From Escherichia phage FL31: a DNA stretch of 64,000 nucleotides. Position 1 is the first letter of the stretch. The number at the start of each line of letters is the position of its first letter. The stretch is from the sequence record PP400782. The stretch is one strand, 5' to 3'. The notes under the pieces are model-generated. The model did not search any database. It saw nothing but the letters and a program-made list of their open reading frames with translations, and had not been told where the DNA came from. Positions 1 through 64,000 of the stretch are shown one piece after another. Position numbers and translations under genes: made by a program.

Positions 1-354
<354 letters not shown>

Positions 355-355
<1 letters not shown>

Positions 356-654
356 TATTTTATTCCTAAGAAAGTTTCAAGAATACGAATGTTATGCTCG
401 CGCCGGTCTTTATTAATTTCAGCAACGTTTTTATTAATTGACGTACTTCTAACGTTTGAAGAAATAAATTTAATCATATGACTTTTGAGTTGTTGCAAAT
501 CCAACCCTTTTTCTTTAGCAGCTTTACGAAGAGCTTTACCTGCTTCATCTAGTGCCTTTGCTGCATCTTTGTCATAATTGACAAGTGACATTCCACGGCA
601 GATATCAATATACTCATCAGACCGTTTGATGTAATTCTCTAGTAATGTTTTCAT
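355..654 (-). CDS. hypothetical protein (99 aa)
   Basis: ORF with GAGGAAA SD; preceded by early-promoter-like element. Confidence 0.4.
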
Positions 655-683
655 CTAGATTTCCTCAATTATCCATAGGAGCA

Positions 684-712
684 TTATACTCTGCTCCCGA
701 GAGTTTGTAAAC
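684..712 (-). promoter_or_regulatory. early promoter-like element (-35 GTTTAC, 17 bp spacer, -10 TATAAT)
   Basis: Minus strand reads GTTTACaaactctcgggagcagagTATAAT; near-identical cassette at 29846-29874. Confidence 0.45.
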
Positions 713-936
713 TATTTTACTAAAGATTCAATATACTCATGAAGAGCTTTAGTAGCTACTGCCCACTTATTCTGATATTCATTTTTCAGATTAGCACGAG
801 ACTGAACTAACAAGCTGTCATTAGTCGGAGGCAAAGATTCTAATCGTTGAATCTGGCGCCCATAAATCATAGCCGCCATTTCAGATTCATAGATAAGCCC
901 TTTAATGTGTTCAAGCTGTTCTTTAGTCATTGGCAT
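712..936 (-). CDS. hypothetical protein (74 aa)
   Basis: ORF with AAGAGGAAAA SD. Confidence 0.4.
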   Translation of the reverse strand: MPMTKEQLEHIKGLIYESEMAAMIYGRQIQRLESLPPTNDSLLVQSRANLKNEYQNKWAVATKALHEYIESLVK

Positions 937-1217
937 TTTTCCTCTTTTAAACCACTACGATAATAACATAACATAGTCTTCTGGTCATGTACATATCTTT
1001 TTACGTCGTTTAACCAGATACGAAATTCTTGAGAGTCTTCAAATGGCATTCCAACCCACGGATTACCATCAATAACCTTTACTTGCCATTTCTGGTTGTA
1101 TTCGGAAATAGGCGTAGGCCATGAAGGATGTAAAGTTTCTTTAGGGCTTACTGGCACATCCTGGGTACATCCAACTAGGAGACCAATAGATAATACAACT
1201 GCGGTTAATTTAATCAT
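927..1217 (-). CDS. o-spanin, outer-membrane lipoprotein (T4 PseT.2-like)
   Basis: N-terminal signal with lipobox LLVGC; C-terminal Cys; directly follows i-spanin-like gene with ATGA overlap. Confidence 0.6.
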   Translation of the reverse strand: MIKLTAVVLSIGLLVGCTQDVPVSPKETLHPSWPTPISEYNQKWQVKVIDGNPWVGMPFEDSQEFRIWLNDVKRYVHDQKTMLCYYRSGLKEEKCQ

Positions 1218-1570
1218 TCTGAGAGCTTCCTGAGGTCTTCTGCAAAGGAATCGAAGGACCTGTTGATTTGTTTTTCGACCAATCCTGGTTTACTTGCCAC
1301 CACGTTCTTCTTCTTCGAATCCTTACGGAGCTTTTCATTTTCAGCCTTAAGTTGGTCAACTAAAACACGGTTCTTATAAGTCATTTCTTCGATTGACTGA
1401 TATTGAACCTTGAAGTCGTCTAATACTTTAGCATTGTTTTTAGCAGTCTCTTTTACTGTAGCCAATTCAGTATTCAGCGAATCGACTTTATGGTTCAGAA
1501 ATGCTATTGTTACAGTAGCAACAACCGCAAAAGCTGCCACTACAATATATGATGCATTTACTTTAAGCAT
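1214..1570 (-). CDS. i-spanin (T4 PseT.3-like), N-terminal TM helix plus coiled coil
   Basis: Hydrophobic N-terminus then charged heptad-like region (ELATVKETAKNNAKVLDDFK...KLRKDSKKK). Confidence 0.6.
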   Translation of the reverse strand: MLKVNASYIVVAAFAVVATVTIAFLNHKVDSLNTELATVKETAKNNAKVLDDFKVQYQSIEEMTYKNRVLVDQLKAENEKLRKDSKKKNVVASKPGLVEKQINRSFDSFAEDLRKLSE

Positions 1571-2058
1571 GTTTGAATAATCTCAATGATTTCGTCTCGG
1601 GATAATCCATTGATAAGAACTGTTTTAGGCCCGTCAGTTTGGATTTTGTATGATTCAAACAATACACACAACTCTTCTGCTGTATGATATGGGCTTGAGA
1701 TTCCGAGACGGTTGAATTTGTCGGTAAGAGGGTCGCAAATGATGTAGAATTTGATACCTGCGATATGTACGTTTGGTTGACTAATATTAATGAACACATT
1801 AGCGTCATATTTAGTCAAATTGTTTTGAAGAAATTCTACCATAGCATTAACTGCTTCCGGCATCGCTTCGCGTTTCTCTTCAGCGTATCGGGTGGAATAC
1901 TCTTTTTGTTTTACTTTCTTTTTAAGATTTTTGGCCAGTGTAACACGTAGGTCAGTAAGATAACCAACTGGACGTCCTTTCTTAAAGACCCGGATTCCGT
2001 CAGTTGTGTCTCCAAAAGCGGTTACGACCATATCGTTAGTAATCAATTGCATATTCAT
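1558..2058 (-). CDS. hypothetical protein (~166 aa; start taken at MNMQ with GAGGAG SD)
   Basis: ORF; first ATG of the track ORF lies in the upstream promoter region. Confidence 0.45.
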   Translation of the reverse strand: MNMQLITNDMVVTAFGDTTDGIRVFKKGRPVGYLTDLRVTLAKNLKKKVKQKEYSTRYAEEKREAMPEAVNAMVEFLQNNLTKYDANVFINISQPNVHIAGIKFYIICDPLTDKFNRLGISSPYHTAEELCVLFESYKIQTDGPKTVLINGLSRDEIIEIIQTCLK

Positions 2059-2088
2059 AATTTTCTCCTCGTATTGTTGATAAAAGCC

Positions 2089-2118
2089 ATAGTAACACCT
2101 TCCTTGGTGTTTGTAAAC
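2089..2118 (-). promoter_or_regulatory. early promoter-like element (-35 GTTTAC, -10 TACTAT)
   Basis: Minus strand GTTTAC-N18-TACTAT upstream of 1558..2058. Confidence 0.4.
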
Positions 2119-2120
2119 CA

Positions 2121-3254
<1,134 letters not shown>

Positions 3255-3270
3255 TCAGTTAGTTTTTTAA

Positions 3271-3300
3271 ATTGTACCACAATCCTTGTGGTATGTAAAC
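3271..3300 (-). promoter_or_regulatory. early promoter-like element (-35 GTTTAC, -10 TACAAT)
   Basis: Minus strand GTTTACataccacaaggattgtgGTACAAT upstream of the RNA ligase start. Confidence 0.45.
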
Positions 3301-3710
3301 TACTTTTTCTTATGTTGGATATTCCAAGGCGGGTTGAACTTTTTGATAAAAAGCGGTTCTTCAAGGTCCATTGTTGCGATGGTCATTGAACCAAGTTCGT
3401 TGGTGACTGAAAGGTCAAAACATTGGCGGGCCCAGAATTCAACCTTTTTGCCTTGCATTAAGGCATCCAAAATCATAAGTGATTTTCTTGAATCTGAAGT
3501 CTGGTCTTTTCGATTTATGGCTGTTCGATAATAGTTAATGCGTTTCTTTAAATTCTTGGTTTTACCAATATACACAAGTTCGTCATCTATAGCAATAGCA
3601 TATATGACATTTTTCTTATTAGGGACATCAACTGTTTTAATTGTTGCATCTTCTAATAGCTCCAATTCTGTATATTTAATAAAGGAATATTCGGCGGCGA
3701 TATCTTTCAT
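3300..3710 (-). CDS. denA: endonuclease II (DenA), GIY-YIG-like nuclease
   Basis: 136 aa; VYIGKTKNLKKRINYY motif; position downstream of nrdB as in T4. Confidence 0.85.
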   Translation of the reverse strand: MKDIAAEYSFIKYTELELLEDATIKTVDVPNKKNVIYAIAIDDELVYIGKTKNLKKRINYYRTAINRKDQTSDSRKSLMILDALMQGKKVEFWARQCFDLSVTNELGSMTIATMDLEEPLFIKKFNPPWNIQHKKK

Positions 3711-3716
3711 AATAAA

Positions 3717-3734
3717 GTGGGACCGAAGTCCCGT
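3717..3734 (-). terminator. UUCG-tetraloop hairpin at the nrdB 3' end (weak terminator or stability element)
   Basis: gggac-ttcg-gtccc stem-loop on the minus strand overlapping the nrdB stop; poor U tract. Confidence 0.3.
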
Positions 3735-3736
3735 CC

Positions 3737-4258
3737 TTAGAAATATTTTTTGTATGAATTGATTACATTTTGGTCTACATCATTATCAATTTGTGCGACA
3801 AGATAAGAACTGATTTCAACTTCCTGAGGAGCTGCTTGAACTAAATCAGAGTTCAGATATTCACGAATCCAAGGATACGGATGCTTGGTCGGAGCATCAG
3901 TAATTGGACATGGCAAACCACACTGTTTCATACGAGACACAGTCAAGTAATCAACAAAAGCACACATACTCTGCGTATTGATACCTGGACATGTACCATC
4001 TTTAAAGAGGTGTGCAGCCCATTCCTTCTCTTGACTATTTACTTCCATAAAAATGTCAACTGCTTCTTGTTCACATTCTTTAGCAATTTGAACCCACTCA
4101 TCACCGTCAGTACCAGATTGAAGTTGACGGATAATGTACTGAGTACCCTTGAGATGGAGTTGTTCGTCACGAGCAATGAACTTCATAATCTTTGCATTAC
4201 CTTCCATAATTTCCATGTTCTTATGGAAGTTAAAGGTACCGTTATGTTCGATTGAGCT
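3737..4258 (-). CDS. nrdB: ribonucleotide reductase small subunit NrdB, exon 2 (5' boundary approximate)
   Basis: MEGNAKI...ARDEQLHL and C-terminal region match NrdB; reading frame open upstream to the predicted 3' splice site. Confidence 0.75.
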   Translation of the reverse strand, partial: SSIEHNGTFNFHKNMEIMEGNAKIMKFIARDEQLHLKGTQYIIRQLQSGTDGDEWVQIAKECEQEAVDIFMEVNSQEKEWAAHLFKDGTCPGINTQSMCAFVDYLTVSRMKQCGLPCPITDAPTKHPYPWIREYLNSDLVQAAPQEVEISSYLVAQIDNDVDQNVINSYKKYF

Positions 4259-4375
4259 CGCTAATTCTCAACCCGTTCTCTTATGAACTGCTACATATTA
4301 CTATGCAGACCAGACTATATCACAATCCCAGAGGGATTCTCCCCATTTCGAGTCGCTTGACCCTACGTCCGAAGA

Positions 4376-5185
4376 CTAGTCGTTGAACCTTGCTTTGCAA
4401 TTGTCGCCGTGCCATCGTTTATATGTTGATGGTGATAAATCTTTCTTATCACAATATGGACAATTCAATTGAATTCTATTTGGATTTAATTTACATCTAT
4501 CATTATGTTTTAGATAAAATCCAGGACCTTTACCAATGTGACCGCAGAAATCACATGTGATTTCTTTTTGTGCAGGATGGGTTCCGTTCTTAACCATTTC
4601 TAATGTTTTTGCTGATGTTCTTTTCTTATGGTCTTCTGACAAGAAATGATGTGAACCGTCATTTACCCGTTTTGATTGAGTTTCTGACTGCATTTTACCA
4701 CCGCAAAATACATGAGTACCTTCTTTTATAGCTGCAATATTGCGTTCTTTAACTTTTGCAATATGCTCAGCTTGTTGAAAATTATGTATACCTAATGCAA
4801 CTCTATTTAAATTAGATTTACGCTGTATTTCACCGTCTAAAAGATGAAATGTACCATTTTCTATCTTAGATTTAATAGAGGCAATATTTTTAGCTCGTAC
4901 TTCAGGGATATTAAAAATCTGGATTTCTCTAGATTTTGCGGCTTTAGAAGCTAATTCAGAAATTTCTTCAGGAGAATATTTCATTCTAAGCTTTATAGCG
5001 TGACAAGCCTGGTAATCTTTTTGAGCTAAATGTATATCATAATGTTCCTGTATAGAAAGGCACATCAAATTATCTAAATCATTATTTTCACGGTTACCGT
5101 CTTTATGATGGATTTCGTATGTTCTTCCATCAGAATCTTTAGGTATAGGTCCGTTAGCATCTATCCAAATTTTTCTATAGTTCAA
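4376..5185 (-). CDS. intron-encoded HNH homing endonuclease (I-TevIII-like, full length 269 aa)
   Basis: HNH motif EIHHKDGNRENNDLDNLMCLSIQEH; repeated NIAAIK..GTH modules; C-terminal Cys-rich zinc finger; apparent TTG start with AAGAGG SD. Confidence 0.8.
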   Translation of the reverse strand: MNYRKIWIDANGPIPKDSDGRTYEIHHKDGNRENNDLDNLMCLSIQEHYDIHLAQKDYQACHAIKLRMKYSPEEISELASKAAKSREIQIFNIPEVRAKNIASIKSKIENGTFHLLDGEIQRKSNLNRVALGIHNFQQAEHIAKVKERNIAAIKEGTHVFCGGKMQSETQSKRVNDGSHHFLSEDHKKRTSAKTLEMVKNGTHPAQKEITCDFCGHIGKGPGFYLKHNDRCKLNPNRIQLNCPYCDKKDLSPSTYKRWHGDNCKARFND

Positions 5186-5212
5186 TTGTGCATCCTCTTA
5201 AAAGTATAATCA

Positions 5213-5220
5213 TATTTATA
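5213..5220 (-). promoter_or_regulatory. late promoter TATAAATA inside the intron, upstream of the endonuclease ORF
   Basis: Exact TATAAATA on the minus strand about 28 nt upstream of the ORF start. Confidence 0.5.
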
Positions 5221-5334
5221 TTATACTAATTAAAGGTGCAAGCAAAACCTTGGCTGCTAGTTTTCCTATAAAGGACTTTCCAGCAATTAAAGGAGTTTTC
5301 GATAAACGTTACCGTTTAAAGGCGCATTTTACGC

Positions 5335-6018
5335 AAAAGATACATAAAAACGAATAGCTTCTAAGGCATTAATAACGTGTAAACAGAGGTAAAGAGATTT
5401 CATTAAAGCACGTTTAGCTTCGGCTTCTTGTTTAATAGCTCGGTTTAAACGAAAATCAGCATCAGGAGATTCTTTAGCTAGTTCTACAAATTCTTTAGCA
5501 TTTTCCCAATAACGAGTTTTAACCAGAACATCATCGTAATATTTACCTATTGATTCAGCTCGTTTCATGATTGCTTCGTCTAATACAATCTCATCAAATA
5601 CCTTAGATGGATCGGTATAAAGATTTCGCATAATATGAGTGTACGAACGAGAGTGAATAGTTTCACTGAATGTCCATGTTGCAACCCACGTATCTAATGA
5701 AGGGTCGGAAATCAGTGCCATAAGTACCGCAGATGGGGCCCTGCCTTGGATAGAATCTAATAATGATTGATACTTAAGATTGTTTGTAAAGATGTCCTGT
5801 TGGAACTGAGGAAGCTTATTGAACTGCGCAGAGTCCAACATCAAGTTTACCTCTTCTGGGCGCCAGAAAAACGACAATTGCTTTTCAATAAGTTCTTCAA
5901 AAACTTTATGTCGCTGAATATCATAACGTGCGAGGCCAAGACCAGAACCAAAGAACATTGGTTCATTCAAAACATCGACTTGTTGTGTGTTAAAAACTGT
6001 ACTCATTATATTTCTCAC
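5335..6018 (-). CDS. nrdB: ribonucleotide reductase small subunit NrdB, exon 1 (3' boundary approximate)
   Basis: Class Ia R2 N-terminal region ending ...LHVINALEAIRFYVSF; track ORF stops just inside the intron. Confidence 0.8.
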
Positions 6019-6060
6019 TTAGTTATTAACTCATCCATGAGTAAATTATAATCAAAAGTC

Positions 6061-8343
6061 TTAAAGCTTACAAGCAGAACAATCTTCAGCTTTAGGTGTT
6101 TCTAATTCATAGTCATCTGTACCTGACCCATCACGGGTGTTATGATAGTAGAGGTTTTTTCCGCCAAAGTACCAGAAGTAAAGCAGATCGTCAAGCATTA
6201 CTGACATTGGCACTTTACCTTTCTCAAATACTGCAGGGTCATAGTAAGTATTAGCAGAAGCAGATTGGCACACCCATTTCAACATGATAGCAACTTGGGT
6301 CAAATAAGGTTTATTACCTTTCTTAGCAAGTTTCCACGCGTAGTCGTAAAGACTCATGTTATGTTCTATATTAGGAACAACCTGTCGGAAGTTGCCTTCT
6401 TTAGATTCTTTAATACTTACTGGACCACGTGGGGGCTCAATCCCGTTTGTAGAGTTCGATACTTGACTGCTTGACTCACAAGGCATGAGTGCAGACAACG
6501 TTGAGTTACGAATTCCATGTTCTTTGAGTTCAGCTCGAAGTTCTTCCCAGTCACAGACATAGTTCGGGGCTGCGATTTGGTCAATCTTTTTATTGTACCA
6601 GTCGATAGGTAATTCGCCTCTAGACCATTTAGTGTCTGAATAATACTCACAAGGTCCTTTTTCTTTGGCGAGTTTGATTGATGCTTTGATAAGGCCATAT
6701 TGCAATCTCTCGAACAATTCATGGGTCAAATCGTTAGCGTCTTCATATGAAGCAAAGTTAGAAGCTAACCATGCAGCATAGTTCGTCACACCAACACCAA
6801 GATTACGACGCTTTTTAGCTTTTAAAGCTTCTGGAACCGGATAATCTTGATAGTCTAACAGGTTATCAAGTGCACGTACTTGTACTTCAGCAAGTTCATT
6901 AATTTTATCTTGGTCTTGCCAATCAAATTTATCTAATACAAAAGCAGATAATGTGCATAAACCAATTTCAGCATCAGGACCATTCACATCATTAGTTGGA
7001 ATAGCGATTTCACAACATAAGTTACTCTGACGAATTGGAGCTTTTTCACGAATAAACGGAGTGTAGTTATTCGTGTTATCAACAAACTGTGGATAAATTC
7101 GAGCAGTGCCAGAACGTTCAGTCATGAACAATTCAAAGAGTTCTAGTGCTTTGATTCTTTTCTTTCTGATTGTTGGGTCTTTTTCAGCTTTCTCATAAAG
7201 CTCACGGAATTTATCTTGATCTTCAAAGAACGAGTAGTATAGTTCGCCTGACATTTCGTGAGGGCTAAATAAAGTAATATAATCATTTTTACCAAGGCGT
7301 TCCATCATAAGGTCATTAATCTGAATTCCGTAGTCCATATGTCGAATACGGTTTTCATCCACGCCTTTGTTATTTTTCAGAACTAATAGGTTCTCTACTT
7401 CTAAGTGCCACATCGGATAATACGCTGTAGCAGCACCACCACGAATACCGCCTTGAGAACAAGATTTTACTGCAGTTTGGAAATGTTTCCAGAATGGAAT
7501 AACACCTGTATGTCGAACTTCACCCATACCGATCTTAGAACCTTCTGCACGAAGCATACCAACGTTGATACCAATACCAGCTCGTTTAGAAATATATTCA
7601 ATAATTGATGCTGAAGTTTTGTTAATAGATTTTAACGAATCACCGGCTTCAATAACTACACAACTAGAGAACTGGCGAGTCGGAGTACGAGCACCTGCCA
7701 TAATTGGAGTTGGCAATGAAACTTGATGAGTAGAAACGGCATCATAAAAACGAATAATATGTTTCAAACGGTCATGAGTTTCGTCTTGGTGTAAGGCCAT
7801 ACCAATAGCCATGATAGCAAACTGCGGAGTTTCATAAATCTTACCAGTTGTTTTATCTTTAACCAGGTATTTTTCTTTAAGCTGCATAGCACCAGCATAA
7901 GTCAGGTCAAAGTCTCGTTCATGTTTAATCTGTGAATCGAGATAAATGATTTCTTCTGCTGAATATTGAGACAACAGCTCAGGGTCATATTTGCCTTCAT
8001 TAACACAGTAAGAAATATGGTCGATAAAAGCAGGTGGTTCAAACTGCTCATATACATCTTTACGAAGTGCAAACATTAGACCTTTGGCGGCGACATACTG
8101 ATAATCAGGTTCTTCGACAGAAATCGAGTTAGCTGCAACTTTAATACAAATCTTCTGAATATCTTTGGTGCTCATCCCATCAACCAGATGAGTCTTAATT
8201 TCTTCATACAATTCGTATGGGTCAATTTGTGTTCCTTCACATTGCCAAGTTAAGACTTGAATAATTTTCTGTGCATCAAAATTTTGTGATACACCACTGC
8301 TCTTAGTTACTTGCATATATTCCTCGGATAGATTGATAGACAT
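6061..8343 (-). CDS. nrdA: ribonucleotide reductase large subunit NrdA (class Ia)
   Basis: 760 aa; catalytic Cys region NLCCEIAIP and C-terminal tail consistent with NrdA. Confidence 0.95.
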   Translation of the reverse strand: MSINLSEEYMQVTKSSGVSQNFDAQKIIQVLTWQCEGTQIDPYELYEEIKTHLVDGMSTKDIQKICIKVAANSISVEEPDYQYVAAKGLMFALRKDVYEQFEPPAFIDHISYCVNEGKYDPELLSQYSAEEIIYLDSQIKHERDFDLTYAGAMQLKEKYLVKDKTTGKIYETPQFAIMAIGMALHQDETHDRLKHIIRFYDAVSTHQVSLPTPIMAGARTPTRQFSSCVVIEAGDSLKSINKTSASIIEYISKRAGIGINVGMLRAEGSKIGMGEVRHTGVIPFWKHFQTAVKSCSQGGIRGGAATAYYPMWHLEVENLLVLKNNKGVDENRIRHMDYGIQINDLMMERLGKNDYITLFSPHEMSGELYYSFFEDQDKFRELYEKAEKDPTIRKKRIKALELFELFMTERSGTARIYPQFVDNTNNYTPFIREKAPIRQSNLCCEIAIPTNDVNGPDAEIGLCTLSAFVLDKFDWQDQDKINELAEVQVRALDNLLDYQDYPVPEALKAKKRRNLGVGVTNYAAWLASNFASYEDANDLTHELFERLQYGLIKASIKLAKEKGPCEYYSDTKWSRGELPIDWYNKKIDQIAAPNYVCDWEELRAELKEHGIRNSTLSALMPCESSSQVSNSTNGIEPPRGPVSIKESKEGNFRQVVPNIEHNMSLYDYAWKLAKKGNKPYLTQVAIMLKWVCQSASANTYYDPAVFEKGKVPMSVMLDDLLYFWYFGGKNLYYHNTRDGSGTDDYELETPKAEDCSACKL

Positions 8344-8402
8344 TACTCCAAACGGGATAGTATTTATCCCGTTAATTTATTATACACTTTTAAACTGAAG
8401 CG

Positions 8403-8657
8403 TTAATTATTCTTAGCAATAATTTCTTTGTATTCTTTAGGAGTCAAGACCGTAATATCGAAATAAACCAATGGTTCTTTTTCCATACCGTAACCACCAC
8501 AAAATTCGCGATATTCATAAATTCGTTCGTGTGAATGGCAAATGAATCGTTCACCTTTAACTGTGATTTCACTATTTGGTGAAGGGATATCCAGTTCACT
8601 TGGATTTTTCATTTCAAAAATTGTGGTGCCATATGAATTAATAAAACGTAAAATCAT
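8403..8657 (-). CDS. hypothetical protein (84 aa)
   Basis: ORF between td and nrdA. Confidence 0.4.
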   Translation of the reverse strand: MILRFINSYGTTIFEMKNPSELDIPSPNSEITVKGERFICHSHERIYEYREFCGGYGMEKEPLVYFDITVLTPKEYKEIIAKNN

Positions 8658-8658
8658 T

Positions 8659-10354
<1,696 letters not shown>

Positions 10355-10416
10355 TTTATTCTCCTTCACTTTTGATTTGATAGGGCTACTATAACATAAC
10401 CCTATCTGATTATACA

Positions 10417-10809
10417 CTACTTTTTAAAAGTTTTTTGCAAAAGTTTGATGATTTCGTCGACGTTGGTTTCATCTACGATACAATGGATTTTTGTTACACC
10501 TAAAGTTATACCTTCGTTAGTAGGTTGAGGCTTTACTAAATCTACCTCAGTAAAGTATTTGAACTCGTCATGATAAATCTCAAAATAAGTTTCAATTTCA
10601 CCACCGGCAGAACATACCGTACCGTCTTCCATAGTTACACTTACTACGTTTGACGTATCGCTATCATAATCAGGTTCCATTCCGTTTACAACAAAACTAG
10701 GCCCGTGGAGTTCAATCAATTTTAACATCTTAGCGTTATTGTGTGGTGCTTCTTGAACAAAGTCGTCTTTAAATAAAGGGTTAATGATATAAGATTTTCC
10801 GATTTTCAT
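10417..10809 (-). CDS. hypothetical protein (130 aa)
   Basis: ORF with GAGGAAAT SD. Confidence 0.45.
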   Translation of the reverse strand: MKIGKSYIINPLFKDDFVQEAPHNNAKMLKLIELHGPSFVVNGMEPDYDSDTSNVVSVTMEDGTVCSAGGEIETYFEIYHDEFKYFTEVDLVKPQPTNEGITLGVTKIHCIVDETNVDEIIKLLQKTFKK

Positions 10810-10838
10810 TTTGATTTCCTCATGTTGTTGATAGGTCT

Positions 10839-10867
10839 ATACTAACACATCCAGGTAAGAAGTAAAC
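10839..10867 (-). promoter_or_regulatory. early promoter-like element (-35 GTTTAC, -10 TAGTAT) with AGACCTATCAA box
   Basis: Minus strand GTTTACttcttacctggatgtgtTAGTATagacctatcaa. Confidence 0.4.
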
Positions 10868-10892
10868 AACTTTTTCGGCAATTTACAGATAC

Positions 10893-10916
10893 TCAAAAGG
10901 GAGACCGAAGTCTCCC
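10893..10916 (-). terminator. rho-independent terminator after gene 32
   Basis: Minus strand gggagac-UUCG-gtctccc followed by a U run, 7 nt past the gene 32 stop. Confidence 0.65.
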
Positions 10917-10922
10917 AATTTA

Positions 10923-11822
10923 TTATAGACCAGCTAACAGGTCATCGAGGTCGCCATCGTCAGAAGACGAGGAACTCATGAAGTCATCTTCAGTTTTTGC
11001 AGAACCAAAGGCTTCCATGTCTTTATCAAAATCGTCAAGGTCAGAAGCAACTTTATCTGCAACAGAAGCTGCTGCGGCTGCTGCACCACCAAGAGCGGCA
11101 GTACCAAGAACTTGATTAAATTTAGTATTCAATTCTTCAAACGATTTGAACTTATCTTTAGAAGTCATTTCAGAAAGGTCAACCATTTGTTCGAACAATT
11201 CTTTCTGGAAAGATTCATCATCAATGTTTGGAATCGCAGATTGATTCAGGAATTTAGATTCGTCGTAGTTACTGAAACCAGAAACCTGTTTAACTTTCAG
11301 CACAAAGTTAGCACCTTCCCATGGGCAAGTTACATCAACAGGAGTTTCACCCATTTCAGTATCGACTGCAATCATTGCATTGATTTTGTCCCAAATCTTT
11401 TTACCGAAACGATATTTGAATACTTTACCTTCATTATCTGGAGCTTGAGGGTCTTTAACAACCAGAATATTAGCCCAATAAGAAGTTTTACGTTTCAGTT
11501 GAGAATATTCAGTTTTGTTGGTATTGTACAGGTCATTTTTACTAATGTACTGACATACAGGACAAGAGTCATAATCGCCGTGTGTAGATGAACAGGTTTC
11601 AATATACCATTTACCATTTTTCTTGAACCCGTGGTTAACAAGAATTGTAAACGGAAGTGCGTCATCTGTTTTTGCCGGCAGGAAACGAATTACCGCTTGA
11701 CCATTACCGGATGCATCGAGTTTCAGCTTCCATTCACCTTTATCTTCTGAAGAGAAACCTTTGTTACCATTCAGTTTAGCCATCTGAGCTGCGAGGTCTG
11801 CGGTACTTTTACGTTTAAACAT
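10923..11822 (-). CDS. 32: single-stranded DNA-binding protein gp32
   Basis: 299 aa; zinc-binding region [11 protein letters not shown]; acidic C-terminus; matches recalled T4 gp32. Confidence 0.95.
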
Positions 11823-11902
11823 TTTATTTGCCTTTATTTAGATTATTAATTAAATTTTACAGTTGGTTGCTACGACACTTATACCTCGTAGCTGGTATGT
11901 TT
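11823..11902 (-). promoter_or_regulatory. gene 32 5' leader: AU-rich unstructured tract next to the start codon plus upstream hairpin (translational operator-like)
   Basis: mRNA-sense leader aaccaactgtaaaatttaattaataatctaaataaaggcaaataaaATG; 7-bp stem gctacga/tcgtagc upstream. Confidence 0.45.
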
Positions 11903-11910
11903 TATTTATA
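11903..11910 (-). promoter_or_regulatory. late promoter TATAAATA upstream of gene 32
   Basis: Exact TATAAATA on the minus strand; T4 gene 32 is known to have a late promoter. Confidence 0.5.
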
Positions 11911-11939
11911 CGGTAATTCTAACACAGATAAAATAAAGC

Positions 11940-12593
11940 TTAATACTTACATGATTTGATTGTTTCTATGAACAATTTCTTAGCAGCATTTCCATCGATT
12001 TGAAGTATTTTTCGATATGCCTTTAATTTGATAGAATAATTTTGCCAGACTAAGTTATCGGTGAGTTCGTCGTGCTTATCTATAATATTCAAAAATGAGT
12101 CCAACAATAAGAAAGTCTCAAATGAAATTATATTGCTTTGTAGCAATTTGAATATGTAGCTCGACTGAACGTTGTTATTATAATCAAATATCTCTTGAAG
12201 CGCACTAACTTCAACTTTCTTACTGAAATAGTAGATGTTACGTACGTCTTCAGCAAACGTCTCTTTAGCTTGTTTGAGACGTCCAATATATTCCCTATAG
12301 AAAACTAATGCATCAGCGTCTGATATCTCACCAATCCATGCGTCTTGGTTAGCAACTAAGTTGCTTATGAATATCAAGGTGAGTTCCTTCAATTTATATT
12401 TCTCTGCTAGTTTTTCAAAGAAATATTTATCTCGGCGTTTTTGATACGCATTATCCGAAACACGCATGCACCAGTTATATTTGATTACGTCATACCGACC
12501 ATTAAAATGTTGTTTGCACATCAAGTATAGTTTGTATACCGATTTTCCGTTAATATAACGTTCTCCATCAGGAGGCATGCGTATTTTAATCAT
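11940..12593 (-). CDS. 59: helicase loader gp59
   Basis: 217 aa; synteny between 33 and 32. Confidence 0.85.
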   Translation of the reverse strand: MIKIRMPPDGERYINGKSVYKLYLMCKQHFNGRYDVIKYNWCMRVSDNAYQKRRDKYFFEKLAEKYKLKELTLIFISNLVANQDAWIGEISDADALVFYREYIGRLKQAKETFAEDVRNIYYFSKKVEVSALQEIFDYNNNVQSSYIFKLLQSNIISFETFLLLDSFLNIIDKHDELTDNLVWQNYSIKLKAYRKILQIDGNAAKKLFIETIKSCKY

Positions 12594-12928
12594 AATAAGA
12601 AATCTAACGTATTAGTTTTTTCACCACGAGCAACTGACGGGCGAAGCATGTTTTCGTCAATTGCTTCGCTTGTAATTTTTTCAACAATTCCTGTAGGAAT
12701 AAATTTAGCAAATTGTGTTTCCGGAATAGAATTTTCTTCCAAGAAAGCAGTTGTTGCTTCTAAATAAGACATACCAAATTGTTCAACCATAGATTCGATA
12801 ATGAATCCGTTTTCTTGCCGGTCAAGCAATTTAGCGATATCATCTTTATCGTGTTTTACTGCTAATTCTTGTTCAGATAAACCGGCCTCATCAACCGGTT
12901 TAATATCACTTAGTGAAAACTGTGTCAT
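12590..12928 (-). CDS. 33: late transcription co-activator gp33
   Basis: 112 aa acidic protein; synteny. Confidence 0.8.
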   Translation of the reverse strand: MTQFSLSDIKPVDEAGLSEQELAVKHDKDDIAKLLDRQENGFIIESMVEQFGMSYLEATTAFLEENSIPETQFAKFIPTGIVEKITSEAIDENMLRPSVARGEKTNTLDFLL

Positions 12929-13175
12929 AAAGCTCGACTACCTCTTCGTTTTCAGCTTCAAATTGGTCACGAGCGTCTTTATGATAAAGAGCTAACAAAC
13001 GATTAAACATTTTTCCATCGACACCAAGCTCTTCTTTAGCACGAGTACGAATGTCTTTAATCAGTTCATTATAACCAGAAATTTTAAGTTTGTTATCGGA
13101 AGCTTCCTTGACTAGTTTAGCCAGTTCTTCACCGTGCACATCTTGATTAAATTCAACTGCTTCTTTCTTAGCCAT
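12906..13175 (-). CDS. dsbA: double-stranded DNA-binding protein DsbA (start taken at MAKKE)
   Basis: About 89 aa basic protein between rnh and 33, as in T4. Confidence 0.6.
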   Translation of the reverse strand: MAKKEAVEFNQDVHGEELAKLVKEASDNKLKISGYNELIKDIRTRAKEELGVDGKMFNRLLALYHKDARDQFEAENEEVVELYDTVFTK

Positions 13176-13182
13176 GTTTACC

Positions 13183-14100
13183 TCAGAATTCATTAATTAC
13201 ACTTGTTAATTTAGAAAGACCAGATTTTACAAAATATGAATAAATCTTGCCTTTAGGTTGTTGTTTATATGAGTTATAATACTCTATAATGGTTGAAGCA
13301 ATATTATCAGGGATATAATCAAAATCAATGAGAACCAAATTTTCTTGATACCGTTTATATTCTTCTGCACTTAATAATACTTCAGCTTGAGAACGATCGT
13401 TGGCAATTGCTTCAATAATCGTTGTTTTCATGCTCGGAGTTCGTTCACCATCAACTCTGGTAAACCAGAAATCGCCACGAACTCGAACAGATGCAACACC
13501 ATCCTTACGGTCGCCTTTAAGAATTTTAGTCATGCAATCAATTTCAGCAGAACCGTTCTTAATTTTAACCCATTTTTTCTGTGGTGGCGACCACTGTTTA
13601 ACGTTAGGATATTTGTGTAATTGTGTAAAGTCACCATCTGATGCAACAATACATACCTTATGACCAGCTAATGACAAATATTTAGTTAATACACCGATAT
13701 GGTCGTCCGCTTCATACTTGTCAATATCCATTACAACGTATGGCATGTATTTCTTAATCTCATCAACAACTTGATGGAGTGCAGTAAAATATCCTTCCCA
13801 ATCCCACTTTGAAGCTTCACGATCGGTTTTACGATTTTTCTTATAATAGTAAGCAAAGTCACGACGCCAATAACCTGAAGTAGCATTATCCATACACAAT
13901 ACAAATTTTGTATAGCCTTGCTTACGGAACATCACTACGTTTTTACGAATTGAATTCAAGATTACATGTCGAACCATTGGAACAGTAATTTTATCACCGT
14001 CTTCAAAGTTGTTTAATGCGGCTGCTAATGCAATGTTACTAAAGTCAGCAAGTGCAATACCTTCTTTGTAATCTTCATCCAACATCATTTCTAAATCCAT
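13183..14100 (-). CDS. rnh: RNase H (FEN-1 family 5'-3' exonuclease)
   Basis: 305 aa; acidic active-site clusters (DGDF...); synteny next to gene 34. Confidence 0.9.
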   Translation of the reverse strand: MDLEMMLDEDYKEGIALADFSNIALAAALNNFEDGDKITVPMVRHVILNSIRKNVVMFRKQGYTKFVLCMDNATSGYWRRDFAYYYKKNRKTDREASKWDWEGYFTALHQVVDEIKKYMPYVVMDIDKYEADDHIGVLTKYLSLAGHKVCIVASDGDFTQLHKYPNVKQWSPPQKKWVKIKNGSAEIDCMTKILKGDRKDGVASVRVRGDFWFTRVDGERTPSMKTTIIEAIANDRSQAEVLLSAEEYKRYQENLVLIDFDYIPDNIASTIIEYYNSYKQQPKGKIYSYFVKSGLSKLTSVINEF

Positions 14101-14133
14101 ATGAACCTCTTGTTCAGTTAGTCAACTTGGACT

Positions 14134-14163
14134 ATAGTAACATACTAGTTCGAAAGCGTAAAT
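14134..14163 (-). promoter_or_regulatory. early promoter-like element upstream of rnh (-35 TTTACG, -10 TACTAT)
   Basis: Minus-strand hexamers with 18 bp spacer; divergent from the gene 34 late promoter. Confidence 0.35.
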
Positions 14164-14178
14164 AGTCTTTTACTCATT

Positions 14179-14186
14179 TATAAATA
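14179..14186 (+). promoter_or_regulatory. late promoter TATAAATA for gene 34
   Basis: Exact TATAAATA 34 nt upstream of the gene 34 ATG; AAGAGGA SD follows. Confidence 0.7.
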
Positions 14187-14220
14187 GTAAAATAGAACAC
14201 ATAATGATAAGAGGACTACC

Positions 14221-17200
14221 ATGGTTGACATCAAACGTAAGTTCAGGGCCGAAGATGGTCTTGACGCAGGCGGTGATAAGATAGTTAACGTTGCGCTTGC
14301 TGACCGCACAGTTGGCACCGATGGCGTGAACGTTGACTTTTTGGTGCAAGAAAACACCGTACAGAATTATGACGATACGCGCGCGTATACAAAAGATTTT
14401 ATTGTTCTTTATGATAATCGTTTTTATCAAGCTTTAAGCGATATTCCAGCTCCGGCAGGCCCTTTCTCTTTGGGTAAATGGAAGGCAACTCGTACAGATG
14501 CAGATTGGATTACAGTTCAAGGCGGAGATTTCCAATTATCAGTAGGTAACTCTATTGCGGTTGATACTTCAGCTGGCACTGATATTAATTTCACTTTGCC
14601 TCAAAATCCTTTAGATGGCGATACAGTTATTTTGTCTGATATTGGCGGTAGAGTAGGCTATGTAAAAGTTCAAATTACTGCAGCGGCTCAAAGTATTGTA
14701 AACTTTAGAGGACAACAGGTTCGTTCAGTTTTAATGACGCACCCAAAATCTAAAATGGTCTTCATTTTTAGCAACCGCCTATGGCAAATGTATATTTCTG
14801 ATTATGAACGTAATGCAGTCACAGTAACTCCTGCTAAGCCGTATCAGGCGCAACCTAACGATTTTATCATTCGTCGTTTTACATCAGCCGCTCCTATTAA
14901 TATTACATTGCCTCGCAATGCTAATAATGGCGATATTATTAATTTAGTTGATTTAGACAAATTAAACCCGTTATATCACACAATTGTCAAAACTTACGAT
15001 GATACAACTTCTATACGAGAAGCTGGTGTTCATGTAGCAGAAGGACGTAATACTGCGGAAGCGTTCTTTGTTTATGATTCTGCTAATAGCTTATGGCGTG
15101 TTTGGGAAGGTGACCAGAAATCTCGTTTACGTATAGTTCGTAATGATACTGATTTACGCCCTAATGAAGAAGTTCTTGTGTTTGGAACTAATAATGATAC
15201 AATCTCGACGGTAAATCTTACTTTGCCTACAGATATTTTGTCTGGCGATACTGTTAAAATATCGTTGAATTATATGCGTAAAGGGCAAACTGTAAAAATT
15301 AAAGCTGCTGAAGGCGATACAATTGCTACCAGTATTTCTTTATTACAGTTCCCAAAACGTTCAGAGTATCCACCTGATGCACAATGGGTTTCTGTTAGTG
15401 AGCTGGAATTTAATGGCGATACTTCGTATGTACCTGTACTTGAGTTAGCTTATATAGAAGATTATTCATCTGAAACAAAATATTGGGTAGTTCAACAAAA
15501 CACTGTAACCGTCGAACGAGTCGATGCATCGAGCAATACAACTCGAGCTCGTTTAGGTGTTATTGCTCTTGCTTCTCAAGAGCAAGCAAATGTTGATTTA
15601 GAAAATGCTCCTGGTAAAGAACTGGCTATTACTCCGGAAACATTAGCAAATCGTACAGCAACTGAAACTCGTCGTGGTATTGCTCGTATTGCAACAACTG
15701 CACAAGTTAACCAGAATACCGATTTTGCATTCCAGGATGATTTGATTATTTCTCCTAAGAAATTGAACGAACGTACAGCAACTGAAACCCGTAGAGGTGT
15801 TGCTGAAGTTGCAACTCAGGCTGAAACTAATGCTGGCACAGATGATACCACTATTATTACTCCTAAGAAATTGGATGCCCGTCAAGGTTCTGAAGTTTTA
15901 TCCGGTATTGTAAAATACACATCTACGACTGGTACTACAGCTGCTACTATTCGTGGTAATGCTGGGACTAACGTTTATAACAAATCCGTAGATAATTTAA
16001 CTATTTCTCCAAAGGCTCTTGACCAGTATAAAGCTACCCCTACTCAACAGGGCTCAGTAATTCTTGCTATTGAAAGCGAAGTTATCGCTGGCGAATCACA
16101 AGCTGGTTGGGCTAATGCTGTAGTGACCCCTGAAACTCTGCATAAGAAAACTTCTACTGATGGACGTATTGGTTTAATTGAAATTGCTACGCAAGCAGAA
16201 ACTAACACTGGAACTGATTATACTAGAGCAGTAACGCCTAAGACGTTAAATGATAGGAAAGCTACGGAAGGATTATCTGGTATAGCCGAAATTGCTACGC
16301 AAGTTGAATTTGATACTGGAACTGATGATACTCGTATCTCAACTCCACTGAAAATTAAAACTCATTTTGATTCTTCTGACCGTACCAGTGTTAATTCTGA
16401 TTCCGGACTTATTGAAGAAGGAACCTTGTGGAACCATTATACTCTTGATATTTCTAAAGCAAATGAAACACAACGTGGTACACTTCGTGTAGCGACCCAA
16501 GCTGAATCTAATGCAGGAACTTTAGATGACGTTCTTATTACTCCTAAAAAGCTTTTAGGGACTAAGTCCACTGAAACATCTGAAGGTGTAATTAAGGTTG
16601 CTACTCAAGATGAAACTGTAACGGGAACTTCCACTAATACTGCTGTATCACCTAAGAATTTAAAATGGATTGTTCAATCAGAACCATCATGGACTGCTAC
16701 TACAGCAATTCGTGGATTCGTTAAAACTTCGTCTGGTTCTATTACATTCGTTGGTAATGATACAGTTGGTTCAACACAACCTTTAGAATCATATGAAAAA
16801 AATAGCTATGCTATATCTCCATATGAATTAAACCGTGTACTTGCTAACTATTTGCCATTAAAAGCAAAAGCAGCTGATAGTAATTTGTTAGATGGTCTAG
16901 ATTCTCTTCAGTTCATCCGTAGAGACATCGACCAGACGGTTAATGGTTCTTTAAGTCTTACTAAACAGACCAACCTGAGTGCCCCTTTGGTATCTACAAG
17001 CACCGCTTCTTTTGGTTCCGAAGCATCTGTTACTCGTAGATTAACTCTTAATGACTCTAGCGGTTCCGAAATAGTTTTCACTAAAGGAACCCAATCTCTT
17101 AGTAATAAAGAGAATTTCGTTGTTAGAGTATGGGGTAATAGCGCTACAGATGGTGCCCGCGATACAGTATTTGAAGCGGGTGACGAAACCGGATACCATT

Positions 17201-18054
17201 TCTATTCTCAGCGCGCTGCTGATAATAAAGTATCATTTAATATTAATGGAACACTTTATTCAACAGGTATTGTTTCTACAAATGGATTAAATGTTACAGG
17301 TGTTTCTACCTTTACCGGGTCTATTAGTGCTACAGGCGAAATTGTTTCTAGTTCTCCTATTGCATTCAGAGCTATTAACGGTAACTATGGTGTTATGCTT
17401 TATAACGCTGGTAACAGTTCTTATATTGCATTAACTAACTCAGGTGACCAGACCGGGACGTTTAATAACTTACGCCCGATCACGATTAACAACGCCACAG
17501 GCTTAGTTCGTCTTGACAATGGTGTTCAAATCACAAGTGGTGCAACAATAACTACCGGCGGGTTAACTGTAAATAACAGAATTATTTCTAACGGCGTTAA
17601 AACTGCCACGGTTTATACCGATAAACCAACAGCTTCTACTGTAGGTTTTTGGTCTATTGACATTAACGATTCTGCTGTATATAGCCAATTCCCTGGATAC
17701 TGGACGCGTGATAACAAAGGTAACCGTGACCAAGAAATTAAATATCCTGGTACTTTGACTCAATTCGGCAATAGCTTAGATTCGCTTTATCAGGATTGGA
17801 TTTGTTATCCTACGGGTGCAAATGGTGGTAGTATTCGTTATACTCGTACCTGGCAGAAAAATAAAGATGCTTGGACTTCATTTGCAATGGTATTTGATAG
17901 TGGCAACCCACCTTCACCTAGCGATGTCGGTGCTATCCCATCTGATAATGCTGTTATTGGAAACCTTACTGTTCGAGACTTCTTACAATTAGGAAATGTG
18001 AGAATTGTTCCAGACCCGGTTAACAAAACAGTTAAATTTATATGGGTTGAATAA
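14221..18054 (+). CDS. 34: long tail fibre proximal subunit gp34
   Basis: 1277 aa; N-terminus MVDIKRKFRAEDGLDAGGDKIVNVALADRTVGTDGVN matches recalled T4 gp34. Confidence 0.9.
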   Translation: MVDIKRKFRAEDGLDAGGDKIVNVALADRTVGTDGVNVDFLVQENTVQNYDDTRAYTKDFIVLYDNRFYQALSDIPAPAGPFSLGKWKATRTDADWITVQGGDFQLSVGNSIAVDTSAGTDINFTLPQNPLDGDTVILSDIGGRVGYVKVQITAAAQSIVNFRGQQVRSVLMTHPKSKMVFIFSNRLWQMYISDYERNAVTVTPAKPYQAQPNDFIIRRFTSAAPINITLPRNANNGDIINLVDLDKLNPLYHTIVKTYDDTTSIREAGVHVAEGRNTAEAFFVYDSANSLWRVWEGDQKSRLRIVRNDTDLRPNEEVLVFGTNNDTISTVNLTLPTDILSGDTVKISLNYMRKGQTVKIKAAEGDTIATSISLLQFPKRSEYPPDAQWVSVSELEFNGDTSYVPVLELAYIEDYSSETKYWVVQQNTVTVERVDASSNTTRARLGVIALASQEQANVDLENAPGKELAITPETLANRTATETRRGIARIATTAQVNQNTDFAFQDDLIISPKKLNERTATETRRGVAEVATQAETNAGTDDTTIITPKKLDARQGSEVLSGIVKYTSTTGTTAATIRGNAGTNVYNKSVDNLTISPKALDQYKATPTQQGSVILAIESEVIAGESQAGWANAVVTPETLHKKTSTDGRIGLIEIATQAETNTGTDYTRAVTPKTLNDRKATEGLSGIAEIATQVEFDTGTDDTRISTPLKIKTHFDSSDRTSVNSDSGLIEEGTLWNHYTLDISKANETQRGTLRVATQAESNAGTLDDVLITPKKLLGTKSTETSEGVIKVATQDETVTGTSTNTAVSPKNLKWIVQSEPSWTATTAIRGFVKTSSGSITFVGNDTVGSTQPLESYEKNSYAISPYELNRVLANYLPLKAKAADSNLLDGLDSLQFIRRDIDQTVNGSLSLTKQTNLSAPLVSTSTASFGSEASVTRRLTLNDSSGSEIVFTKGTQSLSNKENFVVRVWGNSATDGARDTVFEAGDETGYHFYSQRAADNKVSFNINGTLYSTGIVSTNGLNVTGVSTFTGSISATGEIVSSSPIAFRAINGNYGVMLYNAGNSSYIALTNSGDQTGTFNNLRPITINNATGLVRLDNGVQITSGATITTGGLTVNNRIISNGVKTATVYTDKPTASTVGFWSIDINDSAVYSQFPGYWTRDNKGNRDQEIKYPGTLTQFGNSLDSLYQDWICYPTGANGGSIRYTRTWQKNKDAWTSFAMVFDSGNPPSPSDVGAIPSDNAVIGNLTVRDFLQLGNVRIVPDPVNKTVKFIWVE

Positions 18055-18062
18055 GAGGTTAT

Positions 18063-19187
18063 ATGGAAAAATTTATGGCAAGGTTTGGACATGGATACGT
18101 CCAAACGCCGTTTTTATCGGAAAGCAATTCAGTTAGATTTAAGCTAAGTATAGCGGGTTCATGCCCGCTTTCAACAACTAATCCGTATATTTTGTTCCAA
18201 AACGAGCCTTTAGGGTTGCAGTCTTTTGGTATTGGACTAAATGTTAGGGTGATAAATCCTGAAAATGGAACTATAGTTGATAGTAAATTATACAATTTTG
18301 CGCCTACAAATAATGCAACTTCGGCAGCGTTTATTTCGTTTGTTAATACATACGCGGATAATTTCATTTTCGCATTTATTTCTAATAACAAATTTAATTT
18401 GCCACCAGAAATAATTGAATGGTTTAAAGCTGCTGGGAGTTCAGTTATACCGTCAATTGAAGTTGCTAGTCTTGTTGATATTTCATATTCAGCGTTTTAT
18501 GTTTCAGGTAAAAATACTATTGCATTAGAACACATAAAATACAGTAATAAGAAAACAATTTCTGATTACGCAACTCCATTAGATATTGTATATGACTCTA
18601 TTGCTGATATAGGTGCTACCGGCTATCCTAGACGCACATATGAAGCTCTAGAAACGTTTTTATCTCCTGTTGGAGGAACTAACAATGAAATAAAAAGGAT
18701 GCCTACATCATCCCTTGTTACTCCTATCGCAAACTATGGATTAAAGCCTACAGATTTTCTTTATTTGAAATTTCAATTAATGGCTGATGAAGAATTATTA
18801 GAGGAAGGAACCACAAGACTTTCAATTCGTTTCTTTAAGTCTCCATCTAGCTCTCCTATATCATCTAAAGATATAAACTTTGATGGAACTGCTGGTGAAT
18901 GGAAGTTATACGAAGAATATGTTGAAATACCAGCCGAAGCTGATGGCTTTACGGTATATTGTTACCGTACGGCCCCAGTCGGTCAAGGTGGACTAAGAAA
19001 TGTTATTTTCACTGAAGTATCATGTAACGGAAGTATAGCAAAACCTGCCGAGTTTGGTATAAACGGTATTCGTGTTAATTACATTGATGAATCATTAACC
19101 GGTAATGATATAATGGACTTGCCTACTCAGTTATCTAACGACACAGGTAAGGTATTTGGGCAGGAATTTAAAGAGTACACAGAATAA
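18063..19187 (+). CDS. 35: long tail fibre hinge protein gp35
   Basis: 374 aa; synteny between 34 and 36. Confidence 0.8.
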   Translation: MEKFMARFGHGYVQTPFLSESNSVRFKLSIAGSCPLSTTNPYILFQNEPLGLQSFGIGLNVRVINPENGTIVDSKLYNFAPTNNATSAAFISFVNTYADNFIFAFISNNKFNLPPEIIEWFKAAGSSVIPSIEVASLVDISYSAFYVSGKNTIALEHIKYSNKKTISDYATPLDIVYDSIADIGATGYPRRTYEALETFLSPVGGTNNEIKRMPTSSLVTPIANYGLKPTDFLYLKFQLMADEELLEEGTTRLSIRFFKSPSSSPISSKDINFDGTAGEWKLYEEYVEIPAEADGFTVYCYRTAPVGQGGLRNVIFTEVSCNGSIAKPAEFGINGIRVNYIDESLTGNDIMDLPTQLSNDTGKVFGQEFKEYTE

Positions 19188-19209
19188 AGGAGACTTCGGT
19201 CTCCTTTTC
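19188..19209 (+). terminator. rho-independent terminator after gene 35
   Basis: ggagac-UUCG-gtctcc hairpin then TTTT directly after the gene 35 stop. Confidence 0.65.
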
Positions 19210-19212
19210 GCG

Positions 19213-19220
19213 TATAAATA
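19213..19220 (+). promoter_or_regulatory. late promoter TATAAATA for genes 36-37
   Basis: Exact TATAAATA about 27 nt upstream of the gene 36 ATG. Confidence 0.7.
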
Positions 19221-19246
19221 CTTTAATATTAATAAGGAGACACGAA

Positions 19247-19903
19247 ATGGCCGATTTAAAAGCCGGAAGTACAGTTGGTGGTTCCGTCATATGGCATCAA
19301 GGCAATTTTCCTTTAATGCCAGCTGGCGATGACATCCTATATAAAACATTTAAATTATACACCGAATATAACAAGCCAAAAGCGGCTGATAACGATTTCG
19401 TATCTAAAGCAAATGGTGGGACATATCTCAAAAAGGTAATCTTTAACGAAGGTGTTGCAGTCAAAACAGCAGATGACCAAACGAATGGCATTTTTTCTGG
19501 CGGTGGTGACGCCGCGACATTCGACCAAACAAACATGGATATTGTTTCGTGGTATGGTATTGGGTTTAAATCATCTCAAGGTACAGGTGAAAGAACTGTT
19601 GTAATTGATACTCGCACCGGTAATATAAGTTCTAAAGGCGTTATTGAAGCATCTCAATTCAGAGCCACAACGTTAGCACCTTTAAATAATTACGACCTTA
19701 CTCGCAAAGATTATGTTGATAGTCAAATAAATACAGTTAATGCTAATGCAAACAGTCGTGTACTCCGTTCAGGAGATACGATGACCGGCGCGCTAACCGC
19801 CCCAAACTTTTTCTCACAGAATCCTGCATCTCAACCCTCGCATGTTCCACGATTTGACCAAATTGTTATTAAGGATTCTGTTCAAGATTTCGGCTATTAT
19901 TAA
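19247..19903 (+). CDS. 36: long tail fibre distal connector gp36
   Basis: 218 aa; N-terminus MADLKAGSTVGGSVIWHQGNF. Confidence 0.85.
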   Translation: MADLKAGSTVGGSVIWHQGNFPLMPAGDDILYKTFKLYTEYNKPKAADNDFVSKANGGTYLKKVIFNEGVAVKTADDQTNGIFSGGGDAATFDQTNMDIVSWYGIGFKSSQGTGERTVVIDTRTGNISSKGVIEASQFRATTLAPLNNYDLTRKDYVDSQINTVNANANSRVLRSGDTMTGALTAPNFFSQNPASQPSHVPRFDQIVIKDSVQDFGYY

Positions 19904-19911
19904 GAGGACTT

Positions 19912-22900
19912 ATGGCTACTTTAAAACAAATACAATTTAAAAGAAGCAAAACTGCAGGAGCACGTCCTGCCGCTTCAGTATTAGCCGAAGGTGAATTGGC
20001 TATAAACTTAAAAGACCGTGTACTTTTTACTAAAGATGACCAAGGAAATATTATTGATCTGGGTTTTGCTAAAGGTGGTAGTATTGACGGGAATGTTATT
20101 CATACTGGCAATTATAACCAAACTGGCGATTATACTTTAAATGGCACCTTCACTCAGACAGGTAATTTTAATTTAACCGGTATTGCTCGAGTAACTCGTG
20201 ATATTATTGCCGCTGGGCAGATTATGACTGAAGGCGGAGAACTTATTACAAAAAGTTCAGGTACAGCGCATGTTCGTTTTCATGATTCAGCTAATCGTGA
20301 ACGTGGAATCATTTATGCCCCGGCTAATGATGGATTAACTACGCAAGTAGTTAATATCCGCGTTCAAGACTACGCCGCCGGTGATGAAAGCACCTATGCA
20401 TTTTCAGGCAGTGGCCTATTTACTTCACCTGAAGTATCAGCATGGAAATCTATGTCAACTCCTCAGATTTTGACAAATAGAGTTATTACTAATAATAAAT
20501 CTACGAGCGATTATGATATTTATTCTATGGCAGACAACGTTCCATTGTCTGAAAGCACTACTGCTATTAATCATCTCCGTGTTATGCGCAATGCTGTAGA
20601 CGCTGGTGTATTCCATGAAGTTAAAGATAATGATGGAATAACTTGGTATACCGGAGATGGCTTAGACACTTATCTTTGGTCGTTTACCTGGTCCGGCGGA
20701 TTGAAAGCAGGCCATTCTATTTCTGTTGGTACTCCTGGTGGCAATAAAGGATACTCTGAATTAGGGACTGCTTCAATTTCTCTTGGCGATAATGATACCG
20801 GGCTAAAATGGCATCAGGATGGATATTATTTCAGCGTCAATAATGGAACGAAAACATTTTTATTTAGCCCTAGCGAAACAACTAGCCTAAGAAAATTTGT
20901 AGCTGGATATTCTACTAATGGAACAGATTTAACTACTCCTCCGACTGAAAACTATGCATTAGCCACTGTTGTTACTTACCATGATAATAACGCGTATGGT
21001 GACGGTCAAACTCTTTTAGGTTATTATCAGGGCGGTAATTATCACCACTATTTCCGCGGTAAGGGTACTACAAACATTAATACTCATGGCGGTTTGTTAG
21101 TTACTCCTGGTAATATTGACGTTATTGGTGGTTCTGTTAATATCGATGGTAGAAATAATTCTTCTACACTGATGTTTAGAGGTAACACAACTGGTGCTAG
21201 TTCAGTTGATAATATGACAATTTCTGTATGGGGTAATACGTTTACTAATCCTAGTGTAGGTAATCGTAAAAACGTTATGGAAATTTCTGACGCAACTAGT
21301 TGGATGAGCTATATTCAAAGACTTACTACTGGTGAAGTAGAAATGAACGTCAATGGTTCATTTGAATCATCTGGTGTTACTGCTGGAAATAGAGGAGTTC
21401 ACACAACAGGCGAAATTTCATCCGGAGCAGTGAATGCGCTTCGCATTTGGAATGCAGATTATGGAGCTATTTTTAGACGTTCAGAAGGCAGTCTTCATAT
21501 TATTCCAACTGCTTATGGTGAAGGTAAACATGGTGATATCGGTCCACTTCGCCCGTTTAGTATGGCTTTAGATACCGGTAAAGTTACTATTCCAGATTTA
21601 CAATCAAGTTACAATACGTTTGCTGCTAACGGTTATATTAAATTTGTTGGTCATGGAGCGGGTGCCGGCGGTTATGACATTCAATATGCTCAAGCGGCCC
21701 CTATTTTCCAGGAAATTGATGATGATGCTATAAGCAAATATTATCCTATTGTTAAACAGAAGTTTTTAAACGGCAAAGCTGTTTGGTCTTTAGGTACTGA
21801 AATTAATTCGGGTACATTCGTTATTCATCATCTGAAAGAAGATGGTTCACAAGGCCATACGTCTCGTTTTAATCAGGACGGTACTGTTAACTTCCCGGGT
21901 AACGTTCAAGTTGGTGGTGGCAGAGCTATTATTGCTGAAAATGGTAACATTTTCTCTGATATCTGGGAAACATTTACTTCAGCTGGAGACACTACAAATA
22001 TTCGTGATGCGATAGCTACTCGTGTTTCTAAAGAAGGTGACACGATGACTGGTAAATTGACTTTATCTGCTGGAAATGATGCCCTTGTTTTAACTGCAGG
22101 CGTGGGTGCTTCATCGCACATCCGTAGCGATGTAGGTGGTACAGGTAACTGGTATATAGGCAAAGGCGGCGGCGATAATGGTCTAGGTTTTTACAGTTAC
22201 ATTACACAAGGCGGTGTATACATAACAAATAATGGCGAAATATCGCTTTCTCCTCAAGGTCAAGGAACATTTAATTTTAATAGAGACCGCCTTCATATAA
22301 ACGGTACACAATGGGTTGCGCATAAATCTGGCGCCTGGGGTGACCAATGGGGTTTAGAAGCTCCTATATTTGTAGATTTTGGATCCGTCAGCAATGACTG
22401 CTATTATCCTATTATTAAAGGAAAATCTGGTATTACTAACGAAGGATATTTTTCCGGCGTAGATTTTGGTATGCGACGCATTACTAATACCTGGGCGCAA
22501 GGTATTATTCGTGTAGGTAACCAGGAAAATGGCCATGACCCACAGGCTGTCTATGAATTCAATCATAACGGCACTTTTTATTCTCCTAACATGGTTCAAA
22601 CCGGCGCAAAACTATCAGCTGGTGGTGGTGACCCGGTATGGACTGGACCGTGTCTTGTTATTGGTGATAATGACACTGGGTTAGTTCATGGCGGTGACGG
22701 CCGAATCAATATGGTTGCCAATGGTATACATATTGCAAACTGGGGAGCAGGCTATCAATCTCATCCTGGGCTTTGGGATTCAACCGGTGCTTTTTGGACA
22801 GAAGTTGGAAGAGCTATCGTTTCTCATGGGCATCTCGTTCAGGCAAATGATAGTTATTCAACGTTTGTCCGTGATGTTTATGTCCGTTCTGATATTCGTG

Positions 22901-23223
22901 TTAAAAAAGACCTTGTTAAATTTGAAAATGCTTCTGAGAAGCTTTCTAAAATTAACGGTTACACTTATATGCAGAAGCGAGGCCTAGATGAAGAAGGTAA
23001 TCAGAAATGGGAACCTAACGCCGGTTTGATAGCTCAAGAAGTTCAAGCTATTTTGCCTGAATTAGTTGAAGGTGACCCTGATGGCGAAGCTTTACTTCGT
23101 TTGAACTATAACGGTGTAATTGGTTTAAATACAGCTGCAATCAATGAGCATACTGCAGAAATTGCGGAACTTAAATCAGAAATTGAAGAACTTAAAGCAT
23201 TAGTTAAATCATTGTTAAAATAA
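19912..23223 (+). CDS. 37: long tail fibre distal subunit gp37 with C-terminal intramolecular-chaperone (peptidase S74-like) domain
   Basis: 1103 aa; N-terminus [22 protein letters not shown]; C-terminal ...SDIRVKKDL...[15 protein letters not shown]... coiled-coil tail. Confidence 0.9.
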
Positions 23224-23228
23224 TAAGA

Positions 23229-23242
23229 GGGGCTTCGGCCCC
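23229..23242 (+). promoter_or_regulatory. UUCG hairpin between genes 37 and 38, next to the gene 38 SD
   Basis: ggggc-UUCG-gcccc followed by ttGGAGGtttatATG; no U run, so not a typical terminator. Confidence 0.4.
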
Positions 23243-23254
23243 TTGGAGGTTTAT

Positions 23255-24028
23255 ATGGCAGTAACAGGACCATGGGTAGGATCGTCTGCAGTAGTTAATA
23301 CAGGACAAAATTGGATGGGTGGCGCGGCCCAACGATTAAGAATGGGCATTCCGTTTTGGATGAGTAATATGATAGGTCGATCTGTTGAAATAATTCACAC
23401 GCTTGGAGCAGACCATAACTTCAATGGCCAATGGTTCCGAGATAGATGTTTTGAGGCAGGTAGTGCACCTATAGTGTTTAATATCACTGGAGATTTAGTA
23501 TCATATTCTAAAGATGTTCCTTTATTCTTCATGTACGGAGATACACCAAATGAATATGTTACTTTGAATATTCATGGTGGAGTTCATATGTGGGGACGAG
23601 GTGGTAACGGTACTGTAAACGGAAACCCAGGTACAAATGGCGGCGATGTAATCCAAAATGATATCGGCGGAAGACTTCGTATTTGGAACTATGGCGTTAT
23701 TGCATCAGGCGGCGGTGGTGGTGGTGCAGTGTCATTACAGAATAGCTGGGCGCCAAATGCTACAGCAGGTGGCGGTGGTGGTAGACCATTTGGCCTCGGC
23801 GGCGGTGGCGTTAATTGGCCGGGTGGTAATGCTAGTTATGACGCCCCGGGCGGTGCCGGTTACACTTCCCAATTCGGCGGAGGCAATGGTGGTGATGCTG
23901 GAGGTCGGGGCGGAGATGGATGGGGTAATCACTTATCTAGATCTGGCGGTGGTGCTCCTGGCAGAGCAGTATTCGGAAGTTCACCGTCATGGGGTGCTAC
24001 AGGCACAATCTACGGCTCCTGGATTTAA
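23255..24028 (+). CDS. 38: receptor-recognising adhesin gp38 (T2/T6 type, glycine-rich motifs)
   Basis: N-terminus [21 protein letters not shown]; several poly-Gly GRM blocks; C-terminal TGTIYGSWI. Confidence 0.85.
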
Positions 24029-24046
24029 ACGATAATACCTCTCAAT

Positions 24047-24054
24047 TATAAATA
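24047..24054 (+). promoter_or_regulatory. late promoter TATAAATA for holin t
   Basis: Exact TATAAATA 19 nt upstream of the t ATG; GGGAGG SD. Confidence 0.7.
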
Positions 24055-24073
24055 TTGATAAATGGGAGGTAAT

Positions 24074-24733
24074 ATGGCAGCACCAAAAGTATCATTTTCG
24101 CCTAGTGATATTTTATTTGGGTTGCTAGACCGCATTTTCAAAGATAACGCCTCTGGAAATATTCTTATTTCCAGAGTTGCTGTTGTAGTTCTTTTGTTCC
24201 TAATGGCACTAATATGGTACAAAGGGAATATTTTTATGGATTATTACGTGAGGTCGAAATATGATACTTACACAGAAGTAATTCAAAAAGAAAGAAATAC
24301 ACGATTTGAATCTGCGGCTTTAGAACAACTACAAATAGTCCACGTCACATCAAGGGCGGATTTTAGTTCGGTGTATTCTTTCAGACCTAAAAATCTAAAT
24401 TATTTCGTCGACCTTATTGCGTATGAAGGTAAGTTACCTAGCACAGTAACTGAAAAATCTATGGGAGGATTTCCTGTCGATAAAACGACAGCAGAATATT
24501 CGGTCCATTTAAGTGGACTTCACTTTACTTCTAAAACAGATTTTGCTTTCTTACCTACCAAATCAAAAACTCCGGAACTGGCATATATGTATAGTTGTCC
24601 TTACTTCAATTTGGATAACATATATGCTGGAACTGTTTCTATGTATTGGTATAAGGGGTCAGATGTGTTAAATGAAGAACGCTTGGCCGCAATATGCAAC
24701 CAAGCTGCAAGGATATTAGGGCGGGCTAAATAA
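24074..24733 (+). CDS. t: holin T
   Basis: MAAPKVSFSPSDILFGLLDRIFKDN...AARILGRAK matches recalled T4 holin along its length. Confidence 0.9.
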   Translation: MAAPKVSFSPSDILFGLLDRIFKDNASGNILISRVAVVVLLFLMALIWYKGNIFMDYYVRSKYDTYTEVIQKERNTRFESAALEQLQIVHVTSRADFSSVYSFRPKNLNYFVDLIAYEGKLPSTVTEKSMGGFPVDKTTAEYSVHLSGLHFTSKTDFAFLPTKSKTPELAYMYSCPYFNLDNIYAGTVSMYWYKGSDVLNEERLAAICNQAARILGRAK

Positions 24734-25006
24734 TTAGTTGTTAGAATACATCGTCAAATGGCGATAAATATTTTCAAAACCTTCATTGAATTCACTAATC
24801 AGTGTTTTCTTTTCTTCGGCAGTTAAATTTGTAATTAGTTTTCTGAACGAATTCTGATTTAGCTGCCGACCATCTTTTTTAATTCCAATCTCATTCAAGA
24901 ATCCGATGAAATTTGCTCGGTCTTCAACAATATCTTCCCTCGAGAATTTAATCAAAATAGAAGCAACCGTAATAATTTCACGTACAATTTCAATATCTTT
25001 ATTCAT
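24734..25006 (-). CDS. asiA: anti-sigma-70 factor AsiA
   Basis: 90 aa; MNKDIEIVREIITVASILIKFSREDIVEDRANFIGFLNEIG near-identical to recalled T4 AsiA. Confidence 0.9.
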   Translation of the reverse strand: MNKDIEIVREIITVASILIKFSREDIVEDRANFIGFLNEIGIKKDGRQLNQNSFRKLITNLTAEEKKTLISEFNEGFENIYRHLTMYSNN

Positions 25007-25052
25007 AACGTTTTATTCATTCCATTTGGTTGATATGAGTATAGTACCATTA

Positions 25053-25214
25053 TCAGTGTTGATTGTAAACAGCTTTTTCTACACTTTTAACGTAATCAGT
25101 GTAGTCTTCCTGTTCATACGAGTGTAAGGCCAAGAACGTGGCTAATAGTTCATTATAGACTAAAGCCTCACGCTCACGTTCTGCCTCTACTACGTTCTGA
25201 AGATTATGGCTCAT
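25053..25214 (-). CDS. hypothetical protein (~53 aa; start at MSHN with AAGGAA SD)
   Basis: ORF; stop/start overlap TGAtATG with upstream gene. Confidence 0.3.
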   Translation of the reverse strand: MSHNLQNVVEAEREREALVYNELLATFLALHSYEQEDYTDYVKSVEKAVYNQH

Positions 25215-25215
25215 A

Positions 25216-25503
25216 TCATTCCTTATAACTATCAATGTAGTCCTGTATGTCAAAGAATGACATTTCATATTCTAGGACATTAAGAGCCCGTTCTTCAGTA
25301 TAGTCAGAACCAAATACGATAGTGATTTCACCAGGCTTCATATGATTGAAATCGACACTAAAAGGAATACGAGAACATACTTCGTCTGCCATATCTGCAA
25401 CAACACTACGATATACTTCTCGGTTAACCTGATAAAGCTCTGCAAGTTCTTCGCAACGAATAACAAGTTCAGTGGCAGGATTTTCTTTTATTTTAGTAAG
25501 CAT
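25216..25503 (-). CDS. hypothetical protein (95 aa)
   Basis: ORF with AAGGG SD. Confidence 0.4.
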   Translation of the reverse strand: MLTKIKENPATELVIRCEELAELYQVNREVYRSVVADMADEVCSRIPFSVDFNHMKPGEITIVFGSDYTEERALNVLEYEMSFFDIQDYIDSYKE

Positions 25504-25577
25504 AGTCTTTACCCTTATGTTTTTGTTTACGTTTAGATTGAAGTTCTGATTTCTTCTTGTCCTTATGGACAGAAGCC

Positions 25578-25805
25578 TTATTGAAATCGTGTTTTGCTAC
25601 AAGATTGTTCATAATGATTTATAACCTCATTTAAACATTTATCGGTAAAAGAAAACTTTTTAGCCACAGAACATTCGATGATGTGTTCTTTCAAATCTTT
25701 AGAGTCAGTATAACCCATCTCAGTAATAAAGTGGCGAATTAAAGCTTTATTCTTATCATTAACAGAATTAAAATAATCTGCTTTAGAATCAATTATTCTC
25801 ATCAT
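25578..25805 (-). CDS. hypothetical protein (75 aa)
   Basis: ORF with AAGGAAA SD. Confidence 0.35.
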   Translation of the reverse strand: MMRIIDSKADYFNSVNDKNKALIRHFITEMGYTDSKDLKEHIIECSVAKKFSFTDKCLNEVINHYEQSCSKTRFQ

Positions 25806-26070
25806 CTAATTTCCTTAATTGATATTGCAACGAGCTAATAATTTCTTCGTTCATTTTAATATACATGTCGCGCAAGAAAGGTTTTAACCCATCACGAATA
25901 ATTGCCAACGTATCACCTTTACATAAATTAACCAAATAAGGATGATCTAAAGCATCCCAACCCGGCTGATTAGCATACATACCATAGTTTTCTTCCATCA
26001 TATGATTAAGACGTTTGATATCTTGGATACGTGATTCAATAGCATCTTTCTGGAGTTGTTTAATATTCAT
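25789..26070 (-). CDS. hypothetical protein (93 aa)
   Basis: ORF in operon. Confidence 0.4.
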   Translation of the reverse strand: MNIKQLQKDAIESRIQDIKRLNHMMEENYGMYANQPGWDALDHPYLVNLCKGDTLAIIRDGLKPFLRDMYIKMNEEIISSLQYQLRKLDDENN

Positions 26071-26531
26071 TAATAAAGGTCCTCTGAATAAAGTTCTTTC
26101 TCACTTCCACCACGTTCAATATGTACCTGTCCAGCATACGTTGCAATAATCATTGCTTCTTCACGAGTCCAGTAATTAGAGTATTGGTCGATAAAGCCTT
26201 GGTCATCGCCACAAACTTGTTGCGAGACTAATTGAGGACCAACTATATCAAGTACTTCAGCCATATCTTTAGAGTAATGACGAACTCCAGGAATAACCAG
26301 AGTTCCACCGCTCTTCAATTTAAACCTATTAGCTGCACATACTATAACACGTTGAACTTTTTGGTCATTATTCCAATAGCACGTTTGCCAACAGATTTCA
26401 GGAACTTCATTCATTATATCATCAGCAGAATAATTATAACCGTAGGACTGGAATTTTTCTGCTAGACTTTCAGGAGTCTCACGAGACAAGGCCAAATCTA
26501 ATAGCTCTAAACGTTCTTTAAATGATTTCAT
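26070..26531 (-). CDS. hypothetical protein (153 aa)
   Basis: ORF in operon. Confidence 0.45.
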
Positions 26532-26857
26532 TTAAACCATTCCTTAATACGTTGCCAAATAGATTTTTGTGCTTGTTTATTTACACCAATCGAACGAATA
26601 ACCGGTTGTGACTGCTGGTATTCTTTGTAATCTTCTTTATAGATTTCGTAAGGTGCATCAACAAATGAACTGATCGCTGCCATGTAGTTTTTACGAAGGC
26701 CAAATGGCGCGTCATTATTTTCACGAATAACCGTATATTGGCCTGCTTTAATCTTTACAATTGTCCCTAAATAAGCCCCGTGGTACCAAATATCCCATCC
26801 TTCCTGAGTAGGTTCTGCACATTTACGAAGTTCGTTAATAATATTCAGCTTATTCAT
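26528..26857 (-). CDS. hypothetical protein (109 aa)
   Basis: ORF in operon. Confidence 0.45.
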
Positions 26858-26867
26858 TATGTATTCC

Positions 26868-27500
26868 TCACAGTACGTTAGTTACAAGGGTAATGATTTC
26901 TTTGGACACATTAGGGAAGTCAATGTAAGTATATTTACCACCGATCTTAATCTTAACATCATTTTCAAGAGAAGTAAACAGCTTTGATTCAGTTTCTGAC
27001 ATGTTGTATGCAAAGATTCTAAGAGCGCCATCTCGACGAATTTCGATCTGACGAATACCTAGAACTCGTTTTGCAAATCGAACTTCCAAGTTACTACGGT
27101 TTTCACCAATTTCCTTAACTTCAACTTTATCTTTAATATTTTCAAAAACAAAGTTTGCTAGTTCATGCATTTCAGGAGTAACTCCACGTGCTTTTCTAGT
27201 GTTACGTTTCTGAAGAAGTTCTGGAGCATTTTCTTGAGCAAATAGGTCTGCAGCTTTTTGGATAATATTCATTGCTTCGCCTGTTGCTACAAGTCCATCA
27301 CCAGATTTTTCGACTAAACCTTTCTTAATCAATACACCAATGTTAGAGTTAACAACCGATGCATTGTATTCTGCTTCCAGAGCTTCACGGACATTGGCAG
27401 CAGTGGTGAAGTTGTTCTTAATGATATAAACCATTATTGCAGCAGTTTTTTCATTCAGAACGTTTTCAGAAGCTTTGATGATGTAAGTAACTTTAGACAT
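26868..27500 (-). CDS. motA: middle-promoter transcription activator MotA
   Basis: 210 aa; MSKVTYIIKASENVLNEKTAAI...NSNIGVLIKKGLVEKSGDGL matches recalled T4 MotA. Confidence 0.9.
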   Translation of the reverse strand: MSKVTYIIKASENVLNEKTAAIMVYIIKNNFTTAANVREALEAEYNASVVNSNIGVLIKKGLVEKSGDGLVATGEAMNIIQKAADLFAQENAPELLQKRNTRKARGVTPEMHELANFVFENIKDKVEVKEIGENRSNLEVRFAKRVLGIRQIEIRRDGALRIFAYNMSETESKLFTSLENDVKIKIGGKYTYIDFPNVSKEIITLVTNVL

Positions 27501-27539
27501 TTTATTTCTCCAATTTGGTTGTTTTGTTTTGATAGGTCT

Positions 27540-27568
27540 ATAATATCATGTTTGAAGCACATGTAAAC
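27540..27568 (-). promoter_or_regulatory. early promoter-like element for motA (-35 GTTTAC, -10 TATTAT) with AGACCTATCAA box
   Basis: Minus strand GTTTACatgtgcttcaaacatgaTATTATagacctatcaaaac. Confidence 0.45.
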
Positions 27569-27577
27569 TGTTTTGTG

Positions 27578-27609
27578 AGAAAAATGCACAAAAGGGAGCC
27601 GAAGCTCCC
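27578..27609 (-). terminator. rho-independent terminator after gene 52
   Basis: Minus strand gggagc-UUCG-gctccc followed by UUUUGUGCAUUUUU. Confidence 0.6.
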
Positions 27610-27685
27610 TAATCATGTTTGTCCAACCAATACAGCCAAATCACTAGTGCAGCTATTGCACCGAGAAATCCTAAGGCTAGGGCAC

Positions 27686-29011
27686 TCAAAGTGCCTCCAA
27701 GTCTTTAGTGTACTCTGTCACAACATCAGTAGACTTCCAATACTCATTTTCTTCTTTCTTAGCTTTAGCTTCTTCTGCCAGTTTACGTGCTTCATCGGAA
27801 GTGATATGGAAGATATTAAGACCTACCAGTTTATCGACATGTTCTTTATACATTTCGATTTGTGCTAGCTCTTCAGTCAAAGCTTTACGGGTCTTGCCTT
27901 GAATCACAATTTCACCGTTGATAACTTTTTTGATGAAGTGTGCCTTAGCAAAAGCCAGTTTAAATGCTTTTTCAGATTCAAGGATTTTGTTATCAATACG
28001 TTTCTGAACGTAAGTCTTACGGACTTCAACAAAATCTTTGATTAAGTCCACTACGTTATCGTAGACCGCTAATTTACCCTTTTCATTAATCACTGTGATG
28101 TTTTGTGAACGACGTTCGATGAGACTAAAATCTTTCATGATTTTTTCATGACGTAGCTCTTCATCATCAGGAAGCGAGTACTCTTTACGGAACTTCACCT
28201 TAAACCCAAAGCCGTGTTCACCGCAATCATCTTCCCATGAGATTAGACCTTTGTCTTCCAACGGGTCAAGAACCTTACTCACATACGTTTCACGGTCGAA
28301 TTTATATGGGATTTCAGTTATCTGCATTTGAGTGCGAGATGTGAACTTATATGTTCCGTGAATCTCATAACGCCCATCAACTTCATGTACTTCGCCATGG
28401 AATTCCGGGAATTCAACTTTTGGCTTAGTGACATTTTTACCTTGAAGAGCTTGTAATACAGCCTTTTTGACTGATTTAAAACTATGAGGCAGAATATTTG
28501 TTGCGTAACCGGTTGCAATACCAGATACACCATTCAAAAGAACTGTCGGAATAATAGGAAGATAGAATTTTGGCGGAATGTGTTCTTTATCTTCATGAGC
28601 TGGAGCATATTCAGTATCTTTATATACGTTATAGAAATTTTTACTTACACGAGCAAAAATATAACGAGATGCTGCAGCCTTTTGGACTGTTCTAGAACCA
28701 AAGTTGCCTTGGCCATCTAACAGTGGATAGTTGTTATTCCATGTGTTAGCCATCAATGCACCTGCATCTTGTGCAGAAGATTCACCATGGTGATAACCTA
28801 AATCTGCAACACCTCCTGCAATTGACGCAAGTTTATGAAATTTTTCTTTATTACCACGAGCCAAATCTAATGCACGATGAACCACAAAACGTTGAACCGG
28901 CTTAAATCCATCAATCATGTTCGGGATTGCACGGTTTTCAACGGTGTACATCGCATATGCTAAGGCTTCGTTATCAATAATACTTTTTAGATTACGAGAA
29001 TTCAATTGCAT
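27686..29011 (-). CDS. 52: DNA topoisomerase II medium subunit gp52 (GyrA-like)
   Basis: 441 aa; MIDGFKPVQRFVV and catalytic-Tyr region typical of type II topoisomerase A subunit. Confidence 0.9.
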   Translation of the reverse strand: MQLNSRNLKSIIDNEALAYAMYTVENRAIPNMIDGFKPVQRFVVHRALDLARGNKEKFHKLASIAGGVADLGYHHGESSAQDAGALMANTWNNNYPLLDGQGNFGSRTVQKAAASRYIFARVSKNFYNVYKDTEYAPAHEDKEHIPPKFYLPIIPTVLLNGVSGIATGYATNILPHSFKSVKKAVLQALQGKNVTKPKVEFPEFHGEVHEVDGRYEIHGTYKFTSRTQMQITEIPYKFDRETYVSKVLDPLEDKGLISWEDDCGEHGFGFKVKFRKEYSLPDDEELRHEKIMKDFSLIERRSQNITVINEKGKLAVYDNVVDLIKDFVEVRKTYVQKRIDNKILESEKAFKLAFAKAHFIKKVINGEIVIQGKTRKALTEELAQIEMYKEHVDKLVGLNIFHITSDEARKLAEEAKAKKEENEYWKSTDVVTEYTKDLEAL

Positions 29012-29015
29012 ATTT

Positions 29016-29156
29016 TCACCATATTAATGAATGAATAACCATTATAACATCTGAAATGAAAAGCACTACTTGGACTAGTCCAAACATCACACCATAGTAC
29101 AGAACCGTAAGCAACAACAAGAGCCCGAAGGCTCCTGCTAAGATTTTCTTAATCAT
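29016..29156 (-). CDS. small hydrophobic peptide (46 aa), not in supplied track
   Basis: Manual translation MIKKILAGAFGLLLLLTVLYYGVMFGLVQVVLFISDVIMVIHSLIW. Confidence 0.3.
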   Translation of the reverse strand: MIKKILAGAFGLLLLLTVLYYGVMFGLVQVVLFISDVIMVIHSLIW

Positions 29157-29302
29157 TACTCGCCTTTTAACACGTTAAGAAGAGCTAAGACCGCTAAGGT
29201 ACCTTGTGATATGGCCTGTTGAAATACTGTTGTTTCGCCTGTAACTAAAGTGTTAACGAATAAAAACGACCAACACAGCAATGCAATAATCCATGCTACC
29301 AT
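29156..29302 (-). CDS. small hydrophobic peptide (48 aa), not in supplied track
   Basis: Manual translation MVAWIIALLCWSFLFVNTLVTGETTVFQQAISQGTLAVLALLNVLKGE; T4 carries small membrane genes (ac, stp) at this locus. Confidence 0.3.
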   Translation of the reverse strand: MVAWIIALLCWSFLFVNTLVTGETTVFQQAISQGTLAVLALLNVLKGE

Positions 29303-29354
29303 TTTAATTACCTCAAAAATAAATTAAAGGCCTAACTTAATAGGCCTGTATAAA

Positions 29355-29801
29355 TTAATAACTCTGCAGAATGAATTTGAAATTATCTGCCAGAAGACGG
29401 TTCATTTCAGTGAGTGTTTGATATTCTGATGTATGGTTGCGAGTGAATGCCAGAGCCAATTGACCTTTACCATAACCAGTGGTCAGTGGTTTCATGTTCT
29501 TAGCTGCAACAAAGATTACATCATATTCAATATTGTTAGTGCCCATGGTACGGGCTAGTTGCGAACGGCCTTGACGAATGTGAGAAAGAATTGCATCCAA
29601 CCCTTGTTTAGAACGTTGACGTCCTACAAAGAACCGTGCTGCTACTTGTCGCCAATCGGATGAACCTTTAACAAAGAAGTAAAAACCTTCACGAGAACGA
29701 AACTCTTTAGAAACTTCGGAACCGTATTCGCCATTACGAACTACTGCAACAACTTCACCGCCAACTGCCAGAAGGTCTTTACGAGTTAAATATTTGGACA
29801 T
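29355..29801 (-). CDS. ndd: nucleoid disruption protein Ndd
   Basis: 148 aa; [13 protein letters not shown]...[14 protein letters not shown]...[22 protein letters not shown] matches recalled T4 Ndd. Confidence 0.85.
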
Positions 29802-29845
29802 GCTAATTTCCTCAATTGATTAATGTTTTTGTAATCCATGAGAGC

Positions 29846-29874
29846 ATTATACTCTGCTCTCAAGAGTTTGTACA
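29846..29874 (-). promoter_or_regulatory. early promoter-like element for ndd (-35 TGTACA, -10 TATAAT)
   Basis: Minus strand TGTACAaactcttgagagcagagTATAAT; paralogous to cassette at 684-712. Confidence 0.45.
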
Positions 29875-29877
29875 ATT

Positions 29878-30078
29878 TTATTCGGCCATATCAGAACGTT
29901 CAAAAAGCTCTTCAACAGTTAAACATTCAGTGTCATCTTCAATAAAGAATCGAGTCCAACACGTTGGGGCGATACAGTTATGAGTTTGTCCGGCGATAGA
30001 AGCTACACGAATAAGCTGCTGACCATTATTCAGAACAAATTTTTCACCAATTTCAACATCTTTAAAAAGCTTAGCCAT
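29878..30078 (-). CDS. hypothetical protein (66 aa)
   Basis: ORF. Confidence 0.4.
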   Translation of the reverse strand: MAKLFKDVEIGEKFVLNNGQQLIRVASIAGQTHNCIAPTCWTRFFIEDDTECLTVEELFERSDMAE

Positions 30079-30328
30079 TTTGTGTTCCTCATGTTTCAGT
30101 AAGACTACTATACCATAATCCTACCGTGATGTAAACAATTAAATTACATTAAAATATGTTAAAGCCAACCATGTTCCAGTGAACGAACATGCAATGTAAA
30201 AAACCGTATCACAAATTGTTCTTAGTACAATAAGAAGTGCATTTTTCATAAGTACCTCAACACAATTGAAAATATTATACAAATCATTGGGATACTAAGC
30301 AACCATATTCCTATCCACATTTTAGAGC

Positions 30329-30592
30329 TCATATCTCAACTTCCGCGAGTTCCATATATCCTTTGTTGATAACCTCTTTAAGGTCTTTAGAAAGGATAAC
30401 ACTAAAATGGTCGTTCATATGTCCGTTAACTAAACGAGTTATTTCGGCTTCAGATGACATATAAGGCACGTCTGAGTCCCAGTGAGATAGTCCCAAATGG
30501 GTATAAATCATCCCTTCGTCATCTGCGGTGTTGTACATTGAAACAAATTCGCCTGTTACTTTATGTTTTGCGTAGAAAAATTTAAATTTCAT
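30329..30592 (-). CDS. hypothetical protein (87 aa)
   Basis: ORF with AAGAGGA SD. Confidence 0.4.
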   Translation of the reverse strand: MKFKFFYAKHKVTGEFVSMYNTADDEGMIYTHLGLSHWDSDVPYMSSEAEITRLVNGHMNDHFSVILSKDLKEVINKGYMELAEVEI

Positions 30593-30618
30593 GATGTTAT
30601 CCTCTTTTAGATAGGACT

Positions 30619-30648
30619 ACTATATCATAGTCCTACTTAGTTGTAAAC
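30619..30648 (-). promoter_or_regulatory. early promoter-like element (-35 GTTTAC, -10 TATAGT) with AGTCCTATC box
   Basis: Minus strand GTTTACaactaagtaggactatgaTATAGTagtcctatc. Confidence 0.4.
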
Positions 30649-30660
30649 ACTTTTATGAAA

Positions 30661-31218
30661 TTAAAGATGAAGATACCACCCGTTGTAGTTGCTCTTGCGG
30701 ACGATTTTCTTTAGGTCTTCATGGTCTCCCACGAACTTTATAGAATAAGAGAAGACGTCAGGTGAGGTTTCTTTGACATCTAATATAATAATACAATCTG
30801 CGACTCGATGATTCAAGAAGGGCCCTATGTTGATTCCGTTGCCACCCGGATAATCACCACCGTATCCTGTGGTAACCGAAATCCATTTCGAATCCATCTG
30901 ATGGGTCTTTACTTCTACGCGTAGACCACAGTACTTAGGATGAGCTAAAACGTCCCATGCATACGTGTACGGGTCTTCTACGTCTTCATTACCTTTATTA
31001 ACATATCCGTCTAGCCAATTTGCTACTACATACTCTGCAAAGACTGCAACCTTACAACGTCGAACAACGTCTTCTTTTATTTGACCTGGATCTTGTTTCA
31101 ACGAGTACCGAGCAGTATCAGCAATCTTAACCTTCATTTCGCTAGTCAAAAACTCATTCGACAGGATAAATGTCGGAAGACTCTTCAGCCTCAACAGTCC
31201 CAAGTTCGTCTTTACCAT
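30661..31218 (-). CDS. hypothetical protein; possible endonuclease IV (DenB) by position and length (start uncertain)
   Basis: ORF between ndd and rIIB where T4 has denB; 185 aa if started at the second Met; no motif-level confirmation. Confidence 0.35.
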   Translation of the reverse strand: MVKTNLGLLRLKSLPTFILSNEFLTSEMKVKIADTARYSLKQDPGQIKEDVVRRCKVAVFAEYVVANWLDGYVNKGNEDVEDPYTYAWDVLAHPKYCGLRVEVKTHQMDSKWISVTTGYGGDYPGGNGINIGPFLNHRVADCIIILDVKETSPDVFSYSIKFVGDHEDLKKIVRKSNYNGWYLHL

Positions 31219-31441
31219 AGATACCTCTGATGTGTAGTTCGCCAAAATAAATGCGGTCACCTTCTTCAAGATATTCAGCATCTACCGGTGGGATTTCAAT
31301 AACAACTTCGTCGCATTCTAACCAGCCGTAGTGTGCATCACCAGGATGTTTTACCAATTTAGCACAATAAACTGATTTACACTTATGATGACCACGAAGA
31401 TTAGCAATTTTGGATTCTGATACGTCAAATGGATGAATCAT
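31154..31441 (-). CDS. hypothetical protein (95 aa); overlaps the upstream alternative start of the neighbouring ORF
   Basis: ORF directly downstream of rIIB. Confidence 0.3.
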   Translation of the reverse strand: MIHPFDVSESKIANLRGHHKCKSVYCAKLVKHPGDAHYGWLECDEVVIEIPPVDAEYLEEGDRIYFGELHIRGIYGKDELGTVEAEESSDIYPVE

Positions 31442-31452
31442 AATTACCCCTA

Positions 31453-31477
31453 AAGAAAAAAGGGGACCGAAGTCCCC
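31453..31477 (-). terminator. rho-independent terminator after rIIB
   Basis: Minus strand gggga-cUUCGg-tcccc followed by UUUUUUU. Confidence 0.65.
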
Positions 31478-31482
31478 AATTA

Positions 31483-32409
31483 TTATTCTGCAAATAATTC
31501 AGTAACGTCTGAAATTACTTCGTAACGACAAGTACGCATCTTAGCATCGCCATAGTCAACTGGGATAGATACAACATCACGTGGATGAACTTTAACTTTC
31601 ACAACTTTATCTGAGCTTGAACCAAAGTGGCGAATATAAGATTTAGCACAAACGTGGAGACCGCGAGAACAGGTTTGAGTATCATCGTCGTTAACTCGAG
31701 TACGAGGCATTGAAACAACTTTACCTGGGGAGTTATCAAATGTACCACTATAGCAGTCTAAATAGTCCTTACGAACTACTTTCCACGCATAGAAATGACC
31801 ATCTTCAGTGATTTCAATATCGTTTGCAACCAAGAAGTCGAATAAACGTTGTACAGCTTTTTCGCTTGGGTTTTCTAACAGGTTTTCAAGGAATGGCAGA
31901 TAGAATTTAAAGTCTTCGCCTTTTTCCATAGAATCAATAATACGATTAACCAGGCCAGAACGAATCTCTATACCTTGATAAAATAAACTACCACCTTCAA
32001 TAACAACATTACCGTCAACAAACTTACTAATAGCTTTCTTGATGTTAATAAGTTCGACAGCTTTACTAAGGTTTCCTGCGACCAGATTAGCTTTAATTTC
32101 TTCAAAATTTGCATGACTTGATGGAGTCGCATTGTATGCTACGCGTCCTTCAATAATTGAAATAAATTTAGATGACGCATTCCATACGATTTCAGGACGA
32201 TGGCCGCCGATAATAGGTTCATCATTTTCTGGAACTTCTTCAACTTTCGAAGTCTCATCTTCGGCTTTAAAATTCTTAACAATCTTACGAAGAGTATCTG
32301 TTGAAATGTCAAAGTAATCGGCAATTTCTTTACGGGTCCATTTGCCTGATTCAACCAGGCCGTAAGCTTCTAACTGTTCTTCTTGGGACAAGCATTTGAT
32401 ATTGTACAT
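31483..32409 (-). CDS. rIIB: rIIB membrane-associated protein
   Basis: 308 aa; synteny next to rIIA. Confidence 0.85.
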   Translation of the reverse strand: MYNIKCLSQEEQLEAYGLVESGKWTRKEIADYFDISTDTLRKIVKNFKAEDETSKVEEVPENDEPIIGGHRPEIVWNASSKFISIIEGRVAYNATPSSHANFEEIKANLVAGNLSKAVELINIKKAISKFVDGNVVIEGGSLFYQGIEIRSGLVNRIIDSMEKGEDFKFYLPFLENLLENPSEKAVQRLFDFLVANDIEITEDGHFYAWKVVRKDYLDCYSGTFDNSPGKVVSMPRTRVNDDDTQTCSRGLHVCAKSYIRHFGSSSDKVVKVKVHPRDVVSIPVDYGDAKMRTCRYEVISDVTELFAE

Positions 32410-32418
32410 AATGTTTCC

Positions 32419-34632
32419 TTATTTGGCCGCTTCCACGGCCTTCATGAATTTAACGATTTGAGCGACCTGTTCTTTTGAAAGAGTACCACGTCGTCCCATG
32501 TATTCTGACACAATATGATAATTGGTTTCGAATTCGATAACCATTTTATCATCATTATCGTAAGCATTATCTTTAAGCTTATCGAAAATTTTAGCACACA
32601 ATTCTAACTTCTTATTCAGGTCTCTGTTATCAGCACCTGCGAATCGATTCCATCCCCAACGATTATTTACTGTTGAGAGTTTTGCAAAGTCTTTACTGAT
32701 TTCTTTGTTCTTAGAGCTAAAATACTTACTAAGGAAGTTAAGCTCTTCATTACGAGTAATATGATTCAAATAAGGCTGTGCTCTACGACTTGGTGATACA
32801 TACTCATCATAATCCACTTTATCGATTAGCGTAATATAGTCATTAATTGATTTTTCGAACAAGCATTCTACTTCACCAAGTTTACGAACTTTCTTAGCAA
32901 TCTGTGGACGAACTACAGTGAACTCTTTAATACCTGACAAATCAGCAATACGGGTCAAGAAATTGGAGTCATAGTTCAACCAACCTTTATCTGAGTCAAG
33001 ACATTCAGCATTAGAACGATTACGAACTATAGCATAACCTTGGATTTCATCTGCTTCACTTGCCGGAATAAAGAGGTCTTCTGATACCCAAACATCGTTT
33101 TCATTCTTAAAGAATCGATGAGCACTTGGGGATTTAGGACGAGGCTCATTAGTCCGTTTCCTGACTTCAATCCATGGCTTAACGATTTGTAAAAGCTCTG
33201 AAGTCTTGTACATGTTAATGTTGTCGCCATCAAAGATACCTTTAAGGCGTTCCAGAAGTTTCATTGCATCTTCGTCTGTAGGGTCAACGAATAGTACGCT
33301 TTTACCAAAACCGCGTGGAACTTTACCAGTTAATTTAACCTCGTCTTTAGACATTTCAATTGAATTAAGAGCTCGCATTAATGGAACGCGTCCCTTAACG
33401 TCGTCAATAACAATTTCAACGTTTTTAATGTTAATGCCAATCAGGCTGTTAATTGAAATGGTTGATGATGAGCTACCACTTTCACGAATACGACGAAGAC
33501 GAGGGGATTCAACGATATCGTATACGACGCCAAGATTACACCACTCAGGCCCCATTTTAAAACGTTTGTACAACTCGGAATAAGTTAGTTGTTCTTTAGA
33601 GTATTTCAGTGATTCAATATTAGACCCAGCCTTTTCCATGTATTTACGAGCGGTATAGCCAAGAGAATCAATTTCACGGAACACACGACGTGGGTATTTA
33701 CAATCAATCCATTTCTTAGAATCTTCAGCGAACAATTTAGCATCGATTTCTGCAACGCGTTTATGGATATTTGCTACTGTACGTTTATCAAATGACAACG
33801 CTTCACGAGACGGGGCTACATCTAGTTCACCCATAGGGAATTTAATATAAGCTGTAGTGCATCGCGTCATCATCCATGTTTGTTCTTTAATAACACTTCC
33901 GATTGGATATACAATACCACCATAAACAGCCATGATATTACCACGTTCACCCCATGGAGCTTCCTTGGCCAAATAAACGTCATCGAATTCCGGGAAGTAT
34001 TTGATATCTTTAACACCGCGAACTTCTGCAATATCACCTAGAGGACGCATAACATATGCAATTTCGGATGCGAACTTTTCAAAATCTTCTGGATTAACCG
34101 GTACAACTACTTCTACACCCGTACGGTCATCAGGGCCCATCTTATCTACAAAGGTTGGCTTAATTTGTGGACCTGTGTCATCTTGGTAGATTACGTAACC
34201 ACGAACTTCACCATTATGATAAGAAGTAATGTTAAACGTATCGGTATATGCTAGTGGAGCTTTAGAGCCGAGTCCGAAACCACCAATGAAATCGTTACTC
34301 GATGTTTTAGTTGAAGCAAAATATGAGTTATAGATTCCTGGCTCTTCATCATTACCACGAATAGTGAAATCACTCATACCAGGACCAAAGTCTCGAACTA
34401 CAAAACGTGGGTCTAAACGACCTGGAGCCTGAACAATAAACTTATCAGTGCAACCATTAAGAATTTGTCCATCGATACAGTTTGTGATTAATTCACGTAC
34501 ACAAGCCAATTCTTTGTTTGTATAAAGGTCATTAGACAAAATCTTATAAACTTTACTATTGCCTTGAATAGTAAATGCTGTGCTTTTACCACCAGAACCA
34601 ATAATCGTTTCTTTAGCCGTTTCAATAATCAT
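32419..34632 (-). CDS. rIIA: rIIA protein (N-terminal GHKL-type ATPase-like fold)
   Basis: 737 aa; N-terminal ELITNCIDG...DFGPGM motifs; synteny with rIIB. Confidence 0.9.
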   Translation of the reverse strand: MIIETAKETIIGSGGKSTAFTIQGNSKVYKILSNDLYTNKELACVRELITNCIDGQILNGCTDKFIVQAPGRLDPRFVVRDFGPGMSDFTIRGNDEEPGIYNSYFASTKTSSNDFIGGFGLGSKAPLAYTDTFNITSYHNGEVRGYVIYQDDTGPQIKPTFVDKMGPDDRTGVEVVVPVNPEDFEKFASEIAYVMRPLGDIAEVRGVKDIKYFPEFDDVYLAKEAPWGERGNIMAVYGGIVYPIGSVIKEQTWMMTRCTTAYIKFPMGELDVAPSREALSFDKRTVANIHKRVAEIDAKLFAEDSKKWIDCKYPRRVFREIDSLGYTARKYMEKAGSNIESLKYSKEQLTYSELYKRFKMGPEWCNLGVVYDIVESPRLRRIRESGSSSSTISINSLIGINIKNVEIVIDDVKGRVPLMRALNSIEMSKDEVKLTGKVPRGFGKSVLFVDPTDEDAMKLLERLKGIFDGDNINMYKTSELLQIVKPWIEVRKRTNEPRPKSPSAHRFFKNENDVWVSEDLFIPASEADEIQGYAIVRNRSNAECLDSDKGWLNYDSNFLTRIADLSGIKEFTVVRPQIAKKVRKLGEVECLFEKSINDYITLIDKVDYDEYVSPSRRAQPYLNHITRNEELNFLSKYFSSKNKEISKDFAKLSTVNNRWGWNRFAGADNRDLNKKLELCAKIFDKLKDNAYDNDDKMVIEFETNYHIVSEYMGRRGTLSKEQVAQIVKFMKAVEAAK

Positions 34633-34644
34633 ATTTTTCTCTCA

Positions 34645-34845
34645 TCACAAGTTACGTTTAAAAATTTCTGCCACTTCGAGAAGTTCTTCTTTAGTAGCTG
34701 TATCGGTTTGTATTTTATATCGAATTTCTTTAAAGCGTTCTTTAAAGGACTCTGCTGACTCGATATCAAAAAATCTTTGGATAAGCCGGAATTCCCGGAG
34801 CACTGCTTTATCAAAAAGTTCCAAGTCCACATTATATGTTCTCAT
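34645..34845 (-). CDS. hypothetical protein (66 aa)
   Basis: ORF immediately upstream of rIIA. Confidence 0.4.
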   Translation of the reverse strand: MRTYNVDLELFDKAVLREFRLIQRFFDIESAESFKERFKEIRYKIQTDTATKEELLEVAEIFKRNL

Positions 34846-34937
34846 AATATTCTCTTCAGTAGATTCCTAGGGCACTATTACTAAAGACCATATAATCTAT
34901 CATCTTATGTGTAATAGTGCCTCAGGCGATTCAGGAT

Positions 34938-36038
34938 TTACGCTGTGAAGATTTTATCCCACATCGCAACAACCGCATCTCGGTTATACTTCTTCCATAC
35001 TGCTTCAGCACGTTTAACTCGAGCTTCGTATGTGTCAGTGAATTCTAATACAGCTTTTGTGTAAAGCGCAACTACTTCTTTCTTAGGAGTAGAGGAATCA
35101 ATTTCTACACGCACAGTATCTGGGTCATATTCGAATGTCGCGTGCGGATAATCCTTAAAAACTAACTGGATTACAGGGACACCTTTAGAGATGGCTTCAA
35201 TAGAACTATTCTCTACCGTACCTGTGTCAGGACACGTATTAATAAGTGCTTTAGCTGTTTTAAGACGTTCCATGATTTCACTGTGTGGAGCATCAATAAT
35301 AACAGGATATTTAGCTGGTGGCGCCCATTTGCTTGGACAGTATCCTGCACCATTTTCGCCTAGTGCTTTAATCGCTTCAAGAGCAACATCAGTACGACGC
35401 ATTTTAGTGTCATAACGTTGTGCACTAATAATCAGATCCGTCGCCGGAAGAACTTCAGGTTTCTCATTCAAACAAATAACCGGATAATCTTCGGCTTCAA
35501 ACAACGGATTTGCTCGCCAATAATCATAATCAATTTTGTCAGTCAGACCTGAAGTCATATAACAATATTTGCGTTCAAATTCACGGAAGGCTTTAGTAGG
35601 AGCATAACTCTTACCACCGTTCTTATGAATTTGAATAGTCTGGTCCCAAATTTGAACAATGCCACGAGATACCGGTTCAAATGGTGTTGCCATAAAATTC
35701 TTATGAACTTTAGAGAGACCCGCGTCTTTAATTGCCTGAACGGTTAGTTTGGTCGGTTCCATTGTAACAACGAAATCATACTCATTAATGCCGGCTAGTT
35801 CAACAATCTTACGAGCCATAGTATAACTCATACCTAGACTGAATTTAGTCAGATGACCAACAGGATGATGATTAACCTTCCAGTCACCAAACGTGTCATT
35901 ATCAAAGCCGATATAATCAATATCAGCACCGATGGACACAAGATATTTCAACACATTTAAATGTACTGCTTCAAGACCACCTTGTACACGTTCTGGGTTA
36001 AATGGGACTGCGCGAGATGGGATAAACATAACTTTCAT
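34938..36038 (-). CDS. GT-B fold glycosyltransferase (GT4-like); candidate DNA sugar transferase
   Basis: N-terminal GGLE motif (PERVQGGLEAVHLN) and C-terminal E-x7-E / G-x-P-V-I signature (TVENSSIEAISKGVPVIQL); lies between gene 39 and rIIA where T4 has no such gene. Confidence 0.65.
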   Translation of the reverse strand: MKVMFIPSRAVPFNPERVQGGLEAVHLNVLKYLVSIGADIDYIGFDNDTFGDWKVNHHPVGHLTKFSLGMSYTMARKIVELAGINEYDFVVTMEPTKLTVQAIKDAGLSKVHKNFMATPFEPVSRGIVQIWDQTIQIHKNGGKSYAPTKAFREFERKYCYMTSGLTDKIDYDYWRANPLFEAEDYPVICLNEKPEVLPATDLIISAQRYDTKMRRTDVALEAIKALGENGAGYCPSKWAPPAKYPVIIDAPHSEIMERLKTAKALINTCPDTGTVENSSIEAISKGVPVIQLVFKDYPHATFEYDPDTVRVEIDSSTPKKEVVALYTKAVLEFTDTYEARVKRAEAVWKKYNRDAVVAMWDKIFTA

Positions 36039-36044
36039 AATTAA

Positions 36045-36082
36045 GCCTTATTAAAATTAAAATGAAGCTCCCGAAGGAGCTT
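36045..36082 (-). terminator. terminator-like hairpin after gene 39
   Basis: Minus strand agctcc-UUCG-ggagcu overlapping the gene 39 stop, followed by a U-rich tract. Confidence 0.5.
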
Positions 36083-37898
36083 AGGACATCCATTCTTTAC
36101 GAAGTTCTGAATCATCACCCAACAACATTTCAAAGAGTTCTTTCCAATTTTCAGGAAGTTTAACTACGTCGTACACAGGGTTCTGAATCATTTCACGATA
36201 CTCTGACTTTTCAAGGGAGCCTAATCCCTTGATGTATCGAATACTATGCTTAGGCAGTGTATCTTTAACTTCTTCATACTCAGCTACAGTATAAAACCAT
36301 TTTTGAGTTTTGCCAATTTGTGCAATAATTACAGGTGTTTTAACAAAGCGAATACGTCCTTGTTCAAACAATTCAGGCCAATTACTAAAGAAAGCAAGCA
36401 AAGCAGGATAAATACTTCCAAGACCGTCATGATCGGCATCGGTCATAATTGCAATATTACGATAGTTCGTATTCTCTGCCTTTTCACCAAGAATAAGACC
36501 TGTGATAGCACAGATATCGAAGAGCTCTTTGTTCTTCATCATATCAGCATATGACATACCCCAGCTATTCATCACCTTACCACGTAGTGGGAATCCGCCG
36601 TGTAGTTCACGGTCACGAACATCAATGAGATAACCAATTGCAGAATCACCTTCTGTTAAAAACAATGTCGTATCTGCATCTTTACCACATTGGTTAGCTT
36701 TAATATGCTTATGAACCTTAGCTTTAGTTGCCTTTTTAGCTGCTTTAGTTTCTGCAGCCTTTTCTGCCGCCAATTTACGAGCTAATGCTGCTTCAACAAT
36801 AGGCATAATCAAGGCTTCGTTTTTAAGAAGTGCTTGAGCAATTTTCTTAGCATCTAATTGGATATGATTACGAATATCACCATACGTTGACGTTAAACGT
36901 TCTTTAGTCTGAGAATCAAAACGCATGTTGCTCATGTCTCTAATAAACATCAACATTGTGAGACATTCTTTAACACGAGCTTTAGTGACTTCAATACCCT
37001 TATATTTCTTTTTAATACCCGGCAAAAGATGTTCGCAGATATCGTCCATTACACATTCAACATGATGTCCACCATTTTTAGTATGGATATTATTCACATA
37101 AGTTAAATGACGGAAGCCATCTGGTGATGTTGTGAATGCTATAGAGACTTTATCATTTTCTTGAATGATGTTATCTTCACCAAATTGTTTAGCAAATCGT
37201 TTAAAATTACCGTCAACCTTTTTACCATTAAATGTGAACTTGATATCAGGATAAACGACTGCCAATGTTTGAAGTCGGTCTAAAGTAATATCTAAATAAA
37301 TTTGAGATAAATTATGCTCTTCAAATGAAGAGAAATCAGGAGTGAAGATTACTTTAGTGCCTTTATCTTTAGATTTCTTAGAAGACCATGATTTGTTTTC
37401 CATTCCGTTTGAACAGTTAACAGTGATTTCGTTTTCGCCATCTGACGTGATGCCTGTAAACAACGTAGAGAAGATATTAGTTAAACTACTTCCGACGCCG
37501 TTCATACCACCAGTCTTGCGTTCAGAATCATCACCAAAGTTACCACCAGCCTTTGGAATAGTCCAGGCTGCTACAGGCCCAGGAATTTGTTCACCTGTTT
37601 GGTCGGTAACTAAACCTTGAGGAATACCACGTCCGTTATCTTCCACCGAAACTTGATTATTTTTAATTTGCACATCAATTTTATTTGCAAACTTAAATGA
37701 TGTACGAATAGCTTCATCAACCGAGTTGTCAATAATCTCATCGATTAATTTAACCAGACCAGGAACATATTCAACTTGTTGATATTTACCAAACAAAAAA
37801 CGCTCATGTGCTTCTTTAGCAGAAGAACCAATATACATACCACTACGTTTCTTAATATGTTCTACATCTGACAATACCTTAATTTCATTTTTAATCAT
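36081..37898 (-). CDS. 39: DNA topoisomerase II large subunit, 39 and 60 equivalents fused in one ORF (GyrB-like ATPase + TOPRIM)
   Basis: 605 aa; ATPase motifs IDNSVDEA...DNGRGIP; TOPRIM LTEGDSA and IMTDADHDG; continuous frame. Confidence 0.9.
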   Translation of the reverse strand: MIKNEIKVLSDVEHIKKRSGMYIGSSAKEAHERFLFGKYQQVEYVPGLVKLIDEIIDNSVDEAIRTSFKFANKIDVQIKNNQVSVEDNGRGIPQGLVTDQTGEQIPGPVAAWTIPKAGGNFGDDSERKTGGMNGVGSSLTNIFSTLFTGITSDGENEITVNCSNGMENKSWSSKKSKDKGTKVIFTPDFSSFEEHNLSQIYLDITLDRLQTLAVVYPDIKFTFNGKKVDGNFKRFAKQFGEDNIIQENDKVSIAFTTSPDGFRHLTYVNNIHTKNGGHHVECVMDDICEHLLPGIKKKYKGIEVTKARVKECLTMLMFIRDMSNMRFDSQTKERLTSTYGDIRNHIQLDAKKIAQALLKNEALIMPIVEAALARKLAAEKAAETKAAKKATKAKVHKHIKANQCGKDADTTLFLTEGDSAIGYLIDVRDRELHGGFPLRGKVMNSWGMSYADMMKNKELFDICAITGLILGEKAENTNYRNIAIMTDADHDGLGSIYPALLAFFSNWPELFEQGRIRFVKTPVIIAQIGKTQKWFYTVAEYEEVKDTLPKHSIRYIKGLGSLEKSEYREMIQNPVYDVVKLPENWKELFEMLLGDDSELRKEWMS

Positions 37899-37940
37899 GT
37901 TGTCTCCTCGTTATGAAGGTATTCTATCATCCGAAATCTA

Positions 37941-37962
37941 AAGCAAAAAGGGCCGAAGCCCT
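37941..37962 (-). terminator. rho-independent terminator
   Basis: Minus strand agggc-UUCG-gcccu followed by UUUUUUGC, directly after the 37962..38384 ORF. Confidence 0.6.
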
Positions 37963-38384
37963 TATTTAAATTTAATTTTCTGAAGTGCATCAATTGCAGC
38001 CAAACGTCCTTGTTCACTTTTAACTGTAATGACCACATCGCCTGATACGATCACCGAACCATCAACAAATTCTATAGAGCCTTTTTTGAAATCGACAGCT
38101 GTATCTGGTTCCGGAACTTCTTCAAAGAATTTAAATTCTGCACCATAAATTAGAATATCACCTTGCATACTAATGATTGTACGTCCAGGTCCATCGGTTT
38201 CAGCGGCAATCATTGAAACACCGTAACCAATCATCTCTTCTACAATAAAATCTCTTGATAATAAAACTGTATGCAGAGTAGTGTTAAGACGTTTACCAGT
38301 CGTATTAAGAATTCTCAAGAAATTATCTTCCTGTCCTTTGATAATACGATATTTCTTACCAACTTCAAAACCTTTAAAAGCCAT
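37962..38384 (-). CDS. hypothetical protein (140 aa)
   Basis: ORF upstream of gene 39. Confidence 0.45.
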   Translation of the reverse strand: MAFKGFEVGKKYRIIKGQEDNFLRILNTTGKRLNTTLHTVLLSRDFIVEEMIGYGVSMIAAETDGPGRTIISMQGDILIYGAEFKFFEEVPEPDTAVDFKKGSIEFVDGSVIVSGDVVITVKSEQGRLAAIDALQKIKFK

Positions 38385-38386
38385 AA

Positions 38387-38566
38387 TTAACCCTTCTTAA
38401 GTAAGTCGTAAAAACCACCGTTCACATGTTTAGGAGCAGAAACCCGACGAGTAGACAGACGATGACATTCAGGGCAAACATCGTTTTCTCGTTCAGAAAT
38501 CCTTTTAATTTTTTCATATTCATGTCCGCAATCTTCAGATTGGCATTTATAGTCGTATAACGGCAT
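38387..38566 (-). CDS. small zinc-ribbon protein (59 aa, CxxC...CxxC), not in supplied track
   Basis: Manual translation MPLYDYKCQSEDCGHEYEKIKRISERENDVCPECHRLSTRRVSAPKHVNGGFYDLLKKG. Confidence 0.4.
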   Translation of the reverse strand: MPLYDYKCQSEDCGHEYEKIKRISERENDVCPECHRLSTRRVSAPKHVNGGFYDLLKKG

Positions 38567-38568
38567 TA

Positions 38569-38979
38569 TTATTCCTTAAAATGTGCTTTCAACATTTGAT
38601 ACAAAGACCATGCCTGGTCGTTATTTTCGATAGTAATCGTCATCACCGGAAATTCAGACAATTCGTCAAGTTCACTAGAATCTTGCTCTTCGGACGCTTG
38701 ATACGGATTTCCAACTTCGTCAAAGAACTCTGCTTCATTCGTGGAAAGCCAGATAAAGTTTTCATCAAGAATATCACCGCCTGTTGCGTATCCAACCATG
38801 CCGGTAGATGTCACAATTTTAGTAGGACGACCAAGATGGTCAACATCTAATACTTTAAATGGTTCCATGCCAAGACGTCGTGCATAAATCCCATTATCAG
38901 TATGGTCTTTAATAAACTCTTCTTGGGCACGTTTATCTTTAAATTGGTACCACGAGTTAACGCGGAATTTATTAGCCAT
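38569..38979 (-). CDS. hypothetical protein (start at MANKF; track start is TTG)
   Basis: ORF; start overlaps upstream stop (TAATG). Confidence 0.45.
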
Positions 38980-39206
38980 TAGTAAGTTTCCTTCCAATAA
39001 GTTGTACCGTTTTCAGTGATTTCACGGAAGATACCATAGATAGGCATTTCATCACCAAGTTTTTCGTAAACGTAAACCACTTCGGTGTAGCATAAAAATC
39101 CGGTCCAGCTTTTCTGTACAACAACTAAATCAGGATTAAACAGAACATCTTCAAACTCATCGATGTTTGAATCAGTAGTTACGTTTTTAATGATTTGACG
39201 TTTCAT
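38979..39206 (-). CDS. hypothetical protein (75 aa)
   Basis: ORF with AGAGGAG SD. Confidence 0.4.
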
Positions 39207-39234
39207 AATATTCTCCTCTTGTTTTGATAGGTCT

Positions 39235-39263
39235 ATAGTATCATAGACTATAGTTGTTGTACA
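39235..39263 (-). promoter_or_regulatory. early promoter-like element (-35 TGTACA, -10 TACTAT) with AGACCTATCAA box
   Basis: Minus strand TGTACAacaactatagtctatgaTACTATagacctatcaaaac. Confidence 0.4.
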
Positions 39264-39788
39264 TCATTTTAGCAAAATAAAATCAACTTGTTCTGCCAAT
39301 GAACGTCTAAACATTAATTGACAACTTCCGAGGATGAAATCAGGTGCTTCATAGACCGCGATGTAGTATCCTTTAGCTTTCAAGAGTTCAACATCTACCT
39401 GGTCATCAAACCATGCATAAACCGCGTCAACGCTTTCAAATCCAAAATAGAACCCTTGAGCCCAATCTTCACTCAATTCAAATGTGTACTCAATTCTATG
39501 GTATCTTAAGATATTTTGTTCAAGAAGTTTGTCTTCATTTACTGTAGGACGATTAGGGACATTATAGTTGTCGCCGTGATGGTAGAAGTTACCTGAGAGT
39601 ATTCCATGCTTATCAAGGAACTCCCATGTTTCTTCAGAGTTGTCAGTGCCGGACCAACCATAAGGTGAGCGAGGTTCTTTATTCCAAGAGGTTTCCCAAA
39701 TTCTGACGGCTTTACCGTCTTCGATAGCAATTCCTGGTAATGATTCACGTTGAGTACAAAAACTACGTTCTACGCGGTAAACTAACAT
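39264..39788 (-). CDS. hypothetical protein (174 aa)
   Basis: ORF with GAGGAG SD. Confidence 0.45.
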   Translation of the reverse strand: MLVYRVERSFCTQRESLPGIAIEDGKAVRIWETSWNKEPRSPYGWSGTDNSEETWEFLDKHGILSGNFYHHGDNYNVPNRPTVNEDKLLEQNILRYHRIEYTFELSEDWAQGFYFGFESVDAVYAWFDDQVDVELLKAKGYYIAVYEAPDFILGSCQLMFRRSLAEQVDFILLK

Positions 39789-39814
39789 ATTATTCTCCTC
39801 TGGTTGATATGGTT

Positions 39815-39843
39815 ATAATATCAAAACCAGAGGAGAAGTAAAC
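39815..39843 (-). promoter_or_regulatory. early promoter-like element (-35 GTTTAC, -10 TATTAT) nested in a 12-bp inverted repeat that includes the downstream SD
   Basis: Minus strand GTTTACttctcctctggttttgaTATTATaaccatatcaaccagaggagaataatATG. Confidence 0.45.
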
Positions 39844-39847
39844 AACT

Positions 39848-40267
39848 TTATGCGAAAGCAGCTGGGCTATATTTTTTAATTTGGAATTCAGGAACTACCA
39901 TGAACTGACCAGCGAAAACGATGTTATAAAGCTTAACACCATCTTCTACCCAACGGTCGCTAATAAATCCGGCGATTTGCTTAGTTTTCCATGGCGTTCC
40001 ATCAGTTGCCGCAGCAATAGTGAATTCATGGTCTTTTTCAACAGAAACTGATCTGCATAGTCCCCATTTGAACGCTTTTTCTTCTGGCTCAATGAACTGG
40101 CTTGAGACGTAGCCAATATTACCATTAGCATCACGAACTTTAACTTGGTTACGACCAAAAACCGGATCACTCACAGAAAGAACTTCAACCAACTTCCCGG
40201 CAACTTTAGAGCGAGAAGCAACAGATACATATACGTAATCACCTGTAGAGAGATTTACAATATTCAT
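39848..40267 (-). CDS. hypothetical protein, member C of a triplicated paralog family
   Basis: Shares VSVASRSKVAGKLVEV and RWVEDGVKLYNIVFAGQF with the two adjacent ORFs. Confidence 0.5.
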   Translation of the reverse strand: MNIVNLSTGDYVYVSVASRSKVAGKLVEVLSVSDPVFGRNQVKVRDANGNIGYVSSQFIEPEEKAFKWGLCRSVSVEKDHEFTIAAATDGTPWKTKQIAGFISDRWVEDGVKLYNIVFAGQFMVVPEFQIKKYSPAAFA

Positions 40268-40276
40268 AATAATTCC

Positions 40277-40732
40277 TTAAGCTTTACGAGGAGACACGTA
40301 GCGAGTGATTTCAGATTCTTTAACAACTCGGAAGTCACCTAAGAATACGATATTGTATAACTTTTCACCATCTTCAACCCATTGGTCACTGATGAAGCCG
40401 CACATAATATCAGTTTTGTTTGGATAACCATATTCGTCGATGAAATCAAATTCTTTATCAGTCCGGAATTCAACGCCTTTGCAAAGGGCCCATTTGAACT
40501 GTACATTAGGTTCAGTAGAAGCAAAATGAGCGCTCACATGAGTTTCCAAGAATTTAGGACTTACGTAAGCGTACTGAGTTTCAGTTTTTCCAGAACTAGG
40601 AATGATTCGAACTTTAACTTCTTTAACACGACCAGTACCATTAGTACGAAGTCCTACCACTTCAACTAGACGACCTGCAGCTTTAGAACGAGATGCAGAC
40701 GATACACGCTTAATTTCACCAATAGTAATCAT
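40277..40732 (-). CDS. hypothetical protein, member B of a triplicated paralog family (start at MITIG with GAGAGAGA SD)
   Basis: VSSASRSKAAGRLVEV and DQWVEDGEKLYNIVFLGDF. Confidence 0.5.
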   Translation of the reverse strand: MITIGEIKRVSSASRSKAAGRLVEVVGLRTNGTGRVKEVKVRIIPSSGKTETQYAYVSPKFLETHVSAHFASTEPNVQFKWALCKGVEFRTDKEFDFIDEYGYPNKTDIMCGFISDQWVEDGEKLYNIVFLGDFRVVKESEITRYVSPRKA

Positions 40733-40794
40733 AATTTCTCTCTCTTTGTTTAAGTTGAATTCATTATACTCCATCCGTCCTTGGATGTACAACA

Positions 40795-41289
40795 TTAATT
40801 AAGGATATTAACCACAGCACTACGTGGAACTACACTAAAATCACCTGCATGAACTACGTTCAGAAGTTCAACACCGTCTTCAATCCACTGATCAGTTACC
40901 CATCCATTTACTGGACCAGCGAATGGGCGTCGAATTGAAACATATTTACACAACAAATCAGTAGGCTCAATAGGCTTAATCAGAGTACCGTACATACAAG
41001 CGATATCCATATCAATACAGATATCTTTAACGGGTTCTACTTCTTCAATCAACAGTTCAAAGTCGGTGCTTGGAATGGCGGTAGTAGAAATTGTACCATA
41101 TGAATTTTTAATTTCTAAGAATAACCAAGGGCCTTCGGCTTGTTTGATGAAGTTAACAATAGTGAAACTATTACCTTGAGTGGCGCCTAAAATTTCACAA
41201 AACTTTTCATAAGCTCGCACTGAAGCACCGTACCAGTTAATTTGTTTTTCGTCTTTCAGGATGTAAGTAGCCGTAGTATTGATATTCAT
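40795..41289 (-). CDS. hypothetical protein, member A of a triplicated paralog family
   Basis: C-terminal DQWIEDGVELLNVVHAGDFSVVP shared with the two downstream ORFs. Confidence 0.5.
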   Translation of the reverse strand: MNINTTATYILKDEKQINWYGASVRAYEKFCEILGATQGNSFTIVNFIKQAEGPWLFLEIKNSYGTISTTAIPSTDFELLIEEVEPVKDICIDMDIACMYGTLIKPIEPTDLLCKYVSIRRPFAGPVNGWVTDQWIEDGVELLNVVHAGDFSVVPRSAVVNILN

Positions 41290-41355
41290 AATGTTTTTCC
41301 TGTTTGGTTAGGATAGAAAGATTATACTCCAACCGTCCTTGGTTGTAAACTGGTT

Positions 41356-42033
41356 TTATCGCTGTTTTACACTTAACGGGTCAGGATTCTCAGGGACATC
41401 TTCAAGGCCAAGCGCATAACGCTGAGCATATTTTAACATCAAAATATCTTTAGCACAATCATGAATACTATCATGGGCAACGAATCCTTTTAGCGCACCC
41501 ATCGGTAATGGACACATACTTAATCCTCGTGTCAACGAGTAAGCTTCGATTGCCGTACGAATATCGCGTTGAGCCCAGAATTTAACAGGTTCTAATTTAT
41601 CGGTATCAATATCTGGTTCAAGAACACCTTCATCACGATAGAGGTCACGAATCAAATCGACCAAGATCGGGAAGTCAAAGCTCATACCACGGCACCACAT
41701 CTGTGATTTCCATTGGTCAACTTTATTAGCTCGACAATAATCTAAAAAGATTTTAATGCCTTCAAGCGTAGTGACATCGTCTTCAGACGGGGCCAAGTTT
41801 TTACGCGCTTCCGCCGATTGTTCTTTCCACCATTTCATAGTGGATTTAGCGAAAACTCGCTTCCCTTTCTGAGAAGCTAAATTAAATTTAATTCGCTTAC
41901 CTCGTTGAACAAGTTCTTCAAATGATTCAACAACTTCAGGGTCGGAATTATATGCAATAACCGCAAGATCAATAACAGCCGCTTTTGATGTATTGCCGAA
42001 TGTTTCAAAATCTATAATAACATCAGTGCTCAT
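41356..42033 (-). CDS. dexA: exonuclease A (DexA), DnaQ-like 3'-5' exonuclease
   Basis: 225 aa; N-terminal IIDFETFG exonuclease motif; synteny next to dda. Confidence 0.85.
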   Translation of the reverse strand: MSTDVIIDFETFGNTSKAAVIDLAVIAYNSDPEVVESFEELVQRGKRIKFNLASQKGKRVFAKSTMKWWKEQSAEARKNLAPSEDDVTTLEGIKIFLDYCRANKVDQWKSQMWCRGMSFDFPILVDLIRDLYRDEGVLEPDIDTDKLEPVKFWAQRDIRTAIEAYSLTRGLSMCPLPMGALKGFVAHDSIHDCAKDILMLKYAQRYALGLEDVPENPDPLSVKQR

Positions 42034-42042
42034 AATTTTCTC

Positions 42043-43356
42043 TCAAATAAAATGGACGTCAAAACGACCACGAGTTGTGCCGACATACAATAACTGTTTA
42101 GCTAGTTCTGAATCGGCATAATGGATACACGGTGTATAAACAAAGGCAGTGTCAACAGACATACCCTGGGCCTTATGGAAGGTTGATACTGGTAGTGCCT
42201 TCACCTTAGTGAACATACGTTTAGCATCCCAGAATTCGCTCCATGGAGCTTTACCACCTTTATTCCAGAATTTGTATGTTTCTGCGGTCTTAGCCAAAAA
42301 CAAATTGAATTTATAAAGCTCTTCTTCAGAAGAAATAACCTTTATATCTTCGCGGATGTATTCTTCATCATCCCCATATGTTTCTACTGTAAGATTCCAG
42401 TATCGTATCATATATTCGCCTGAAACACCACGCGCTTTAACGAATGTAGACGTTTCTACAGCATCTCGAATACGAACGAATTGCCCGTTATTGAAAAGCA
42501 TTTCGGTCATATTTTTACCGTCTAGCTTATATGTCTTAGTAAATGGCTCTTGTAGAACAATGACTTCATCTTTAATAAATGGTTTTTCTGTTTCAAGAAG
42601 TTTTCGGCGAATAATTGAATTTAACTTGTCCACCGACTTATTTGTGAATGCCATCATTCGATTTTCGAAAAGGTCTTCAGGAGTTTTAACAACGTTAAAA
42701 TAGTTCATCATATACGATTTAAGGTCTGTATATCCATGAACACCGTGCCCATCAACTACTTTATCGTAAATCCATTTGCCATTACGAATATCAGTCGCAA
42801 CATCAATAATTGGTGCATTGCTACGTTTAACTTCTGTAAGGTTGCATTGCACGAAGTCTTTGTGAGTGAAGAAAGGACTTAGATACGCAGTTGATTCGCC
42901 TGGGTCTACCGGACGGATCTGGCATCGGTCGCCGATTCCAATTACTGTACACCATTTAGGGATACTAGCTAACATTATTTTAAACAGAGAACGGTCGCAC
43001 ATTGACGCTTCATCAAATAACAGTACACGACACAAGGCTAAGTCGGGAACCTTTTTCTGTTCAAACAATACGTTTTCTTCGTATGTAGTTGGGTTGATTT
43101 TAAGAATGCTATGAATAGTCGATGCTTCTTGACCCGCAAGTTTGCTTAGAACCTTTTTAGCAGCATGTGTAGGGGCTGCTAAAATAATACCTGATTCTCC
43201 AGAAGAAATAAGGGCTTCAACGATGAATCTAGTAAGGGTTGTTTTACCTGTACCAGCAGGCCCGTTAATAGTTACGTGATGTTTCTTTTCTTTAATAGCG
43301 TTCATAACAACGTTGAAGGCGTTTTTCTGGCCTTCAGTCAAATCATCAAATGTCAT
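42043..43356 (-). CDS. dda: Dda DNA helicase (SF1B)
   Basis: 437 aa; MTFDDLTEGQKNAFNVVMNAIKEKKHHVTINGPAGTGKTT near-identical to recalled T4 Dda. Confidence 0.95.
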   Translation of the reverse strand: MTFDDLTEGQKNAFNVVMNAIKEKKHHVTINGPAGTGKTTLTRFIVEALISSGESGIILAAPTHAAKKVLSKLAGQEASTIHSILKINPTTYEENVLFEQKKVPDLALCRVLLFDEASMCDRSLFKIMLASIPKWCTVIGIGDRCQIRPVDPGESTAYLSPFFTHKDFVQCNLTEVKRSNAPIIDVATDIRNGKWIYDKVVDGHGVHGYTDLKSYMMNYFNVVKTPEDLFENRMMAFTNKSVDKLNSIIRRKLLETEKPFIKDEVIVLQEPFTKTYKLDGKNMTEMLFNNGQFVRIRDAVETSTFVKARGVSGEYMIRYWNLTVETYGDDEEYIREDIKVISSEEELYKFNLFLAKTAETYKFWNKGGKAPWSEFWDAKRMFTKVKALPVSTFHKAQGMSVDTAFVYTPCIHYADSELAKQLLYVGTTRGRFDVHFI

Positions 43357-43664
43357 CGTAAAGTCCCTGCAATTGGAATACTAACAATATGGCCTGTGTC
43401 CAGAATTCGTTGATACAATCTTTGCGTCTCCGCATCTAGTTTAACGTGTTTCATTTCAAGCTTATTAAACCAGAACTTACGCGGAGTTTCGACCATTCTT
43501 AGAACTCCCATTTTTAAATCTGTTTTATACTGTGTTTTCAAAGTATCGAAAACTTTATCTGCAATATCCTTTCTAAAAAATACTGCAGGACGATGCTCAT
43601 CAAGTGGAACCGGGACAGTAAATCCTTCCATATCTCGATAAACTATTGCATATACATAAACCAT
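43353..43664 (-). CDS. hypothetical protein (103 aa; dda.1 position)
   Basis: ORF overlapping the dda start. Confidence 0.45.
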   Translation of the reverse strand: MVYVYAIVYRDMEGFTVPVPLDEHRPAVFFRKDIADKVFDTLKTQYKTDLKMGVLRMVETPRKFWFNKLEMKHVKLDAETQRLYQRILDTGHIVSIPIAGTLR

Positions 43665-43666
43665 AA

Positions 43667-44413
43667 TTAACCTTTAATCAGTTGGAATAATGATGCGCTA
43701 AGTGGTAAGCCACGTTTCAATTTTAATTTACCAATGAAACCAATCTTTTCAAAACGTTGCAGACCTTGGATAACTTTATCATATGTATCGAAAAGCGATT
43801 CAGCGTCAGTTAATTTAGTTTTAGTTTTCCAGTCAGAGCCTTTAAGAAGAACGTTGAGTTTAGTAAGTTCATGGCCTTCTGCTTGATGTGAGCCATTAAT
43901 GCGTGCTTTCAAAGCAACAATTCTAAGTTTAGATTCGTTAGATAAATGTTGATTTTTCATCATGTTCGCCATATGCTTAACACGATTTTCACGTTTTGCT
44001 CGGATTTTTAAAATAGTATCATAAACCTTTTTAATTTGGGTCCATTTCTTCTCGTCGAGATTAAGTTTCTCTACTTTACGGACAGAAGGATTAGCAATAC
44101 GTCTTGCAACAGCGTCACGTTTCTCAATAAGTTCTTCTAATGTTAAATCAGAACGAGCCGTGTTATATTTTTTCTTAACTGGGATAACATTACCTTTAAT
44201 GTAGCCTATATCGTTATTAAAACGTTCTAAGGATAATTTCTCACCTTCAACAGAGTTATTAAAAGATTCACCTGAGTAAGCGCAGACCTTTTGATCAAGA
44301 ATGTTTTTAAGGTAATTAAAGTCTAAGTTAAAATCCTTAGAGCGTCTCTTCGCAGAAGCTCTGGTGTGGTCAAGACGACGATTGATTTTGTTAATTTTAT
44401 TATTTGATAACAT
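43667..44413 (-). CDS. hypothetical basic protein (248 aa); possible Srd by position and size
   Basis: Synteny between the mod-like genes and dda; no motif-level confirmation. Confidence 0.45.
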   Translation of the reverse strand: MLSNNKINKINRRLDHTRASAKRRSKDFNLDFNYLKNILDQKVCAYSGESFNNSVEGEKLSLERFNNDIGYIKGNVIPVKKKYNTARSDLTLEELIEKRDAVARRIANPSVRKVEKLNLDEKKWTQIKKVYDTILKIRAKRENRVKHMANMMKNQHLSNESKLRIVALKARINGSHQAEGHELTKLNVLLKGSDWKTKTKLTDAESLFDTYDKVIQGLQRFEKIGFIGKLKLKRGLPLSASLFQLIKG

Positions 44414-44462
44414 AATATTTTCCTCTGTCTTACGGACGTTAGGTCATTTAGCTGATAAGTTT

Positions 44463-44491
44463 ATAATATCATGCCCTCAGGTAGTGTACAC
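44463..44491 (-). promoter_or_regulatory. early promoter-like element (-35 GTGTAC, -10 TATTAT)
   Basis: Minus-strand hexamers with 17 bp spacer upstream of 43667..44413. Confidence 0.4.
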
Positions 44492-44565
44492 TCCTTTTTC
44501 ATAAAATGCTTTAATTTTTTATGTGTTATAATGGTTCTGAGTTCCATCCGGTTATTCCAATCCAG

Positions 44566-45174
44566 TCAGTAACTGACAATAGTCAGATTCCAGATTGTAT
44601 AATTTCCATCTTGAATAATAGAATCTACACGCAGTGTAGTCCCTATAGGGAGCATAAATTCACATTCGTCAGATATAAGTCTAGCATTAGACCGTCTTGT
44701 CGCTTCAGGGAAAGCTCCATTGAACTCACAAGATGGCGCAGCCAGAATCATGTTAAGCATATGTTCACGGAAGTTGAAAGCAAATGGTGCATCTTTGATG
44801 CAGAACATATTAAATGTTCCGTAAAAATTATACGAAGCAAAGTTACGTGCTACACCGAACACTGGGCTGAAGCTCATTACTCTGTCAAATTTAATAATAC
44901 TACCAATGCCTTTATCATCGAGTGTGGCCATAGTTTTCTTAGAGATTCCACGATACATTGTCTCAGGAACAGAAGACGTCCAATTTCTACGAACGATTGA
45001 ACTTAACTCCTGTTGAATACAATCTGGCTTGTTTTCCATACACTGCCACAATACACTTTGTTCAATGTCGCTGAATTGACTATCAATTTCGTACTGCAAT
45101 ACATCTTGATATTCGGGGTTTTGAGCACGACGAACCATTTCTTCAATTTCACACTCGTTATACGGCATAAACAT
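44566..45174 (-). CDS. modA: ADP-ribosyltransferase, ModA/ModB family (modA position)
   Basis: R-S-E triad-like motifs: TMYRG, SFSPVF, ECEFMLP; about 200 aa; tandem with a paralog. Confidence 0.6.
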   Translation of the reverse strand: MFMPYNECEIEEMVRRAQNPEYQDVLQYEIDSQFSDIEQSVLWQCMENKPDCIQQELSSIVRRNWTSSVPETMYRGISKKTMATLDDKGIGSIIKFDRVMSFSPVFGVARNFASYNFYGTFNMFCIKDAPFAFNFREHMLNMILAAPSCEFNGAFPEATRRSNARLISDECEFMLPIGTTLRVDSIIQDGNYTIWNLTIVSY

Positions 45175-45202
45175 TTAGGTTTCTCCTGTGGTTGATAAAG
45201 GT

Positions 45203-45231
45203 ATAGTATCATCATCGGAAGAGTTTGTACA
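45203..45231 (-). promoter_or_regulatory. early promoter-like element (-35 TGTACA, -10 TACTAT)
   Basis: Minus strand TGTACAaactcttccgatgatgaTACTAT; shares the AACTCT box with cassettes at 684 and 29846. Confidence 0.4.
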
Positions 45232-45813
45232 CTAAAAATTCAACATTTTCAAATGAATGATTTTGTATAATCTAGATAAAGGGTCATATTCTAAGTCTTC
45301 AATTTCCACAATCTCAAATCTAGAGATACCTGAGACCATGTACTCTTGTTCAGATTCAATCATATCTAGGACGTCAACACGCTTTTCTTCCATAACATGC
45401 TTAGGGTTCTTTCCGGCGAGTACAATGTTAATCATGTTTTGGTAGTAATCAAAAATGAATGGAGCATTCCTGAGACTAAGAATAGTGTACGTCTGATATT
45501 CCCATCTCCCAGAGAATTGACGAGCTGTACTGAAATCAGTTGTGAACGATGTTACTCGTCCAGGAGACCAATGGCATCCAACAGAAAGAAGAGAAAGACG
45601 TTCTACTTCTTCTGGAGTTACACCACGGTAGAGTTCTACTGGTACTGTAGAAGTCATATGCTTACGAACAAGATGGTCTAATTCATAGTGGAAATCCGGG
45701 TCTTCCTTAGAATCAGTGCAAGCCCAGAGAATGTTTTGTTCTTGGCGGGTGAATTTGCTATCAATAAGATTTGTTAGGTATTCACGTTCTTGAAGTTCAG
45801 ATTGACATGTCAT
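45232..45813 (-). CDS. modB: ADP-ribosyltransferase, ModA/ModB family (modB position)
   Basis: Motifs ELYRG, SFTTDFSTA, EQEYMVSG; 193 aa. Confidence 0.6.
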   Translation of the reverse strand: MTCQSELQEREYLTNLIDSKFTRQEQNILWACTDSKEDPDFHYELDHLVRKHMTSTVPVELYRGVTPEEVERLSLLSVGCHWSPGRVTSFTTDFSTARQFSGRWEYQTYTILSLRNAPFIFDYYQNMINIVLAGKNPKHVMEEKRVDVLDMIESEQEYMVSGISRFEIVEIEDLEYDPLSRLYKIIHLKMLNF

Positions 45814-45840
45814 GATAGACCTCCATTTAAAGATAAGCCT

Positions 45841-45869
45841 ATCATAACATGAGAGGAGGGAATGTAAAC
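45841..45869 (-). promoter_or_regulatory. early promoter-like element (-35 GTTTAC, -10 TATGAT)
   Basis: Minus strand GTTTACattccctcctctcatgtTATGAT. Confidence 0.4.
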
Positions 45870-46029
45870 TACTTTTTAAGCTTTCCTACTAAAGGTCCAT
45901 CAGGGCCAGGTTGTTCTAACATGAATAACGATGCTTTAAAAAGCAATGTCAACCCTTTCACCATTCGATACCATGTCTCAAAGTCTTTTTCCTTGATTTC
46001 TAGTAAGAATTTCTCTTTCAATTTCTCTT

Positions 46030-46218
46030 TCATTTCCAAGGACTCCATGGCGGAGGGTCGTCATAATAAGAGGCAAGGTCTTTCAGGGCTTCAACAGGTA
46101 AACTAAAGCCATGACGCTGTATAATACTATCTAGTTCATCAACAAGTTCACTACGATGCACTTTAGGAGCCTCAACTTCAGGCTCGTCAAACATACTCAT
46201 AAGGTCCATATTACTCAC
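46030..46218 (-). CDS. hypothetical protein (62 aa)
   Basis: ORF. Confidence 0.3.
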   Translation of the reverse strand: MSNMDLMSMFDEPEVEAPKVHRSELVDELDSIIQRHGFSLPVEALKDLASYYDDPPPWSPWK

Positions 46219-46675
46219 CTAAATAAAAACTAGGCTGCTCGGAGAATGTTTCTAGCGCTACACCTTTTGTCTTAAAAAATTTCCAAATAGCTCGTTGCAA
46301 ATGGATTAAATCTGCTAATGATGTAATAAAGTATTTTTTGGCAAAATACTTATGGTCTCGCTTTTCAAACAAGTCTAAACGCTTTTCAGGATTCACATAA
46401 ACGGCATTTTCCGTAGATTCATAACCTAAGTCCTTTATGCCTTCTTCAAGACTAAACGGAGAATTTTTAGAACGAGTAATAGCTCCAACTCGCTCTACAC
46501 GAATTTTGTAACCTTTAGGAATCTGCAATTTGCAGAATTCTTCTACGATATATTGCGGATTATTTAGACTTTTGTTAATGAGAATAGCTATTTCTAGTGG
46601 AGTCTTATCTTCCACTGGTATATGTTTAAATGACTTGGCTTCAAGCAAATACATTTTAAATAGCATAGCATCCAT
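46211..46675 (-). CDS. hypothetical protein (154 aa; mrh position)
   Basis: ORF; synteny only. Confidence 0.45.
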   Translation of the reverse strand: MDAMLFKMYLLEAKSFKHIPVEDKTPLEIAILINKSLNNPQYIVEEFCKLQIPKGYKIRVERVGAITRSKNSPFSLEEGIKDLGYESTENAVYVNPEKRLDLFEKRDHKYFAKKYFITSLADLIHLQRAIWKFFKTKGVALETFSEQPSFYLGE

Positions 46676-46881
46676 TATAATTTCCTCGATGGTTCACCCA
46701 TATAAAGTTTTACAATACGTTCGCCTTCATCTTCGACGAGCTTTTCTTCATGTTTCTGGAATTCTTTAGCCATATTCTCTTCAAGAACATCCAGCCAATC
46801 TTCTGGACCGACACCATCGTCCCAGCTTTTAAACCATTTAACTATCTTGTTCATTCGCAGCTCCCTGAGCTTGAACCACAA
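46675..46881 (-). CDS. hypothetical protein (68 aa)
   Basis: ORF. Confidence 0.3.
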   Translation of the reverse strand: MWFKLRELRMNKIVKWFKSWDDGVGPEDWLDVLEENMAKEFQKHEEKLVEDEGERIVKLYMGEPSRKL

Positions 46882-47099
46882 TCAGAATAACTTGACCCAG
46901 AATCACCAGGCCAAGACGATACGTATGAATGATTATAACTTGAAGAGCTTGAAGCATTAACCTGTTTTGTTTTTGGACGAACAACTTCTTCCATCATTCC
47001 ATCACCGATATATTCCCAACTTTTTTCGTGTGTATCAGGAATAGGCATCATACCTTCGCCTGGTTTAACAGCAAACAACTTCTTCAGTATCGTAAGCAT
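46851..47099 (-). CDS. hypothetical Ser-rich protein (start taken at an internal Met)
   Basis: ORF; upstream part overlaps the neighbouring ORF in another frame. Confidence 0.35.
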   Translation of the reverse strand: MLTILKKLFAVKPGEGMMPIPDTHEKSWEYIGDGMMEEVVRPKTKQVNASSSSSYNHSYVSSWPGDSGSSYSDCGSSSGSCE

Positions 47100-47292
47100 T
47101 AATTGTTCCTCGAACAAAACGAACACCACCATCATCCCAACGGATTTCGGCATTAAATTTGACGTCTTCACCATCCATCATGAATGAGTGTACGACTACA
47201 TCATCGTAATATCCAAGACCGTACTTTAATGAAACTTCTTGAGCAATCAAAGCACCTAATGTGTTATTAGGTTTAATCCAACGATTTAACAT
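47065..47292 (-). CDS. hypothetical protein (~75 aa; start at MLNRW with AAGAGGAG SD)
   Basis: ORF with strong SD. Confidence 0.4.
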   Translation of the reverse strand: MLNRWIKPNNTLGALIAQEVSLKYGLGYYDDVVVHSFMMDGEDVKFNAEIRWDDGGVRFVRGTINAYDTEEVVCC

Positions 47293-47356
47293 ATTGTTCT
47301 CCTCTTGAGTAAGTAAGAATATCTTAACACAGTTTTTAGCGGTTGTAAACTGTAGA

Positions 47357-47386
47357 AACAAAAAAAGGAATCCCGAAGGATTCCTT
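47357..47386 (-). terminator. rho-independent terminator after soc
   Basis: Minus strand aaggaaucc-UUCG-ggauuccuu followed by UUUUUUU. Confidence 0.7.
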
Positions 47387-47393
47387 AAATTAT

Positions 47394-47630
47394 TTAACCA
47401 CTTACTGGTGTAGGGGTAAACATTGCAGCGTTCTTAGTTTTCCAGTCAGCTGCATCAGAAACTACAGTAGAATAAGCTGCCTTTTCTGATGGAAAGATTT
47501 GGTAATGAGAATCTGCAATCCGATGTTCGTTTGAATAAATCTCAAACGGTACAGAAACTTCCATACCTTTAACTTCTTTGCCTTCACCAGCAGGATGCGT
47601 AAAGGTTTTGATATTAACGTAACCACCCAT
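47394..47630 (-). CDS. soc: small outer capsid protein Soc
   Basis: 78 aa; GYVNIKTF and HYQIFPSEKAAYSTV match recalled T4 Soc. Confidence 0.85.
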   Translation of the reverse strand: MGGYVNIKTFTHPAGEGKEVKGMEVSVPFEIYSNEHRIADSHYQIFPSEKAAYSTVVSDAADWKTKNAAMFTPTPVSG

Positions 47631-47632
47631 AA

Positions 47633-47971
47633 TTAACTCCTTTGTTGTTTAATTACAGGTGTATTTATAATGAATTTCTTCGGGACAATAAAATATCCGA
47701 ATTTAGCTAATATAACAACATCACCGTTAATTATTACCGGAGAATAATCATCTGGAGTATTAAATTTCCAGTGGAGTCTAGTATTATATCCATCAGAGCC
47801 GAATGCTTTATTAGCCGGTCTCCCGGCTTTTTGCCATGCATAAAAATCAAGTTTCATTTGCAACCCAATCAACCACATGTAGATGGTCTGATAATTGACT
47901 AACATGCTGAAGCTGATTAGACAGGAGCTTACAAATAAGCTCACTGTTATCATTTTTAAATAGTTGGTCAA
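47633..47971 (-). CDS. hypothetical membrane-anchored protein (112 aa)
   Basis: N-terminal hydrophobic segment. Confidence 0.4.
   Translation of the reverse strand: MTNYLKMITVSLFVSSCLISFSMLVNYQTIYMWLIGLQMKLDFYAWQKAGRPANKAFGSDGYNTRLHWKFNTPDDYSPVIINGDVVILAKFGYFIVPKKFIINTPVIKQQRS
47662..47669 (-). promoter_or_regulatory. late promoter TATAAATA for soc
   Basis: Exact TATAAATA on the minus strand about 32 nt upstream of the soc ATG. Confidence 0.65.
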
Positions 47972-48019
47972 TACGTTTCTTATGAGCTTTCTTAAGCTGA
48001 CGTTTATTTAAACGAGCCA

Positions 48020-48541
48020 TTAATAACCTCGGTCTTGACGAGCAAAGTTTTCAGCATTCTTCAGATAATACAGTTTAAAGATTTCTTCGGCAGAAAGACC
48101 CAGACCTTGGAACATGTTCAGAACGAAGTGCAGAATATCAATCATTTCGAATTTAATTTCGAGCTGGTCTTCAGGAGACAGTTCATCAATACGACGATTA
48201 CGATATTCAGCATGTTGTGCTTTCCATGGCTTCCACACAGAGCTGGCAGCTTTTTCACCGTTGGACATACCACCAAGTGAAGTCAGCAGTTCACGAAATT
48301 CATCATCAATATAATCTTTCTGATTACGCAGCCAATCAACAACATCGCCAGCAGTGGCCAATTCATCAGGATGTTTGTTATGTTCAGGCTTGTCATTTGC
48401 CAAACGAACCTGTAAAGATTTCTGCATATCAAGCATTACCTGCAGTGGGTCTTTATCTTCGTGAATCAGAGCATTAAAATAAGCTTCTTCTGCTTTATCA
48501 ACACCAGAAATAAGTTGTGAACATTCGTTAAAGTGTGCCAT
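48020..48541 (-). CDS. 56: dCTP pyrophosphatase gp56 (MazG-like)
   Basis: MAHFNEC...DPLQVMLDMQ...IDDEFRELLTSLG...EIFKLYYLKNAENFARQDRGY matches recalled T4 gp56. Confidence 0.9.
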   Translation of the reverse strand: MAHFNECSQLISGVDKAEEAYFNALIHEDKDPLQVMLDMQKSLQVRLANDKPEHNKHPDELATAGDVVDWLRNQKDYIDDEFRELLTSLGGMSNGEKAASSVWKPWKAQHAEYRNRRIDELSPEDQLEIKFEMIDILHFVLNMFQGLGLSAEEIFKLYYLKNAENFARQDRGY

Positions 48542-48629
48542 TATTTTTCCTTTCAATTCAGTATAAGAGAGTTAATTCTAACATTAATTTTATAAAGCGT
48601 AATAAATAATAGGTAACTAAGGAGATATC

Positions 48630-48827
48630 ATGTTTAAACTTCCATCGTTAATCAACGCTATTAAAGGCAATAAAAAGAAAACTGCTATCGCTGCAATAGT
48701 TGTAGGTGGCATTATTTCATGGAACTTCGGGATTGCACCATTGCTAGTTGCCCATGGTGTTATGGTTCCTTCTGTTCCATTGGATACTGTAGTTGATTTG
48801 GCCTTTGCTATTATAGGGCTTGTTTAA
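48630..48827 (+). CDS. small membrane protein (65 aa), lone plus-strand gene in the early region
   Basis: Strong SD TAAGGAGAT before the ATG; hydrophobic sequence; convergent with gene 61. Confidence 0.4.
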   Translation: MFKLPSLINAIKGNKKKTAIAAIVVGGIISWNFGIAPLLVAHGVMVPSVPLDTVVDLAFAIIGLV

Positions 48828-49846
48828 ATCTTCGAATAACGAGATAATCTCATTTTAGCATGCAACCCACTTGAAATATTCTGTTTCATATATTCTAAAA
48901 TTTCTTGTGGTGTTGCATTTTCTTTCATTACCATATCATTCACATCCTTTGATCTCCATGGAGCTCGATCCCAGAACATGACACGTTCGCCTGCATCAAC
49001 TAATCGCTTCATGCGAGCTATAGTATCCGGATGCCTAGGTTCATTATCCATTACCCATACCCGACGTTCTTTAAACGGTACCACATCTAAATCTATTGAG
49101 CCGCCTGTAATAGCGATTGCATTGGGTATGAATAAACTATCAATAGGGCCTTCCATTACCCAGACGTCCCCTTCCTTAACACGTTCAACACCATAAATTT
49201 TTGTTGCAGACTCAAACGCTTTAATAGTGATATATTTCTGAGGAGCATCTTTACGAAGTGCACGTCCTTGGAATGACTCGGCCTTCCCATCTTTATTAAA
49301 AATAGGAATCACTAAACGTGGTTCGGGGATCTCTTTCTTATACGTACCAGGTTGAATCTTGTTGACCAATTTGGGCCATTCTAATGTGAACCATAATCTG
49401 TTCCACGATTCTTTAGGAATACACCGAGACTTAACATATTTCACAATAGGATGCTCTTCAGGCAACTTGTCCAGACGAGAACAAGACGGCAAAGAATTTA
49501 TAGTCTTTTTCTCTGGCTCTGGCTTAGCTTCAGGAACCTTTTCAATCTTTGGTTCCATTCTAGCTTTTTCTTTACGAACTTCCATTAGATATTCGCGATA
49601 AAGCTCTTCATCATACTCCTTTAAGTATCCGGAAATTGTATTGTGGTATTGACAGTTATAGCAATGTACATTACCAGGAGTACCGCCATAATACCAACCG
49701 CGAGCTTTCATTGCATCTGTCTGAGAGTCGCCACAAACTGGACATCGAAATGTTAATTTAAATGTGCTTGAATTATTGATTTGTCTAAAACGAGGTAGGT
49801 GAGAAAACGCACGATAAGCAAATTCATTATCTATCCATTCAGCCAT
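48824..49846 (-). CDS. 61: DNA primase gp61
   Basis: 340 aa; zinc ribbon FRCPVCGDS...CYNC; TOPRIM region; matches recalled T4 gp61. Confidence 0.95.
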   Translation of the reverse strand: MAEWIDNEFAYRAFSHLPRFRQINNSSTFKLTFRCPVCGDSQTDAMKARGWYYGGTPGNVHCYNCQYHNTISGYLKEYDEELYREYLMEVRKEKARMEPKIEKVPEAKPEPEKKTINSLPSCSRLDKLPEEHPIVKYVKSRCIPKESWNRLWFTLEWPKLVNKIQPGTYKKEIPEPRLVIPIFNKDGKAESFQGRALRKDAPQKYITIKAFESATKIYGVERVKEGDVWVMEGPIDSLFIPNAIAITGGSIDLDVVPFKERRVWVMDNEPRHPDTIARMKRLVDAGERVMFWDRAPWRSKDVNDMVMKENATPQEILEYMKQNISSGLHAKMRLSRYSKI

Positions 49847-49885
49847 AGTATTCTCCAGAGGCCTTAAATTAATAAGGCCATCTTA

Positions 49886-50380
49886 TCACAACTTATTAAT
49901 ATTTACTTTAATTCGCTTTCTTTTCTTGGAAGGAATTTGTTCGGGACCTTTATTTACGACTGCACCTGTAGTAGTTCCTGATGCAATAGCTTGAGGACTG
50001 CCACCTGAATCACCAGCAACCATATCCTCAAATAAAGGGAGTTCTTTAAATATTTCTTTCTGCTGTTCTTCGGTAATGTTATAGCGTGAAGCTACAGCAC
50101 TCCAAGCAGACATCATTGAGGCCATTCCATTAAGACCTGGAACAGTGCTCATCATTCGCTTCATTGAACGAACTGAAGCATGAAAAGGTGTATAAGCCGC
50201 TTTCTCTTCAGGAGTGGAAGGGCGTTTAAGAACACTTCCACGTTCATCGATGATTTTGGCTTCGTATGCTTTCCATTCGGTAAAAGGTTTTTGCATTAGT
50301 CGAATAAACTTATATGCATAAACAGAATCTATTGCAGTGTTAATAATACCCATAGGTACCTCCTGAGTATATTTAATCAA
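49886..50380 (-). CDS. hypothetical protein (164 aa)
   Basis: ORF. Confidence 0.45.
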   Translation of the reverse strand: MIKYTQEVPMGIINTAIDSVYAYKFIRLMQKPFTEWKAYEAKIIDERGSVLKRPSTPEEKAAYTPFHASVRSMKRMMSTVPGLNGMASMMSAWSAVASRYNITEEQQKEIFKELPLFEDMVAGDSGGSPQAIASGTTTGAVVNKGPEQIPSKKRKRIKVNINKL

Positions 50381-50570
50381 TTACAAAGATTGCTTTGTCA
50401 CCATTTATATCTGTGACTTCATATGTAGTGCCTTCATACTGTGGAATATTCCAAATTACACCATCATTAGCTTTTACGCTAATATGGCATTGGTGTTTTG
50501 AAACAACTTCATAATCTTCAAAACTTGTAAAAACACTAATTTTAGAACCAGTGCAAATTGCAGTAGTCAT
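50373..50570 (-). CDS. hypothetical protein (65 aa)
   Basis: ORF. Confidence 0.3.
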   Translation of the reverse strand: MTTAICTGSKISVFTSFEDYEVVSKHQCHISVKANDGVIWNIPQYEGTTYEVTDINGDKAIFVID

Positions 50571-50571
50571 T

Positions 50572-51231
50572 TTAACCTCGATTCATAAATGCATTAAATA
50601 TTTGGTCATCAACAGAAATTTCTAATTCGACTTCAATTGCTTCAGCCTTTTCTTCAGGTGGTAATTCGTATCCACACACTACAATTTTTTCATCGATATC
50701 AAAATATACAGAAGCAATACGATTAATGTTATTTTCAGTTAAGTCCAAATCAACATCAACATCTTTTTGGCCTACACTTAGAGGATAACTAATACGGGTT
50801 ATTTTATTATCTTTAACAAAGAGTCCACCAACATACTCTGTACTGCGTTTGAAGTTTACACGTTTCCGAATTGAAAGATATGATACATCTTTACCGTGAG
50901 CTCGGCTCATAGGACATAATGAATAGCTAGAATAAGAGATGTCAAATCCTACACCTTCAATATGAGCCAACGCGTCATGATTAAACCAATTATAATCATA
51001 TGCCAAATCCATTATATTGTAATATGTGAAAGGCACTGGATTAACATCATATGTTGTACCTTTAAAATCAGCCCAGGCAACGATTTCGTTATCTTTAACA
51101 ATTACAAAAATTACACCAATATGGTATCCGTTATTATTTTCATTCGGCGTTATATTATAACATTGTGCATTAGGAAATTTACCATATTTAAATGGTGCGT
51201 TTTTGTGCATGTAATAAATCATATTATTCAC
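50572..51231 (-). CDS. hypothetical protein (219 aa)
   Basis: ORF. Confidence 0.45.
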   Translation of the reverse strand: MNNMIYYMHKNAPFKYGKFPNAQCYNITPNENNNGYHIGVIFVIVKDNEIVAWADFKGTTYDVNPVPFTYYNIMDLAYDYNWFNHDALAHIEGVGFDISYSSYSLCPMSRAHGKDVSYLSIRKRVNFKRSTEYVGGLFVKDNKITRISYPLSVGQKDVDVDLDLTENNINRIASVYFDIDEKIVVCGYELPPEEKAEAIEVELEISVDDQIFNAFMNRG

Positions 51232-51517
51232 CTGTGATTTCGGTTACGATATCTTTGTTATCGAAATTAGGGTCACAATACAAAACATAGTTGTACTGCA
51301 TAATACCGCCAGACTTAAGTTGTTCAACAACTTTATTAACCATGTTAGGACGGTCTCGTTTAGTGATGTTCATGATATCAGAGAAGATTTGTTGTTCAAC
51401 CTCTTCTTGATTTGCAGTCATTGACCACTCACAGAGGTCTTTATCATAACCTGCCGTAACTGGAGCCGGTGCACATGATACTGCAAGTAAGATTGCTGCC
51501 AATGATAACTTTTTCAT
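51224..51517 (-). CDS. hypothetical secreted/periplasmic protein (97 aa)
   Basis: N-terminal signal peptide MKKLSLAAILLAVSCAPAPVTA. Confidence 0.45.
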   Translation of the reverse strand: MKKLSLAAILLAVSCAPAPVTAGYDKDLCEWSMTANQEEVEQQIFSDIMNITKRDRPNMVNKVVEQLKSGGIMQYNYVLYCDPNFDNKDIVTEITGE

Positions 51518-51546
51518 TTTAACTCCTTAGTTGATTTGATAGGACT

Positions 51547-51576
51547 ACTATACTATAGTCCATCTATAATGTAAAC
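51547..51576 (-). promoter_or_regulatory. early promoter-like element (-35 GTTTAC, -10 TATAGT) with AGTCCTATCAAA box
   Basis: Minus strand GTTTACattatagatggactatagTATAGTagtcctatcaaatc. Confidence 0.4.
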
Positions 51577-51580
51577 AAGT

Positions 51581-51829
51581 TTATTCTTTTTCGCGAATAA
51601 TAATTACTTGTTGAGGCTGCTGAGCCGATTTCTTTTCGGCAACGATAGACCAAATTAAAGTTCCAATCCAACCAACCATCGTCCAGTTAAAGAGTAAAGA
51701 TACAAAGAAGATTGCTGTTGTGCTTTTTGTGCCACGAATAAGTGCGATTACCCAAGGCAACATGTAAATGATGATTGAACCAATACCTGCGATTAAAACT
51801 GCTACTGAACTAGCTACGAATAATTCCAT
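51581..51829 (-). CDS. superinfection immunity protein (Imm family) homolog
   Basis: 82 aa two-TM protein with LPWVIALIRG...AIFFVSLLFNWTMVGWIGTLIWSI, resembling the Imm-superinfection family motif. Confidence 0.55.
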   Translation of the reverse strand: MELFVASSVAVLIAGIGSIIIYMLPWVIALIRGTKSTTAIFFVSLLFNWTMVGWIGTLIWSIVAEKKSAQQPQQVIIIREKE

Positions 51830-51890
51830 GTTAATTTCCTCTTGATTTGTTATGTTTATAGTATCTTGTTTTAACTTTGGTGTAAACCAA

Positions 51891-52259
51891 TTAATTAAAT
51901 TTGTTTAAACGTTCAATACACTGGACGTAGTTATTCGCGATTTGTTTCTGGGTAGGCTCTTTACCAGTTGTTTCAACATAGCGAATGAATGCGATTTCAG
52001 TGGCCTGTAGACAATGTTCTTTAACGCGTTGTTCTTTTGACAATGCTACAGTATCAGAGTCACGATAACGTTGAGCATGGGCATCAGCTTGAATCATTCG
52101 ATTACCTACAGTAACCGGGTCTTCCACTTCAACTTTAGGTTGGTCATACTGTTTAACATTCGGATTGTAAATTAATTGGCCAACGTTATTAGGGATAAAG
52201 CCATGGGCACCACATCCGGTTAATCCAAATACCATTGCTAAAGCGATTAATTTTTTCAT
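51891..52259 (-). CDS. putative lipoprotein (122 aa)
   Basis: Signal peptide with lipobox LTGC. Confidence 0.5.
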   Translation of the reverse strand: MKKLIALAMVFGLTGCGAHGFIPNNVGQLIYNPNVKQYDQPKVEVEDPVTVGNRMIQADAHAQRYRDSDTVALSKEQRVKEHCLQATEIAFIRYVETTGKEPTQKQIANNYVQCIERLNKFN

Positions 52260-52287
52260 TTCAATTTCCTCTGTAGTTGATAGAAAG

Positions 52288-52317
52288 ATAGTAACACAGT
52301 ATGTGGTGCTTGTAAAC
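52288..52317 (-). promoter_or_regulatory. early promoter-like element (-35 GTTTAC, -10 TACTAT)
   Basis: Minus strand GTTTACaagcaccacatactgtgtTACTAT. Confidence 0.4.
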
Positions 52318-52330
52318 AGTTATTTTAAAA

Positions 52331-52540
52331 TTATTGAAAACCTGCTTCGAAAACTTTCTCGTCATTAATAAATGCTTTAACTAATGCTTTGTTCACTTCA
52401 GCAAGTTGTACCGTAACCCACTCGATTTCTTCGCGATCACCTGATAACATGATATCTTTAGTGAACATCTCACCGCTTTTAAACCAACCGATAAAAGTAA
52501 CTTTAGTTAATTTGCTCATATTTCCTCGCAAAATGCCCAT
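52331..52540 (-). CDS. hypothetical protein (69 aa); overlaps the end of the upstream ORF
   Basis: ORF only. Confidence 0.25.
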   Translation of the reverse strand: MGILRGNMSKLTKVTFIGWFKSGEMFTKDIMLSGDREEIEWVTVQLAEVNKALVKAFINDEKVFEAGFQ

Positions 52541-52833
52541 TCAGCGTGATAAACTGTAGCGCCTTTAGTATCATTCATTTGAACTACATCTACCGGAGAA
52601 ATTACTCGATAGAGACGTGGTTCACCTCCATAAGAGCGTGCTGCTCGTCCTGCATAAATCTTTGCTAAACCGATATCTTCAGTAAAGAATACACGATCCA
52701 AGTTTTTCTTACGTCCAGTTTCAGACAGAACTCCTGTTTCTTCAGGAGGACAAAGCATGTTTTCGATGTTAGCTGAACTACTTGAACCGTGATAAAAAAT
52801 CTTAAATTCTGCTTTACAATCGATGGTTTTCAT
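52516..52833 (-). CDS. small Arr-like (rifampin ADP-ribosyltransferase-like) domain protein
   Basis: FYHGSSS...RVFFTEDIGLAKIYAGRA...RLYRVISPVDV aligns by eye with recalled Arr motifs (FYHGT...IYFSALMEPAVWGAELA...YIYIVEP); from memory, not searched. Confidence 0.4.
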   Translation of the reverse strand: MKTIDCKAEFKIFYHGSSSSANIENMLCPPEETGVLSETGRKKNLDRVFFTEDIGLAKIYAGRAARSYGGEPRLYRVISPVDVVQMNDTKGATVYHAEWAFCEEI

Positions 52834-52859
52834 TTTGTTCTCCAGTAGTTGATAGGTCT

Positions 52860-52888
52860 ATAATAACACAACTACTGGAGAAGTAAAC
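52860..52888 (-). promoter_or_regulatory. early promoter-like element (-35 GTTTAC, -10 TATTAT) nested in an inverted repeat that includes the downstream SD
   Basis: Minus strand GTTTACttctccagtagttgtgtTATTATagacctatcaactactggagaacaaaATG. Confidence 0.45.
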
Positions 52889-53263
52889 TTAAAAACGTAA
52901 TTTAGATACATCTGCGTTGATTTCGGTTTGGTTTGCGTCGTATGCAATTAAACGAACCGCTTTAGATGGGTCATTCAATGCATAGAAATGATGGAACATT
53001 GCTCGAACGATATCACCATTTACGAGTTCTACCTGGATAGGAGAACCTTTTTCGAGTTGGAAATGTTCATAAGCTTTGATGGTTCGCAGATAATCAAGTT
53101 TTTGATTTCCGGCTCCAACAATTTGTACGATACGTTTGCCCATGTTTTCCATACGAGATACAATAGTTTTAGGAGCAAGAATAACGTAGGTTGCCAGCGG
53201 AGAAACTACTTCAACAGTTGTGTTTTCGGTGATTGCAGTAAAAATTGCTTGAGACATATTCAT
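52889..53263 (-). CDS. hypothetical protein (124 aa)
   Basis: ORF with AAGAGGAAAA SD. Confidence 0.45.
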   Translation of the reverse strand: MNMSQAIFTAITENTTVEVVSPLATYVILAPKTIVSRMENMGKRIVQIVGAGNQKLDYLRTIKAYEHFQLEKGSPIQVELVNGDIVRAMFHHFYALNDPSKAVRLIAYDANQTEINADVSKLRF

Positions 53264-53292
53264 AATGTTTTCCTCTTGGTTTGTGTAAGTAC

Positions 53293-53322
53293 ATCATATC
53301 ATGCCTAGAGGAAGATGTAAAC
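53293..53322 (-). promoter_or_regulatory. early promoter-like element (-35 GTTTAC, -10 TATGAT)
   Basis: Minus strand GTTTACatcttcctctaggcatgaTATGAT. Confidence 0.4.
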
Positions 53323-53345
53323 CCCGAAAGGAGACCGAAGTCTCC
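53320..53345 (-). terminator. UUCG hairpin/terminator after gene 41
   Basis: Minus strand ggagac-UUCG-gucucc followed by UUUCGGGGUUUAC (moderate U tract). Confidence 0.45.
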
Positions 53346-53351
53346 TTTTTA

Positions 53352-54794
53352 TTAAAATTTTAACTCATTGGCTAAGCTATCTAGGTCAGCACGTGTTGCT
53401 TTGGCTTTACCTACGCGTTCCGTACGATTCACCTCTGCCTGACGCATCTGAGCACCTGCGTTTTCATTTACTGTGTTAGGTGTGTTCATGCCTTCTTGCT
53501 CAATCTCAACCCATTTCTGGTTGCCTTTACGTACACCCATCAGGAATTTATTCCACTTATTCTTATCACCATATCGTGATTTGATTTGTTTGATAAGTTG
53601 TTGTTCAGCTTGTGCAAGTTCTTCGGTTTCAATTACAGCCAACATGAAATCTGCCGTTGCTGGTAAACCTGCTGATTCTGCGATATCACTCATGTTCATG
53701 TCTGAAGCATCCCATGCTGCACGTCCTACTTGAGCTGCAGTCCATAGAACTGTTTCAGATTCTACTGCTAATGCACGAAGTTCTTCTGCGATAGCTTTAA
53801 CTAATGTGTAGCTATTTTCAGTGTAAACTCTGATACGACAAGACCCACAAATACCTAAGTAATCAACCATGATTACAGATGGCACAAAGTTCTTCTTAAG
53901 TTTTAACTCATTAAGCAATGCACGAAATGTATTAGCGTTAGCTCCACCAGTAGGATACTGTTTAACTACTAAACGTCCTAATGTTGTTTTTGAACGCCAT
54001 TTTTCCATCTTGGCTTTATATTCAGCATAAGATACGTTACCATCATCGATATCATCGAGTGATACGTCAAGCATGTTTGCATCTATACGCTTAGCACAAA
54101 CTTCTTCAGCCATTTCCATGGAAATATAAAGAACATTATGACCTGTTTGAAGATAATCTGCAGCAAGTGAACAAAGGCCTAAAGATTTACCGACGTTAAC
54201 ACCGGCCATTAAAACGTTTAGTGTACCTGTTTCAGCACCACCTTTAGTGATTTTATTCAAAATGTTTAATTTGAACGGGACCTTACGTGCTTTATTTAGA
54301 TAAGAAAGCCAGCGTGCTTCGTAGTCTTCCATCCAGTCATGTCCAACATAACTATCGAACGAAATTGAAAGTGCTTGACGCATAATATCAGGAATAGCTC
54401 CTACGTCAGGCATTTTCTTGTTACGTTGTTCTGGAGGTAGTTCAGCATTAGACTGAATCTCAATGATTTTGGACGTAGCATTATACATCGCTTTTTGCTG
54501 GACATATTTCTCAGTTTCTTTAACCAACCATTCGTGGTCTTCAGGAGTATCAGCCAATTTTTCAATTAGGTCTGAAGTTCCTTTATATTCGGCTTCAGTT
54601 AAAGAACTGTTATCTAAAGCCACCTTTAACGCATTGATAGATGGCATTGCATTATATTCGTTAACGTGGCTCTTTATAATTTTAAAGACATTTTTTGCCG
54701 GTCCACGCTCAAAATACTCAGAATCCATATAAGGCCAGACCTTAGAAAAATAAGCCTGGTCATATACTAGATGAGACAAAATAATTTCTACCAC
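53352..54794 (-). CDS. 41: replicative DNA helicase gp41 (DnaB-like)
   Basis: 480 aa; Walker A GVNVGKS; DnaB-family helicase motifs; synteny. Confidence 0.95.
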   Translation of the reverse strand: MVEIILSHLVYDQAYFSKVWPYMDSEYFERGPAKNVFKIIKSHVNEYNAMPSINALKVALDNSSLTEAEYKGTSDLIEKLADTPEDHEWLVKETEKYVQQKAMYNATSKIIEIQSNAELPPEQRNKKMPDVGAIPDIMRQALSISFDSYVGHDWMEDYEARWLSYLNKARKVPFKLNILNKITKGGAETGTLNVLMAGVNVGKSLGLCSLAADYLQTGHNVLYISMEMAEEVCAKRIDANMLDVSLDDIDDGNVSYAEYKAKMEKWRSKTTLGRLVVKQYPTGGANANTFRALLNELKLKKNFVPSVIMVDYLGICGSCRIRVYTENSYTLVKAIAEELRALAVESETVLWTAAQVGRAAWDASDMNMSDIAESAGLPATADFMLAVIETEELAQAEQQLIKQIKSRYGDKNKWNKFLMGVRKGNQKWVEIEQEGMNTPNTVNENAGAQMRQAEVNRTERVGKAKATRADLDSLANELKF

Positions 54795-54803
54795 GATAAC
54801 TCC

Positions 54804-55166
54804 TTAAAAGAATTTAAATTTTTTCTTGGTCCGTTCATTAAAAGCTTGTTGTACTTGCATTGTAACACATTTTTCAACATGTGGTGCAAGTTCTGCTTTT
54901 CTGTCCTGGTCAAGAACTGCAAAGTCCATTACGATTTTACCATCAACCCAGTCTAGTTTTGTAATATAGACTATATGATGAGAACCATCTTCAAGCGTAA
55001 TCAGAATCTCTTGAATGACATTTTCCATTGCTGAACGGACAATTTTAAGAGATTCATTAAACACTCGTTCTTTGCGAATGTCTTCCCCTTCCGAAGAAGG
55101 GGATTCATCAACGATTTCTAGATTTAAATCATCGAGATTATTCATCGAAATCTTCCATTTCGTCAA
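54804..55166 (-). CDS. 40: gp40 (head vertex assembly protein) by position
   Basis: 120 aa ORF between uvsX and 41, as in T4; no motif-level confirmation. Confidence 0.5.
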   Translation of the reverse strand: MTKWKISMNNLDDLNLEIVDESPSSEGEDIRKERVFNESLKIVRSAMENVIQEILITLEDGSHHIVYITKLDWVDGKIVMDFAVLDQDRKAELAPHVEKCVTMQVQQAFNERTKKKFKFF

Positions 55167-56310
55167 GGTCGTTTTCTATATCTGCTGCAGACGGAGCATC
55201 AGAAGTTTTAACCGGAACTTTAGTTGTTGCTTTGCAATTAATAAGGTCGTTAACAGCGTCATCAACTTCTTTAATAGAAGAGATAGCACCTAGTTTATAT
55301 TTAGTTTCAATTGCATCTCGGAAAGGTTTGTGTTTAAACAACGGTCCCCAGAATTCTACACAATCAGTAGCTTTAGCACGCCATGATTTTTCTTCACGAA
55401 TCATTTCGCCTGTTTCTTCGTCAAGGAATTCACGAGCATACCACCCGGCTTTAGGCTTAACTACAAAACCAATTTCAGTTGCCATTTCTAACAAGCCACT
55501 GAATGGGTCAATACCGCCATCAAAATTAACCGTGATCGGGAAAGTAGATTTCTCTTTAACTGTACGAGATTTTTCTGCTTTCAACGTGAAGTCATAACCG
55601 GTCAATTCAGTGCCATCTTTAACCTGACGTTTAGAGATAAAGAATACAGTGTTAGCCGAGTAAAGAATACCTGTACCGCCGCCCATAATCTCTTTAGGAT
55701 ACAATCCGCCAATTTCCATTGCTGTATGGTTGATTGCAACACATGGAATATCTTTAATAGTCAGATAAGGAGTCACAATGCGGAACAGAGATTTAAGTGC
55801 CTTAGCACGAGACATATCACCTACGACTTTCTCGTTCAACGCATCTTCGGTTTCTTTCTTAGATGCAGTATTACCGATTGAATCGATAAAGATAATAACT
55901 TTATCACCGCGTTCAATCGCGTCAAGCTGATTAGTCATATCAACTTTAAGTTGTTCGACAGATTGAATAGGAGTATGAACTACACGGTCTAAATCAACAC
56001 CCATTGAACGAAAATAAGATTCCGAAGCACCAAATTCTGAATCATAGAACAAACAAATTGCATCTTTATATTTCTTCATATATGCTGCAACCATGGTCAG
56101 TCCAAACAATGTTTTAAAATGTTTAGAAGGTGCAGCAAAAATAGTCAAGCCTGATTGCAATCCTGCATTCAGTGCACCACCTAGTGCAATATTCAACATT
56201 GGAATACGAGTAGGGACTTCATCACGATTATTAAACAACTTAGACTTAGTCAAGTCTGCAGTCATTTTAGAAGTAGAAGCTTTAATCAGACGAGATTTTA
56301 GATCAGACAT
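55138..56310 (-). CDS. uvsX: UvsX recombinase (RecA-like)
   Basis: 390 aa; MSDLKSRLIKASTSK...GLTIFAAPSKHFKT...REFLDEETGEMIREEKSWRAK matches recalled T4 UvsX. Confidence 0.95.
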   Translation of the reverse strand: MSDLKSRLIKASTSKMTADLTKSKLFNNRDEVPTRIPMLNIALGGALNAGLQSGLTIFAAPSKHFKTLFGLTMVAAYMKKYKDAICLFYDSEFGASESYFRSMGVDLDRVVHTPIQSVEQLKVDMTNQLDAIERGDKVIIFIDSIGNTASKKETEDALNEKVVGDMSRAKALKSLFRIVTPYLTIKDIPCVAINHTAMEIGGLYPKEIMGGGTGILYSANTVFFISKRQVKDGTELTGYDFTLKAEKSRTVKEKSTFPITVNFDGGIDPFSGLLEMATEIGFVVKPKAGWYAREFLDEETGEMIREEKSWRAKATDCVEFWGPLFKHKPFRDAIETKYKLGAISSIKEVDDAVNDLINCKATTKVPVKTSDAPSAADIENDLDEMEDFDE

Positions 56311-56363
56311 TGTATTTTTCCATAGGCATCATTATATTTTACTCATGTTTAAAAGATAAGATG

Positions 56364-56388
56364 ATTATATACTAAGGGTTATACAGCA
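56364..56388 (-). promoter_or_regulatory. possible middle promoter upstream of uvsX (imperfect MotA box + -10 TATAAT)
   Basis: Minus strand aaaTGCTGTA-N12-TATAAT; one mismatch to the TGCTT core. Confidence 0.3.
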
Positions 56389-56408
56389 TTTAAAACTTTA
56401 AATGGCTC

Positions 56409-56957
56409 TTAACGAGCCCATTTGATGATTTCTGTAATCAAACCATTACGTTCGCTTGCATTAAATCCTATAACTTTGTTAGCACCATCATGATTAAGTA
56501 ATTGATACGTTTGGATTTTGTTATGAATTGCAAACTCTTCAAAATATGAAATGACTGTATTAAAACCGAATGAAGACAAAGTAATAAGGTCGTCTTCAAA
56601 ACTTTCAGTCATTTCGTTACGTGTTAAAATAATTGTGAACACATCATGGTTTTGGCAAAGACGAACATAGTCCTGTTCATAAACGTCAAGAATCGAGTCC
56701 GCATCTTGTCGAATACGTCCATAAACCCAGTTACTAATATATCCACGGTCTAACAGATAAATCTTAGTAGGGTCTAAATAATTCAACATCGTTTCGAAAC
56801 AGCCGACTTCATTTCGAGACTTAACATCGAAACGCCCATCAACTGTTCGTTTAGGGAAATCAATCTTTACATATCTTTCACTAATTTCCATTATGTCATT
56901 AATGAAAGTTGTTTTACCAGCATTATCTGGGCCATCTACTAAAATAATTTTAGCCAT
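56409..56957 (-). CDS. P-loop NTPase, nucleoside/nucleotide kinase-like (182 aa)
   Basis: Walker A ILVDGPDNAGKTT at the N-terminus, dNK/thymidylate-kinase-like layout; between 42 and uvsX. Confidence 0.55.
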   Translation of the reverse strand: MAKIILVDGPDNAGKTTFINDIMEISERYVKIDFPKRTVDGRFDVKSRNEVGCFETMLNYLDPTKIYLLDRGYISNWVYGRIRQDADSILDVYEQDYVRLCQNHDVFTIILTRNEMTESFEDDLITLSSFGFNTVISYFEEFAIHNKIQTYQLLNHDGANKVIGFNASERNGLITEIIKWAR

Positions 56958-56958
56958 T

Positions 56959-57858
56959 TTATTCCTCGATTACGACATCTTCATATTTAGGTATATTATA
57001 CGGCGAAGAAATTAAAGCGTTAAAGTAGATGAACTCACCAAGACCTGGATGGAATACTTCTTCAGGATTTTCGAAATATTGAATCTTCGGACGTCCTTTA
57101 AGAATTTGATAGTACTCAGTTTTAGTTGGTTTAAAAATTCGAATCAACGCTTCTTCAGGATACTTATTTCTGTCGAAGCTATTATTTGGATCAGTTATAT
57201 AAAGCGGTTGACCTAATTGAATTGCGCATTCAACAACTTGTTCAAAACGATAACACGGGTCACTAATTCGAAATGGATGAAAAATACCATCTAGATGAAT
57301 AGGAGCCAAATCACCTACAAGACGCTGCATGATGGAAGGACGTATAACTTTCTGCGTTACGATAATCTTATTACCATCTGCACCAGCGTTAACCAGCACT
57401 TCTTTTTGACGTTCATTCAACACAGTAGTTTGAAGTGAACGATTAACCGACAACATATCAGTTTTTAAGAATTCATCAATATAAAAACGTGGTTTATTAG
57501 GGTCTGCAGTGATATTGAAATTGAATTCCACATCAAAAGCGCCGTCATATCCAGTGATATCTGTGATTAGAAAATCACAGTCATAATAAGCAATTAATGA
57601 ATCAACCACAAATTCATTTTCAGACCAGAAATATTTACGAGTGTTATACGCGTTATCTTTATACCATAATGGAACAAACTTAAATTCTGGAAAAAGACGT
57701 TCGCATTCTTTAATATCAGATGCATTACGTGGATATGTAATCACATCACCCGGATTAGCACGGTGCAAATGAAGTTGGAAGTTGCCATCCTTAAGGATAG
57801 CATACTGTCCAGTTTCATAAGACCGCATACTCAAAATAGGTACGCGGAAAATAGCCAT
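56959..57858 (-). CDS. hypothetical protein (299 aa) at the locus where T4 encodes beta-glucosyltransferase
   Basis: ORF translationally coupled to gene 42 (TAATG); no recognisable beta-gt similarity. Confidence 0.5.
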   Translation of the reverse strand: MAIFRVPILSMRSYETGQYAILKDGNFQLHLHRANPGDVITYPRNASDIKECERLFPEFKFVPLWYKDNAYNTRKYFWSENEFVVDSLIAYYDCDFLITDITGYDGAFDVEFNFNITADPNKPRFYIDEFLKTDMLSVNRSLQTTVLNERQKEVLVNAGADGNKIIVTQKVIRPSIMQRLVGDLAPIHLDGIFHPFRISDPCYRFEQVVECAIQLGQPLYITDPNNSFDRNKYPEEALIRIFKPTKTEYYQILKGRPKIQYFENPEEVFHPGLGEFIYFNALISSPYNIPKYEDVVIEE

Positions 57859-58574
57859 TAGTCAAGGAATCCTTTAACATAATCAAAATCACGTTCAAAC
57901 ACATGGGCACTTACCATGGTATGAGTATAATCACCAACTTCTACATCACATTCGTTAGCGATATAATGAAGTAATTTTCCTTGGAGATAAAAATCCAACT
58001 GCATAACAACAGCACAGTTCTGAGAACGCATATGACAGTGGGTATAAAGCTTACCATCACGAATATAATAAGTCACTGAGTCAGTACATGGATATTCAAG
58101 CGTTTCGTCTGAATCAAGCAAAGCCTGATCAGAACTTTCTAGAATTTGGAACACAACTCTTCGGGAGTTAGGCTTCTCTTTAAGTTCTTTTAGAAGAGCT
58201 GGTAATTGGGCCGCAATGCGAGGACCATAGAAAGTGTTGAAGTTCGCCGGCAAAACATCTGATTTTGGTTTAGAAATAAATTTAGCGACATTAGGATATG
58301 CCTTAAACGCTTCTTCTGCGTTGGTACCACCAGAAATCATAAACTTCCAGAAGTCTTCAGCATATTCATAAGAGATGCGGTTAATACGTGGGTCGGTCAT
58401 TTTGAATGATGATGGAGTGTCAACAACTACTGTCATAGACCCAATTTCATTACAACGTCCAATACGAGAATCAGTTACGAATTCCGGGTTTTCTAAAATT
58501 TCACGATTGACTGCTTTAAATGCGGTTTGAAAATCTGCGGCTTTGATATATTTCATTGTGTTATGTTTTCCCAT
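57858..58574 (-). CDS. 42: dCMP hydroxymethylase-like enzyme (thymidylate-synthase fold; gene 42 equivalent)
   Basis: TS-family core YPCTDSVTYYIRDGKLYTHCHMRSQNCAVVMQLDFY with Asp at the position that is Asn in thymidylate synthases (cytosine-type); synteny after gene 43. Confidence 0.75.
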   Translation of the reverse strand: MGKHNTMKYIKAADFQTAFKAVNREILENPEFVTDSRIGRCNEIGSMTVVVDTPSSFKMTDPRINRISYEYAEDFWKFMISGGTNAEEAFKAYPNVAKFISKPKSDVLPANFNTFYGPRIAAQLPALLKELKEKPNSRRVVFQILESSDQALLDSDETLEYPCTDSVTYYIRDGKLYTHCHMRSQNCAVVMQLDFYLQGKLLHYIANECDVEVGDYTHTMVSAHVFERDFDYVKGFLD

Positions 58575-58593
58575 GTTTACCTCAATACAATTT

Positions 58594-58618
58594 ATTATAT
58601 ACTCAATTCGTAAAGCTT
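58594..58618 (-). promoter_or_regulatory. middle promoter candidate for gene 42 (MotA box-like GCTTTA + 11 bp + TATAAT)
   Basis: Minus strand aaGCTTTAcgaattgagtaTATAATaaattgtattGAGGtaaacATG. Confidence 0.4.
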
Positions 58619-58856
58619 ATTTGAATTTCTTGGCAATGTTGATATAACGTAAAGCTTCACCATCAATACTTCCAAGAACACTATGAAGAAATGCATCGGC
58701 GTAGTATTCCAATTGAACAGGTTCTTTAATCACTTTAGCCGCTTTAGTTTCAAACAGGCCCATCAGGGCCTTTTTAAGAATTTGTTCATTAGTGTTCAGA
58801 TTCATAGTCAAAATCTCTTCATTAAGTTGGTGGTTAAAAGTTTTTCTAGAAATCAT
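58617..58856 (-). CDS. hypothetical protein (79 aa)
   Basis: ORF overlapping the end of the upstream gene. Confidence 0.35.
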   Translation of the reverse strand: MISRKTFNHQLNEEILTMNLNTNEQILKKALMGLFETKAAKVIKEPVQLEYYADAFLHSVLGSIDGEALRYINIAKKFK

Positions 58857-60013
58857 TCCGGGTACCTCAAAGCGTCATCAGAGTTAGTTATATCAATAAT
58901 AGATATAGAGTTTTCTGCTAACCCGTTTTTAGATAATTGACGTTTATAATATCTTTCACAATATGTACACGTCGTCCCGCAGATTTCATTAGCACAATCG
59001 AAATCTGGATGTCTGAACCACCTTTTTTCTAAAAAGCCATCTAACAAAGAGGTTTCAATATTTACTGTATGTGAAAACTCAGTTTCGTTTTCAAGAGTGA
59101 AAATAGTCTCTAAAGGCTTCCACAGTTCTAACAAATTACCTTCAAACTTTTCAGAAGCGTATGCTTCAAGAACTTTCAAAATGTAGTCTGTGCTACCTGT
59201 ACGTCCTGAAACTTTGAATTGAGTGATACCAATATCATTATAAAGTTTCAAATCTTGAGGACGAACAAAACGAGTTCTCAACCAGTTAAATGGGTCTGTA
59301 TCACGAGCTTTAATACAGTGCTGCATAGGATATCCGTTTAAGGATTTAGCATCATCGGCTGTAACATCAGTACTATGGAAAATATAGCAAGAGTCACGAT
59401 AGCTACAATGTGTTGTATACCCTTTACCAGCATTAGAACAGAACTCATTTACAAGAACTTCAAATATTATATTGTTCTTATTGCAAAACTCTGCTGCACG
59501 CTTCAGGAAAGAAACTGAACGGTTCTTATGAATTCCACAGCAGACCTTTTTGATATTATACTGGTCATGCAAGTATTTGATTTGAGTTACAGCATCGACA
59601 TGTAGAATTGTTGAAACTTCAATCTCAATGTCTTTATTGACTTCACGAACAATTTCCATAACAACAGGGTTAGCGATAGTAATACGCCATACGCCTATTG
59701 ACCAAAGATACTGAACATAATCCTGAATAGCTTTCTTCTTCCACTCAACTAGTTCTCTTTTTGAACCAGGATTTATCGTGTTGAGTGTATAGTTAAAGCA
59801 AATACCTAATTCGTTACAACGTTTAACGTAATCTTCTAACATCTTTTTGTCAACGTCAGGAAGCCTAAAATCAGGTCTGGCTGCTACAAAAGCCATTTCT
59901 CTTGTAGAGCCGTATACTTCATTTATCAAGCTATTAGGATAAGTTTTATTGAGCTCTACGATTTTATCAAGAAGAGCTAAATCAAAATTCGTTCCGATTT
60001 TAAAAGTATTCAT
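58853..60013 (-). CDS. hypothetical Cys-rich protein (386 aa), possible metal/Fe-S binding; part of the sugar cluster
   Basis: Cys clusters CCGIHKN, FCSNAGKGYTTHCSYRDSC, C-terminal CANEICGTTCTYC; no confident family assignment. Confidence 0.5.
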   Translation of the reverse strand: MNTFKIGTNFDLALLDKIVELNKTYPNSLINEVYGSTREMAFVAARPDFRLPDVDKKMLEDYVKRCNELGICFNYTLNTINPGSKRELVEWKKKAIQDYVQYLWSIGVWRITIANPVVMEIVREVNKDIEIEVSTILHVDAVTQIKYLHDQYNIKKVCCGIHKNRSVSFLKRAAEFCNKNNIIFEVLVNEFCSNAGKGYTTHCSYRDSCYIFHSTDVTADDAKSLNGYPMQHCIKARDTDPFNWLRTRFVRPQDLKLYNDIGITQFKVSGRTGSTDYILKVLEAYASEKFEGNLLELWKPLETIFTLENETEFSHTVNIETSLLDGFLEKRWFRHPDFDCANEICGTTCTYCERYYKRQLSKNGLAENSISIIDITNSDDALRYPE

Positions 60014-60069
60014 TTTTTTGCATCTCGCGTTAATTAATGCGATGGTTTTTGCAGGTCTTACTTAAATTA

Positions 60070-60471
60070 TTATAGATTCGGTTTATATGATTTAAATGTT
60101 TCGAATTCGCCTTTATTCATAAGAGCTTTGAATTCGTCAGGACGCATAGCTTTGTCGTCGATAATCCAATCATATACTGGTTTATGTGTTAGCAAATTAT
60201 GGTACTTCAAGCCAATGTTCGCCAAGTTCTGAATCAGACTTGGGAGAATGTCAATTGCTATACGACCAGGACCTACTGACTTCATACCGCGAGCAGTGTA
60301 AAGCGTTATGGTATGCCCTGCATCATACAGGGCATTAATGGCAGTCACCATTTCGACGTCTGGTTTGAAGTTCACGTAATCACGATTGTTATTCCACTCT
60401 GTTATACAATCATCGACATCAAAACAAAGATTAAGCATGTTTTCTACACGGTGCATTAGATTCGTTCCCAT
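60070..60471 (-). CDS. HAD-superfamily phosphatase (small, sugar-phosphate phosphatase-like)
   Basis: HAD motif I FDVDDCIT; motif II ITLYTAR; motif III/IV K...WIIDDK. Confidence 0.6.
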   Translation of the reverse strand: MGTNLMHRVENMLNLCFDVDDCITEWNNNRDYVNFKPDVEMVTAINALYDAGHTITLYTARGMKSVGPGRIAIDILPSLIQNLANIGLKYHNLLTHKPVYDWIIDDKAMRPDEFKALMNKGEFETFKSYKPNL

Positions 60472-62141
60472 TGATGAGTGATATCGCCACCGATTGGACG
60501 ATAGGAAACACCAGTTTCTTTATCAGTTAGTACCCATTTACCAGGATTTTTTGTAATCAGAGTAGCCGTTACAGGTTCTGCTACGTCATAACTAATAGAG
60601 CCGTCTTGAAGTACACGGCCCATGTTACGTAATTGCTTAGTCAGAAGTTCCATACCTTTATAATATGCGGCTACCGCTTTAAGTGGATTATTCTTGAAAT
60701 AACCACCTAATGCAATCCAGATAATTGCTACAGCCAAATGATGATATTCATTAAACGAACTCAGCTTTCCATATTTGTAAACTAATGGATTGATGTTAAT
60801 AGTCACATTACAAGTTGTTTCATCAATAGTAAACTGTCCCCAGGTCGGATTAGCATTGAATTCATCATAACCTGAAACAGCATAAAGCACTTTAGCTTCA
60901 TCATACAATTTTGGCCCGTAAATCTTGGTTTCGCCAAAATATCCACGAGGGTCGATAAACTTGACTTCGCCGTTATCAGTAATCATAGTATTACTGAAGT
61001 TCGGGTCACCATGAATAACAGAGTACTGTCCCTGAGAACGGTTATGATAACGAATAAGGTGTTCTAAAGCTTGTTTCAGCATTGGCTTCAGACGTCTAAT
61101 CTTAGTGTAGTTCACATGTGTGATTTTACCAAATGAATCAATCAATGGTTGAATGCTTTCACAACGATCAATAACTTTCGTATAGAATTCTTTAGTGAAA
61201 TCACGACGAACAGTTTCAGGACTTACAAAATAAGTGTCTGTGCTGAATTTCAGTGCATCTAAAATTGCATCAACAATTTGTGGACGAGCAAGACTTGATT
61301 TGGATTTAATATATTCAAATGCCGGCTTACCTTTAATGCGTTCCATTTCAAAGTTATTTTCATTAACAGAAACTAACTGAGGAACTGAATCTGATTTCAC
61401 TTTCAAATACCACGAAATCTCATCTTTCTGAAGAGCTCGTCCCTGTTCGGTTAATGCGAATTTAGTTACAGTTTCTTCACCAATTTCAACTGCATTAAAA
61501 CTACGATTAAGTTCACGAACTTCATGGGCCTTTTCAAGTTTAGGCATATCACCTAAATCAATTAGATTCATAAGCTCTGATTTATTGAATGCGCTGCCGT
61601 AAAGGAATTCTACGAAATCACGTCCTTTGCAGTATTCATGAATTTCCTCATCAGTAGAACCCATATAGAATTCCCAGTCTTTGAACTGATAAATTCCTAC
61701 AACATTACCACCTGTTGAACCTACGTTAGTGATATTTTCACCGTCGAAATTATACCGACATTCATCACCCTTAACATAGATTGCGTTAACATTCCAAGAC
61801 CATGAACCAAAATCAGGAATAATATCACACCAGTTAACAATTACGTTATGGCCGTCTAAATCTTTGTGTAATTTAGCAAGAGCATAAGCAGAACCATACG
61901 CTTCATCAACTGTACGAATAGTCACATTGAACCCTTCTTGCTCACAATAAGCTCGAACAGTTTCAGCAAATTTTGAATGAACTACTACAATAATTTCATC
62001 TGCGCCAAGGTCAGAATAAATTGTATACAAATTGCTCAGAATAGTGTCTTGTTTATAGTTAACAAGCACCTTAGGAATATGATGCGTTATTGGATACAAA
62101 CGAGTTGCCAGTCCAGCACCAAGAATAACAGCTTTTTTCAT
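60456..62141 (-). CDS. bifunctional sugar-1-phosphate nucleotidyltransferase (N-terminal) / sugar kinase (C-terminal, APH/ChoK-like fold)
   Basis: N-terminal GAGLATRL nucleotidyltransferase signature; C-terminal Brenner-type IHGDPNFSNTMI and VKFIDPRG kinase motifs. Confidence 0.7.
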   Translation of the reverse strand: MKKAVILGAGLATRLYPITHHIPKVLVNYKQDTILSNLYTIYSDLGADEIIVVVHSKFAETVRAYCEQEGFNVTIRTVDEAYGSAYALAKLHKDLDGHNVIVNWCDIIPDFGSWSWNVNAIYVKGDECRYNFDGENITNVGSTGGNVVGIYQFKDWEFYMGSTDEEIHEYCKGRDFVEFLYGSAFNKSELMNLIDLGDMPKLEKAHEVRELNRSFNAVEIGEETVTKFALTEQGRALQKDEISWYLKVKSDSVPQLVSVNENNFEMERIKGKPAFEYIKSKSSLARPQIVDAILDALKFSTDTYFVSPETVRRDFTKEFYTKVIDRCESIQPLIDSFGKITHVNYTKIRRLKPMLKQALEHLIRYHNRSQGQYSVIHGDPNFSNTMITDNGEVKFIDPRGYFGETKIYGPKLYDEAKVLYAVSGYDEFNANPTWGQFTIDETTCNVTININPLVYKYGKLSSFNEYHHLAVAIIWIALGGYFKNNPLKAVAAYYKGMELLTKQLRNMGRVLQDGSISYDVAEPVTATLITKNPGKWVLTDKETGVSYRPIGGDITHQWERI

Positions 62142-62182
62142 GTTGAAGTCCTCATTGGTAAGTAGGAGTATTGTACACTATT

Positions 62183-62316
62183 CTAGTTAAAGCATTCATA
62201 CTTTGCTTGTAGTCCAATCATAATCCATCCAATTACAAGTGTTGGAATCATTACCGGAGCCGTTAAGCTCCAGTAGATAGTCATGACAAGCATCAATAGT
62301 AAAAGTCCTATTGTTA
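62183..62316 (-). CDS. small hydrophobic peptide (about 47 aa), not in supplied track
   Basis: Manual translation MKAITIGLLLLMLVMTIYWSLTAPVMIPTLVIGWIMIGLQAKYECFN; GAGG SD. Confidence 0.25.
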
Positions 62317-62322
62317 TTGCTT

Positions 62323-62958
62323 TCATTGTTCGCCTCGTAACATGGCACCTAGTGCACCGCCTGGATGGAACTTAAGGAAATCATTAGAGGTAAATCCACG
62401 TTCAGACGAAAGGTTGATAGCAAACGTATCGATAAGCGCTAACAATAATGTAGTGGACATTGTCGGAGCTAAAGAGTTCTCGTCAACTTCTACCGCGATA
62501 CCGGTACAGAACGTATAATCAAAAAGAGCTTCGTATTCTTGTGGAATGTCAGGGTTACAATGTAACAGAATCTGTTTAACCTGAGGACGAATCATACGAA
62601 GATGTTTAGCAACACCTATCATTTCTTCAGTCTTACCAGAACGACTGATGTGAACTAATACATCATTAGGTGCAATAAATCCTGCGTCACCATGAGAATA
62701 ATGCCCAGTGTTCAAGTACATACTTGGGATACCGAGTGAAGCAAAAGTCTCGGAAGCTTTAGTTGCGATATTAGCGTTCTTACCAACACCTGTAATAATT
62801 ACTCGGCTTTCATAATTACTAAGTCCCGGGCGTCGAAGAGTTTCTAGAATAGCATTATAACGAGCAGGGTTTTGACTAATTACTTTGGCCATAGCGGCCA
62901 AAGAAGAAGCTTGTTTTATGATTGCGTCAATAGCGATAGTAATAGGAGTAGTTTTCAT
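62323..62958 (-). CDS. SIS-domain sugar-phosphate isomerase (KdsD/KpsF arabinose-5-phosphate isomerase-like, lacking CBS domains)
   Basis: VIITGVGKNANIATKASETFASLGIPSMYLNTGHYSHGDAGFIAPNDVLVHISRSGKTEE parallels the recalled KdsD SIS core (GKSGHIG...ATFASTGTPS...HGDLGMV...AISNSGES). Confidence 0.7.
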   Translation of the reverse strand: MKTTPITIAIDAIIKQASSLAAMAKVISQNPARYNAILETLRRPGLSNYESRVIITGVGKNANIATKASETFASLGIPSMYLNTGHYSHGDAGFIAPNDVLVHISRSGKTEEMIGVAKHLRMIRPQVKQILLHCNPDIPQEYEALFDYTFCTGIAVEVDENSLAPTMSTTLLLALIDTFAINLSSERGFTSNDFLKFHPGGALGAMLRGEQ

Positions 62959-62998
62959 ATTTCTCTCATTTAATTAGTTTACCGTCCATGACATTATA

Positions 62999-64000
62999 TC
63001 AAAAATCGAACATATCGAACAGAGATGCTTTCTTCTCGTAATCGAGTTTCGCTGCTGATGTGAATCCTTCAAGTGGTTTAATAAATGTCTTCTCAAGGAG
63101 AACAGTGTAGTCCATCCAATGAAGTACATCGTCTTTAATTAAATCTGTGATTTCAGTACCAGAAGGCCATGCGATACATTTATCACCGAATGGGTTTCCT
63201 TCACGTAAAGGCAGAACATATACTTTTTCACCTTCTACAACTTGTGGTGCATCAATATTACCTTTGATAGCTCGGTTATATGTCAGAATTCCACGAATAT
63301 GGAACGGGCATTTGGGACCAGGGAATCCACCTACGTCATATTTAGCAATGTTATTCGCAGAAGATACCGACGCGATGCTAATATAATTCAATTGACGGAA
63401 TTCTTTTTCAAACTCTTTAAAATATTCTTGTAATGATTCTTCACCTTCTTGAAGCATACGACGAATACATTCTTTAAGAGCTTTCTGTACTGCTTTAGGA
63501 GTCGAAGATTTCTGAGTCTCTAGACCCATGATTTTGAGTTTAGGCTCGGCGTAACGAGTACCTTCCATATCCCACACGTTTAATGCATAACGTTTCTTAC
63601 CAGTCCAAAATCCACCAATACCTTTAGAACCGAGCGGAGGGCCAGCGATAGCTTCTCGGTCCATGAACATTAAGTGTTGTTTATTGTTCATGTATTCGCA
63701 CATTTCACGGAAACCTTTATCAATAGCAGGTTCCATACGTTCACGAGCGAACTTATCTAAGAAGTCTACCCAATGGTTAGTATCACGGAATTTAGATTCA
63801 CCAACCTTATCGATAATTTTATCAGCAGATACGTAAATAGAGTCTGTATCACCATATAGAACGAAAGCTTCACCTTCTGTACCACAAACTTCATTCAGAT
63901 ATTCATTAACTTTACGTTCAATCCACTGTAAAGCCATTTGACCAAATGTTGTGATTGCAGTAGCATTACGCAAATCATAATAACGGAACCAAACGTTGCC
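62999..64000 (-). CDS. 43: DNA polymerase gp43, C-terminal part (gene continues beyond the window end)
   Basis: Family B polymerase YGDTDS motif; frame stays open to the window edge (…GNVWFRYYDLRNATAITTFGQ…). Confidence 0.95.
   Translation of the reverse strand, partial: GNVWFRYYDLRNATAITTFGQMALQWIERKVNEYLNEVCGTEGEAFVLYGDTDSIYVSADKIIDKVGESKFRDTNHWVDFLDKFARERMEPAIDKGFREMCEYMNNKQHLMFMDREAIAGPPLGSKGIGGFWTGKKRYALNVWDMEGTRYAEPKLKIMGLETQKSSTPKAVQKALKECIRRMLQEGEESLQEYFKEFEKEFRQLNYISIASVSSANNIAKYDVGGFPGPKCPFHIRGILTYNRAIKGNIDAPQVVEGEKVYVLPLREGNPFGDKCIAWPSGTEITDLIKDDVLHWMDYTVLLEKTFIKPLEGFTSAAKLDYEKKASLFDMFDF

Follow-up and report, generated by a model that had tools for sequence, protein, structure and literature searches.

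The genome of Escherichia phage FL31 (sequence record PP400782) raises the question of what a Cys-rich protein of 386 aa does in the middle of a gene cluster for arabinose activation and DNA modification. The window, the whole stretch of 64,000 nt that was analysed, is from an RB69-like Mosigvirus, and the protein is 99.5% identical to RB69p050 (gp50). In RB69-type DNA all cytosine is replaced by arabinosyl-5-hydroxycytosine (arabinosyl-5hoC), and the replacement occurs at the nucleotide level (PMC13326640). The published labels for the gene are 'sugar or heterocycle reductase' (PMC13326640 Table 1) and 'epimerase' (PMC13390438). The evidence assembled here somewhat favours another reading, in which this phage protein of the U32 family is an anaerobic, prephenate-dependent dCMP C5-hydroxylase.

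The open reading frame is confirmed on the minus strand with an ATG start (Table 1), and both of its Cys motifs lie where the preliminary description of this DNA had placed them. The C-terminal CANEICGTTCTYC (C-x4-C-x3-C-x2-C) spans residues 340-352 (nt 58958-58996) and the internal FCSNAGKGYTTHCSYRDSC residues 191-209, inside nt 59315-59446. With 13 Cys the protein has a Cys content of 3.4%, compared with 1.15% across the 47 long ORFs of the window, among which it ranks second. The gene was said to lie between the HAD phosphatase and 'gene 42', and it is inside that interval, but a 79-aa ORF separates it from 'gene 42'. The identity implied by that name does not hold, since 'gene 42' is the homologue of RB69 gp48, the FMN/O2-dependent 5-hydroxy-dCMP synthase, and not a dCMP hydroxymethylase (PMC13326640).

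Table 1. Positions in the window of the U32 gene, its Cys-containing regions and the surrounding cluster.
Feature	Position (nt)	Strand	Basis or remark
Thymidylate-kinase-like nucleotide kinase (RB69 gp45)	56409-56957	minus	ORF; weak dTMP-kinase NCBIfam match; PMC13326640 Table 1
299-aa RB69 gp46:47 homologue, putative first DNA arabinosyltransferase	56959-57858	minus	ORF; PMC13326640 Table 1
Thymidylate-synthase (TS) homologue, RB69 gp48 equivalent, FMN/O2-dependent 5-hydroxy-dCMP synthase	57858-58574	minus	Pfam Thymidylat_synt
79-aa ORF (RB69 ORF049c)	58617-58856	minus	ATG overlaps U32 stop codon (ATGA)
U32-family protein, RB69 gp50 counterpart	58853-60013	minus	ORF, ATG start, 386 aa
C-terminal C-x4-C-x3-C-x2-C cluster, residues 340-352	58958-58996	minus	Translation; all four Cys invariant
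U32-motif region, residues 190-233; invariant E190, C192, C203, C209, H213, C233; predicted [4Fe-4S] ligands	59315-59446	minus	Translation; invariance in 121 and 108 homologues
HAD-family phosphatase (RB69 gp51, AfhF-like)	60070-60471	minus	NCBIfam capsule-biosynthesis phosphatase, E 5e-13
Bifunctional nucleotidyltransferase/kinase (RB69 gp52:53, AfhE-like), UDP-arabinose synthesis	60456-62141	minus	Pfam NTP_transferase and weak kinase-family matches; PMC13326640
SIS-domain arabinose-5-phosphate isomerase (RB69 gp55)	62323-62958	minus	Pfam SIS, E 1e-9; same annotation in relatives; PMC13326640

Structure prediction and remote homology, the check that had been suggested, put the protein in the peptidase-U32 family. 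Pfam Peptidase_U32 (PF01136) matches residues 94-286 with E 7e-11 and 42.2 bits, the gathering score being 22.4, nearly all homologues carry PF01136 in precomputed annotation, and the protein is assigned to PHROG 5757. The AF2 model (pLDDT 93.5) has the strand/helix alternation of a TIM barrel. The best structural match by Foldseek is Mk0906 from Methanopyrus kandleri (PDB 5d88; E 4e-7, TM-score 0.68 normalised by target length), the only solved U32 structure found, although this protein has 247 aa, is 11% identical and is without the C-terminal Cys-rich extension; the other matches are generic TIM barrels. Searching the PDB by sequence with the protein query and the family profile gave no relevant homologue, the sole match being a spurious one to BIM1. 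Among E. coli proteins, hhalign in local mode ranks RlhA first (E 3e-6, 263 columns), with TrhP at E about 1e-3, and the resemblance to the E. coli U32 proteins is weak overall.

Conservation was assessed in an alignment of 121 homologues, reaching down to ~46% identity, and in a second set of 108. Nine Cys (C158, C192, C203, C209, C233, C340, C345, C349 and C352) are invariant in the 121 homologues, from which it follows that the Cys pattern is not due to chance, and C177 is conserved in 98% of them. The U32 signature tested, E-x-F-...-C-x(5-6)-C-x-[LIV]-S and K-[IV]-x-G-R, is present as N-E190-F-C192...C203-SYRDS-C209-YIFHS and F-K267-V-S-G270-R271, invariant or nearly so; its counterparts in RlhA are EFFIHGALC-VAYSGQ-CYISHA and FKIEGR, and the loop from E-F to the first aligned Cys is five residues longer in the phage protein. 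In the hhalign alignment the phage-family invariants E190, C203 and C209 coincide with E161, C169 and C176 of RlhA. Both of these RlhA Cys are essential for function, and the E161A substitution nearly abolishes it (PMC5727448). The canonical C-x6-C-x15-C-x3/4-C spacing of U32 Fe-S hydroxylases, with Cys at 170/177/193/197 in TrhP and 169/176/192/196 in RlhA, is not kept in the phage protein, where it is C192-x10-C203-x5-C209-x23-C233. The Cys ligands of UbiU (169/176/193/232) and UbiV (39/180/193/197) likewise depart from it, and by eye GYPMQHC around phage C233 resembles GYPTLC around UbiU C232. The UbiU equivalog model NF047963 is the sole NCBIfam match, and at 18.5 bits it does not pass its cut-off of 440. 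The metal or Fe-S centre of the preliminary description thus finds support in the family match, the fold match to 5d88 and the alignment of E190/C203/C209 with RlhA, from which we infer that the protein binds an Fe-S cluster; the C-terminal Cys cluster may possibly form a second metal or Fe-S site.

All characterised U32 members, RlhA, TrhP and UbiU/UbiV, are required for prephenate-dependent, O2-independent hydroxylation of an aromatic ring, and two of them act on the C5 of a pyrimidine. The clusters bound by UbiU and UbiV are of the [4Fe-4S] type, and Fe-S clusters are also needed for the function of RlhA (PMC5727448) and TrhP. RlhA (YdcP), which makes 5-hydroxycytidine-2501 in E. coli 23S rRNA, shares the Pfam family with gp50 and carries out the chemistry proposed for it, C5 hydroxylation of cytosine; its activity requires prephenate and Fe-S biogenesis, and also the C-terminal Cys C580 and C611 (PMC5727448). 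The C-terminal Cys that are essential in RlhA have their likeness in the invariant ones of the phage protein. However, the RlhA subfamily (~650 aa, with DUF3656 and a C-terminal Cys pair) is clearly different: RlhA itself has 653 aa and acts on a ribosomal precursor, while the phage protein, only ~20% identical, has 386 aa, no DUF3656 match, another Cys spacing, in the C-terminal region included, and presumably a free deoxynucleotide as substrate. Judged by sequence, it is not an RlhA orthologue.

The gene cluster indicates where such chemistry might be used. The U32 gene is two genes upstream of that for the TS homologue, the dCMP-level hydroxylase, whose sequence is conserved at 97% identity or more in most Mosigvirus records. 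The function of RB69 gp48 has been demonstrated by experiment, with 18O2 labelling included, and this flavin enzyme is the sole O2-requiring step of the pathway (PMC13326640). Having one O2-requiring step mirrors the known pairs of O2-dependent and U32 enzymes, UbiI/H/F with UbiU/V and the O2-dependent TrhO with the U32 protein TrhP. TrhP (YegQ) and TrhO, of which only TrhP is O2-independent and prephenate-dependent, produce the same 5-hydroxyuridine-34 in tRNA, the scheme that we suggest for gp50 and gp48, and organisms that meet both oxic and anoxic conditions keep the two; the differences are that their substrate is tRNA and that TrhO belongs to the rhodanese family and is not a flavin TS homologue. 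UbiU and UbiV, with UbiT, are U32 [4Fe-4S] proteins that stand in for the flavin/O2 hydroxylases UbiI/H/F under anoxia, and 18O-shikimate labelling identified prephenate as their oxygen donor, although they work on a lipid quinone as a heterodimer with the accessory UbiT, whereas the phage has a single U32 protein. Genes for making dNTPs anaerobically, nrdD/nrdG, are likewise present in the RB69 lineage, and the pairing of aerobic NrdAB with anaerobic NrdDG in T4-type phages may serve as a precedent for two T-even enzymes at one step of dNTP supply, unlike as its chemistry and protein families are to those of gp48 and gp50.

In the mechanism that we propose, the phage U32 protein with a [4Fe-4S] cluster would hydroxylate the C5 of cytosine without O2, most likely converting dCMP to 5-hydroxy-dCMP. 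Prephenate would donate the hydroxyl group and be released as phenylpyruvate plus CO2, with the two electrons carried off by the Fe-S cluster or clusters; a mechanism with prephenate as donor has already been proposed for UbiU/UbiV, TrhP and RlhA. In this way gp50 would be the anaerobic isozyme of the adjacent FMN/O2-dependent synthase, and its product would enter the known route through the dNMP kinase, the DNA polymerase and the DNA arabinosyltransferases, so that arabinosyl-5hoC phages could multiply in hosts without oxygen, for instance E. coli in the gut. The 5-hydroxy-dCMP synthases RB69 gp48, DLP3 gp80 and that of HY126 make the product proposed for gp50 and share the gene cluster and the downstream pathway with it, but they have an unrelated fold, use FMN, take the oxygen atom from O2 and occur in phages of aerobes without U32. 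No U32 hydroxylase has so far been reconstituted in vitro (PMC10990095), and full-text literature searches brought up no paper that ties a phage U32 protein to prephenate, chorismate mutase or hydroxycytosine.

The use of prephenate is suggested by a second gene. Chorismate mutase makes prephenate, and its gene follows the U32 gene directly, or one small ORF later, in at least seven other phage lineages; Pfam verifies it as CM_2 next to U32 in Kanagawavirus, Winklervirus, a Klebsiella phage, Mosugukvirus, Tegunavirus and Shewanella phage Thanatos-2. The two genes stay paired in Thanatos-2 despite its rearranged cluster. Among 50,697 phage records the chorismate mutase family concerned is confined to 51, all of them from U32-bearing lineages, with the gene beside the TS homologue. 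A fusion of DAHP synthase and CM_2 is found no more than two genes from U32 in one Gastranaerophilaceae MAG and, among 28 distant viral loci, in six, from unrelated and uncultivated phages, which is an independent architecture of the same linkage. The recurrence of chorismate mutase as a neighbour points to hydroxylation of the base rather than modification of the sugar. The Mosigvirus lineage has lost chorismate mutase: it is absent from the lineage, and a profile HMM of the enzyme, derived from six phage sequences, finds no copy elsewhere in the window. The prephenate would then have to be supplied by the host through PheA/TyrA. In one Klebsiella phage, too, U32 occurs with no chorismate mutase.

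The slot held by chorismate mutase in most related phages, between U32 and the TS homologue, is occupied in FL31 by the 79-aa ORF. This ORF was considered as a degenerate AroQ/CM_2 chorismate mutase and rejected: it has no Pfam or NCBIfam match at E up to 10 and none to the HMM of the six phage enzymes, and the catalytic arginines are missing in the alignment. It belongs to a separate family of small ORFs, members of which coexist with chorismate mutase in PM2 and TG1.

The distribution of the gene is consistent with a role under anoxia. The 221 phage records with U32 name only enterobacterial genera and Shewanella as hosts, all of them facultative anaerobes. The top host genera of phages with NrdD homologues are likewise all facultative anaerobes. 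The TS homologue also occurs in 57 Acinetobacter and about 20 Rhizobium phage records; both are genera of aerobes, and neither is among the top ten U32-bearing host genera (cut-off 3 records). Acinetobacter phage Maestro has the same cluster of SIS, nucleotidyltransferase-kinase, HAD, TS and glycosyltransferase genes without U32. U32 is not obligatory in enteric hosts, as the Dhakavirus coliphages, Bp7 for one, encode the TS homologue and no U32.

More distant relatives extend the picture: nearly all of the 23 genomic relatives are in mostly strictly anaerobic lineages. Within 10 kb of U32 in the 28 distant viral loci, there is no TS homologue other than one weak match, while a homologue of the RB69 gp46:47 DNA glycosyltransferase is present in 13 of them and is directly upstream of U32 in six. 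Elsewhere U32 adjoins dCMP deaminase, dUTPase, a Tmk-like kinase or DNA polymerase III alpha. On this basis it may be suggested, more tentatively than the enzymatic assignment itself, that phages carry a self-contained module for O2-independent hydroxylation of pyrimidines, consisting of a U32 Fe-S hydroxylase and a viral prephenate supply in the form of chorismate mutase or the DAHP-synthase/chorismate-mutase fusion. In phages of the T-even type that infect facultative anaerobes, the module would serve as a reserve for the flavin/O2 5-hydroxy-dCMP synthase; in uncultivated phages of strict anaerobes it would be the sole hydroxylase feeding DNA glycosyltransferases.

The alternative that survives best keeps the prephenate-dependent U32 hydroxylase and changes its substrate, to cytosine in DNA (as a post-replicative mop-up of unmodified C), dUMP, dCTP or host RNA (tRNA U34 or 23S C2501). 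The evidence on prephenate and anaerobiosis fits this equally well, RlhA and TrhP do work on polymers, and the dCMP deaminase and dUTPase beside some distant homologues would suit a uracil nucleotide; a kinase-methyltransferase fusion adjoining some other distant homologues also leans this way. We nevertheless regard it as unlikely, because the protein is compact, with no RNA- or DNA-binding domain detected, and the host already has RlhA and TrhP. In addition, nucleotide-level replacement of cytosine is complete in these phages, a dCTP pyrophosphatase is predicted for RB69 (PMC13326640 Table 1), and the gene sits close to the very dCMP-level hydroxylase that it would duplicate.

A sugar or sugar-nucleotide enzyme, performing a reduction, epimerisation or dehydration of the arabinose precursor, is hinted at by both published labels and by the location of the gene, which has the HAD phosphatase on one side and the TS homologue on the other within the arabinose cluster. 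U32 also ends the sugar-activation operon (SIS, nucleotidyltransferase-kinase and HAD) in 12 of the 28 distant viral loci, and sugar enzymes are often TIM barrels. The preliminary description had proposed just such a step as setting the identity of the final sugar. Against this speaks the DNA of RB69, which has U32, and of Acinetobacter phage DLP3, which does not: both contain the same alpha-D-arabinofuranosyl-5-hydroxy-dC extended by beta-D-Araf. Maestro, as noted, keeps the entire sugar/TS/glycosyltransferase cluster without U32. The isomerase and the AfhE- and AfhF-type enzymes, the latter being the gp51-type phosphatase proposed to convert Araf-1,5-bisphosphate to Araf-1-phosphate, already account for the synthesis of UDP-arabinose (PMC13326640). 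In the six distant loci in which U32 directly follows a glycosyltransferase gene, tblastn reveals no homologue of any gene for sugar activation within 10 kb, and the linkage to chorismate mutase has no rationale in sugar chemistry. No U32 member is known to act on sugars. A role in sugar modification is improbable. The wording 'sugar or nucleotide' modification, with a redox step among the options, came close to the base hydroxylation proposed here in its second half, while the sugar step itself finds no support. A genuine peptidase or collagenase, as in the GenBank annotation ('peptidase U32' or 'collagenase-like protease') and in line with the collagenolytic activity reported for PrtC and HP0169, as cited in PMC5727448, is scarcely credible for a family without a known protease catalytic mechanism (PMC5727448), with a nucleotide- or DNA-modification gene context in every lineage examined and with conserved residues that form Cys clusters typical of Fe-S sites.

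If dCMP is indeed hydroxylated by the phage U32 protein, a gap in the 5-hydroxycytosine pathway would be filled, as the only known hydroxylase needs O2 and RB69-type coliphages live in the anoxic gut. Prephenate-dependent U32 hydroxylation, so far limited to RNA and ubiquinone, would extend to DNA precursors and to viruses, and chorismate mutase and DAHP synthase would become phage auxiliary metabolic genes with a defined purpose. Acting on a small soluble substrate, which would be new among U32 enzymes, the protein would be the most tractable system and the best candidate for a first in vitro reconstitution. If U32 is also the sole hydroxylase in the uncultivated phages of strict anaerobes, anoxic habitats would contain a large and so far unseen store of O-glycosylated 5-hydroxypyrimidine DNA. 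Mosigvirus phages are used in therapy cocktails, and the protection of their DNA under anoxia would hinge on the U32 gene, which is of practical relevance for therapy phages.

Several features of the window are apart from this question. A scan of the cluster for promoters and terminators gave none above the shuffle expectation, and no tRNA genes were found in the 64,000 nt. A GC-rich stretch at 22-24 kb contains a large glycine-rich ORF on the plus strand followed by a very Gly-rich ORF of 261 aa; from their sequences these are read as probable tail-fibre and adhesin genes, unrelated to the U32 gene.

The 386-aa protein belongs to the U32 family, matching Pfam Peptidase_U32 (42 bits, cut-off 22, E 7e-11). 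An AlphaFold model built from a 108-sequence alignment (pLDDT 93.5) is a TIM barrel with a C-terminal extension; the structure prediction suggested as a check in the preliminary description thus gives a confident fold, whose best PDB match is the U32 protein Mk0906 (5d88), the other matches being generic TIM barrels. The earlier picture of a cysteine-rich protein is borne out by the ORF and its translation, in which both quoted motifs were located, CANEICGTTCTYC spanning residues 340-352 and FCSNAGKGYTTHCSYRDSC residues 191-209. The cysteine content is 3.4%, compared with 1.15% in the long ORFs of the window. In alignments of 121 and 108 homologues, with identity down to ~46%, nine cysteines (C158, C192, C203, C209, C233, C340, C345, C349 and C352) are invariant and C177 is 98% conserved; judged from these sequences, the pattern is not a product of chance. 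Among the four E. coli U32 paralogues, the family profile matches RlhA best (E 3e-6), followed by TrhP (~1e-3) and UbiU (6e-3), while the match to UbiV is not significant (E 0.16). Alignment with RlhA pairs E190, C203 and C209 with RlhA E161, C169 and C176, and SCYIFHS of the phage protein with QCYISHA. The three RlhA residues and two cysteines of its C-terminal region are important for 5-hydroxycytidine formation (Kimura et al., PMC5727448), and the phage family likewise has an invariant C-terminal cysteine cluster. Together with the Pfam match and the invariant cysteines, this alignment upholds the proposal of an Fe-S or metal centre. Orthology with an E. coli paralogue was rejected: the protein lacks DUF3656, scores 18.5 vs 440 bits for the UbiU equivalog and has non-canonical cysteine spacing.

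The window represents an RB69-like T-even phage of the genus Mosigvirus. The cluster is 98-99% identical to those of AV111, APCEc01 and JK45, and the U32 protein is 99.5-100% identical to RB69p050 and Mosigvirus orthologues. The genes, all on the minus strand, are arranged in the order DNA polymerase gp43, SIS arabinose-5-phosphate isomerase, nucleotidyltransferase/kinase, HAD phosphatase, U32 gene, 79-aa ORF, thymidylate synthase (TS) homologue, 299-aa glycosyltransferase, Tmk-like kinase and uvsX. The U32 gene had been placed between the HAD phosphatase and "gene 42"; the HAD side is correct, but on the other side the 79-aa ORF intervenes, and the supposed gene 42 is in fact a homologue of RB69 gp48, the 5-hydroxy-dCMP synthase. 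The 79-aa ORF encodes no cysteine and a family search gave no match. Its homologues lie between the U32 and chorismate mutase genes in Pectobacterium PM2 (57 aa) and Yersinia TG1 (65 aa), the family shares the core LFxTKA...Y[YF]ADAFxHS...RxIN[IV]xK, and the product may assist the U32 enzyme as an accessory factor. The sigma-70-like site upstream of the U32 start carries little weight, such sites in the U32 region being no commoner than in shuffled sequence. The glycosyltransferase (299 aa) and nucleotidyltransferase/kinase (561 aa) genes are both intact in the window; each is split into two ORFs in RB69, for which Lee et al. blame sequencing errors (NAR 2026, PMC13326640). Elsewhere in the window, a GC-rich stretch with positive GC skew holds ORFs of 1103 aa (+ strand), 261 aa (very glycine-rich) and 223 aa, read from sequence as a gp37-like long tail fibre, a gp38-like adhesin and a holin; its composition appears to reflect glycine repeats, not foreign DNA.

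Features in the window and in loci carrying U32 homologues (L-numbers)
Feature	Record or locus	Coordinates	Strand	Remarks
U32 gene	window	58853-60013	-	ORF, 386 aa
79-aa ORF	window	58617-58856	-	RB69 ORF049c, PHROG 8601; ATG overlaps U32 stop codon (ATGA)
TS homologue	window	57858-58574	-	still annotated dCMP hydroxymethylase or thymidylate synthase in many GenBank relatives
Sigma-70-like site	window	60069-60096	-	TTTAAA-16-TATAAT, in 56-nt gap just upstream of U32 start
229-aa ORF	window	4376-5065	-	highest Cys content in window: 9 Cys, 3.9%
GC-rich stretch	window	19912-24733	+	GC 0.445 at 22-24 kb
Putative homing endonuclease	L010 (Serratia phage LC53)	3854-4492		NUMOD3-containing; inserted between HAD phosphatase and U32 gene
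DAHPS-CM fusion	L048	8332-9387		also in L044, L046, L047, L032, L058
DAHPS-CM fusion	L070 (Gastranaerophilaceae MAG)	about 6922		same arrangement with U32
GP88/methyltransferase/U32 module	L078 (Phocaeicola faecalis)	3044-7137		methyltransferase fused to guanylate kinase
GP88/methyltransferase/U32 module	L002	5135-9098		
Radical-SAM/SPASM gene, then divergent U32 paralogue	L002	12151-14360		377 aa, Pfam E 1e-4; ~4 kb from main U32 gene
Radical-SAM/SPASM gene, then GT-like protein and Tmk-like kinase	L001	1-1454		
Radical-SAM/SPASM gene, then GT-like protein and Tmk-like kinase	L004	681-2839		
U32 relative between two NRPS genes	L084 (Ruminiclostridium papyrosolvens C7)	3369-12855		413 aa, 29% identical

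RlhA (ho5C2501 in 23S rRNA; PMC5727448), TrhP (ho5U34 in tRNA) and UbiU/UbiV (three ubiquinone ring hydroxylations; PMC10990095) all require prephenate and Fe-S clusters and are independent of O2. In the UbiU/V pathway, 18O-shikimate labelling identified prephenate as the oxygen donor, although a direct in vitro assay of a U32 hydroxylase does not yet exist (PMC10990095). Under air, O2-dependent enzymes catalyse the equivalent reactions: TrhO that of TrhP, and the flavin enzymes UbiI/H/F those of UbiU/V. RB69 DNA contains beta-D-Araf-(1,3)-alpha-D-Araf (Araf, arabinofuranose) joined directly to 5-hydroxycytosine (5hoC), not arabinosyl-hydroxymethylcytosine, and gp48 makes 5-hydroxy-dCMP, binds FMN and takes its oxygen atom from O2, as established by 18O2 labelling (PMC13326640). 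The crystal structure and in vitro reconstitution of the HY126 homologue of gp48 are credited there to He et al. With modest confidence, the likeliest prediction for the U32 protein is an O2-independent, prephenate-dependent dCMP 5-hydroxylase that would duplicate the neighbouring flavin enzyme for anoxia. This kind of enzyme is already known; the substrate class, the viral context and the virus-encoded supply of the oxygen donor would be new. In PMC13326640, RB69 gp50, the equivalent protein, is only a table entry, guessed to be a "sugar or heterocycle reductase" with structural match 5d88; the RlhA and TrhP RNA pathways are raised only as not using gp48 homologues, with no remark on gp50 membership in that family. 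Another paper names a cluster member "epimerase" (PMC13390438). In the searchable literature, outside which lie two possibly relevant subscription papers, phage U32 genes are nowhere connected with prephenate or with the making of 5hoC under anoxia.

In the proposed mechanism, C192, C203, C209 and C233 would hold a [4Fe-4S] cluster, and C340, C345, C349 and C352 would form a second metal site. By analogy with UbiU/V, two-electron oxidation of the pyrimidine would be coupled to decarboxylative aromatisation of prephenate, whose C4 hydroxyl would pass to cytosine C5 with release of phenylpyruvate and CO2. Pathway logic points to dCMP as the substrate, given that the replacement of cytosine is complete and takes place at the nucleotide level, and the same prephenate-dependent chemistry acting on another substrate seems unlikely. 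For the onward steps, dNMP kinase gp159 has been shown to phosphorylate 5-hydroxy-dCMP and 5hoC to reach DNA in vivo, and arabinosylation takes place on DNA, as shown for DLP3 and predicted for RB69 (PMC13326640).

That the protein modifies the sugar and sets its identity, as the preliminary description suggested alongside action on a nucleotide, is now improbable. The sole observation keeping this reading alive is that SIS, nucleotidyltransferase-kinase and HAD genes accompany U32 in 12 distant loci, yet this association would be no less expected of an operon that as a whole makes a glycosylated hydroxypyrimidine. Chorismate mutase has no relevance to sugar chemistry, and no U32 enzyme is known to act on sugars. 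A role in sugar identity is not supported, since RB69, with U32, and Acinetobacter phage DLP3, without it, share the alpha-D-Araf-5hoC core and the beta-D-Araf extension. UDP-arabinofuranose synthesis is attributed to the isomerase, a bifunctional kinase/pyrophosphorylase (AfhE-like) and the HAD phosphatase (AfhF-like) (PMC13326640), three enzymes that suffice on paper and, to go by the citation of He et al., in vitro as well.

Enterobacter phage Entb_45 and Serratia phage LC53 each have, overlapping the U32 stop codon, a gene with the annotation chorismate mutase. The chorismate mutase domain CM_2 is confirmed above the Pfam gathering score in six lineages (E 1e-8 to 2e-11): Entb_45 (Kanagawavirus), LC53 (Winklervirus), Klebsiella phage CP-p-KP-21072, Pectobacterium PM2 (Mosugukvirus), Yersinia TG1 (Tegunavirus) and Shewanella phage Thanatos-2. 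One small ORF separates the two genes in PM2 and TG1; in Thanatos-2 the cluster is rearranged, yet they are still adjacent. Weaker tblastn matches suggest a chorismate mutase in Proteus phages as well. The phage enzymes keep residues aligned with the catalytic Arg, Arg, Lys, Glu, Ser and Gln of the E. coli enzyme. A tblastn search of 50,697 phage records with the Entb_45 protein matched 51, all from U32-carrying lineages and all with the match beside the TS homologue or the U32 gene. Prephenate is the product of chorismate mutase, and supply of this cosubstrate is the simplest reason for the coupling. Mosigvirus has lost chorismate mutase: a profile search of the window gave no match, and its slot is filled by the unrelated 79-aa ORF, whose family coexists with chorismate mutase in PM2 and TG1. 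One Klebsiella phage also has U32 without chorismate mutase. In these phages prephenate would have to come from host PheA and TyrA, which supply it to the host's own U32 enzymes.

The distribution of the genes was compared with host oxygen requirements in raw record counts, which ignore kinship among phages. U32 occurs in 221 records of sequenced phages, whose named hosts (Escherichia, Shigella, Klebsiella, Serratia, Proteus, Yersinia, Enterobacter, Providencia, Edwardsiella, Pectobacterium and Shewanella) are all facultative anaerobes. Records of the TS-like hydroxylase number 373 and extend to phages of aerobes, 57 from Acinetobacter and ~20 from Rhizobium; both of these genera are missing from the top ten for U32 (cut-off 3 records). 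Phage NrdD homologues, too, have only facultative anaerobes as their leading host genera, with Acinetobacter outside the top ten, and RB69 carries nrdD and nrdG. Among 185,579 species genomes there are 23 U32 relatives, from Erysipelotrichales, Oscillospiraceae, Lachnospiraceae, Romboutsia, Clostridia, Tannerella, Phocaeicola, Gastranaerophilaceae, Desulfobacteraceae, Ruminiclostridium, Cellulosilyticum and a few lineages without cultures (Planctomycetota, candidate division BRC1 and Woesearchaeota), almost all of them groups in which strict anaerobes predominate. In Acinetobacter phage Maestro the TS homologue directly follows the HAD gene, a layout shared by DLP3 (PMC13326640). Dhakavirus coliphages have the TS homologue and no U32.

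A scan of IMG/VR gave 48 loci, 28 of them non-redundant, counting three metagenomic contigs, with homologues 40-56% identical on large uncultivated viral contigs. Neighbour clustering revealed two layouts: glycosyltransferase (GT), SIS, nucleotidyltransferase-kinase, sometimes a second GT, sometimes a DAHP synthase/chorismate mutase (DAHPS-CM) fusion, HAD and U32; and GT, GT, U32 and DNA polymerase III alpha. The fusion (DAHP synthase, Pfam E 6e-24; CM_2, E 2e-24) lies within two positions of U32 in 6 loci. This is an independent case, in that both the chorismate mutase architecture and the phage lineage differ from those of the T-even-like phages, and the fusion would give viruses an auxiliary metabolic gene of the shikimate pathway. 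HMM searches found no TS-like hydroxylase within 10 kb in the 28 loci, except one weak match in L034. The RB69 gp46:47-type DNA glycosyltransferase HMM matched 13 of the 28, directly upstream of U32 in 6. In three further contigs U32 lies amid replication and nucleotide-metabolism genes: Tmk-like kinase, UDG and DNA polymerase III alpha in two, one of which adds dCMP deaminase, and 5'-nucleotidase, deoxynucleoside kinase and nucleoside deoxyribosyltransferase in the third. These neighbours imply that U32 travels with DNA glycosylation and nucleotide metabolism, not necessarily with sugar activation, and that in such settings no O2-dependent hydroxylase is nearby.

Other arrangements were also seen among the loci. 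GP88 (PF17338), a methyltransferase, a ~267-aa protein and U32 form a conserved module in two loci. TrhP/TrmR is the route to 5-methoxyuridine in tRNA and, as pure speculation by analogy, the module might make a 5-methoxy-pyrimidine nucleotide. A radical-SAM/SPASM gene precedes a second, very divergent U32 paralogue in L002, and a ~400-aa GT-like protein and Tmk-like kinase instead in L001 and L004. In R. papyrosolvens, the U32 relative between the NRPS genes adjoins a B12-binding radical-SAM gene and may serve natural-product biosynthesis as an anaerobic ring hydroxylase.
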